DNA of 64,000 nucleotides from Torpedo marmorata (Eukaryota), in the NCBI GenBank assembly GCA_977017645.1, contig OZ360247.1, positions 32,736,001 through 32,800,000 on the forward strand. The letters run 5' to 3'. Positions within the stretch are counted from its first letter, which is position 1; each line of letters opens with the position of its first letter. A program made the position numbers and the translations under genes. Below, piece after piece: positions 1 through 64,000 of this stretch. The notes under the pieces were generated by a model that had not been told where the DNA came from, ran no database searches, and saw nothing but the letters and a program-made list of their open reading frames with translations.

Positions 1-39
1 TATGAGATGTGAAGAGAACATTGCTTTTCTGATTAGCTG

Positions 40-300
40 TCCCCTACCCCTATCACTTCTCAACATTTTTCTCTTGTGCCCTTCCACCCCTATCCACCTA
101 TGACCTCTTGCCTGTGGCCCTGTGCTCCTCCCTTTGCCCCTTCCCCCCCCCCCCACCATTTTATTCAGACGCCTGCCTGCTTTCAGCTCATACCTTAACG
201 AAGGGCTCTGGCCCAAAACATTGGTCATGTACCTGTATCTTTATCTTTGCTGCATAAGGAACGCTGCGTAACTTGCTGAGTTTCTCCAGTATTTTTGTGT
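40..300 (+). mobile_element. Penelope-like pseudo-LTR fragment with degenerate hammerhead motif
   Basis: Pyrimidine-rich stretch then cagacgcctgcc..aacgaagggctctggcccaaaac..ctgagtttctccag; same family as 45129-45494. Confidence 0.65.
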
Positions 301-669
301 AAATTTCTTTTCTGATTTAGGAGGTGGGTTTGAAGTTCTCATTCCAGGGTTTATTCCATGAAAAGCTTTCATCGTTCTAACATCTCTATTTGATCTATTC
401 CAATGAAATGGTCACTGTCTCATGGATCTTCCTATATTTTCCCATCAATGCCATTACATTACCATATACTCACTTTGTGAGTTTTTGGGGAGCACGCATA
501 ACTACACACAGTACACCAACAGTAAATAATTTGTAGAATTCAATGTTGTTTCTGATGTTTTACTACCAAATCTCGACTCTACCATACAGAACGGCCAATC
601 TGGCAGTGGCATGGGAGCGCTACCTACATGATACTCCTTGACGGAAATAATTAGCTGTTCCTTCATCAT

Positions 670-1615
670 CACAAGTGGAACACATAGCACGGAACAGGCT
701 CTTTGGCCCAAACTGTCTAAGTTGGTATTCTGGGCTAGTGCTATTGGCCAACATTTGGTCCATACCTTTCCAAACCAATGGTTCTCAACCTTTTTCTTTC
801 CACTCACATACCACCTTAAGTAATCCCTTACTAACCACAGAGCACTCATGGCATAGGATGCCATAGGTGCTCTGTGGTTAGTAAGGGATTACTTAAGGTG
901 GTATGTGAGAGGAAAGAAAGGTTGAGAACCACTTTTCTAAACCCTTCTTATCCATATGTCTGTCCAAATGTCTTTTGAACATTGTAATTTGTACGAACTT
1001 CTAAAGCTTCCTATGTCAGCTCATTCCAGATACGGGCCACCCTCTGAGTGAAACAGTTGCCCCTCAGACCCCTCTTAACTCTCTCCCCTCTCACCTTAAT
1101 CCTATGCCCTCTAGTTCTATAATCTACCCTGAGCATTCACTTTATCCATGCGCCTCGTGATCTTATATACCACCATCATCACCCATCAGCTTCCTACGTG
1201 CCAAGTAACAAAAACCTCTCCGTATAAGTCAAGCCCGCCAGTTCTGGAGACATCTTGGTGAATCTTTCCTGCAATCTTTCCAATTCTCCTGCATCCTTCC
1301 AACAGCTGGGTGACCAGAAGTGCACTCAGCGCTCCAAGTGTAGTCTCACTAATGCCCTATACAGTTGCATCAAGAGCTCCCAATTGTTGTATTCAATATC
1401 CCACCCAATGAAGGCAAGCATGTCAAATAGCTACTTCTGCACCTGAGTGTCCACTTTCAGGGAACTATGCACCTATGTCTCTCTCCTCCAGAACACTCTC
1501 CAGCATTGTAAATATTAGTTTGACTTAGCAAAATGCAACATCTCATTCTTGTAAAAATTAAATTCCATTTGTCATTCCTTGCCCCACATTCCCAAATGAC
1601 CTCAATCCAGTCATA
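670..1615 (-). mobile_element. CR1-type LINE 3' fragment (interrupted by a MITE)
   Basis: Antisense similarity to the ORF2 C-terminus/3' UTR copies at 8541-9200 and 11985-12770. Confidence 0.75.
776..934. mobile_element. hAT/Charlie-like palindromic MITE
   Basis: TIR ca(g/a)tggttctcaacc; near-fully palindromic; 8-bp TSD ttccaaac/ttctaaac. Confidence 0.85.
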
Positions 1616-2295
1616 GAACATAGAACATAGAAATTTACAGCACAGTACAGGCCTTTCAGCCCACAGTGTTGTGCCGACCTAATAACTTACTCTAACAACT
1701 GCCTAGAATTTCCCACTGCATAATCCCTCCATTTTTCTGTTCCATGTACCTAAAAAGATCCTATTGTTCCTGTCCCCACCACTATTGCTGGCAGCACTTT
1801 TAATGCACACACCACTCTCTGTGTGAAGAACTTGCCTCTTACATCTCCCCCCCCTCTGTATTTACTCTCAAGCACTTTAAAACGATGCCCCCCCCCCATT
1901 AACAATTTCAGCCCCAGGGGAAAAGCCTCTGGCCATCCACACAATCAATGCCTCTCCTCATCTTGTACACTTCTCTCAGATCACCCCTCATTCTCTGTCC
2001 TGTTTGCCTTCTTGATGACCTGTTGCACCTGCAAACCAACCGTTGTGATTCATGCATGCTCACTCCCAGGTCTTTCCACACATCAGCATGCTGGAATATT
2101 TCACCGTTTAAATAATAGTCCCATCTGCTATTTTCCTTTTCAAAGAGAACAACATTTACCAACATTGTACTCCGTCAGCCTTGCCCACTCACTTAACCTA
2201 TCCATATCCCTCTGCAGACTCTCCCGACACAATTTGCTTTTCCACTCAATTTAGTATTATCAACAAACTTGTAAACACTACACTTGGTCCCCACT
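1612..2295 (-). mobile_element. CR1-type LINE 3' fragment
   Basis: (catagaa)n tail; minus-strand ORFs with RGKFFTQRVV, DLGVSMHES, RMRGDLREVYKM. Confidence 0.8.
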
Positions 2296-2362
2296 AAATC
2301 ATTTGCTGCCCCAGGGAGCTTCCCCTGCCTTGTTCCCAGGACGTGAGCTCTCTGGTGGAACC

Positions 2363-3862
2363 ATAGGGGTTACTAAATCTCTCATTAGAGCAACAAACAA
2401 ACAAGATTAAGCTGAGCAAGACACGTTGTGTCCTTAGTTTATTAGACGCGACTCCATTACAGTCCAAACTGCTTAAACCCTGCCTGCGTAACCCGTTGGC
2501 TGCATCCCGCATGTGATCCCAAAGCTGTCCTTGCTTGCGACTGGCCAGCCCACGCAGGCCCGTCTGGACTCCAGAGCGTAGCCTCCAGAGAGTCACCAGC
2601 GGTGACAGGCCCTATGCAAAATCCGCATAGGTGTGAGGCTGCGACAGCTCCCCCCTCTGCCTCCGAGTCGTGCGAGGTGTTGACTGTCTGGCTTTGTCCT
2701 GCCACATATCCAGCCTGGTCGCGTTTGGTACTGACATGTGGGTGGTCGTTGACAGGAAGGGCTGGGGTCTTGTAACTTTGCCGATTCAGTGAGTGGTTCT
2801 CAACATATGCTGGCTTTAAACGGTCAACAGACATGGTGTCAGTCTTTCCATTCTGATGGATTATGAAACTTTTGGGTTGGTGTTGGATGACTTGGTAACA
2901 GCTATCATATGCTTGTTGGAGAAGTCGGCGAATGGTGTCGTGTCGAACCAAGACATGTGTGCACGTTATAAGTCGGCTGGCACGTAGACCATCGTAGCTG
3001 CTTGCCGCGTTGACGTTGGGCTAAGTAACTGCATTGTTTGCCGTAGTCGGTCAACATAATTGGTTGGATCATGTGGTCCGGCCATAGGAACCAGTTCGAC
3101 AAATTCCCTGGGAAGTGTCAGAGTGGTGCCGTAGACGATTTCCTCCACTGAACATCCTAAGTCTGCTTTTATCGCCATATGGATGCCTAGCAGGAACATG
3201 TGCAACCATTCCCTCCACTGGTATGCATCTCCCCTGGCTGTCAATGCTGTTTTTAGTTAACGATGGAAACGTTCACTTGTGGATAGTAAGCCATCGTCCA
3301 AATCCGGTTGGTGCCTAAAACATCGGTAAGTGCTCGGAAGAGCACAGACTCAAACTGTGGTCCTCAGTGCATTGTAATTGTACATGGGATACCGAAGGCC
3401 GGAACCCATCAGTCTACTGGCTCCGCGGAGATGTTGATGACTGGAATGGCCTCTTGCCATCATTTAGTCTGATTTTCACAGTTGAGCAAATAAGTAATCA
3501 TGTTGTTTCTATCGTCAGCCATTTCCATATGTGAAAGGAAGGTTTTGAGTAGTAAAGAGGTCACCAGATGTAAGGGTTGCTAAATCTCGAGTCAGAACAA
3601 TGAACAAATAAGGTTAAACTGAGCAAGACACGTTGTATCCTTAGTTTATTAGGTGCGACTCCATTACAGTCCGAACTGCTTAAACCCTGCCCCGCGTCGC
3701 CCGATGGCTGCATTCGCATGTGACCCTAAAGCTGACCTGCTCTTAACTGGCCGATCCATGCAGGTCCATCTGGGCTTCCGAGCGAGCCTGAGGCAGAGAG
3801 CTAGCTGGACGTAGACAGGAGGGATGATCCGCTGCAACCTCCGAGAAGGGGCTTGGGTCACT
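2363..3862 (-). mobile_element. Decayed, internally deleted Gypsy-type LTR retrotransposon
   Basis: Two related direct repeats (~2363-2646 and ~3569-3862); on the minus strand LTR end CA followed by PBS-like tggtgacc (3566-3559); integrase remnants (GPQFES, LLGI..IKADLGCS.EEIVYGTTL.LP.EF, SVDRLKPAY); purine tract gagggggga before TG at 2646. Confidence 0.8.
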
Positions 3863-4899
3863 TAAATGTCAATTAAGTCTGTTTTCTTTAACCCCGCACC
3901 CCCGCAGGTTTCTCCAGACTGCGGAGATGTTGAAACCCTCAACCGTAAACCTAGATATCCTTCCTCACTGTCCACTACACCACCAATTCTGGTGTCATCT
4001 GCACATTTACTAATCATGTTAACTACAATGTCATCCACTCATTAAAATAGATAACAAACAAGAGTGGATCCAGCAGCGATCCCTACAGCATCCCACTGGT
4101 CACAGGCCACTAATCTGAAAAGCAACCCTCCATGATGTGGTTAGAGGGTCAACAAGCAAAGGAAACATACTTGGGCGACAAACAAATCTGGTTGAAGAGA
4201 AAAATTACTTTTTCACAATGAGCCAATCTGATCTGAAATGCCTGCAAAAAGAAGTTGAAATCAGATTTCATAGTACATTTCAAAACAGAAATGGAAAAAT
4301 ACATGAAAAATCATTTTGAACACCAAGTGGGGGGAGAGGTACAGGCAGAACCAGTGCAAGCATAATCAGCCAAGAGGTTCTTTCTGACCTACATGATTCT
4401 TTGAGTCTTCTCAGGTTCAGAAGCAGTTAGATGCAGTGTGTAAAATAACAGATAGGCACTTCCTTAAGCCTATGCTGTAAAGTACTTATGTTAAAAAAAC
4501 AACATAACATACAATTTTTTATGATTGGTTTTGGAAGTTTACTTGATGTCAACATTAATATTTACACTTTATCCCTTCAAGATTCATTTCTTTAATGCTA
4601 ACGATCTAATGCCTTCATTATTTGAGCACCAAATTATACCAGCACTATTCCCCACACTCAGGAACAACCGCCACCAACCCCCCTCCCAGGTTGCCACACA
4701 TTCTCCTCACATTAAAAGAAAATTAGAACAGCACAGTAAAACTAGCTGAATGTGAATTGGTGACACTCATAGTGTAGGTTCCTAAGGCCAAAAGGTTTAT
4801 CCATCTTTGCTGAGGTTATAATGTGACTCCTATTCGTCCAGTAAATGATAAACATATCCCAAGATTTATTTGGAGTCCAAAGAGTAACACAGCTTGGAG

Positions 4900-5195
4900 T
4901 CCTGCTGCAAAGGCAGAAAGCTGGATTGGATCCTGACCTCAGGTGCTGTCTGTGCGGAGTTTGCAGGTTCTCCCTATGACAGGGTGGGTTTCTTCAGATG
5001 TTCCAGTTTCTTCCTACAGATGTGTAGATTTACTGGTCAGTGTAAATCACCCCTCGTGTAGGCGAATGGTAGAATTTGGGAGGAATTGATGAGAATGTGG
5101 CGAGAATAAAATGGAATTAGGGTAAATGACTGGCTGGTGGTTAGCAGTACTCGATGGGCTGAAGGGCATGTTTTTGTGTTGTATGACTCCATGGC
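4900..5195 (+). mobile_element. V-SINE/HE1-like SINE
   Basis: V-domain-like tgtctgtgcggagtttgcaggttctccct..gggtttcttc and CR1-like 3' tail gggctgaaggg..tgttgtatgactc. Confidence 0.7.
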
Positions 5196-6199
5196 TCTAT
5201 TTAAATGGTGAGTTAGCAGCATCAGAAGTCTTCACTCAACTGAATCTGTGCCATGGTTATGCCCAGGAAAATGGTTTTGAGGACAATCAATGCTAACACC
5301 TATACAGTAACAGTTTATCTTGGTACAATCATATGGTGTTAAATCATTGACTAAAATCGTTACAAGCAACAATGGTTCAGATGCTGCAAGTTATCCAGCA
5401 CTATTTATATCATTAGAATAGCATTCAAATTGCAATGATCTTTGAGGGAGGACCTGAGGAAGTGTTTGGAAGATTGCATCAAAAAATGTGAGGCTTAAAA
5501 AGAGAGTAACACTCCTTCCATGCGAAAAGTAAGAATATTATTTATATCTGAGGGTAGATTAAATTAAGGTGCTGAAATTTAATGAGCAAGCTGGGACCTT
5601 CATGACAGACCGAAAATTGTAGTCATGTCTCGAGAAAATCCCATACTAAAATCAATGGCCATCAAGGGGAAAACATCATAGGAAGCATTGGAATAGTGTG
5701 TATGTCATTGTGGTGGGATAATAACCAAAGTAACCGCAGTCAAAGTAACAGTGGTTACTTTGGTCATTGTCTCTCACCCCCGCCCAACCCCCCTCCCCCC
5801 ACCCCCCATCCCCTTCTCTCCCGCAGTAAAATATTGCTGTTACCAGCTATTGCCATGCACAAAATTGTGCCATCTGGTCTTCACCTCCAAGTGGTGTAGA
5901 AGTAATCAGTGGCAGTTTGTATGCCGGAATGGAAAGTGTGAGGGGATTGGCCCAGCAAGTTGGAAGGTTTAACATGGCATTTGGGAAAGGGGAAAGGATC
6001 GGCTGCCATTAGAATTGGTGGAAAATGAGGGAGGGGATTGACCTTTCATTTGGGAAAGAAGGCAAGATGGGACTATCAGCTGGAAATGTAGAGGATTAGA
6101 TCAGGATTTGGGAGGGTGAGGTGATTGACCTGGCATTTGGAACTGGACCTAAATTTGAGAGGTTAGAATGCTCTGACAGAAAAGTTCAGAACAGGTTCA

Positions 6200-7052
6200 T
6201 AATGCAGATGTCTGTCGGGGAAGTGGCAGCAATGCAAATGAAATATAATGTCGGAAAGTGTACGGTCATGCACTTTGGTAGAAAAAATAAATGGGCAGAC
6301 TATTTTTTTTAATGGGGAGAAAATTGAAAATACCCAGATGTAAAGGTACCTGGGAGTCCTTGTGAAGGATAGCCTGAAGGTAAACTTGCAGGTTGAGACG
6401 GTGGTGAAGAAGGCAGATGCAATGCTGGCATTCATTTCAAGAGGAAAAGAATATAAGAACAGGGATGTAACGTTGAGGATTTATAAGGCATTGGTAAGAC
6501 CTCACCTGGAGTATTGTGAGCAGTTTTGGGCACCTCATTTAAAAATAATATGCTGACGTTGGAGAGGGTTCAAAGGAGATTCATTAGGATGATTCAGGGA
6601 ATGAAATGGTTATCATATGAGGAGTGTTTGACAGCTCATGGCTTGGATTCGTTGGAATTTAGGAGAATGAGGGGGGATCTTATTGAAACATTTCGAATGT
6701 TGAAAGGCATGGACAGAGTAGATGTAGAAAGGTTGTTTCCCATGGTGGGAGAATCTAGGACAAGAGGACACAACTTCAGGATTGAAGGGCGTCTGCTTGG
6801 AACAGAAATGCGTAGGAATTTCTTCAGCCAGATAGTGGTAAATCTGTAGAATTTGTTGCCACAGGCAGTTGTGGAGGCCAGGTCATCGGGTGTAGTTAAG
6901 ATAGGTTTTTGATTAGCTTGGGCATGAAAGGTTATGGGGAGAAGGCCAGGCAGTGGGGCTGAGTAGTAAAAATGGATCAACTCCTGATTAAATGGCGGGG
7001 CAGGCTCGATGGGTTGAATAGCCAATTTCTGCTTCTATGTCTTCTGGTCTTA
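6200..7052 (+). mobile_element. CR1-type LINE 3' fragment (RT C-terminus + 3' UTR)
   Basis: KCTVMHFGRKN, YKALVRPHLEYCEQFWAP, LERVQRRF, RRMRGDLIETF; frameshifted. Confidence 0.9.
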
Positions 7053-7419
7053 TGGCCAAAATACAGGACCCACCCCCCCCCCCCACCCCCAGAGTGCAGC
7101 CACATGAGGATCTTAAAATGTGGCCTTTCACCATAAAGTCTATGCAGCAGCCACACAAACTTCACTGTGCACATAGTCCTGCATCTTGGACTGTTCCAGC
7201 CTGCAGCATCCTGTTGTGCACAGCCCTTGCACTGGATGACCAGTAACTTCACTGGAGTGAATCCTGGGATGAGAGGTGTTGGGTGATGTGAAGACATTGA
7301 GAAGCATTGCATACACTTGATGGAGTTCAGAAGAATTAAAGGTAATCTCACTGGAACATACAAGATTCTGAAAAGGATCCAACGCAGTGCAACTGAGAGA
7401 TGGTTTCAAAGATGTCTGA

Positions 7420-8015
7420 TGAGATTTGTCTGAATGTTCTTATCAATCTTCTACAGGTGTACTGAGGAAGGCATACTGACTGGTTGCATCATAGCCTGGT
7501 TTGGTAATTCGAGTACCCAGGAATGCAGAAGATGCAGAAAGAAGCAAACCTAGCCAAGTCCATCACGAGCTCCAACCTCCCATCCATTGAAGACATCTAT
7601 GTGAGGCGCTGACTCAAGAAAGCCAGCATCATAAAGAAAGTCATCATCACGGTTACAAACTCTTTTTGCTGCTACCTTCAGAAAGAAGGTACAGAAACCT
7701 AAAGTCCAGCACCTCTAGGTTCAAGAACAGTTTCTTTCCAACAACTATCAGGCTCTTGAACCTCCCTTTATTTCCCTAATAATAAACTACTCCAGCACCA
7801 CAAGAAAACCTGCCCTGCACTATTGAAATGACACAATTATTTTTCTTAGTGTAACTGTGATTATTTATTATCTAACTTATATATTTATTATCCATTTCTG
7901 AACTGGGATAATTTAATATACAGGTATACCATTTTTTTTACAGAAGTACCTGTTTGGCTGTACCAAATTTTTGGTGCATGTGTACATGGTATGACAATAA
8001 ACTCATTATCGTCAT
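7420..8015 (+). mobile_element. Rex1/Babar-like LINE 3' fragment
   Basis: ttctacaggtgtact..gcatactgactggttgcatc..gaagacatctat..aacagtttctttcc; aataaa tail; same family as 36567-37370. Confidence 0.7.
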
Positions 8016-8227
8016 GATCATCATTAGTTTCCTCTTGCTGGAGTCCAAATTATTCAGGATGAGGGTTGGCTATTCAGCACTGAGATAAAGAGAAATTCCC
8101 TTCTGCAGAGAATTGTGTATCTTTTTATTTCTCTACTCCAGAGAGCAGTGGATTCTTAGATAGTATTGAAGTTGACACTGATCAATTGGAATTTAGGGAC
8201 AAAGGGATTTCAGGATTCAGAGGATAT

Positions 8228-9450
8228 CAAAGTTCAAATTTCAGATTTATTGTCAGAGTACATACATGACATCACATACAACCCTGAGATTCTTTTTCCT
8301 GCGGGCGAGACAGAATTATCACTTATTGGTAGTGCAAACTGTACTCAAGAAGGTACTTATACATATAAACAAATAATGTAAACAACCTGCAAACAACTTA
8401 TACATATAAATAAATAATGTAAACAACCTGACTGCAATACAGAGAAACAAAAAATCAATAGTGAAAAAGTAAGAGTCATTAAATGAGTCTCTGATTGAGT
8501 TTGTTATTGAGGAGTCTGATGGTGGAGGTGTAGCAGCTGTTAGAACCATAGAACCATAGAACATTACAGCACAGAAACAGGCCACCTCAGCCCCTCTGCT
8601 CCGTGCCGAACCATTTCTTTGCGTAGTCCCACTGACCTGCACCCAGCCCATAGCCCTGCATATCTCTTCCATCCATGTACCTGTCCAAATTCTTCTTAAA
8701 TGTTAAAATTGAGCCCGCATTTACCACTTCAGCTGGAAGCTCGTTCCACACTCCCACCACTTTCTGTGTGAAGAAGTTCCCCCTCATGTTCCCCCTAAAC
8801 TTTTCCCCTTTCACCCTTTACCCATGTCCTCTGGTTTGTATCTCACCTACCCTCAGTGGAAAAAGCCTATCTACATTTACTCTAACCCCCTCATAATCTT
8901 AAACACCTCTTTCAAATCTCCCCTCATTCTTCTACGCTCCAGGGAATAAAGTCCTAACCTGTCCAACCAGGCAACATCCTAGTAAATCTTCCCTTCACTC
9001 TTTCCATCTTATTGATATCTTTCCTGTAGTTAGGTGACCAAAACTGCACACAATACTCCAAATTTGGCCTCAACAATGTCTTATACAACTTTAACATAAC
9101 ATCCCAACTCCTGTACTCAATACTTTGATTTATGAAGGCCAATATGCCAAAAGCTCTCTTTACAACCCTATCCACCTGTGACACCACTTTCAGGGAATTC
9201 TTGTTCCTGAACTTGGTGGTGTGAGTCTTGTGGTGCCTATACCTCTTTCCTGATGGCAGCAGCGAGAACAGAGCATGTGCTGGGTGTGGATCCTTGATGA
9301 TTGCTGCTGCTCTCTGACGGCAGCGTTCCCTGTAAATGTTCTCGATGGTGGGGTGGGTTTTACCTGTGATATCCTGGGCTGTGCCTTCTACCTTTTGCAG
9401 GGCTTTCCACTCAGGGGTATTGGTGTCCCCATACCAGACTGTGATGCAGA
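8228..9450 (-). mobile_element. Rex1/Babar-like LINE split by a CR1 insertion (CR1 at ~8541-9200)
   Basis: [27 protein letters not shown] joined to CR1 VRPNLEYCVQFWSP; the uninterrupted junction gcagctgttcctgaac is seen in the copy at ~20860. Confidence 0.85.
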
Positions 9451-11249
9451 TTGATGAGGACAAGATGATATTATTGAATGGCAGAAAAGGTAGAATAGCC
9501 GACTTTGATTACTATTTTCTTAAACCATCAATCTGTTTCACTTTATGTTAAATTATTCAGGTAGTAATCCTGAGACTTTCGTTTGTGCACTAACTCCTGA
9601 AGTTTCCTCAGTGGGGAAGCAATAACAACAAGTGATAAGTCAAACTCAGTTGTGCCGAGAATGGACAGCTGATGCGAGTATCGTGCCCCGCTATTGAACT
9701 CCTGGCTGGTCAGGTGCTGATTTGCCACAGTTCATTTTTTTGACTGGGTATTTGGATATCAGAATCTTTATTGAATACGGTAACTGTTTTTTTTTAGAAA
9801 AGATGGAAAAGAAAATAATACTAGAGGAAGAGATAAAACCAGAAGAAAGAACAGATGTTCCACTAAAACTGAAAATCTAGATCAGTGCAGTGAGTGTATA
9901 AATGGGAAGAAACACTGGGGTAAGTGAATTTTAGGTTTCTTAATAATAATCGCAATTCTGGGAAAATTATAAAAAACAAGAAATTGGTAGGGGCATTTAT
10001 CAAGTCTATTTAAATACCATAGGATAGCTAATCTTCATATAGAAAGGGAAAATCAAATTACCAAATTATTTTGGTGGTTGTACATTCCACCCAGTTTTCT
10101 TCGACCAATGTTAAAAAAAATATGGATCTAGTTATTCTTGACCTAATGTTGTCCTATGAGATCATGTTAATTAACAACTTTATAGTGAACAGTCATCTGA
10201 GGAAGACTGATAATAATAGAAGTGAAAGAATGTGAAAATGTGGTTACAGCAAGCACATGGAGGGGAAATAAGACAGAGGACAAGTGAGATTTGATGAGAG
10301 CACATCTAAACTATTAAGCATAGTTTTAGTTTCTTGCCATTGAAAGGATATATTTTTGAAGGGATGCCATAGAGTTTCAATATATTAAGTAGAGATTGAT
10401 TACCATGAAATATAGAAGGTTGTTGAGATGTGACTTATTTTAAACATAATATATGGGAATTTACAACCAGAGGTAAAGCAACAATTTAGAAATCTCCCTG
10501 GCAAGAACTTTCCTTTTCTCTTAGTACCAGAAATCAGTTCAACATGATCAGTTATATCCAGCAGCCAATTATGTTAAAAATTCACCCTGACAATATGCAA
10601 GGAAATGGAAAGCAAGGTTTAATTTAAGCATTATATAGAGTTCTATATAAAGTCTGGAAAATACACATATGATTATGGTACAAGTTGAAATGTTATAAAT
10701 AGATATTTTAAAAATAAACATCTAAGTGCATCACTAAAAATTAAATTAGATCTCATGTAAAAAAAAAGTATAATATTTTCAGGATGATTTATACCAGATC
10801 TATTTCATAAGTAACTCAGTTCCACAATGATTCGATTGATTACTTTTGATTCAGTTGCAGAAGTTTGCAACAGCAAATGTGTAGAAGTGTGAATTACAAC
10901 TTTCGGGATGCTGAGTTAAACTAGGCATGTGCAAAAAGCCCAAAGCTACCATCAGTTTCATAAAACAATGACAACAATTGCAGATAGTTTCACCATCATT
11001 ACGACCTTAAGATCCAAATTATAAAATTCTTAAGAAACTTGATGATGTGTTGATGAGGAAGTTTTGACTCTTAGTGTGCAGTCTTGAAACAGGAGACAAA
11101 ATAAAGAATTGTCCATTTAGAAGTGAGATAAGAAAAGCATTTCTTCACACTCGGGGCTAGAGACGCTCACCACTGAGTACTGGCAAATGTCAAATTGATA
11201 GACTTTTTTGCATAACTAATGGACGCAAGTGCAAGGCATGAAGATTTAC

Positions 11250-11985
11250 TAGGATGTTGCCTGGACTTCAGGAACTGGGTTACAGGGAAAGGTTAAACAG
11301 GTTAGGACTTTTTTTCCCCTGGAGTGTAGAAGAATGAGGGGAGATTTGATAGAGGTATTTAAAATTATGAGGGGTATAGACAGACTAAATGTAGGTTGGC
11401 TTTTTTCCACTGAGAGTAGTGAGATACAAACTAGAGGACATGGGTTAAGGGTGAAAGGGGAAAGGTTTAGGGCAGTGGTTTTCAAACTTTTTCTTTCCAC
11501 TCACATACCACTTTAAGTAATCCCTATGCCATAGGTGCTCTGTGATTAGTAAGGGATTACTTAAGGTGGTATGTGAGTGGGAAGGGAAGGTTGAGAACCA
11601 CTGCTCTGGACCCAATTGCTACTGAAATATTTTGCTTGAGAAAAATTGTCATTGGCCCATTTCCTTTGGAGTTATGAAACCGTGCACATAACGAGTCAAT
11701 TAGGTACGATTAAAACAGTGGTTTTCAAACTTTTTCTTTCCACTCACATACCGCCTTAAGTAATCCCTTACTAATCATAAAGCACCTATGGCATAGGGAT
11801 TACTTAAGGTGGAATGTGAGTGGAAAGAAAAAGTTTGAAAACCACTGGTTTAGGGGGAACATAAGGGGGAACTTCTTCACACAGAGAGTGGTGGGAATGC
11901 GGGTTCAATTTTAACATTTAAGAAGAATTTGGACAGATACATAGATGGGAGGGGTATGGAGAGCTATGGACTAGGTGCAGGTCAA
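11250..11985 (+). mobile_element. CR1-type LINE 3' fragment with composite MITE insertion
   Basis: MRGDLIEVFKIMRGIDR..TRGHGLRVKGERF | insert | gggaacttcttcacacagagagtggtg. Confidence 0.85.
11473..11847. mobile_element. Composite hAT MITE: two palindromic units plus 112-bp spacer
   Basis: Units 11473-11603 and 11716-11847, outer TIR cagtggttttcaaac, perfect 8-bp TSD gtttaggg (11465-11472, 11848-11855). Confidence 0.9.
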
Positions 11986-12770
11986 TAGACAATAGACAAT
12001 AGACAATAGGAGCTGGAGTAGGCCCTTCGGCCCGTCGAGCCAGCACCGCCATTTTACAGATCATGGCTGATCACTACTATCAGTACCCCTTACCAGCCTT
12101 ATCCCCATAACCCTTAACTCCTCTGCCCACTAGAGTCTTATCTAACTCTCTTTTGAACATAATCAGCGAATCTACCTCTACCACCCTCTGTGGCAGAGCA
12201 TTCCACAGATTCACACTTCTCTGGGTAAAAAAATTTTTCCTCATCTCCGTCCTAAAGGGCCTTCCCTGTATTCTTAAACTATGCCCTCTAGTCCTCGTCT
12301 CTCCCATCATTGGGAACAAGTAATCTGACTTCACCCTGTCTATCCCCTTGATAATTTTGTATACCTCAATCATGTCCCCCCTCATCCTTCTAAACTCCAT
12401 CGGATATAAGTCCAGTTTTTCTAACCTTTCAGCATATGTCAACCCTGCCATCCCTGGAACTAACCTTGTAAATCTGCGCTGCACACCCTCTATAGCTAGT
12501 ATGTCCTTCCTCAAATTTGGGGACCAGAACTGGACGCAATACTCCAGGTGGGGTCTCACCAGGGCCCTGTACAACTGCAGAAGGGCGTCTCTGCTCCTAT
12601 ACTCCAATCCCCTCTTTATGAAAGCCAACATGCCATTTGCCTTCTTCACAGCTTTCTGAACCTGCATGTTAGCCTTCAATGACCGGTGAACAAGTACACC
12701 CAGATCCATTTGCACTTCCCCACTCCCTAGCTTGTCGCCATTTAAATAATACTCAGCTTTCCTATTACTG
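11985..12770 (-). mobile_element. Young CR1-type LINE, 5'-truncated, open ORF2 C-terminus
   Basis: Stop-free 211-aa ORF 12080-12715 (DLGVLV..LVRPHLEYCVQFWSP..RRMRGDMIEVYK..GVKGYG); (caataga)n tail. Confidence 0.92.
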
Positions 12771-13265
12771 TAATGGTTCTATGAAAAAAAGGGATTGTTA
12801 AAGAGATTCAGTCTACATCTCAAATAGTGGAACTAGTTCAATGGGGCTGTATGGCCTCTTCTGGCTCTTTCTTCCATTGTTAAATGGAACTGAATTTCAG
12901 GTCAGCATGATGTAAGTGAATGGTGGAACATTGCTGAGGAAGTGTCCTATCATTCCCCTTCCTACATTTCAATGAGACGTTCACAAGCCAGTTCCAAACG
13001 GAAAGTGATTAGACATTTTCTTCACAAATCTGTCCATTCCAGCAATTTTGAAAACAGCCCTCCACCCTCGATCGTTAAAGTAAAATTATGCAATAAATGC
13101 AAATGTGATCCGTTACAGGATTTAATTTGAGGTGTGGGCAGAGAAATTTCAATGCCCCGCCTGGGTTATGAAGTTTGTTTTTCAAGTACTGAGGAAGTCA
13201 CATCCATCTCTTGCTTGTTTTCTTGCGGTTGTACTGAAGAGCCGAGGAGGAACTGCACCGACTGA

Positions 13266-13417
13266 CTATGGTTCTCAACCTTTTTTCCCCACTCACATAC
13301 CACCTGAAGTAATCCCTGACTAACCACCATGCATCCTATGCCATAGGTTCTCTGTGGTTAGTCAGCGATTAGTTAAAGTGGTACGTGAATGGGGGAAAAA
13401 AAGGTTGAGAACCACTG
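13266..13417. mobile_element. hAT palindromic MITE (same family as 776-934)
   Basis: tggttctcaacc...ggttgagaaccactg; no clear TSD. Confidence 0.8.
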
Positions 13418-15879
13418 ACAAACATGGTGAGGAAGCCGCCTCTCACAAGCCCCCACACATGCAGGCGGACACCGAAGCCAATTGATGTTCCCGCCTGCTC
13501 TTTTTGATGCCAAATAGCATCGGCGTGAAACCCACCCACCCCCCCCCCAAAAAAAATCGTCGTTTTAATTTGCAGTAATCTAACCCAATGCAAGAAAAAA
13601 CAATAATTTAAGAAACAGGTTTTCTTTTCTTGCCCGGTCGTTCATGAACGACCAAAGTGCCAACCTCTCTCGTTTGACATTCCTCCACTATTCTGAAAAT
13701 CCAAAAACATGTTAACTAATTCATCCCATCTGCGGCTGGAAGAGTGTTGATGTAAGCGAGTTTAACGCATCCCAGATGTTGCGCTGTCTGCTCGCTATCT
13801 GTAACTTCATTCTGCAATTTAATGGAATAGATTCGATGGGTCATATTTGTTTCTTGTCAGTAAGAGATGCAAAAGCTGCAAATAAAAAGTCGACAGTTAT
13901 CTTTTTTTTTCTTTTCGAGAATGCACTGTTTTTGCGGGCGCATCACAATGAATTAAACTAACTTACGAAAGTTCGCTTTGCGATCATTAATTTTTTTAAT
14001 CCTCTTATTATTTCGAACCAAACTTCGACGAAAAAAAACTGAGTCGAGATCAAACCTTCCTGACGGCGGTTCGAAGGAATAAAATGCTGAGCCTGGCACT
14101 AATAATTCTTCCATGATTACGTAAGGGGGTGGGGGGCAGGATCAGAGAGCTCCGAGGTCGAGATCAGAGGCTTCAGGGAGTGGGTTATCTGCTGGACTGT
14201 TCGGACGGAGAGAGCACATGACTGGGAGTGAGGTGATTCGGGGCTTCGAATGTGGAGTCTGGCCATTTCTTTCTAATTGCTAAGTGCATTTGAATCAGGG
14301 GCATCGTCAAAGAGAATGGGCTTTAAATGATTTCAAGTTGCAAAGTAGAAATCAATGCTGAAGTCGAACCTAGAATAATTAACGTGACATTCGCGTTTCA
14401 AAACAATGCATTCGAAACTTGTCTAGTCTTCCTGTCCCACAGATCTCAGCGTATCTGTTTCCATTTTTGGGTCTTGTGGTAGATCGACGCCCACAATCTT
14501 TTCAAGTGTCCATCTCTCCAAAAACTGAGCTTTATCTCCTCGATATCTGAATTGAGGCGTATTCCATCCATTGAATGGCTTGGGCGACTTGTTTCAGATG
14601 CAGGATCATGTGTGGACTCGGTTAAATGACCAAACTGCCAACTCAAGAGCGCCGAAGCCAACATCTTAAGAAACCATACTGCACTTTGATAGCCTGCTGG
14701 CGCTTTGTAATATTGTTGGGCGAGCACTCAACCACCAGTTCGTCACCTGGGCGAAAAATTAAGGCAGTCTATGAGAAGTGTTTTTTGATATTATGTACCG
14801 AGTCTAATCAAACATTTGTTCCACACTCATTCACCGGAGTTTCCCCCGTTGGCCACGTCAGTTGGGGAAGTTACACAAATATTATGCATAAGCATAATTG
14901 AAATTATTATTGGGATCTACTGTTATGCTGGTAAACTTTCCCTTCTAGTCGTTGCCTACACCAGGGAGAGAATTCTGGTTGCAGGAACCTTTTCTCAGAA
15001 ATTATTGTAAAGAATTCCTTCCCCACCCAGCCCCTCCCCCGCCTCACAGATTACCTTCGTGGAGTTTTGAGTGCTGACCATTAGGGAATTATTCTAGCAG
15101 GTGTACTAACGATCACGTTGCTGCAATTCATAAGTTCAATGCAACCTCACCAGGTTCAGGTTTGATGATACTGTATCCGATTTGCCACGGTAGTATATTA
15201 AAATGAAACGATTATGGATTGGAGTATTCTTCTTTCTCCTACCCCGATGCATTGCTTGACTTTCGGGTTTCCGTCCTAAATGTGTTCAAAGGAATGGAGA
15301 GGGAACGATTATCTGCGCTTCGATAATTGCACCTCACACCAACTACGTGCGACCCATTGCTACCAACTTCGCTGCTCTTAAATATTCACACCTTGCAAAT
15401 GAATACACGATAGACGGACATAAAATCCATACAATGACCACAAAAAGAACAGTGATTTATTTTGGAGAATTTCAGCAGGACACGTTTGAACTGCTTGTTT
15501 ATGTCAACGAATTATCTATTTTATTTCGCTTCTTGAGGGATTTTTCGATCAGTTTTCTCAGTGAAAATGTTTCATGCTTGTTAAGTTTTGTTAAAAAAAA
15601 ATCTGATGAGTTGGCCCATCAATAAAATGATTACGTGTGTGCTGGGTTGGTTAAATCGAAGCCATTCCCACACTTGAAAGTTTTCCAGCCTCTCCTTCCC
15701 CCCTCTGTGACCCAGTCAAGTTTCGACGTGTCTCACTGCTCCTCGGTACCCCCATTGAAATGAAGAAAAAAAACGCCTTTGCTTCAATAAGAATAGGTTT
15801 CAACTTTATATATATATATATAATTATGGTCCATCAAATTGAATTCGTGGGGAGGGTGTGGGTGTGGGGAGAGCATGTG

Positions 15880-16130
15880 CTGGTCCAATAGCCACATGGC
15901 GGTCGAGCGCGGCCATCCAGAATTCCCTCTTAACCCCCTGATTGGAGGAAGACTTGCATGTAAATTTTAGTGGATGGGATCGAACCCCTGGACCCTCCCG
16001 CAGGCGGGGACTCCGCTTGTTTGCAGCCGGTAACATAGACCAGCCTGTCTGCAGGTGGGCGGCACCCGTTGACACCTCCGAAGCTAAGGCACAGATAAAA
16101 GGAGCGTCGATCTGCGAACGGAACAGTAGG
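15880..16130 (+). promoter_or_regulatory. COL1A1 proximal promoter (CCAAT, inverted CCAAT, GATAAAA TATA-like box)
   Basis: ccaat 15885-15889, ctgattgg ending 15945, acagataaaagg with gataaaa at 16094-16100, then ggaagtttctgctgggg resembling the mammalian transcription-start region; CpG-rich. Confidence 0.75.
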
Positions 16131-16183
16131 AAGTTTCTGCTGGGGCTCGGTGCTGAAGCTTGGAATTATACATCAAAAATTGT

Positions 16184-16198
16184 ATGTCCGGCCGCTAA
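16184..16198 (+). promoter_or_regulatory. uORF1 (MSGR*) in the 5' UTR
   Basis: atg tcc ggc cgc taa. Confidence 0.8.
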
Positions 16199-16215
16199 AG
16201 ACAGAACCCTTTTTT

Positions 16216-16263
16216 CCCCAAAGAGTCTACATGTCTGGTTATTAGACATGTTCAGCTTTGTGG
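16216..16263 (+). promoter_or_regulatory. Collagen 5' stem-loop (LARP6-binding element) spanning uORF2 and the start codon
   Basis: ccccaaagagtctacATGtctggttattagacATGttcagctttgtgg: caaag/ctttg and acatgtct/agacatgt stems with the characteristic internal bulge. Confidence 0.93.
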
Positions 16264-16329
16264 ATACTCGGACCTTGCTGTTGCTTGCAGCAACGTTAGT
16301 AGTGGGAAGATGTCAAGCCGAAGATTATG
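16248..16329 (+). CDS. COL1A1: COL1A1 exon 1 coding part (signal peptide)
   Basis: [27 protein letters not shown], donor g|gtgagt, phase 1. Confidence 0.96.
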
Positions 16330-19300
16330 GTGAGTGTTGCTTTCTCCTTTCATTGTGTCTGCTTCTTGTTTGTTTGTTTTTTAAATGCGGCGTATCAAGA
16401 ATATGTGCTGAGAACTCACTGAGAGTTTGAGATATTGGAGAAAGTTGCGTGGCGTTGATTTTGATTGTAACTTATAGAGTGAGGTTGACCTGGATCTGTA
16501 GCGAAGTTTAAATACTCTCTGATGTCAGTTTCAGATGGTAAAGCCGTGTTAGTTACCGACAATCGTTTCCAAGAGCAATCATAATCATGTTTGGGAATTG
16601 TTTACTTTCACGCATTTCCGATATGGGGCTCGTTTTGTGGTCCCCAGGGAATAGGCTGTATCAAGAAAAGTTTCGTCAAAAGGTGATGATGGGTGTTTCA
16701 AACTGCCGCCGACACACTGGTGGTTGGGCGTTTGCCGTCCATCCGCGCTTAAAGCGGACGGATGATTGAGGGGCGTTGGAGGCAATTGGCCGAGACGGTT
16801 GCCCGTTCAGAGTGGGTGTGTCGCCGAAGAGCGTGGAGGGCAAATCCTTTGTGGCAAAGCTGGCACGTTGGTCTCTCCTAACATAAAGAAAATAGCAACT
16901 TCGGGACAAGGAAGCAGATCAAAACGCGATTGAGAAGGTTTACATGCATGGCTCGAAGGCGAAGAAAAACAGATCCAAAGGCAGAAAATCCAGATCCGAT
17001 CATTAAACTGTAAATAAATGTTAAATCTCTGTCCGGAATAACTTGTTTAATCATTGCGATGTCTAAAGTCCACATTAAACATTCAAGACAAGAAATTAAG
17101 CGTGCAAAGGGAAATATTACAATCTCCGGTCCAGAAGTAATCCAGATGTTCGCGTGCAATGTCCAGCCAGAGTTGCTCAGCTGATCATTGGTACGGCATT
17201 GCAGTTCAACACCGCCACCTGCAGTCAACGTGTGAACTTGTGCTCATTTTAAATACCCAAGACTCCACCATTACCCCCACCCCAACCCTCGCCCATAAAA
17301 CCTATCTCCAATTATTCAGGAAGCATGCATTAATTTGAGATGAAAATATTTTAATTTAAATTACATTTAATTGATTGGGAAGATTCAGTACTGGCCATGT
17401 TGAGCCATTTCTTGCCGGCAGGAATGCAAATGTATGTATGGTAAAACATGAATGGAATTAAAGCGCCATCTGTTTAATCCCCCATCGTTTTAACTTGGAT
17501 TTTTATCGAAGTATATTAGGTAGCGTACGTCAGTGACATTAAAGATATACCTAAACCCACAAGATATCAGGAACTTTGTTTTCACCGATATCTGAAAACA
17601 TGAAGCCTTGAGAAGCGTTGCTTGAAAAACTTGATGCGCAAATTACCTCTGAGACATTTGTTAAATAAAACCTTGTTGTTTTATGTTGTATCATTCATGG
17701 AATTTTGCATTAGTTCCTCTTTCCTTTGGATGAGGGGTATTTTATTTGGTTGTGCGCAAAGATGACTACAGTATACATTCCTTTATTAAATAGTTTGATT
17801 TTTATGATATGGATCATGCAGATGATGAGATCCAGGTTCCTGTTCTTACACTTGTATGCGTGAGGTGGCGCACAGTGCCGCATGAGTTAGATTCCCTGTT
17901 TATTTCGCAGCTGAAGAGGGCTGCGTGAAGGATGGACAAATGTACCAGGATAAGGATATCTGGAAACCCGAGCCTTGCCTGATCTGCGTTTGCGACGGTG
18001 GCCAGGTTTTGTGCGATGAAATAATCTGCGACGAAACGAGCAACTGCCCCAATGCCGAAATCCCCTTTGGAGAATGCTGCCCTATCTGTCCCGATCTTGG
18101 AGGTGAGTGTGACTCTTCGCTGTTGGTTGTGCGACCAGTGTCACACGTTCCGGTCCATTGCTTTAAGGCATTTAGTGCCAACTCCCTGACGAATCTTTAA
18201 GATCAACTCATACGATTACAAAACTTAAATATTGACATTATATGTGCAAAACCAATCATCACGGGCAATTGGTAATGGTGGGAATTAAAGCAACGAAGTT
18301 GGGATCTTTCGAAGTCGACAAATTTAGTGTATATTATGAGCTTTGTGTTAATAAGAACGACCATGCATTGGGGTTAGGGTTAGGATAGGGGTAACTTAGC
18401 ATACCAGCATTGCAAACTAGCACAATTAATTATTAGTATTTTTTAGAAACATGAAAACATTTAAAAGTGGTATTGAATATTTTCATATGAATTCAGAAAT
18501 GTAGTACAAAAGGAAAGCAAGCAACAAACTTAAATGTATATGTTTTTGAAAATAAATCAGAAGAACGCCCAGTTTCTTTTCCAATCACAATTAAGAAGCA
18601 ATATATGTTTAAATCAATTTAGGAATGTTGATATTTTAATTTGGATGTAGAAAATTACATCACTGGATTCAATGATGATGTCATAATAAAGTTAAACCAG
18701 GAAGAAATCTCAGAGCCAATCAAATTCCACCACTCCCTACAACCCACTCTATCTTCAATATTTTACTCCTATACAAATAATCTGTTAATAAAATTGTCAT
18801 GCTATCAATTATTCACAAAGAACTGTTTATTAATAAATTAAATTCTTCTTTCTTTCATTGCAGAACATGGAATGGCAGTAAGTGCATAACATTTCATTTT
18901 CTAGGTTATATACAAATAGTTTACTTAAATTCACTTTCACTATATTTCTGCACACTAATTTCCTCATTATTATTTTTCAGTATCCTAGCGGCCCAAGGGT
19001 TCAGGTAAAAATACACTTTCTTGTGCACAATTCAAAATGATAGATCGATAAGAAATGAATGTCATTTCTTAACAAAATTTATTAAATTATTTGCAATTTT
19101 AATGATGGTGGATTTTTTCCTAGGGACCCCAAGGCCCCAAGGGAGAACCTGGTCCTAAAGGTGATAGGGTAAGATGGCTATTATTAATATTGGTTCAATT
19201 AGACTCTTTTTGCTGCATTAGGATGATACAATACAAAGGGGGAAGATACTAGTGGAGGAAGTTAAGGAAAAGAAAGCAGAATTTTAAAATAAGAACTAAG

Positions 19301-22300
19301 GCATATTGGATGTTATTGGGAAACGTGCTTACACAAAGATTAGTGGCGTTTGGTAAAATGCAGCTGAAGTTAGGAGAGTAAAACAAATAAAGCTGCATAT
19401 GATACGAGGGACACACAAGAAATGTGGTTAAGCGCAAGGGACTTTCGTTCGAATCTGGTGCTTTCTGCAGGGAGTTTTGTACATCCTCCCCGTGTCTGAG
19501 TGGGTTTCCTCTTCCTCCCACCATTTAAAACGTACGGGGATTGTAGGTTAATTTCGTGCATTTGGGGGAGAGGCATGAGCTAAGTGGGCCAGAAGGGCAT
19601 GTTGCCATGCTGTATGTCTATTTTTTTTTAATGTGAATTTAAATTATGTAGGTAGATAGATTTAAATTACCAATCAGGAATGATAATTTCAGGTAGATAA
19701 CACTACAAATATGGCCACCTGACAGACTGGAACTTTGTTGATAATGGACAATTATCATAGGTGGGAACTCTATGCACTGTATTCCAAACATCCACGGTCA
19801 AGATATAGTAGATTTAGTATCTTACTGTTTCAGTAAAATTAATGAAGATACATTGAAAAAGATGGAATGGATTTAAAAACTGGAAACACACAGAAAAGGA
19901 AATGAGCAGGAAGTGACAAAGTGCTGTTCAACCAGTAAATGCAGCAAAGATGAATTAAGGCACACTACATTTTGATCTTTAACAACAATCATATTATTTA
20001 CCATTGTAATTTTAGGGACTTCCAGGATTACCAGGAAGAGATGGAATTCCAGGAATGCCCGGCAATGATGGCCCACCTGGTCCACCTGGCCCACCTGGAA
20101 CATCTGGCCTTGGCGGAGTAAGTGGCTCTCATTTTGGTTATTTTTTTCTCTTAAACAATGAACAATACTTAATTATTCTCAACACATTTTACAGGTGCCA
20201 GGCAGCTAAATTAGCTTTGCTCTCTTTCAGAACTTCCTCCCTCAAATGAGCTATGATGGTGGCTTCAGTGAGAAAACATCTGGTGGTATTCCAATGCCTG
20301 GCCCAATGGTATGAACCTATGTTTTTTATTCTATCCAATGTATTTAACCTAAATGCAATATTCCACCTATGATGTAAATGAGGGGGATATTTTCCTTTGT
20401 TTTCTGGTACGAAATGTGTGTATACCTGCTGACCACCAGTATTATTCCTGCATTCACTTGTATTTACTTCAATAGATCTGAATGGCCAGAATTAGTCACT
20501 TGTGCATTTAGTGTCAGAGATCAGACACATCAATGTTTAACATGGTTTTGACTTTTCCAGATTTCAGATCAGATTTCAGATTTATTGTCAGAGTACATAC
20601 ATGACATCACATACAACCCTCAGATTCCTTTTTCCTGCGGGCGCGGCAGAATTACCACTAATTGGTAGTGCAAAAAGTAAACTGTACTCAGCGTAAACAT
20701 GTAAACAATCAAAAGAACTGTTAACAGGTAACGAATGTAAACAACTGACTGTGCAATACAGAGAGAGCAAAGAAAAATCAATAAAGTGCACAAGTAAGAG
20801 TCCTTAAATGAGTCTCTGATTGACTTTGACGTTGAGGATTCTGATGGTAGGGGGGTAGCAGCTGTTCCTGAACCTGGTGGTGCAAGTCTTGTGGCACCTA
20901 TACCTCTTTCCTGATGGCAGTAATATTCCGAAGTAATATAATAAATAGCTGAGATTAACGATATATAGATAATTTTTGAAATGGAAGAAATAAAATCTAA
21001 AATAATATATTATTCTTTTATGACAATAAAATGGGGCCAATAGCAAGATATGTTGATACTCAAATGCTTTGATTCTTGATCAGTGTAAGGGGGATTATTG
21101 CGGTGGATAGTTCTTTGGTTTGATCAATGTGATTTTCTTTGCAATAGAATGTAAAGAAAGGGATTGTCTAACACGGTGTATCTTTTGTTGCTGTAGGGTC
21201 CAATGGGTCCCCGAGGAGCCTCTGGCCCACCTGGTGCCCCCGTAAGTATATAAAATCTTTAGAAAATTGTTTGCTATGAAACTGCCAAGATGCCTTTAAC
21301 ACTTAGTGAAGTGGATCTTTATCCAAAGTGTAAAATATTAAAAAATGTTGTTCTCTGCATACATAATTGAGAGTGTCCTGATTGGCTGCTTCATTGTGGT
21401 ACGGTAGCTGCAAAGCATCAGACCGCAAGTCAATACAGAGGATTATCAAAATGGCCGAGAAGATCACTGGGGTCTTCCTTTACTCTATTGATAACATTTG
21501 TCGGGAGTGTTGCTTAAATAGGGCTCAAAGAATTATAGAAGACCCTTTCCATCCAGCAGACAGTATCTTTGACCCACTACCATCAAGGAGGTGGTACAGG
21601 AGCATCAAAATCAGAACTGTCAGTCTGGGAAATAGCTTCTTCCTGCAGGCTGTGAGATTGATGAACTGTATCCTGTAACTGAGTAAATCATCCTGATATA
21701 TTTATATTTTAAAGGATATCTTTATGTACATATGGGATTATTATGTACTGTTTATTGTGTATCTGGGTGGTGCACTGTGGTCCAGAGAAACACAGTTTTG
21801 TCAGGTTGTATACATAGAATCATGTGATAATAAACTTGAACTTAAAAATAACGTACCATCAATCCTTGGTGGTGGCATTAGGTATTTTGTACAGTGGCAA
21901 ATCTGCACTATAGTCTTCTGAAATTCTGTTCCACAGATTTCGATGGAACTGAATTTTGGAAATGGAGTGCTAAACTCAGCCATTACTAGGTTTAGCAAAA
22001 CCAGCCAAGAAAATCTTTCAGGCCATAGAGTCAAACAACGTGGAAACAGGCCCTTCGGCCCAATTTGCCCATGCTGACCAAGTGCAGAACTTTATAGAAA
22101 ATAACACCGAGTTTTGCATGAAAGTGGTGATAATTAATAATGGATTTCTTCTATGTTTACTTTTTAGGGCCCTCAAGGTTTCCAAGGACACCAAGGGGAG
22201 CCTGGTGAACCAGGTGCACCTGTAAGTACTCGTCAAAATAGTTCTCCTTCTAAACTTAATTTCCATTCACATTTAAGCTACAATTGTTCAGAAACATGAT

Positions 22301-25300
22301 TATGATTTTATCTTGTGCTTCATCATGATCGATTCTACCTAAACAAGTGCATGCATTCAGACACCATGACCTGACTCGACTTGACTTGACCGGCTTGATT
22401 ATAGACCTTTAGCCTCCACAGATGCCGCTTGACCCATGACTTCTTCCAATATTCTCTTTTTGTTCTTGGTTTGTCTGCATTACCTATTAAATGTATTGTT
22501 ACTTTCTCTAGCTAACTACAACACACAATCTTTATTTATCTGGTGTTTTCAATATTCTTAATTAGATATATTTTAACCTTTTTAGGGTCCAATGGGTCCA
22601 CGTGGTCCTCCTGGCCCTGCTGGAAAGAATGGTGATGATGTAAGTAGCCCAAGATGTCTGCAAAAAGTATATTTGCACACAATCTGTTCTTTCTCTCTTA
22701 GACATTTCATATAACTAAGCAATAAAAGCAAATATATTTTCAAACATTAAATCAAATCTAAAATTGTTTTTTGAAGTAATTCATTATCATTGATACTAAA
22801 AGATTTAACTCTAATCACATACTAGATAACACTAAAAGGTTTAGTTCAGTTATCTCAATCAGATGTTTGCCTTTATTTCATTTAGAATCTAGAGCTTTAA
22901 TATCTACTGCCCATTAATAATGGCTGGGCTGGTTTCTTTCCCTCTCTAGGGTGACCATGGCAAAGCTGGTCGTCCCGGTGACCGTGGGCCTCCTGGTCCT
23001 CAGGTAACAGATTTTCTGTTGATATTCATCGAACATAATGCCACTTCCACGTGACATGTAGTGCAAGTCCACTTACTGTTACATGTCTGATTTTAAACAA
23101 GTTATGCATGATTTGCAATCTTTTGTTACTTGAAAACGTTTATATTCAAAAATATTTTTTGTGCATCAAAATGCATTCTCTATTTTCTTTTATACAATGC
23201 CTTCCCTGATTTTTACCAATGATTTGTTGTCTTTAGGGTGCTCGAGGTTTCCCCGGAACTCCTGGATTGCCAGGAATGAAAGGACACCGAGTAAGTCCAT
23301 CTGTTACAGCTTGATCATTTTTGGTATTTAACAAACAATATAGGGAACTACTTACTTTTGATTTCCCATTTGTTAAATACATTTATACCACAATTTGAAT
23401 TCAGAATTGATAACTTCATTTGTAAGATGTGAAGAGCCCTGATTCTTATCGCTTTACCCTCTGTCTACAGGGTTACAATGGTCTGGATGGCGCAAAGGGT
23501 GACAGTGGCCCAGCTGGTCCTAAGGTAACGTTTCCTCTTGATGGATGAATGAGTGATCCTCTCAGTAATCCTTTTGCTTCATAATTTTAAACATGTTATT
23601 TACTATTACATTGTAATGATCTACTCCACTAACTGATTTTCAACCCATTTTATAACAGGGTGAAACTGGTTCTCCTGGTGAAAATGGAAGTCCAGGGGCA
23701 ATGGTAAGCAAGTTGTCTACTTTCAAGGCTACATATAACTTGCGGTGACATTAAAATATGAGTGTAATTTTAAATTAATTTGTATTGAACACCATCTACC
23801 AGGGTGTTCTAATACTGTGCTGCAAGAGATAAGATTCCTTGTGGCCAAAATTGTACAGTGTGACATTAATGTTAAAGCAAAGAGAGATTGTAGACTACAT
23901 TCTTCCGATTAAGTAATCTGCATTTGACCATAAGAGGAGAGAATGTCACTTGGCATTGACACCTATGTCCGATATCTCCCTGGGATTCTTTATTAGATGA
24001 CGAAAACCAGCCATTTTGGATAAGGTTTTGTGGACCACCTAAAGATAAATGAATCTGATGGAAATTCATGGCAGTGCATTTTAAGCAAAGTTTACCATCT
24101 CCATTGCAATCTATTTTGTATCAAATCATTAACAAAACTGGTGTTGCATTTATAATATGTATTAAATGGAATAGAAATAACTTCCTGTTTTACCATGAAC
24201 AGGGTCCACGTGGTATGAATGGAGAGCGTGGTCGACCTGGTCCCCCTGGTCCCGCTGTAAGTGCACAATATACTATAAATTAATCACAACCTGGATGATT
24301 TGTCATAATACTTTAGCTCATTTACATTTTTTATGTACATGTAATCTGAACAGATTGGAATAAATATGACGAGTCTCCTTTAATTCTTCTAGGGTGCCCG
24401 TGGTAATGACGGTGCAGCCGGTGCTGCTGGACCACCTGTAAGTACTTCTCATCAAGTTGACTGCTATTCGTACACTCTCTGTAACTTGTTACCAGAATGG
24501 AACATAATCTAAAAACTTGTCTTTCAGGGCTCTGTTGGTCCAGCTGGTGCCCCTGGATTCCCTGGTGCTCCTGGTGCTAAGGTAGGTTTGCATGCCACAA
24601 CTTAGGAAATATAACACCACTTTTAAATTCCTAACATAAATTCTGCCATTCAAAATTTCATTTTAGGAAGTGCGGTTCACAAACTGGGGGAAATTAAAAA
24701 CATTACAGCACAGTACAGGTCCTTCGGCCCTCGATAATTAAGAAAAGGGCACTATACATTTCGCAGAAAGATCAGGATGAGGCCATTTTAGCTTGCCTTT
24801 GAGGCTTTGCAAATCATCTTCCCTTGGCAGTATTGGTATAAAACTAATCCTGGTTGCTTTTGTGTTTCACGGCACTGTGAGAATATCAATTTTCACGTTG
24901 AAGGAGAATGGCAAATGCCAATTGTTTACTGGGAGTTTTAACAGACTTGAATTTCATGGCTCTCCAGCTGATTTTACATTGTAGGAATTCTATTGACTCC
25001 AAGAATTTCTCTGTCTATTGCACCCTTAGTGCATTGAAGACTAGTGGGAGAAATTCATCTTTGGTTCCATGCACACATGGTATGTTGGACTAGATACCAA
25101 ACTTCAGTTTGTTTGACTTCAGTGATACATTTGGTAGATCCATCAGAGAAGACATTCTAGATGTCACGAACTAGCAGCATGGAACAATGAAAACAAATGT
25201 TAACTACTCTATTGTTGGAATAAAGGAGCAACGTTCTTCATATGCTTACAGGAAGCTAGTTTTAGGAATTTGTTCTCTGAATAAAATCAGTGTGCTGAGG

Positions 25301-28300
25301 GAGATAGGAAATAAGGTTTATATGCACGCAAAGATTTAGTTAATAGCTTTTATAGTTAGAACATTTTAGAATTGTCTGACAGTATATCAATTCAAAATTT
25401 AACACTTCTATACAAAAACTGTCCCATCGTTTATTTTCACCAAGATTGGTTCATGAATAAAGCAACATATTGAACATCACAATTTGACAATAACCTTTTC
25501 TACCTTTTTTGTGTGACCAACTCCACAGAGCCACCAATGGATACCTAAACCAATATCTGAAAATAATCTTCCTGCACCCTGATGCTTTTCTAACACCTTC
25601 CTAATTATTTAATTTTGCATTGCTCGAATTACATTGGACAACAATTTTTTTCAAAAGGTTTGCTTCCTGAACAAAAATTGGGTATTATAATAGACAACTT
25701 CAAATTGAACACAAAGATAATTTCAGGTTTACTGTATCACATAGGAATTTGAAGAAATGTTAATTAACTTTTATTGAATTTATCATTAATTGTATACTCA
25801 CTACAAATGTAACAGAATGTATCGCAGCTGTTGAGACATTGACAAGACATTTCTGCTGTATTGAATCTTCCTGAAGACAATAAATGATATTGTTAAGTAC
25901 ACTCACTATGCTATTGCCTGAAGAACATGTGCAACAACATGCATTCAATCTATATCAATGTAATGCACAGCATCTGTATATGTGAGCTTCTTTTATAGCC
26001 TGTCTGCATCTATCCTGACTAAGCATGCCCAGGCCTAAGACAACATTTTCATAGCAGAGTGCATGCCCAGGCATGCTTGGACTGATCAAAACAGCTTGCG
26101 TTGTGGGCAATATACTTTAAATATGACAGAAAATCACAAAATAGGTTATGCCTAAAAAAACGGTACGTGATAAGAAATTTTAAGGTGATTGTCGTGATCA
26201 GCAGCCCAAAATCCATAAAATACACCCAAAAGTGTTCAGGAAGCAAAATCTTCCTTGACCAGTGTTATTGGAGGTGTTTATTACTGAAAGGTTCCTTAGT
26301 ATGCTTCATACTTTAAAGATCAAAACCAAATTCCAATTACTATTTTAGCTTGGCAATCCTGTCAATGTGGTTTTGCCATTGTAACACTGATTATCAAAGA
26401 AGCCTAATACTTAGTTGAAATTGCATAATTGTTTCTGGTTTAGGGTGAAGCTGGCATTGCTGGTTCTCGAGGTGCTGATGGTCCTTCTGGTGCTCGTGGT
26501 GAAACTGGTAATCCCGGACCTGCTGGCCAAATTGGTGCTCCAGTAAGTATCTGGATTAAAAATCAAATTACGTAAGACTGTATTTAATGTTTACTTTCCT
26601 AAAATACTCTTCTTTTTTTTTTACCTTTTTCAGGGCACCCCTGGTAGTGATGGTGCTCCTGGTCCCAAAGGTTCAGTTGTGAGTATCAACTTCTCAAATC
26701 AAGTGCTTACCCACCAATTAGTGCTGGTCATTAACTCAGCTCTTTAGCCACCTCACTCCCTGGTATTTGTCTGAAGCTGAACTAGATTACTACCTTGACA
26801 TGAGAAGAAACCCAACTAAGGGCCGAATGGCCTACTCCTGCACCTATTTTCTATGTTTCTATGTTACACATCTGTGCTCTGTCCTATTTCTACCTTAGTT
26901 GCAACATCTAATTGCCCTTTTCTCAGTTTAACTTCTGCTGAAACCTACCATTCCATTGTTATCTCTTGGCCTGACTGTTCAAATGCACTCCAAAATTCTA
27001 TCCTCCAGAAGGATATCAGAAATATTGGTACCTGAGACCTGATTCATATCCAGCACTATTTATGCATTGCCCTTGTATTCACTGGCCTCTATTGTTTTGT
27101 GTGAAAGTTCTCTAATCTCTTCATGGCCTCGTCCCTCTTTATCATTTCCAGCCCTACATTCTCTGTGATATGTGCAATTCTTTCTTTTCCTCATTGCCTA
27201 AACTACTATTAGCAACCAGGCCGTCATCTGCCATCAATCCAAGCTCTGGGATCTTCACACCATTTTTTTCAGTTCTGTAGCATTATTTCCTCCTCTCAAG
27301 CTCTTTTTGACAAATATTCCCTGATAACTCAAGATTCAAGACTCAATTTATTATCATAGTAATAAAACAGTGACATATTACATGAAATTTCTTTTTGCCT
27401 ACTGCAAGGCAGACAGATTCGCCACCGGCAGAAATTGCCTAAGCGCCTCTTACATTTCTTACAGTCAGACTTACAGTCAGACTTACATTCAGAGAAAGAG
27501 AAGCAAAAGAGAGTCCCCCCAGAGTCACCGTGTCCGTAGATTTGCCTCCAGCGCTCCCGTAGCCTCCGCAGCCACACAGAGTCCAAACCACCAGCAACAC
27601 AAGCTCCAGATCCGAACCTCCGACACGGTCAGGAACCCTTCGGCACCCTCGCATCCCGGTTCCGATACCTGGTACCCCTCCAGCCAGTTCGAGCCAGTCT
27701 CCAGCAGCCCACAGCTTCCACGGGTTCCTCGCCTCGAGTCGCCAGCAGCCCGCCGCATGAACTGGTCCCTCAGCCTCAGAGCCCCTCACTGGTCCGCCGC
27801 CGTGGTCACCGTCCCATGGGTCGTCTCCTCCGCTTTTCCTTCTCAGATGGGGGGGGTGATCTTTCCATCCTCTGGTGCCCTGCTCCAGTCCACTGCTTCC
27901 CCGGAGTCTGCAGCCCCTCGTGGCTGCTGCCGATTAATAGGCGCAGCCATCTTGGGCGCAGACCCCGCAGTCGCGGGATCTCAAATAAAAACCACCGTCG
28001 GCTCCTTTAACGGGCCGTTCAAAGCCCGTGCGGAACCGACGGCAGTCGACTGAGTGGCTGGACCCCGCAGGAGCGCTGCATCTCCGCTCCCTCTCTCCCC
28101 GCGGGTCCGCACCAGCGGCAGCGCTGTCGCTACAGCGGCTCCGGCAACGCCGCCATTGCTCATTCCAACTCTTTCCACCGATTAGTAGAAAGATTTATAT
28201 AACAGGGCACTTTTATAAAACTCCTTGGCATAATTTACTACATCAATGTATTGGTGAATTGGATTTATTTCTGGTAACTTCAAATGGCAATGGCTGATAT

Positions 28301-31300
28301 TTGATCTCTTTTGTGTACTAGGGTGCTCCTGGCATTTCTGGTGCTCCTGGTTTCCCTGGCCCGAGAGGACCAAGTGGTTCACAAGGTGCTGTCGGACCTA
28401 CTGGCCCCAAGGGTAACAATGTAAGTAGCGTCTGGATCCATAGAAAAAATAGTCTGAGATATTCGGAATAGTGAATTTGGACTCATCTTTAAGTGTTTGT
28501 GATTCAGAGCATTCCTGAAATAGCATTTTTCACAAGGTTTTCAATCATACACGTTCATACTAAAATCTTCCTGTAATATTGTAATGGTATTGCCCCTGCA
28601 TTCATATCAAAAGTAGTTTTACAACTCTATGTAGTTGTGATTCATCCCTTATTAATAAAAACAGGAACATGAACAATACTCTTCCTATCAAATATTATTT
28701 TATCAACAACATAACACGCATTGATACAGAATCACAGATATTTCTGATACAGGTGCCTAACCTTTTATCCGAAAGCCTTGGAACCGGACACTTTTCTGAA
28801 TTTGGATTTTTTTGGATTATAGAATTATAATCTTTTAAATAATTGCGTTGCTTCAGATTCACGCAAAACAAAGACACACTCCAACTAGAAGGGTTTCTGG
28901 ACGGCGGCGCTGGATGGGGGGGGTTGCGGCGGCGCTGGATGGGGGGGGTTGCGGCGGCGCTGGACGGGGGTGTTCGCAGCGGCACTGGACGGGGGGTGTT
29001 CGTGGCGACGCTGGACGGGGGGGTGTTCGCAGCGGCACTGGACGGGGGGTGTTCGCGGGATGCTGGACGGGAGGTGTTTGCAGCGGCACTGCACGGGGGT
29101 GTTTGCGGCGGCGCTGGACGGGGGGTGTTCGCGGCGGTGCTGGGCGGGGTGGGGGGTGGTAAATGAAGTGAGATAAAGATAGACCATAAAATTACTAGCA
29201 TACTTTTTATTTTTAAGTAAAACATACAGTAAAACTTCAAACATTAACTGGCTCAAACTAAGCTAAACACCTGAAAATATACTGGAAAAAATGTTCGGTT
29301 TTCGGAGGTTTTCGGTTTTCGGATAAAAAGTTAGGCACCTGTATTACAAAAAGTAATGCCAGTGATTTCATGTACATTGTTGAATGCACGTTCTAATAGC
29401 TGATGTAATTCTCATGGAAATTTTATATTGCTTACCTATTGTAACTCCAGCAAGTAAATTATGTATAAAGCTGGAAATAACTGTTCTACTTCTTCAGAAG
29501 TTCTGATAATTTCCTATGGGGCACAGAGCATGACAAAAGTAAGCCTCTGCAGAATTTCAAGCCGATCGGGTTAAACTTTAATCATTATCTTAAAATGAAG
29601 GATGTACTGGCCTTGGAGGCGGTCCAGAGGAGGTTCACCAGGTTGATTCCAGAGATGAGGGGGTGAGCCTATGAGGAGAGATTGAGTCGTCTGGGACTGT
29701 ACTCGCTTGAATTTAGAAGATAAGAGGGATCTTATAGAAACGTATAAAATTATGAAAGGCATAGATAAGATAGAGGTAGGTAAGTTGTTCCCATTGGTGG
29801 GGGAGACTAGAACTAGGGAACATAGCCTCAAAATCCAGGGTAGTAGATTTAGGATGGAGATGAGGAGGAACTGCTTTTCCCAGAGGGTGGTGAATCTATG
29901 GAATTCGATGCACTTTGAAGCAGTGGAGGTGACCTCAGTAAATATATTTAAGACGAGGTTGAATAGATTTTTACATAGTAGGGGAATTAAGGGGTATGGG
30001 GATAAGGCAGGTAGGTGGAGATGAGCCTGTCATCAGATCAGCCACGATCTCGTTGAATGTGGAGCAGGCTCGATGGGCCGAATGGCCTACTCCTGCTCCC
30101 ATTTCTTATGTTTTAAGGTGCCTTCCTTTTTGACCACCTGAAATTTATCATCATTTATTTATACTTTAGGGTGAAGCTGGTGCCCCTGGTTCCAAGGGTG
30201 AAGCTGGCATCAAAGGCGAACCTGTAAGTTTAAACCTTGTGCTTTATTTATATTTCAGTTTTAATTAGGAATGTGATCACATTCTACCAAGTGCAGAGAT
30301 GGACTACCCCAGTAGACTGATTACTTATCCAATTCTCCAGGGCATTGCTGGTCCTCAAGGTGCACCTGGCCCAGCTGGAGAGGAGGGCAAGAGAGGTGCT
30401 CGTGGTGAGCCTGGCATTCAAGGCCTTCCTGGCGGCCCTGGTGAACGTGTAAGTTGAATATTATTTTCATTACTAAAATTAGCATCAAGCATATCCCCCA
30501 ATTGGCAGATCCTTTCCTCATATCTTTCCTTCTATTTCAGGGCTCCCCTGGAAGCCGTGGTTTCCCAGGTTCTGAGGGTCTTGTTGGCCCCAAGGTATGT
30601 AAATTTTACTAAATGCTCTTCTATTTTGATCTTTATAACAGGTGCACTGCAATTTGTAAGTTCCTCTAAACTTGTCTTACGATCCTTGCTTTAAATTCCA
30701 GGGTGTTACTGGTGAACGTGGAAATGTTGGTCCGGCTGGTCCAAAAGGGGCCACTGGTGAACCTGGAAGACCTGGAGAAGCTGGTCTGCCTGGTGCTAGG
30801 GTAAGTTTAATTAAAGCTGAGGAGCTCATGTAAAAGATGCCCATACGCCAAAGACAACCCAACAATGTGAAACAAAACGAACAGAAACATACTGAGAAAA
30901 ATAATCCAGATTATTGTTGCTCAGTGTAAAATAATATGCATCAGAAATAATTTCCTTCATAAATTGTAGCTAAGGTATAGATTGCAACTAAAAGTGGTGT
31001 TTCCTTGTTCAAGTTGTGAAATGGTAGAAGATCTGGTTCTGCAAGCTGAAACATTATAATTTTTTTAAAATCAAATTAGCTTGATCTTACCTGACATAAA
31101 CCTTTGGATATACTACAAAGAGCAAAATTCAACCTGTTTTTCAAACAACAATTCATTGATCAAACATTACAAATCAAAATCAGTAATACATGTTGAAAAA
31201 AAATGGTCCTTGACATTGTTTAATGTAGGAAATTACATTCTCTCTTTGGGACATAGCTAGTGATGGGGTGATTGAAGTATATTCCTCTTTAATGTATTGT

Positions 31301-34300
31301 TGGAGTTGTTTTAAGAGAACCTTAAATGTAAAGAAGTAAACACGAAAATCTGTAGACACCGTGGTTAGAGTAAAAAACACAAAAGCTGGAGAACTCAGCA
31401 GGTCAAACAGTGTCTTTTATGTAGCAAAGGAAGAAATACATAACCGACGTTTCGGGTTTGAGCCCTTCTTCAAAGAAGGGCTCAAACCCGAAACGTCGGT
31501 TATGTATTTCTTCCTTTGCTACATAAAAGACACTGTTTGACCTGCTGAGTTCTCCAGCTTTTGTGTTTTTTAAATGTAAAGAGGTATCTAACTGGTTACA
31601 TGTTAAAGTTTTTTCCCTGTTCAGGTTGACGTAGTAAGATTAAGAGACGATTTGAAGTGAGGGAAACATTCTTTTGGCCTTAAAGCAGACACATTGATAA
31701 TTGCCTCACTGGTCCTAATAGCTGCTGTTCATTGTCTGAAAAGTTCACGATTTTTGTTAAAAAATCTATAAAAAGTACTTTTGCATCTTTTGTATTTTAG
31801 GGTCTGACTGGGAGTCCTGGCAGTCCTGGCGCTGATGGCAAAGCTGGTCCTTCAGTAAGTATTGATTTCCCATAAATAAAATTTTAAACATTTTATTTTA
31901 AGCTGATATATAGTAATTTGTTAAAGTGGAGTGAACAGAAATGACAATGTTTTAAATGTAAATTGCATTATGTAATTACCAAATAAATTAGAAAGTATTT
32001 CCACAGAAGAAACCTTGGCTCGGAGCATCGTTTTCACAGCAACTTCAAATTGCCACCAACCTGTATTCTCTATTAACCTTGCAGGGTCCAGCTGGTCAAG
32101 ATGGTCGACCTGGCGCACCTGGTTCTGCTGGTCAAAGAGGTCAACCTGGTGTCATGGGTTTCCCTGGTCCTAAGGGGGCTGCTGTAAGTATGAACTTCAA
32201 ATAGAAAAATACTATAATTTGTATTGTATTCATTTTGAAGAATATATTGTGATCTAATGCTTAAAGTGCAGCATGTTTAGGTAACAGCAAATTACTGCTG
32301 ACATGCCTAGTATCTGTTCTCATAAAGCCACAGCAGCTCCTCTTCTAACACAGAACAGGATTTAGACAAGTGTTAAATCTATGACTTTAGCAGATTGAAA
32401 CCTGTAAGTTCTTATATTTCTGCTTAAAAGAAGCAGATTTAATGAGGATCAAATGCTTATACAAATAGACCATTATCAGAAACTAATTTCTAGGCTCATG
32501 AATTTTGGTAGTTTATTCAATGAAAAATAGTTTAGTTGAAGCAATGAAATATAAAGCTATGAGGTAACTTTTTTTATCAGTAAAGGATTGTGTTTTAAAG
32601 ATTAAACACTTACAATAATCTTGTGAGCCTTTATTCAATTCTGTTCTATATTTCATAGGGAGAACCTGGCAAACCTGGTGAGAGAGGAGTCGCTGGTATT
32701 GCTGGTTTGGTGGTATGTATTAGCTGGAAATTCTGCCTACAACATTCTTGTATTGTAACTGTAGTTAGTAATGTTTGCCACCATTGGTTGTCATGGATGG
32801 GTATAATCGAAGTATCAATATTTTTTTTCATTTTAGGGTCTTCCTGGCAAAGATGGTGAAGTTGGTGCTCCTGGTTCTACTGGTCCTGCTGTAAGTAATA
32901 TATGAATAATCTTATCAATTGGAGGAAATATATTTAGAATGATGAATCGGGCAAGGCCAATATTTATGCAAGTAGGGGAAAGCATAAAAAGAAAATGTTG
33001 CCCCTATTCTTTCTGCTTTACAAACATATGGGTTAAAGTTAATGTTTTCAACAAATTATAGAACATGACAGCACAGTACATGCCATTCGGCCCGCGATGT
33101 TGTGCCGACATATATATATATATTCCTACCAAAAAAATACTAAACCCTTCCTACCTCACGAGCCTCTATTTTTCTTTCATCCATGTGCCAGTCTAAGAGT
33201 CTCTTAAATGCCCCTAATGTTTCATCGTTCATCACCACCCCTGGCAATGCATTCCAGGCACCCACAACTCTATGTGGAAAAAAAAACTATCCCTGATGTC
33301 TCCCCCAAACTTTCCTCCCTTCAATTTGTACACATGTCTTTTTTGTCACTTTTTCTTTCTTTTCCTTTTTTCTTTTTATACAGAAACTGTTCCTGTTTAT
33401 TTTAGAATTATATATATATTATTATAGTAGCTAACATTACAGTTATAATGCATATAAAGCTGGATACCCAGTTACAGTTTTCTAGAATCTAGGCATTTAA
33501 ATAATAAAAATACAATTTTATATAGACAACTTCATAATTTGAATCTGTACCTTTTTTTACCCAGGGCCCCAGTGGTGAGAGAGGTGAACAAGGAGCCCCA
33601 GGACCACCTGGCTTCCAGGTATAAACATTAAATCATCACTAGAATTGAAGAGGATTTAAGAGAATTTTTTAATGTGTTTTGGTTCATTTCATTGCTTTAT
33701 TTAATCATTAATACACAATGTCCTAAATTTGTTTCTCTAGGGTTTGCCTGGTCCTCCCGGTGCTGCTGGTGAACCTGGAAAATCCGGTGAACAGGTTCGT
33801 ATCATGACATAAACGTGCACTGAAGAGAGGAATAATTATTGGTAGACCCTGTTTGCAATACACACATAAAAATTATCCTTGATTAATTTAAAGCCCATAG
33901 AAACATTGACAACAGATCATTGGTGATATTAAATTTTATTTATATATCCTACATATAGAAACTATTAAATTGACTAGGATATCATCAATACCATTAGATT
34001 AATTTGACAGAAATCACTGAGTTATCTCCGCCTATATCTTTTTAACTTTCAAAACCTGTTTTTCTGGTTGTTAGAGAATGTACCTATTTATTGAAAAGCA
34101 TTGACAGGAGTTTTCCTCTGTAGCGTAAATTAAGAAAAAATAAAAATACAATTTCCTGAGAATACAAATTTGTAAAGAAGATGTCACTTTTTGTGATTTT
34201 TTTTTAGGTTTATAATGATGCCATTATACAATAACTGTGTTATTTGCAATAAAATGTGCATAATATAAAATATAAACTGTATTGTAAACATGCTATTGTT

Positions 34301-37300
34301 TTATGATATATTAGGATTTTTTAACATTTTAATTATTATTTCTTTATATTTGTACAATAGGGTCTGCCCGGTGATGTTGGCCCTCCTGGTAGCCATGGTC
34401 CAAGAGTAAGCTTCTTCAAAATTACTCTTTATTGCAAAGAAAAAAATTCATTGGATGTATTTACCTCTATGTTCTTCTCTAATGTTCCAATCCCATTCTC
34501 TTTAGGGTGAGAGAGGCTTCTCTGGTGAACGAGGTGCTCCTGGCCCCATGGGCCCAACGGGTATTCGTGGCTCTGTTGGTTCTCCTGGTAACGATGGTGC
34601 TAAGGTACAAAAAAGCAAGTGAATTCAGCCAGAAACAATTGGTAGTATTTCCAGATAAATAATATTCATTATGTTTGCCATTGCAGAAACCAACATGATG
34701 TATGATTTAAATACTTATCTAATTTCCCTGTAAAATAGTCTTTTTTTTATCTCAGAACCAATGTTTGTGAAAAAGAGCAAGATTAAACTATGGGGGTGGT
34801 GTTCAACCATAGATCACACTGAGCAAGACAATGGGAGGAGAAAATAGATGGGTTAAAAAATCACTGAAGATATGGACAAAGATAGCAGTGTATCCTTGCA
34901 GGTGAATAGAATAGCTTGCGGGGTTCAGATGGTTTAATTTGCACCTTTTGGATGGCAGATGTCAGACATGGGTCAGGGGGAAGTTGCAGTCAGGATGTCG
35001 AATGTAGACTGGGAGAGCAGTGGCAAGGATAGGTGGTGATTACACTTCAGAAACAACAGGATCAGTTGACTTTATATTTGATGATGCGTGTAAAATAAAA
35101 CTCCAGGACAAGCACCTCAAGCACAATACTTGTGTAAGGTGGAAGCAGGTTCCCATAATTCAAAAGATTTATGTCCTATGCATGCCACCTTTTAATATAG
35201 CGGATGAAGCACACTTCTCATATAAATAGAATATTAAAGGAATTAAACTCTTCTTTAAATATAGTTTTTGAAAATCTTTTAATTTTGAACATGAATTAAA
35301 AAAAACGCATAACATCATTAGTGCTAATTCAGTATGTACAGAAATCTATTAATTTTAAATTTCAATGTTTGAGTTAAGTTTTGATATCTTTTCATTTCAT
35401 GTGCAGCCAGTGATGATGTATGAACACTCTCTGATTACTTACAGGGTGATGCAGGCGCACCAGGCGCTCCTGGTAATCAAGGTGCACCTGGACTGCAGGG
35501 TATGCCTGGTGAACGTGGTTCTAGTGGTCTTCCTGGTGCCAAAGGTGCAAGAGTAAGTATTCTTACCTTGATCACCCTTCAAAATTTTGTATAAAAAAAA
35601 ATCCAAAAAATTGCAAATATAATTTGAGTTGTTATTACTTGTAAATTGTGCTTAAAACTAACAAAGCTTTCCTTTGTCTTTTTCTCTAATAGGGTGATTC
35701 TGGTACAAAGGGCGCTGATGGCCCTCCAGGCAAAGACGGAATCAGAGTAAGTAGTCAGATGTTCGCTGGATTTAGTTTTTCACTGGCCCCAATCATGCGT
35801 GCTTGCAGGAAGTTGACAGCAAAGGAATCAGGCTGGAGAATTAATGTTATAGCATGGTGTCCATCCCGCACTCAGTGCCGGCACATCAATACTTTCCTGC
35901 CTGGAACAGGCAGATAAATTAATTTAACTTGTTCCTACTTCAAGCGGGTTTCATTATATTTGCATTCTATAATGTATTTTGAAACATCAAAATAATCATA
36001 AGTTACTGAATACTGGGATACTAATTTTAAAATGTTATTATTCTTAGGGTATGACTGGAGCAATTGGACCACCTGGTCATGCTGGGGCCGCTGGTGAGAA
36101 GGTATGATATTTCAATGTTATTTACCTTTAATAAAATACCTTGCAGAACATGACAAAGTTAGTATCCATAAACTCAGCATTGGCATTGCATCTTCAAAGA
36201 CAATCAATACAGAAATTGACACTTTTAACCTGCAAAGAATATATTTCTTTTCAAATCATTAAAAATCACTGCAACATTTTTTTTGCATTCGAACCATATG
36301 ACATGTTTAGGTGTATATTGTTAGTTGTTGACATTTAAGACATATCAAATGCAGTATTTTTGGTATCTTCAAGTAATGTTGCATTGCGTTTCAATTATTT
36401 ATGGTTATTTTCATTGATTATAGGGTGAAGCTGGTCCTCCCGGCCCTGCTGGTCCCACCGGTGTCCGTGGTCAGTCTGTAAGTAGAATTTAAATTGTATG
36501 CCCATCAGTTAGAAATTCATCCTTGCTTGCTTGCATTAAGTGCACAATGTAGTCATGATTGCACATCAGAATCAGAATTCATTGTCGTGAACAAGTAATG
36601 AAATTCGGTGTTTTGCGGCAGCATCATAGTGCAAACATTCATATCATAACCATCTTACGACATTACTATAAAAAATATATATAAATAATAATGCATGAAA
36701 AGTAAGGCAGTGTCTTTGGTTCATTGATTATTTAGGAATCTGATGGCAGCGGGGAAGAAGCTGTCCTTGTGCCGTTCAGGCTCCTGTATCTTTTTCCCAA
36801 TGGAAGCAGAGTGAAGAGGGCATGGCCTGGGTGGTGGGGGTCTTTGAGGATAGAGGCTGCTTTTTTAAGACACCACCTCATGTAGATGTCCTCGATGGAG
36901 TGAAGTTTGGTGCCTGTGATGTCACAGGCCGAGTTAACAACCCTCTGGAGTTTATTCTTGTCCTGAGAGTTGGCGCCTCCATACCAGGCAGTGATGCAAC
37001 CAGCCAGAATGCTCTCCACGGTACACCTGTAGAAGTTTACGAGAGTCTTCGGTGACATACCGAATCTCCTCAGACACCTCACAAAGTATAGCCGCTGACG
37101 AGCCTTCTTTGTGATTGCATCAACGTGGAGGCTCCAGGACAGATCCTCGGAGATGTTGACACCCAGGAATTTGAAGTTCTTGACCCTCTCCACTACTGAG
37201 CCCTCGATGAGGACTGGGTCGTGTTCCCCTGACTTCCTCCTGAAGTCCACAATCATCTCCTTGGTTTTGCTGACGTTGAGCGCAAGGTTGTTGTCGTAAC

Positions 37301-40300
37301 ACCATTAAACGAGCTGATCTATCTCCCTCCTGTACGCTTCCTCATTGCCGTTTGTGATTCTGCCGACAACTGATACTTCACTTCCAAAATTTGTGTTTCA
37401 TTTAAAATCAAATAGAACCAAATTTCAGAATCTGAGTATCATGTGCATATATTACATGTTTGACACAACAACTAATGCCATATTTTATGCCATTAAATTT
37501 AAGAGTATTTTTAATACTGTTGATGAGCCTCATTTTGTAATTGGAATTGCAAAATCAAAAGGCAGAACATGCATAATTTGTAACCACTGCAAACTATATG
37601 AAAGTCCATTCGAAATGCATCACTACTTTATCCTTGCAGTTCTTACATTTTTAAAAATGCAATATCTGTCAAGTCTGTTCAGATTTTAAAAGTGTTCAGT
37701 CTTGGTTAATGGTATACCTGTAGCTGACCTTTTAATTTCCTCTCCAGGGTGAGCGTGGTGAACCTGGACCTCCTGGCCCTGCTGGTTTTGCTGGTCCTCC
37801 TGTAAGTATTGTCGTCATTTGTATTAAAAGCTATGAATGGTTGGTAATTATGTCCTTCATATGGTTAAAATGAATTTGATATATAAAATGACTTTGACAT
37901 ATATTTTGTAAGAAAAATCACTGTTGCACAAATATTCATCTGCACCATTTTTTCAGCATCAAAACTGCATAAGGAATCTCCCTAACACTTCCAAAAAAGG
38001 TCTAAAAATCTCATGAAATTCATTAGCCACAGCTGTACATAGTAATCCAGGGTTTCCCCATTTAACACTGCTTTGTTCAGCAGCAGCTGGCATCATACAT
38101 TTCACCTCATTAGTATCACCTTTCTTCATATCTTGACCTCAAAGAAGGGTAATACAATCATCACACTCTCAGCTACTGGGTAAGATTGACAAGGAATAAA
38201 TGGACACAGAATAATGAGAGACTGGGGAAGATGATGGGCAGAGAAACCAACAAAGGTTTCTGGAGGACAGTGCTTGTGTGAAGCTGATTCCTTGTGTGCA
38301 GAGCACTGATGGCAGGAGTTGCCAGTGGTGTTTGTAAGGGTACAAAATCCCTGCACAAACGCCTTCACCTTTGGGGGGGGGGGGGGGGGCCAACAATGCA
38401 GCTGAATCTCGCTTCCAGGTCAGAATACAGAAGAAAAAATAACCAAAAATTGAATTTGTCAGAACATTTTCTGACTTCTACAATAGTGCAATGAGCAATA
38501 AAAGAAATCTTATGTGGCATATATCAGCAGAGGCCACCTTGCTTGAATCCCAAGGCAAGTTTTTTTTCTAACGTGAGCCTGATTTTTGACAGTGCCGCTT
38601 TTGTGAACTTGTACTTGAAGTTTTCGAAAGTCATTGTCAAAGGGAGGGTAGTCTGTGGACAAAGTTCCCACTGTAAGTGGACATTAGATCACAAGATATA
38701 GGAGCAGAAGTAGGCCCATCGGGCAATCAAGTCTGCTCCGCCATTCTAATCATGTGCTGATCCATCTTCCCACTCAGCCTCACTCCCCAGCCTTCTCCCT
38801 GTAACCCTTGATGCCCTGACTAATCAAATACCTGTCAATCTCTGCCTTAAATATACCTAACGGCCTTGCTTCCACAGCCGCCTCTGTCAACAAGTTCGAC
38901 AGACTCATGATCCTCTGGCTAATGAAATTTTTCTGCATCTCTGTTTTAAATTGATGCCCTTTTATCCTAAAGTTGTGCCCTCTTGTCCTAGATTCCCCTA
39001 CCATGAGAGACAGAGGGAGTATCCCTGTGAAACCTTGATTTTTTTTTTGTGCTACCTCTTTGGTCAGATATCTTGTGTTTATCACTCTATTCTCCTTTGA
39101 AATCTTTCTGGGAATATGGTGAATGAGATCCCAATTTCATTCAATCTACCTGAGGTTTGGATTGCAGACACTGTGCAACGCCCTGTCTGTGACTGCACGA
39201 GGAAGTGTGAACATCCATTTCAATAACATTGTTTTCGTTTTTTTAAAAGCTAGTATCTCTGGAAGTAAATGGACCAATATGGCTCAAATTCTCACCCGAA
39301 ACTAATTTGAAGTATTACATTGTTGAACTCCTTTGAAAATGCTAGTGGACATGAAAATTTCATACCAAGCAAGTCCATAGCCTTTTGGCTACCAGATTAT
39401 TTCAACAGAAATGTACATAAAATTAGTTAACACTGCTTGGTTTTTCTGGTATAATGCAGATGAATTTCTAGCCACTTGCGCTCAAATGAATGGCAAACTA
39501 TATCCAAATAACATCTGTATTATAGCTTCTATTTGGTATCAAAGATGTTACACAATTTCTTAAATATTACCCTTGACCCATAAGAGAATGGTGACACAAA
39601 TAATAGAATTTACATAAGAATTATTATTTAATGAAAATAATTATGTAATCATCCATAACGTAATTGTTCTTCTTTTTTTTTTTTTCGTTTTGATTATTAC
39701 AGGGTGCTGATGGTCACCCTGGTGCTAAAGGTGAATCTGGTGACACTGGTGCAAAGGGTGATGCTGGTCCTCAAGGCCCCACTGGTCCAGTTGGAATCGC
39801 TGGCCCACCTGTAAGTAACCGGACCAGAAATATAATGGTGTTCGCATTAAAAACTCAATGTTAAAAGAGATCAGCGTTTTCCTTCCCTGCCTTTATTTAA
39901 TACAAATCCATCTCTTCTGTTCTACTTCCTTAGGGTTCTACTGGTCCTACTGGTGCTAAAGGTGCTCGAGGTTCTCCAGGGGCACCTGTAAGTTTCTATT
40001 TTGAATTATTTAACTTTAGTTATTGTAATCCTGACCAGTATAGCAACGTCGAGCTCCATTGATGTTAGTGCTTGTTTCATTTTCAAATTCTGGTCGACTG
40101 ACTTGAACCAGCTCCCTGCACATGTTCGACTAATTTCAGTCCCTTTATCTTGGAAAATAGGGAGAGAAATTCTGTCCAGAAGTTCATCCCTGGTCACTTG
40201 TGTTTAAAAACATGCCATTTAGTGTCAACAATCCATTCCTTTCCACCAGTGTAATTCAGTACAATTGACACCAAGTAGAATGTCTGATGCATTCAAACAG

Positions 40301-43300
40301 AAAAATGACGTAGCAATTTGGTCACTTGCACTAAATACAAGACATGATTCAGTTATGTTGAAGTTAATGGAACTAAAACATAAAATTCCACGTTCAACTG
40401 GTAGCAATACTTGCCTGTAGATTTAGTACTACAAATCCAAGGCAATTTTATCCCACTTTTCTCAAGCTCTTTGAGGTGAGATATTAGAGCTTGATTTGGC
40501 AGTGTAAACATAGGGCTAGATATGCTGACTTTTAAATAAAAGACCTAGTATAAAGACAATTTTATTGTAAACTTAAATACCCCAGTGCAAATTGAATTGA
40601 ATAAATGTCTATTAAAACAAAACTTCGTAAAATTCTGGGATTGTTGATAAAATAATTTGTTCAATTTAATGTAGGTTTCACTAAACATGCAAAAGAATCT
40701 GGATTAAACTCCTATGTCTGCTCTACCCTTCAATAATATCATGGCTGATCTTTGACCTCGGTGTCACTTTCCTGTCCTAACCCCATATCCCATTATTCCC
40801 TTAATATCTAAAAATCTAAACATGTTTTAAAAAGTAAGGAAAAATTCTATGTGATACAGTAATGATATTTGTAAATAAAATTTGCATGTCAAGGACAACC
40901 TTTCCTGGACATGAAACACCTCCTCATTAGTCAGAAAGGTGCAGCAGTACTACACTTCCTAAAGAGGCTGAGTTGGGCAAGGCTACCAGCCCCCATCTTG
41001 ACAACATTCGAGAGTGTCAGGTCTGGCTGCATCATCGTGCGGTATGGGAGCAGCAAAGCATCAGACTGGAAGTCTATACAGAGGATCATTAAAGCAGCAG
41101 AGAGAATCACTGGGGTCTCCCTTTGCTCTATTAATGACATTTATTGGAGGTGTTGCCTAAATAGGACTCAAGGAATTATAGATGACCTTTTCCATCCAGC
41201 GCACAGTATCTATAACCCACTACCGTTAAGAAGGAGGAACAGAAGTATCAAAATCAGGACTGCCAGGCTGGGTAATAGCTACTTCCTGCAGGCTGTGAGA
41301 GTGATGAACAGAATCCTGCAACCCTGTAAATCATACCAAAATATTTATATATATTTATTTTTATTATTTATGTGGTCATTATGTACTGTGTATTGTGTAT
41401 TTTTGTGTGTGTATATATTTCATGGTTTGGAGAGACGTTTCGTCGGGTTGTCTTTGTACAATCAGATAATAATAAACTTGAACTTTAAAAATTACAATCA
41501 AATGAATTGTCATATTAAATACATTTATACAAAATAATTGTGTGAATTAATTATTATTATTTGCTATGTTTTTAGGGTGCGACTGGCTTCCCTGGTGCTG
41601 CTGGCAGAGTTGGTCCTCCCGGTCCTAGTGTAAGTACAGAATATGACTTTCAAGATGCTGATCTATTTTGATATTCAAATCAATGGGATGTTTATCAAGT
41701 GAATTGTAATTATGGTATTTATCTAGTAATGCAATATTGTACCAAATATTATCATTATAAAATATTAATTCACAAGATCACAAGATATAGGAGCAGAAGT
41801 AGACCCATTGGCCCATCGAGTCTGCTCCGTCATTCTAATCATGAGCCGATCCATCCTCCCACTCAGCCGCACTCCCCGGCTTTCTCCCCGTAACCCTCGA
41901 TGCCCTGACTAATCAAATACCTGTCAATCTCTGCCCTAAATACACCCAACGACCTCGCTTCCACAGTCGCCTGTGGCTGAAGAACTTTTTCAGCGTCTCT
42001 GGTTTAAATGGACCCCCTTTTATCCTGAAGTTGAGCCCTCTTGTCCTAGACTCCCCTACCATGGGAAACATAATTGCAAAAATGCAAGAAAACATTCTGA
42101 ACTGTTTCCATGTTCTTGTTAAGGTTAAGCTGCAAACTGAAACACGTGTGCTTTACCTCTTGTGCTCATCTATAGGGGAATTCTGGTCCTCCTGGTCCAC
42201 CTGGCCCTTCCGGTAAAGAAGGTCCTAAAGGATTACGTGGTGAAACTGGCCCTGTTGGCCGTCCTGGTGAACCCGGTGTTGCTGGTCCTTCTGGCCCTAC
42301 TGGCGAAAAGGGAGCTCCTGGTCCTGATGGTCCTGCTGTAAGTGGCTTAACTCCGAATAAAGACTTTCTATACACTGCCCTACTTTTTTCTTCTTTGTTA
42401 AGCAGTCATTTGAAAAATTCCTGCCATAATTAGCACTTGAAAAGAAACATCTATATGAGCTTTAAAAATAGTAAGTGTTCACAAAGGAAAATTTTAACTT
42501 CTCCAGTGGTACAAAACAGAATGTGGCAGAATGGTACTGTAATGTACAGCCATTCCTCTTCCACAGATTGCGGGCTCAATTTTAACATTTAAGAGTAATT
42601 TGGACAGGTACGTGGATGGGAGAGGTGTGGAGGGCTATGGACTGGGTGCAGGTCAGTGGGACTAGGCAAAGAAAATGGTTCGGCACAGACAAGAAGGGCC
42701 GAAGAGGCCTATTTCTGTGCTGCAACGTTCTATGGTCCTAGTAGTCAAGGAAGGGGAAAATTAGGCAGCATTTATAAAGAGAAGCCAATCTGCTACCATA
42801 TATGAAATTTCATTTTGTATTGTCAAGATTTTAAGATTTTTAATCCCTTAAAATTATCAGAGGAAAGAATTGTATCATGTATCTATCTTGCATCCTATGC
42901 TATTTAGTACAAAATGAAGAAGAGCTTTTATGTTTAAATGATTGACTTGCATTAAATGAATTTAAAATTAAATTCATTTGCCAAAAAAATCATTTAAAAT
43001 TCTTGTGGTTTCCAATGATTTTTTTTTGTCTTCCTAGGGTCCATCTGGTATCCCTGGACCTCAGGGTCTTGCCGGTATCCGTGGTATCGTTGGTTTGACA
43101 GGAACGAAAGGTGAACGTGGTCTAATGGGACTCCAAGGTCAAACTGTGAGTTTCATATCTTTAATGTTTTCTGAGATTCTTCAGATAGCATGTAGTCTTT
43201 TCAATGAGCCATATCTCGTATAGACTTTTGAGCAGCCTAAACACTTTGTCTCATGATGTAATCAGCAGAAAACACATAAACATTAAGACTTTCTTTATAA

Positions 43301-46300
43301 CATTTACTGATGATTATACTTTGAAGTCAATTTTTTTTCCAAGAATATATACATTTGCTATTGATTTTCTTCTCTGCAATATGATCTGTTATGTTTCAAC
43401 ATTACATCTTCTCTTAACGCTGAGTCCATTAACCAGAAGTATTTTCTCTATTCTACCTAGGGTGAACCTGGCAAGCAAGGTCCAGTTGGTGCACCTGGTG
43501 ATCGTGGACCTCCCGGTCCAATGGGTCCTCCTGGTATCGCTGGCCCACCTGGTGAATCTGGTCGTGAGGTATGAATGTAACCAAATTAAGGCACCTGAAA
43601 AATTGATTTAAATTGGTTTCATAGTACAATGCTTAAACACTTGTGTTTGCACCTGTCAACGAAAGTAACTGGTAGGATCTCCTACCTGCTGCCGATTTCG
43701 AATCCTGTTTTAATAGGGATCCTGTCGACTACGGCAAGCCTGAAAATGAATTTAACATTCAAAGACCTCGATTTTTAACTGACTTTATTTCACATGATAT
43801 ATCATGGAGAGTAGGTGGCAGTCTCCACTGCTTACCGATTCTGAAATAAGAACACAAGAAATAAGAGCAGGAGTAGGCCATCCGGCTTGTCAAGCCTGCT
43901 CTGCCGTTCAATGTGATCATGGCTCATTTGATGATAGGCTCATCTCCACCTACCTGCCTTTTCCCCATATCCCTTAATTCCCTTACTACTTCTACTTCTA
44001 CAAACGCGTATATTTATACAGAGAGACGAACAATCGTTACAGAAAATAGGATAACTGCATGGAATAAACCTGTTGAAAACTACATCAAGACCTTCATTAC
44101 AAATTTTGTATTAAAATCTTAATTTTATCTAATCTGAAGGAAAAAGTGTCAATAACACTGTTAGCATCCTTGACTACGGTTAAGGCTACAACTTAGTTTC
44201 TAAATAATTTGAAGAAGAATGCATCAATAACCACTGTTAGCATCCTTGTCTACAGTTAAGGCTTAACTTCTAAATAATATCTCAGTTAGCAGATCTTGTA
44301 TTTAAAATGGGCTGTTTGCCAACTATGTTAGTATCAGTGTCAAAGCTGAGAGCACAAACTTTCTTTCACAGCTTTGGTGTCAACTATGTTAGTGACTGTC
44401 AATCTTCATAAAATTTCTTCCGCAGCACCTCAGCATTTTTGTAATTTTTGCATACGTTTTTTTTGCACCCCACTCTTTTTTAAAAAAAAAATCAGATTAA
44501 AAATACAATTTAAATGCACAAGAATTAAATAGGATCAGGCTCCATCTTTTATTTCTGTATTAATTAGTGCCTGCCAAAATTATTTGGATAAATGCACGTT
44601 AAAATACAAAATCAAGCTACTTTCAACAAATTAATTCGACCACGAGGAATGCAACTCATTAAAAATGCTGAAGGTGCATTTACCCTTTTGCCTGCAATTT
44701 CCACAAGAGGGTTGAAAATGTTCATTAGAACTCTAATTCCAGCAAAATACGGCTGCAAATAACGTGCCTTTTTCGAAAATTGGGAAGTGCCTTTACTCTC
44801 TCTGGACACTAAACATGTGACGACCATCACCTCATTCTGAATCATGGAGTAAGATCCAGGGATTCTCACTCCATTTTCACTCTGGCATTGTAACGGCCTT
44901 GGCATTTGATTGAACCCTTTGGACTCCATATCCCGGTTTTCAGGGACTACAAACAAGTGCGTATACTCCATGTTCTTGTTTTCCGGGACTGGTTTTATAC
45001 TCAACCACCAGCTGGTTCATACTGGTGTTTGTACTGTAGTCTACCCATGGACCCAGTCCGGAGTGTATATTATGAAAGGTCAAAAATGGCCGGTGTCCAA
45101 AGGGTTAAGCTCTGTACACAATATAGGTTAACATTAACATTGACTTTTCTGCTTTCCACTAAACCTGCTTGTCGTTCCCTTCCCCTCCCCCCTCACCTGT
45201 CCTTCCTGTTTTTCTCCAGCTACCTAGCCATCCCTCCTCCCCCTCTTTGCTGCTGTCCCCTCCCTCCTTTCTCCGCCTATCATCTCCTGCCTTTGCCACC
45301 CTCCTTCCCCCCCCCTCACTCTTTTGTTCGGACGCCTGCCGGCATTTTCTCATACTTTGATGAAGGGCTCAAGCCCGAAACGTCGGTTATGTATTTCTAC
45401 CTTTGCTACATAAAAGACAGTTTGACCTGCTGAGTTTCTCCAGCATTTGTGTTTTTTACTTCACCCACGGTGTCCACAGATTTTCGTGTTTTACTACACA
45501 ATATAGGTGCATCTTTTTGTGAAATGAAATCTCTTTGCACCGACATTGCAACTTGAAAAGTAAATGCATCTTAAGAGCATTGGTGAAAAGAATTCTCAAA
45601 ATTTTAGATCATTTACATTTTTATCTTTATTTCCTACAGGGTGCTCCTGGAGCTGAAGGTGCCCCTGGTCGTGATGGTGCGACTGGTCACAAGGTCAGTA
45701 GTTTTTCTCCATTTCTGGCTCCCAAATATTGCTCATTACCTTTTTTTAATGTCATTACATTTGGCCAGTTAATTACTGGTGTAAAAGCTAACATTATGTT
45801 CCTTTTCAGGGTGATCGTGGTGAATCTGGTCTGCCCGGTGCTCCTGGCGCTCCCGGTGCTCCTGGCGCTCCGGGTCCAGTTGGACACGCTGGCAAGAATG
45901 GCGATCGTGGTGAACCTGTAATTACAATATTTGTTCTAAACTCTACCATTTAAAATGCATTGATTTAAAATTTGACAATTAGATTCACATTTTGTTTTGT
46001 TTTACAGGGGTCTGCTGGTCCTGCCGGTCCTGCCGGCCCAATGGGTCCTCGTGGTCCAGTTGTAAGTAGCATTTACTTTTTAACATTATTCAACAAAATG
46101 TTCAACTTTACTCAGTAGAGTCAAATTCCTTCAGGGCGCCCGATGAAAATCCTCAGCACGGTTAGCTTAGCCGTTAGCGTGACGCAATTACAGCTAACTG
46201 TAAGGAGTTTGCACGTTCTCCCTGTGTCTGCGTGGGTTTTCCCCGGGGGGCTCAAAAACGTACTGGGGGGTTGTAGGTCAATTGGGCGGCACGGGCTGAA

Positions 46301-49300
46301 AGGGCCTGTTACCGTGCTGTATGTCTAAATTTCAAACAATTTTGCAGGTCGATTTTATTTTATAATCATTTAAGTACATGCAAAGGTTAAGTGCATGCTT
46401 ACCTTTTTGTTTGTCAGAGGTAACACAAAAATGTGTTGGCTAAACCAAATGCATGATTGCTATAATATTAAAAAGGTTTTAAGTTTATTGTAAACAGTGT
46501 AGGGCAGTGGTTCTCAACCTTTTTTTTTTAACACTTGCATACCACCTGTGCTCTGTGGTTAGTAAGGGATTACTTAAGTTGGTATGTGAGTGGGGGAAAA
46601 AAAAGTTTGAGAATCACTGGTGTAGTGCATATTAACCCAACTACAGCAGGACCGCCCTTTCTTAGATTTTCAGAAATGTAAATAATGAAACTCCAAATAG
46701 CAGTAATTGTATGGAATCTCTTTTCAAATAGGGTGCAGTTGGTCCCCGTGGTGATAAAGGTGAATCCGGTGAAGCTGGTGGAAGAGGCATTAAAGGACAC
46801 AGAGGCTTCCCAGGTGTTCAAGGTCTGCCTGGTCCCCCAGTAAGTTACCCATTTTCATTGAAAAGAACAACTCTTATTTCTGCAAGTAGTTCTTTCTGCA
46901 CAAGGTTTAAATGTTTTAAGATATTAGAAAATTTAGTATTAGGAATAGATTGAATATGTATCAGGTAGAATATTTGCGAATTGCTTTAGCTGTCTCAAAA
47001 AAATGTATTGCTATTACTTGGAAATCAGATTTAGGTTTAAGTTTAGATAGGTGGCATGCAGAACTCCGTTCGTGTATTCCTTTGGAAAAGATTACTTACA
47101 ACTTATGTAATAAATATCATTCTTTTTTAAAAATTTGGAGCCCATATATGAGAATTATGGGTTTAAGGATTTGAAATCTCTAGAAATCAGGTCTATCGGC
47201 GAGTTTAACCTCCAGGATAGAATAAGTTTTTAGATGCTTCTCTCCTCACTATTAATCTATTAATCTATTTTTCTTTTTCTTTCTTTCTTTTTTTTTTAAA
47301 CTATTTTTAGAATAGTGGGGTGGGGGGTGTTAGGGTGGGGTGGGAGGGTTTGGGGGGAGGAAATTTATATCACTTGTATTTTGGAAACTATATATTTTGA
47401 TTTGTGTATTGTGTGATTTAAAATTTAAATAAAAGAATAAAAAATAAAAAAAATAAAAAGGTTTAAATGTTTTACTTTATTTGACAGGGTCCTCCCGGTG
47501 AACAAGGTCCTTCTGGTTCCTCTGGTGCTGCAGGTCCCCGTGTAAGTCTCCCCTCCGTTGCAAAAAAAAAAAATGTCTTTTAGTTACTCTAATCTTCTCA
47601 CTAAGCAAGACTGTGTTTCAGTTACATTCAATAACAGAAAAAGAAAACATTAAAATTTGGAATGCGTAATCTTTCTATAATTACTCCAGTGTCCTTAATA
47701 TTAGGAGAATCTGACAAAATGGTCACAGATTTAACTTGTTACTTTTTCCCTGTCTTCTAGGGTCCCGCTGGCCCATCTGGTTCTCCTGGTAAAGATGGTG
47801 CTAATGGCTTGCCTGGTCCAATCGGTCCACCTGGTCCTCGTGGTCGTACTGGTGAAATTGGTCCTGTTGTAAGTAAAAACTCGATTGATGCCATTACAAT
47901 TGATGATGAGTTTGATCCTCTTCAAGCCATGTTTCCTTAATTGCATTTTCACCCCCCTGCAGGGCCCAGCTGGACCTCCTGGTATCCCTGGTCCCCCTGG
48001 CCCATCTCATGGAGGATTCGACTTCCAATTTGGAGCACCACAAATCGAAAAAGGTCCAGATCCACTCCGTTACTTCAGGGCAGATGATGCTGGTGCTATT
48101 GTAGATCGTGATATTCAAGTTGACACCACTCTGAAATCCCTGACCCAGCAAATTGAGAGCATCCGCAGCCCCGAGGGTACCAGAAAGAACCCAGCCCGTA
48201 CTTGCCGTGATCTGAAGATGTGCCACCCAGAATGGAAGAGCGGTAAGCTGAGATACGAACCTGATCTATACTCTTCATAACCAACATTGAAATTTATCCG
48301 CGGAGTAAATTTAAATGTAGGGAAAATACATTATAAACAAGAATCGCTATTTTGATTGAAGTAAAATTCAACTGCACAAAAGGTCGAAGTTAGGTTTGAG
48401 TTGACTTTTATCTTTATCAGGGTGTTATAAAGCCAATTGTTGTGTGGAAAGGGAAAAGTTTGGTGGGTTCAAAGAATAGTGGGTCTGGATACAGGCTGAA
48501 TGCAGAAATCATCTTTATTGAAACACACATAAGGGGATCGCAACAGGGATAACACAATCACACAACACAGTGCAACCCAGTCACATTGGGCTTTATTCTA
48601 CCGATACCAGCAACTGCTTACACTCTTGCAAGCACAAGTCACATTGGACTATAATAGAACTGAAATTGGTCTTGGTGAATCACCAGTGGAACATCAAACA
48701 AATTCACCATTTTTTATACAGGTGATTACTGGATTGATCCAAACCAAGGCTGCATTCTGGATGCCATCCGTGTGTACTGTAACATGGAAACTGGTGAGAC
48801 ATGTGTCTATTCAAGCCCACAATCCATCCCACAAAAGAACTGGTACATCACTAAGAATCCAAAAGAGAAGAAACATGTCTGGTTTGGCGAGAACATGGAT
48901 GGTGGCTTCCAGGTAGGAACAAATATTTTTTCTTAACTTATAGAAATTATTATTCATTAAACTTACCAGGTAATTTTGTTTTATTAATGATGAAATGGTA
49001 AATTAAAATGGATTTGTTTAGCAAAAAAAGGTCATTCAAAGCTTATTGTGACCTTAAAGTATCTTACTGCTTTGGAAGTATGCTTCAAAATTACACTTTT
49101 AGAATGAATAACTTAAATTTTCTTAAATAAACTTAAATAAAACTTTTATTCCTTCTGATTTTAGTTTGGCTATGGTGGTGACGATGGTGTTCTTGCCAGC
49201 GATGTTGCAATCCAGATCACCTTCCTGCGCTTAATGTCTTCTGAGGCAACACAGAACATCACATACCACTGTAAGAACAGCATTGCCTACATGGATGAAG

Positions 49301-55405: not shown

Positions 55406-58089
55406 CATTTTAAATAGAATGCAGCGTGCAATTTGTAAAATGGTTGTTGCGTAAGTGTGGGTTTCTCTAGATAAGTTATCAAATGTCCCTGACCTTATTC
55501 TCCATCATTCACACGTGAGAAATATAGATCTGAATAATATCAAGAAAGGCGACTTGCCCAAATAAAGTTAACTCCTGCTGTTAAAAAAAGTACTTTCAGA
55601 GATATTGGCGCCAACAAGATCAGTTTATAAGATTAATGGCCCATTAAACTCAGCCTGTGAGGCGGACAATTCTTGATCTTCCTCGCCTCTCGGGAGCTTC
55701 CACTTTTGACAGTAACATTTATGTTTCACTTTTGAACTAGTTATTACGTGTTGCAGTATTGTGTAGAAAAAAAAATGCCTCCAGTTCTGAAAACGAAACG
55801 GAGAAGCAGCTTGTCCCTTTTAGAAATAAACGAATGCTAACTTCGAAAATTTAAAGTTAGGATCGACCACCCATTGATTTGGCGAAGTCCAGGAGGGTGG
55901 AAACCAAAGATTTTACGGTTCAAACATCAGCGACTTGCAGAGAGTTTCCGTGCGCGACAGCAGTTCTCTCCGCTCATGTTGCGAGTGCATGGGATTCCGG
56001 TCATATCTCCGAGGTCCCCGTGACTCGCGAAGACAGCCCACTGGAGTTAAGGTTATAAGAAGCGCAAAGCTGCAGAACCGTTTCGTACCATTTCTACAGT
56101 CCTCCGTCTTTAATTCGGCGTTCATTTTTCCTTTGCCAGAACTTAGTGACCACAGGGAAGGAATTCTGCGAGATGTCTTCGCCTGGATTAAATGAAAATT
56201 GTTTAGATTTTATTTCAATTCGGACTGTTTAAGAGACGCTCGAGTCGCTTTGTTCAACAGCACCATCGTGCTAACTTGCAGGATTTATTTTTGTGACGGG
56301 TTTCTTTTTCCGTTTTATACTTGCAATCCAACCTTGCTGTACTTTTAAAATTGTATCGGAAGTGCGCTTTCAAGTTAAATTTCGTGGCAATGAAAACGGG
56401 AAGAAAAACATCGAGTTACATTTTTGATAGAATCTTTCTTACAAATGTCGTGTTCAAATCGCAGATTAGATCTTAGAGCGAGTGCTTTGTTTTACCTGAT
56501 ATATTTGTGTTTTACTTTATTGCTTAGATCGAGACATAGTCGAGGTTTTTAAGCTATCACATATTTTAAGAGTTAATAGGTAAATTAGAAGGTACCGAAA
56601 AGCAATTCGAGATATTTTGCTGCATTTCTAAATTGTTTGACATGTTTTAACTTGTACTCACAACGGTTTTGTTTGGCAGTTTTATCCACTGTGGGCGATT
56701 AAAAGATCTGAATTTCATTGAAATAGAAAAAAAAAAGCAGATCTGTACATACAATTGAACATAAGATTTTGTGTTTGTGCGTTTAAAAAAAAAACCCAGA
56801 CCAGTTATTAAGACGGAAACGCCAGAATCGGTTATTATCACAGTTTGGGAGACCAAATTCCAGGCAACCAAGTACCTCGAATTTGAAGTTCTGTTGACAG
56901 CGAAATTGTCAACATTATTGAAAACCGAGAGCAACTTGTGGAATTCTCATACCCATAGTTAAACGTGAAATTCCAAATGTTTCTATCGAGGTTACGGCGA
57001 ATCAGATTGGGATTGTCTGCTGCATTCTTCCTGGTTGCAATAAAATGTATGGCAATGAATTGTTATTATGGCAAAGACACTGGAAATGTTGAATCTTGTT
57101 GAACGAGATGCATTTGGCTGTACGATCTCCTTGGCTCTGAAAACGCTTAATATTGTAAGTTTCGTCATTGTTGTTTCATCGTTAAAATTTTATCATAAAT
57201 TTAATTTAAACTTGTATTTCAATATTTTTTTCCGTAGAAGGGTTAAAATGTTAATTACACTCAGTCTATTATATTCCGGTTTACTTACTGAGATAAATTC
57301 ACCTGAATTTCGGTGAGGATTGCTTGATGATCTGGATGTCGAAGAATCCAATGAAATTGCCAAACTAAAAGATCAGCACAGACTAGAAGGGCCGAAGGGC
57401 CCGTTTCTGTGCTGTTCTATGGTTCATGCCAGACCTAGAGGGAAACCAAAGTCGGGGAGCTCAACAATTGTTTGCAGCTTTCTCTTGAGGTTGAAAACAA
57501 TCTCTTTGCTCCTGAATGTAAAATCCAGGTTGCACAAAATACAGAGCAAGTGGTAACATTCTGTTTTCGTAATCGTTCCGTGATCTTGCTTTTCGACAAC
57601 TTGACACTTTGAAGGCACCCTATAAATATTAGTTGCGTTTGTGCTTTAATGCTGCATCGGCTTGTTTTTTGAGCTAAGCAATAATCTTGAAATCCGGTGT
57701 TGGCATAACAGGGATTTAAAAACGTGTTTAATTGTACGAATTGAAATCAAATAGCAGGACCTGCATGGAGTGGAAAGTTGGTTTAAAATAACCCCAAACC
57801 ACTTAACGGGAAGTGTGTGATTACCAGAGTAAAACACGAATGTCTGCAGACACCGTGGTTGAAGTAAAAACACAATGCTGGAGAAACTCAGCAGGTCAAA
57901 CGGTGTATAGAATAAAGATACATAACCACCTTTTCGGGCTTGAGCCCTTCATCAAGGTATAAGCAAAATGTAGGCAGGTGCCTTCGATTCGGCGATGGAG
58001 CGATTCGGGCACCTGCCTACATTTTGCTTATTCTGTACCTTGATGAAGGACTCAAGCGCGAAACGTTGGTTATGCATCTTTGCTCTATA

Positions 58090-58691
58090 CCGGGGTGGCC
58101 ATACCTGCTTAACGTAAGATACGATAAACCAGATGTTTGAGAGCCGCAAGGCATGAAAAAAAATGATATACACGTTTTTACTCTTACATGCCTATTTTGT
58201 TACAAAAATGTATATAAATATTAAGAAATAGATGTACATAATAATTATTTGTGTATGTGGTTTTTAAACTGATTTGTATTGGTTTCAATAATAAAGTACA
58301 CATACCGTATATACGCATGTAATAGTCGAATTTTGTGGGCCAATTTTTTAGGGTTACAATTTAAGAGGTCGACTATTACACACACTACTTTTGACAGCAG
58401 TAAGTACCTGCGTCATTCGAAGAGCTCGGATGGGCGGGCGGCTGGAGCCCAGGGGAGAGTCTGCGGTTGGGGGCGCAGGAGCTCGGATGGGAGGGCGGCC
58501 AGGGCCTCGGTGAGAGTCCACGGTCGGGGTGTCGGGAGTTCAATGGGCAGGCGGCCGGGGCTGAGGTGAGAGTCTGCGGTCGGGGCGCAGGGGTTCGGAT
58601 GGGAGGGCGGCTTGTACAATTCCTGTCTGAGCCAAACTATTTCCGTGAGCCGCATATGTTGGCTGTCAGAGCTGCAGTTTGGCCACCCCTG
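58090..58691. mobile_element. hAT-like MITE with GC-rich internal repeats
   Basis: ccggggtggccatac ... gtttggccacccctg TIRs with subterminal gagccgca; TSD only partial. Confidence 0.65.
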
Positions 58692-58700
58692 CTCTCACAA

Positions 58701-58852
58701 CAGTCGTTCTCAACGATTTTATCCATAGAATCAAAACTTATTGTCATGAAATTCGGTGTTCACGACAATAAATTCATGTGCTCTGTGGTTATTAAGGGAT
58801 GACTTAAGGTGGTACCGTGAGTGGGGGGGAATAAAAAGGTTGAGAACCACTG
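58701..58852. mobile_element. hAT MITE (776-934 family), chimeric left half
   Basis: cagtcgttctcaac ... gtgctctgtggtta..ggttgagaaccactg. Confidence 0.7.
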
Positions 58853-59139
58853 GACTATAAAGTGCACTGCTGAGTTTCTCCAGCATTGTTTTTACTGTGA
58901 TCACCAGTTTGAGTCTGAGCTTTTTTCTCTGCTGAACCTGGCATCTCACAACAAGGTTGTGAATTCCAGATGTTGGCATCTGGAGCGACTCAGCGGGTCG
59001 AGCAGCATCTGTGGAGGGGAAGCGCTGATCCACATCTGCAACCACACACCCTGACCCGCTAAGTTCCTCCAGCAGGTTGCATTTTTGCTCATATTCACGA
59101 ATGTTTTTAAAAATTTTGTTCCGAATTAATTTGCACAGT

Positions 59140-60000
59140 CCAGACCGTCTCCACCCGCCGGCGGCTCTTGCTGCAGCCAGCGGCCGCTTCCCGCAGCCAC
59201 GCGGCGAGAATCGGCACGCCGGCAACCGTGATTGGCTCATTTCGATGGGTGAACAACGTCACGCGAGGCCGTGTGCACTGTGATTGGCGCAGGGAGGAGG
59301 ACACTGTGATTGGGCGGCGACTCCACCGTCTGATCTGTGATTGAAGCAAAGAAACAGGCAGACGCCGCTGGAAATGATTGGCTGCTTGCGGGGTCGATAG
59401 TCGGGTGCTGATTGGACGGTTGAGCTATTTTCCCGGCAGTGATTGGCTGCGAGCGGGGTCAATAGTCGGGTGATGATTGGTCAGTTGCGGTGTTTACGGG
59501 CAGTGATTGGCTGCGAGCGGGGTCAATAGTCGGGTGATGATTGGTCGGTTGAGGTGTTTACGGGCAGTGACTGGCTGCGAGCGGGGTCAATAGTCGGGTG
59601 ATGATTGGTCGGTTGAGGTGTTTACGGGCAGTGACTGGCTGCGAGCGGGGTCAATAGCCGGGTGATGATTGGTCGGTTGCGGTGGTTACGGGCAGTGATT
59701 GGCTGTGCGGCTTGGGGTGGGAGGAGGGTTCTGACGTGAGCGCCCGTTCTTCCGCCGACGGGGCGGCGAGAGGGAGCACGATGATGAGGGTCGTGCGGTG
59801 GGAACCCGGACGGGTTCCGTCGCCGCGCTAAAACCGGAGGCGGCAATTGCTGGTGTCGGCGACGTGGCCTTGACCGCCTGTCGCCTTCACAGTCCGTGCG
59901 GACGGGGAGCCGCGGCCTGCGGTGTTAACGTCCCCTCTCCTGGACCTCGCTGAGGAATCCACACCGGGGGAAACCCAGGCAGAAACTAACGTCCTCAGCA
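59140..60000. promoter_or_regulatory. CpG island / probable promoter of an unidentified neighbouring gene
   Basis: Dense CpG, 12 ATTGG boxes, CRE-like tgacgtga 59732-59739, GC-rich 5' UTR-like sequence after it. Confidence 0.65.
59372..59706 (+). repeat. 64-bp tandem repeat (~5 units), two inverted CCAAT-type boxes per unit
   Basis: ga(t/c)tggctg recurs at 59376, 59441, 59505, 59569, 59633, 59697. Confidence 0.92.
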
Positions 60001-60074
60001 TTAGACAGAGCCGCTAAATATAATCGGAACAATAGATTACGGTAAAAAAAAAATTAAATCTGACCATTAAATAG

Positions 60075-61720
60075 GAGTAAAAGTCTGCAGACACCGTGAT
60101 TGGAGTGAAAACACAATGCTGGAGAAAACCACACAGTAAATGCTGGAGGAACTCAGCCGGTCTCGCAGCGTCCACAGGAGGTAAAGATATATTACCGATG
60201 TTTTGGGCCTGAGCCCTTCTTCAAGGTTTTGGCAAAGAACAGGAAGGTGTCAGAATAAAGACTGAAGTATGGCAGGGGGAGGAGTCCAGGTCAATAGCCA
60301 AAAGGTGTTAATTGGATATGATAAGAGGAAAGGTGAGAATTGGTTTTGCGTCTGTNNNNNNNNNNNNNNNNNNNNNNNNNNNNNNNNNNNNNNNNNNNNN
60401 NNNNNNNNNNNNNNNNNNNNNNNNNNNNNNNNNNNNNNNNNNNNNNNNNNNNNNNNNNNNNNNNNNNNNNNNNNNNNNNNNNNNNNNNNNNNNNNNNNNN
60501 NNNNNNNNNNNNNNNNNNNNNNNNNNNNNNNNNNNNNNNNNNNNNNNNNNNNNNNNNNNNNNNNNNNNNNNNNNNNNNNNNNNNNNNNNNNNNNNNNNNN
60601 NNNNNNNNNNNNNNNNNNNNNNNNNNNNNNNNNNNNNNNNNNNNNNNNNNNNNNNNNNNNNNNNNNNNNNNNNNNNNNNNNNNNNNNNNNNNNNNNNNNN
60701 NNNNNNNNNNNNNNNNNNNNNNNNNNNNNNNNNNNNNNNNNNNNNNNNNNNNNNNNNNNNNNNNNNNNNNNNNNNNNNNNNNNNNNNNNNNNNNNNNNNN
60801 NNNNNNNNNNNNNNNNNNNNNNNNNNNNNNNNNNNNNNNNNNNNNNNNNNNNNNNNNNNNNNNNNNNNNNNNNNNNNNNNNNNNNNNNNNNNNNNNNNNN
60901 NNNNNNNNNNNNNNNNNNNNNNNNNNNNNNNNNNNNNNNNNNNNNNNNNNNNNNNNNNNNNNNNNNNNNNNNNNNNNNNNNNNNNNNNNNNNNNNNNNNN
61001 NNNNNNNNNNNNNNNNNNNNNNNNNNNNNNNNNNNNNNNNNNNNNNNNNNNNNNNNNNNNNNNNNNNNNNNNNNNNNNNNNNNNNNNNNNNNNNNNNNNN
61101 NNNNNNNNNNNNNNNNNNNNNNNNNNNNNNNNNNNNNNNNNNNNNNNNNNNNNNNNNNNNNNNNNNNNNNNNNNNNNNNNNNNNNNNNNNNNNNNNNNNN
61201 NNNNNNNNNNNNNNNNNNNNNNNNNNNNNNNNNNNNNNNNNNNNNNNNNNNNNNNNNNNNNNNNNNNNNNNNNNNNNNNNNNNNNNNNNNNNNNNNNNNN
61301 NNNNNNNNNNNNNNNNNNNNNNNNNNNNNNNNNNNNNNNGGACAGTTCTGTGAAAGGCTCCCTCTCTCTCCCCTCTGTCTCCTTTCACAGAGCCAAAATC
61401 AATTCTCACCTTTCCTCTAATCATATCCAATGAACACCTTTTGTTGGTCTGGACTCCTCCCCCCGCCAGTCTTCAGACTTTATTCTGACTCCTTCCTGTT
61501 CTCTGCTTCTACCTTGAAGAAGGGCTCGGACCCGAAACGTCGGTAATATATCTTTACCTCCTGTGGACGTTGCGAGACCAGCTGAGTTCCTCCAGCACCT
61601 TTGTATGTGTTTACTACAATCACAGCGTCTGCAGACATTTGTGTTTCACTCCAAGATGCTGGATATAGCAAAGATAAAGATACATAACCAATGTTTCGGG
61701 CTTGAGCCCTTCGTCAAAGT
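60075..61720. mobile_element. Inverted Penelope-like pseudo-LTR arms flanking the gap
   Basis: 60140-60355 is an imperfect reverse complement of ~61385-61600; hammerhead-like ttgaagaagggctcggacccgaaac at ~61513. Confidence 0.78.
60356..61339. other. Assembly gap (N run)
   Basis: 984 consecutive N. Confidence 0.99.
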
Positions 61721-61959
61721 TACTGATCATTAAATAGTTTACTCTATTTAATTTTTCTTGCACCATGGTGACTGAATATGTTTTCTCTGTATTTGTGATC
61801 ATGTAATTTAGTGCATGCTGTTTTTGAAGAAGTACCTGTTGGGCTGCAGCAAGTAAGAATGTTGGTGCATATGTACATTGTACAATGCATATTATTATCT
61901 ATCAAAATCTGCTGGAAAAATAAGCAAGTTGCTGGAACAACTCAGGCAGGCCAGAAACA

Positions 61960-62210
61960 TCAGTGGAGGGCAAATTTTGCGCACCCTCTTCAGGCAACAA
62001 TCCCAGTAGATCACATTGATGATGGGAGAGGGAGACTCCAGTGATCCCCTCTGCCACTCTTATGGTCCTGTGGATTGAATTCCGATCCATTTCTCTGCAG
62101 CAACCGTACCACACTGTGATGCAGCCGGCCAGGACGCTCTCGATAGAGCTTCTATAGAAGGTTGACATGATGGTCGCTGGTAGCCTTGCCGCTTCAGTCT
62201 TCGCAGTTTG
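61960..62210 (-). mobile_element. Rex1/Babar-like LINE fragment
   Basis: TFYRSSIESVLAGCITVWYGCC..IRVAEGITG. Confidence 0.8.
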
Positions 62211-62447
62211 AGGCATTTGTAATCCTTTTTTTGTGTCATTTACCCAAAGAATTGTAGTAAAGTGCTTCACGTCTCTTGAGTGTAATTCATGATATTACAG
62301 AAGGGTTGGTTCTCGGCACCTGAGAGTTTAGTCAATTCAGCTCATTTTCACATGATTTTATGAAGGAGAAGGAGCAAAGTAGGGCTCCCTATGAAAGCAG
62401 ATTTAGTTTTCAAATCAAACTATAACGGCAGAAGTTTTGAAATTGGA

Positions 62448-63045
62448 TTCATAAGAACATAAGAAATAGGAGTAGGCCATCCAGCCCGTTGAGCCTGCTC
62501 TGCTATTCAATGAGATCATGGCTGATCTGATGATAGGCTCATCTCCACTTAACCTGCCATATCCCTTAATTCCCTTACTATATAGCAATCTATCTAACCT
62601 TGTCTTAAATATTTACTGAGATCGCCTCCACTACTTCAATGGGCAGCGAATTCCACAGATTCACCATTCTCTGGGAAAAGCAGTTCCTCACCTCTGTCCT
62701 AAATTTACTACCCTGAATCTTGAGGCAATGTTCCCTAGTTCGGATCTTCCCTACCAATGTAAACAACTTACCTACCTCTATCTTATCTACGCCTTTCATA
62801 ATTTTATACGTTTCTATAAGATCCCATCTCATTCTTCTAAATTCCAGCGAGTGCAGTCCCATATGACTCAATCTCTCCTCATAGGTTAACCCCTTCATCC
62901 CTGGAATCAACCTGGTGAACCTCCTCTGCACCGCCTCCCAAGCCAGTACATCTTTCCTCAACTAAGGAGACCAGAACTGCACGCAGTACTCCAGATGCGG
63001 TCTCTCCAGTATCTTGTACAGTTGCAACATAACCTCCCTGCTCTT
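62448..63045 (-). mobile_element. CR1-type LINE 3' fragment
   Basis: [42 protein letters not shown]; cataagaacataag tail. Confidence 0.9.
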
Positions 63046-63149
63046 AATCATTTAGTGAAACAAAGGGATTGAATTTAACTGCAAAATCCAGGATAACAAA
63101 CAAATCAATTAAAATATATGTTTTTAAAAACATGCAAACTGTTGGCTGA

Positions 63150-63925
63150 AATCTGTCCTGGGCACATCCTCCTCATGAATGCAACAAGTACAGGGTTCCC
63201 TTCGTCCTCACCTACCACCCCACCAGCCTCTGCAAACAATGTATCATTCTCTACAATTTCCACCAACAACATTGGGATCTCATCACCAGCCACATCTTCC
63301 CCTCCACTTTACATTGAGATCGCTCCCTCCGTGACTCCCTTATCTCTTCCCACCAGTCACCCTCCTGGTACCTAGCCCTGTGAATCCAAGAAGTGCCACA
63401 CTTGCACTCGCACCTCCTCCCTCACACTATTTGGGGTCCAAATAGTACTTCCAAGCGAAGCAACGCTACACCTGCGAATTTGTATTTACAGCATCCAGTG
63501 CTCCCGATGTGGCCACGTCTACATTGGGGAGACTGATCCCAGAGTGAGGATTGTTTCATTGAGCAGCTTTGCTCTGTTCGCTTCAATAGAAAGAACCTCC
63601 CAGTGCCCAATCACTTCAATTCCAAACCCCATTGCCATATTGAAATGTCTGTCCATGGCCTCGCATGCTGTCAAATTGAGGCCACTGTAAATTGGAGGAA
63701 CAGCACCTTGTATTCCGTCCCGGCAATCACCAACCAGACAACATCAATATCATCTATTTCCATTAACCCCTCCTTCCCCAATCACTCTCTTTCCCTCATC
63801 CTTGCTGTCTCCCTTTCTCCAGCTCCCCAGCCCCTTCTCTTCCAACTCCTAACAAAGCTATTATTCTCAGCTTTCTTCCCCTATCACTTCTCAGCTTTCT
63901 TTTCCCCCTCCCACCTATTATTAAC
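63150..63925 (+). mobile_element. Penelope-like element ORF 3' remnant (GIY-YIG endonuclease) plus pseudo-LTR start
   Basis: Frameshifted VPFVLTYHPTSL, PGT*PCESKKCHTC, IYSIQCSRCGHVYIGET, PVPNHFNS, then a pyrimidine-rich stretch. Confidence 0.85.
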
Positions 63926-64000
63926 TGTTAGTCAAGTCAAGTTTATTGTCATCTGATTGTACAAGTACAACCCAAGGAAACAGCGTTCTCTGGTCCTCGG

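What the first reader, a model, noticed from the sequence alone, without database searches (positions are those of the whole stretch)
45340..45400. Minimal hammerhead-ribozyme motif repeated in Penelope-like pseudo-LTRs, including inside the collagen pre-mRNA
Seen: atac-t-ttgatga-a-gggc(tcaa)gccc-gaaa-c(gtcg)g-tt-atgtat. This is a (C/U)UGANGA box, a 4-bp stem II, GAAA, a 1-2 bp stem III and a short stem I (atac/gtat). Related copies sit at ~195, 31445-31500 (both strands), 57925-57960 (-), 58040 (+), 60195-60225 (-), 61513 (+) and 61690-61720 (-). A matching GIY-YIG remnant lies at 63150-63760. Known: Penelope-like elements carry minimal type I hammerheads that often act as dimers. Inference: this is a mobile non-autonomous retrozyme-like family, and the sense copy in intron 42 is transcribed with a very abundant mRNA. 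The C3U change and extra A make activity uncertain.
Basis: partly seen in the sequence, partly recalled or inferred. Interest (0 to 1): 0.7.

Follow-up and report, generated by a model that had tools for sequence, protein, structure and literature searches.

The report
Penelope retrotransposon stub in collagen intron
The motif is the known tiny hammerhead RNA motif at the end of a very abundant, protein-coding Penelope-type jumping gene; one cut-short copy landed in a collagen intron, where it likely does not cut the collagen RNA.

Summary
The motif and all listed copies are real. The intron-42 copy is the 364-nt 3' end (45132-45495, 14-bp target duplication) of a young, autonomous, Neptune-like Penelope element. 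Relatives carry RT and GIY-YIG in one frame and form a 4-kb head-to-tail array, so this is not a non-autonomous retrozyme. Its core has U3·G8 in 77,844 of 78,698 matching genomic copies; a U3/G8 PLE hammerhead is already in a 2014 supplement. Insertion ends avoid the predicted cut site: 3' ends lie about 75 and 110 nt downstream of it, and 5' ends pile up 4-5 nt before the core, so the copied RNA was likely uncut. The collagen copy has no intact same-strand partner in the gene, and one RNA-type contig splices intron 42 cleanly. Cleavage is untested. The scan has already reported this family several times in this genome and in others. Real but ordinary.

The parts
45115..45128 (+). left target-site duplication (14 bp)
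   Evidence: identical 14-mer at 45115-45128 and 45495-45508
45132..45495 (+). 5'-truncated copy of a young Penelope-like element: last ORF codons plus pseudo-LTR and tail
   Evidence: 93-98% identical to the other 29 genomic loci, whose homology mostly continues further 5'; matches each unit end of the tandem array
45133..45162 (+). last nine codons and stop of the RT-GIY-YIG ORF (INIDFSAFH*)
   Evidence: same C-terminus as the 977-aa frame in L034
45351..45391 (+). minimal hammerhead motif: helix I 45351-56 with 45385-91 (one bulge), core UUGAUGA 45357-63 (U3·G8), extra A 45364, helix II 45365-76, GAAA 45377-80, self-complementary ACGU 45380-83, predicted cut after C45384
   Evidence: matches the consensus in PMC4209133 Fig S3 apart from U3
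45352..45354 (+). site where 5' ends of genomic copies pile up; likely the start of the element's own transcript (inferred)
   Evidence: junction counts 702 and 927, against 104 at the predicted cut site and 42-153 at three control sites
45424..45445 (+). conserved hairpin-like motif shared by C3 and U3 families; possible RT-binding signal (inferred)
45460..45495 (+). about 36-nt optional PLE tail between the two preferred 3' ends
   Evidence: 3' ends bimodal in 59 of 60 sampled copies
45495..45508 (+). right target-site duplication
43461..43568 (+). COL1A1-like exon 42
45640..45693 (+). COL1A1-like exon 43
31338..31572 (.). inverted pair of element ends in collagen intron 23; tail on one arm only; the sense arm has a broken core (UCAAAGA)
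125..298 (+). decayed older copy
57828..58090 (.). inverted pair of older copies, both with core or stem lesions
60080..60342 (-). copy of an older U3 subfamily (TACC/GGTA helix I), GAAA damaged
61394..61653 (+). copy of the same older U3 subfamily, core intact apart from U3
61663..61720 (-). short decayed copy
63183..63763 (+). degenerate GIY-YIG end of an older, different PLE family
   Evidence: tblastn 39% identity, E 2.5e-21, with stops and frameshifts

Best explanation
The intron-42 sequence is a 364-nt, 5'-truncated copy of the 3' end of an abundant protein-coding Penelope-like retrotransposon, flanked by a 14-bp target duplication, and the hammerhead motif inside it likely does not cut the collagen pre-mRNA. 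In the parent element the motif sits in the pseudo-LTR about 150 nt before the ORF start. The element RNA likely starts 4-5 nt before the core (inferred). The RT-GIY-YIG protein would nick DNA and start reverse transcription internally at either end of the tail, about 75 or 110 nt past the predicted cut site, on RNA that has not been cut there (inferred from copy ends). With no helix III and a U3·G8 wobble in place of C3-G8, the motif is predicted to be at most a slow, dimer- or protein-dependent ribozyme.
For: Target duplication and a fixed 3' end with variable 5' ends. L034 has an uninterrupted 977-codon frame with RVT_1 (E 4.3e-7), a GIY-YIG hit (E 0.0011, below Pfam's cut-off) and a CX4CxxC linker. 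A 5-unit head-to-tail array of about 4,019-bp period, led by a partial unit and flanked by one 12-bp duplication, places the motif before the ATG. Of 60 young copies, 48 start more than 30 nt upstream of the core; 3' ends lie at +101..111 (26) and +137..147 (33), with one at +119 and none at the cut site (+28). Estimated 5'-end junctions number about 1,600-2,300 at -5/-4, about 370 at the cut site and 240-390 at controls. Helix I pair 2.2:1.2 is C-G in 22 and U-A in 14 of 42 rows. Non-CpG core positions are 95% conserved against 80% in the spacer, and N7 is 70% (54 of 99 anchored copies). The monomer's best fold is a non-hammerhead hairpin, -12.5 against -8.4 kcal/mol. No other intact sense copy lies in the gene. 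One RNA-type contig joins exon 42 to 43 at GT..AG. Published: a single min-HHR showed no cleavage (PMC4209133); the anole PLE HHR needed protein and its mutants still inserted in vitro (PMC11167929).
Against: No cleavage assay exists for this motif. The helix I covariation is one or two lineage-level events counted many times, and the rows were hand-picked. The RNA contig is from one small run of uncertain type whose donor may lack this insertion. The 5' pile-up could be RT stalling or fold-back rather than a transcript start; about a third of the listed -4 junctions are fold-backs. No intact full-length copy was seen: L034 is 5'-truncated and the array units are frameshifted. Clade placement rests on the linker motif, not a tree.
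Confidence: 0.85

Rival explanations
1. The U3·G8 motif still cleaves slowly in the parent element (as a dimer or with the element's protein), and abundant collagen pre-mRNA supplies a trans partner or is occasionally cut in intron 42.
For: The core and helices stay conserved across U3 subfamilies. The palindromic ACGU allows an intermolecular helix III. Family sequences are plentiful in run X1. A U3/G8 PLE hammerhead is listed for Saccoglossus.
Against: The ACGU duplex is only -2.3 kcal/mol and the predicted dimer fold is not the active form. No excess of copy ends at the cut site. Intron 42 is spliced normally in one contig. Even C3 min-HHR dimers cut poorly in vitro (PMC4209133).
Confidence: 0.1
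2. A non-autonomous retrozyme-like family: a short non-coding unit that spreads through self-cleaved circular RNA.
For: A minority of short stubs begin at one site just before the motif: 7 of 60, 6 independent.
Against: Most copies run into the coding ORF; the window copy itself contains ORF codons; the tandem unit seen is 4 kb and coding; ends do not coincide with the cut site.
Confidence: 0.04
3. The motif is catalytically dead throughout the U3 lineage and is kept only because it overlaps the element's promoter, 5' leader or protein-binding site.
For: U3 in 98.9% of intact cores without the A8 compensation. The inferred transcript start lies at its 5' edge within an initiator-like TCATACT (consensus recalled). 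HHR mutants still insert in vitro (PMC11167929) and some PLE clades lack canonical HHRs (PMC8557442).
Against: Variation is concentrated at N7, loop II and pair-preserving helix I changes, as expected for selection on a hammerhead fold. This rival is compatible with the main reading for the collagen copy.
Confidence: 0.35

Closest known systems
Minimal hammerheads (min-HHR) in pLTRs of metazoan Penelope-like elements (Cervera and De la Pena 2014, PMC4209133)
   Same: NNN-(C/U)UGANGA-H-helix II-GAAA-CG-UC-NNN layout, extra nucleotide after A9, G10.1-C11.1, palindromic 15.2-16.2, short helix I, one per pLTR, thousands of truncated copies. Fig S3 lists a U3/G8 member (Saccoglossus 1).
   Different: U3·G8 is the dominant form here (98.9%) in about 78,000 intact-core copies; no cartilaginous fish appears in that paper's Table S1 or Fig S3.
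Neptune clade of endonuclease-positive PLEs (Craig et al. 2021, PMC8557442)
   Same: [quoted passage not shown]
   Different: Clade not tested by a tree; a long Pro/Ala-rich repeat sits in the N-terminal part.
Poseidon PLE of Anolis carolinensis (Frangieh et al. 2024, PMC11167929)
   Same: Two internal RT start sites bounding a 30-40 nt tail; uncut RNA as the main template.
   Different: There the ORF starts inside the hammerhead and the core is C3-G8; here the ATG is about 150 nt downstream and the core is U3·G8.
Animal non-LTR retrozymes (bioRxiv 10.64898/2026.07.22.740005)
   Same: Hammerhead related to PLE pLTRs; reported in one chondrichthyan.
   Different: Those are short non-coding tandem units; this is the truncated end of a coding element.

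Membership tests
Canonical type I hammerhead | Watson-Crick C3-G8 (or U3-A8) core pair | tested here: not met
   U3 with G8 in the window copy and in 77,844 of 78,698 pattern matches
Canonical type I hammerhead | Closed helix III; match to Rfam hammerhead models | tested here: not met
   no loop between 15.2 and 16.2; no hammerhead among 15 Rfam hits at E<=10
PLE minimal hammerhead (min-HHR) | Core U4 G5 A6 N7 G8 A9, G12 A13 A14, A15.1-U16.1, H17 | tested here: met
   intact in the window copy; non-CpG core positions 87-98% in 54 aligned copies, N7 70%
PLE minimal hammerhead (min-HHR) | C at position 3 (consensus above 80%; U3 exceptions are listed in the defining paper) | tested here: not met
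   U3; a U3/G8 member is in Fig S3 of PMC4209133, so it is filed as that variant
PLE minimal hammerhead (min-HHR) | Extra nucleotide between A9 and G10.1; G10.1-C11.1 pair; palindromic 15.2-16.2 | tested here: met
   A45364; pair kept in 41 of 42 rows; ACGU
PLE minimal hammerhead (min-HHR) | Short helix I with compensatory changes between families | tested here: met
   pair 2.2:1.2 is C-G 22, U-A 14, U-G 4 of 42; few independent events; outer pairs weaker
PLE minimal hammerhead (min-HHR) | Location in the pLTR of an RT-endonuclease element | tested here: met
PLE minimal hammerhead (min-HHR) | Self-cleavage as a dimer or with protein | not testable with these tools
   copy ends show no excess at the predicted site
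EN+ PLE, Neptune-like | Single ORF with RT and C-terminal GIY-YIG | tested here: met
   977-codon frame in L034; RVT_1 above cut-off, GIY-YIG E 0.0011 below cut-off
EN+ PLE, Neptune-like | CX2-5CxxC linker between RT and EN | tested here: met
   C-x4-C-x2-C in L031, L034, L035
EN+ PLE, Neptune-like | Partial-tandem or inverted pLTRs and optional tail | tested here: met
   window 31338-31572
EN+ PLE, Neptune-like | RT phylogeny within Neptune | not tested
   no named reference PLE proteins were at hand
Non-LTR retrozyme | Short non-coding unit independent of an ORF, in tandem repeats | tested here: not met
   48 of 60 copies extend more than 30 nt upstream, mostly into the ORF; the tandem unit found is 4 kb and coding
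Non-LTR retrozyme | Circular RNA joined at the ribozyme site | not testable with these tools
   only assembled contigs were available

The most novel reading that the evidence does not exclude
A retrotransposon lineage damped its own ribozyme (C3-G8 to U3·G8) while keeping the fold, and came to dominate the genome because an uncut RNA keeps both its 5' end, which lies a few bases before the core, and its downstream RT start site. The U3 and C3 families of one genome would then be a natural test of whether PLE hammerheads help or hinder transposition.
Probability: 0.25. Interest if true: 0.55.

Novelty: new member of a known kind. Interest (0 to 1): 0.27.

Why it matters
The role of hammerheads in Penelope elements is still open. 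This family offers about 78,000 copies with a wobble core, older C3 relatives in the same genome, and copy ends that map both ends of the template RNA away from the cut site. That makes the question testable, but the motif type and the U3/G8 variant are in print, the scan has noted this family repeatedly, and the collagen location looks incidental.

Tried and rejected
Rfam scan: no hammerhead model matched; the hits were miRNA-like models on inverted repeats. Alternative reading 'C3 plus an inserted U': possible for the older TACC subfamily but not for the youngest (TACT) one, and the 2.2:1.2 covariation favours U3. Stem II covariation: almost none, one both-sided cell in 42 rows; a pattern for other stem II sequences returned mostly point mutants. 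Intron in the pLTR: a GT follows the cut site and an acceptor-like CAG lies 55 nt on, but C3 families lack the GT and no such joint was listed. Rolling-circle origin of the 5-unit array: alternating shared variants and a recombinant last unit fit DNA-level duplication at least as well. Excess of 5' ends at the cut site: none; of 30 loci inspected, 10 were true ends, 10 inverted junctions, 6 internal indels and 4 duplications. Cap-derived G before the -5 ends: hand count of the 100 listed was inconclusive. PDB search with the ORF: no hit. Lunse et al. 2017 on small PLE hammerhead variants is not held and may already list U3·G8 variants; searches for C3U or U3-G8 kinetics gave no direct rate.

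Full report
Observation. An exact 28-nt pattern has 62,851 matches in the 6.2-Gb genome and its reversed control has none. The host gene has a VWC exon, 43 Gly-X-Y exon candidates and a COLFI domain, and its best PDB match is collagen alpha-1(I). The insert lies between the exons at 43461-43568 and 45640-45693, intron 42 by the recalled human exon series. Rfam returned no hammerhead among 15 hits. The organism is probably a cartilaginous fish; this rests on recall and on earlier scan notes and was not tested.

What the insert is. The insert spans 45132-45495 between two copies of a 14-bp target duplication. It begins with the last nine codons of an ORF. The 30 best genomic matches share its 3' end and differ in how far they reach upstream. 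Of six long copies fetched, L034 holds an uninterrupted 977-codon frame (5'-truncated) with an RT domain, a C-x4-C-x2-C linker and a GIY-YIG end; the GIY-YIG score is below Pfam's cut-off. The linker marks Neptune and Nematis PLEs in PMC8557442 (passages). On C11 five 4,019-bp units follow a partial unit head to tail, with the motif about 150 nt before the ATG of the next unit; these units are frameshifted. Inverted pairs with a tail on one arm occur in the window at 31338-31572. This is the architecture of an autonomous PLE, not of a retrozyme. The remnant at 63183-63763 is an older family, 39% identical.

The motif. On 42 hand-picked rows from C3 and U3 families, the register GAAA-CG-UC followed directly by helix I pairs 82.5% of cells, with pair 2.2:1.2 switching between C-G (22) and U-A (14); 0 of 500 shuffles reached its score, but the rows are related, so this is one or two events. 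Stem II hardly varies. In 54 of 99 copies anchored on the downstream hairpin rather than on the motif, non-CpG core positions were 95% conserved against 80% for the spacer (Mann-Whitney p 0.004), with N7 at 70%; alignment to the window copy favours matches. This layout is the min-HHR consensus of PMC4209133 (main text parts 1-2 of 4 and supplement parts 1-2 of 3 read), including the extra nucleotide after A9. Position 3 is U in 77,844 and C in 854 matches to otherwise equal patterns. Many of the 30 C3 loci inspected belong to distinct families with other flanks. C3-G8 is a core pair whose usual natural swap is U3-A8 (PMC3088659, passages), but Fig S3 of the 2014 paper lists a PLE motif with U3 and G8, and PMC7151607 (passages) mentions a U3 variant from a halophile.

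Does it cut? No assay was possible. The monomer's best fold buries the core (-12.5 against -8.4 kcal/mol for the hammerhead-like fold; z -1.65) and the intermolecular ACGU duplex is weak. Copy ends record the template. In the 60 young copies sampled from the start of C1, 3' ends lay at +101..111 (26), +119 (1) and +137..147 (33) from position 3, none at the cut site at +28. 5' ends were spread, but 7 of 60 (6 independent) fell at -6..-1 where about 0.3 were expected. This lead came from earlier scan notes and was then tested genome-wide: junction patterns gave 702 at -5, 927 at -4, 104 at the cut site and 153, 42, 88 at three controls, or about 1,580, 2,350, 370, 390, 240, 250 after correcting for the excluded letters. 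These counts include small indels and fold-backs counted twice. Several more-than-unit-length copies run through the cut site twice. The simplest reading is a transcript that starts just before the core and is copied uncut from two internal start sites, as shown in vitro for the anole element, where ribozyme mutants still inserted and cleavage needed protein (PMC11167929, parts 1-2 of 4 read). The transcript start is inferred, not shown.

The collagen copy. It is transcribed in sense as part of the intron, but the only other sense copy in the gene has a broken core. One contig of run X1 (RNA by guess; donor genotype unknown) joins exons 41-45 and skips intron 42 at GT..AG. Nothing suggests domestication: the copy is one of tens of thousands, is 97.5% identical to other insertions and keeps a perfect target duplication.

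Comparison and verdict. It works like, and apart from position 3 conforms to, the minimal hammerheads of metazoan PLEs; it is not a canonical hammerhead and not a retrozyme (bioRxiv 10.64898/2026.07.22.740005, abstract and first part of Results). Searches for shark or elasmobranch PLE hammerheads found no dedicated paper, but Lunse et al. 2017 could not be read and bioRxiv supplements are closed. PMC6155905 and PMC6765202 were seen as passages. The scan holds 47 notes on this topic in this genome, several on the same U3 family, and similar notes on other genomes; these are unchecked notes, not support. Real, a new member of a known kind, with modest interest as a test case for whether PLE hammerheads need to cut.

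Noticed in passing
G000:C11:118,216,430-118,237,418 (L127-L129): Five head-to-tail 4,019-bp units plus a partial 5' unit, about 99.5% alike, inside one 12-bp target duplication; variants alternate between units and the last unit's 3' part comes from another subfamily.
   Followed up: partly
genome-wide: Many copies are perfect fold-backs centred 3-5 nt before the core, giving end-to-end inverted stubs.
   Followed up: partly
window 35693-35746 and 36048-36101: Collagen exons 33 and 34 are separate 54-bp exons here; recalled as fused in human COL1A1.
   Followed up: no
window 772-919, 11462-11614, 11711-11852, 13261-13402, 46539-46605, 58769-58835: A family of short inverted-repeat (MITE-like) elements that give spurious miRNA-model hits.
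   Followed up: no
window 21395-21694/41038-41337, 38686-39012/41775-42070, 12193-12599, 29597-30057, 62539-63046: LINE- or SINE-derived fragments in both orientations.
   Followed up: no
window 59370-59748 and 28891-29152: Tandem repeats of 64 bp and 25 bp in GC-rich regions.
   Followed up: no
window 60141-60342 and 61394-61597: Two older element ends form 88% complementary arms around the 984-nt N stretch.
   Followed up: no
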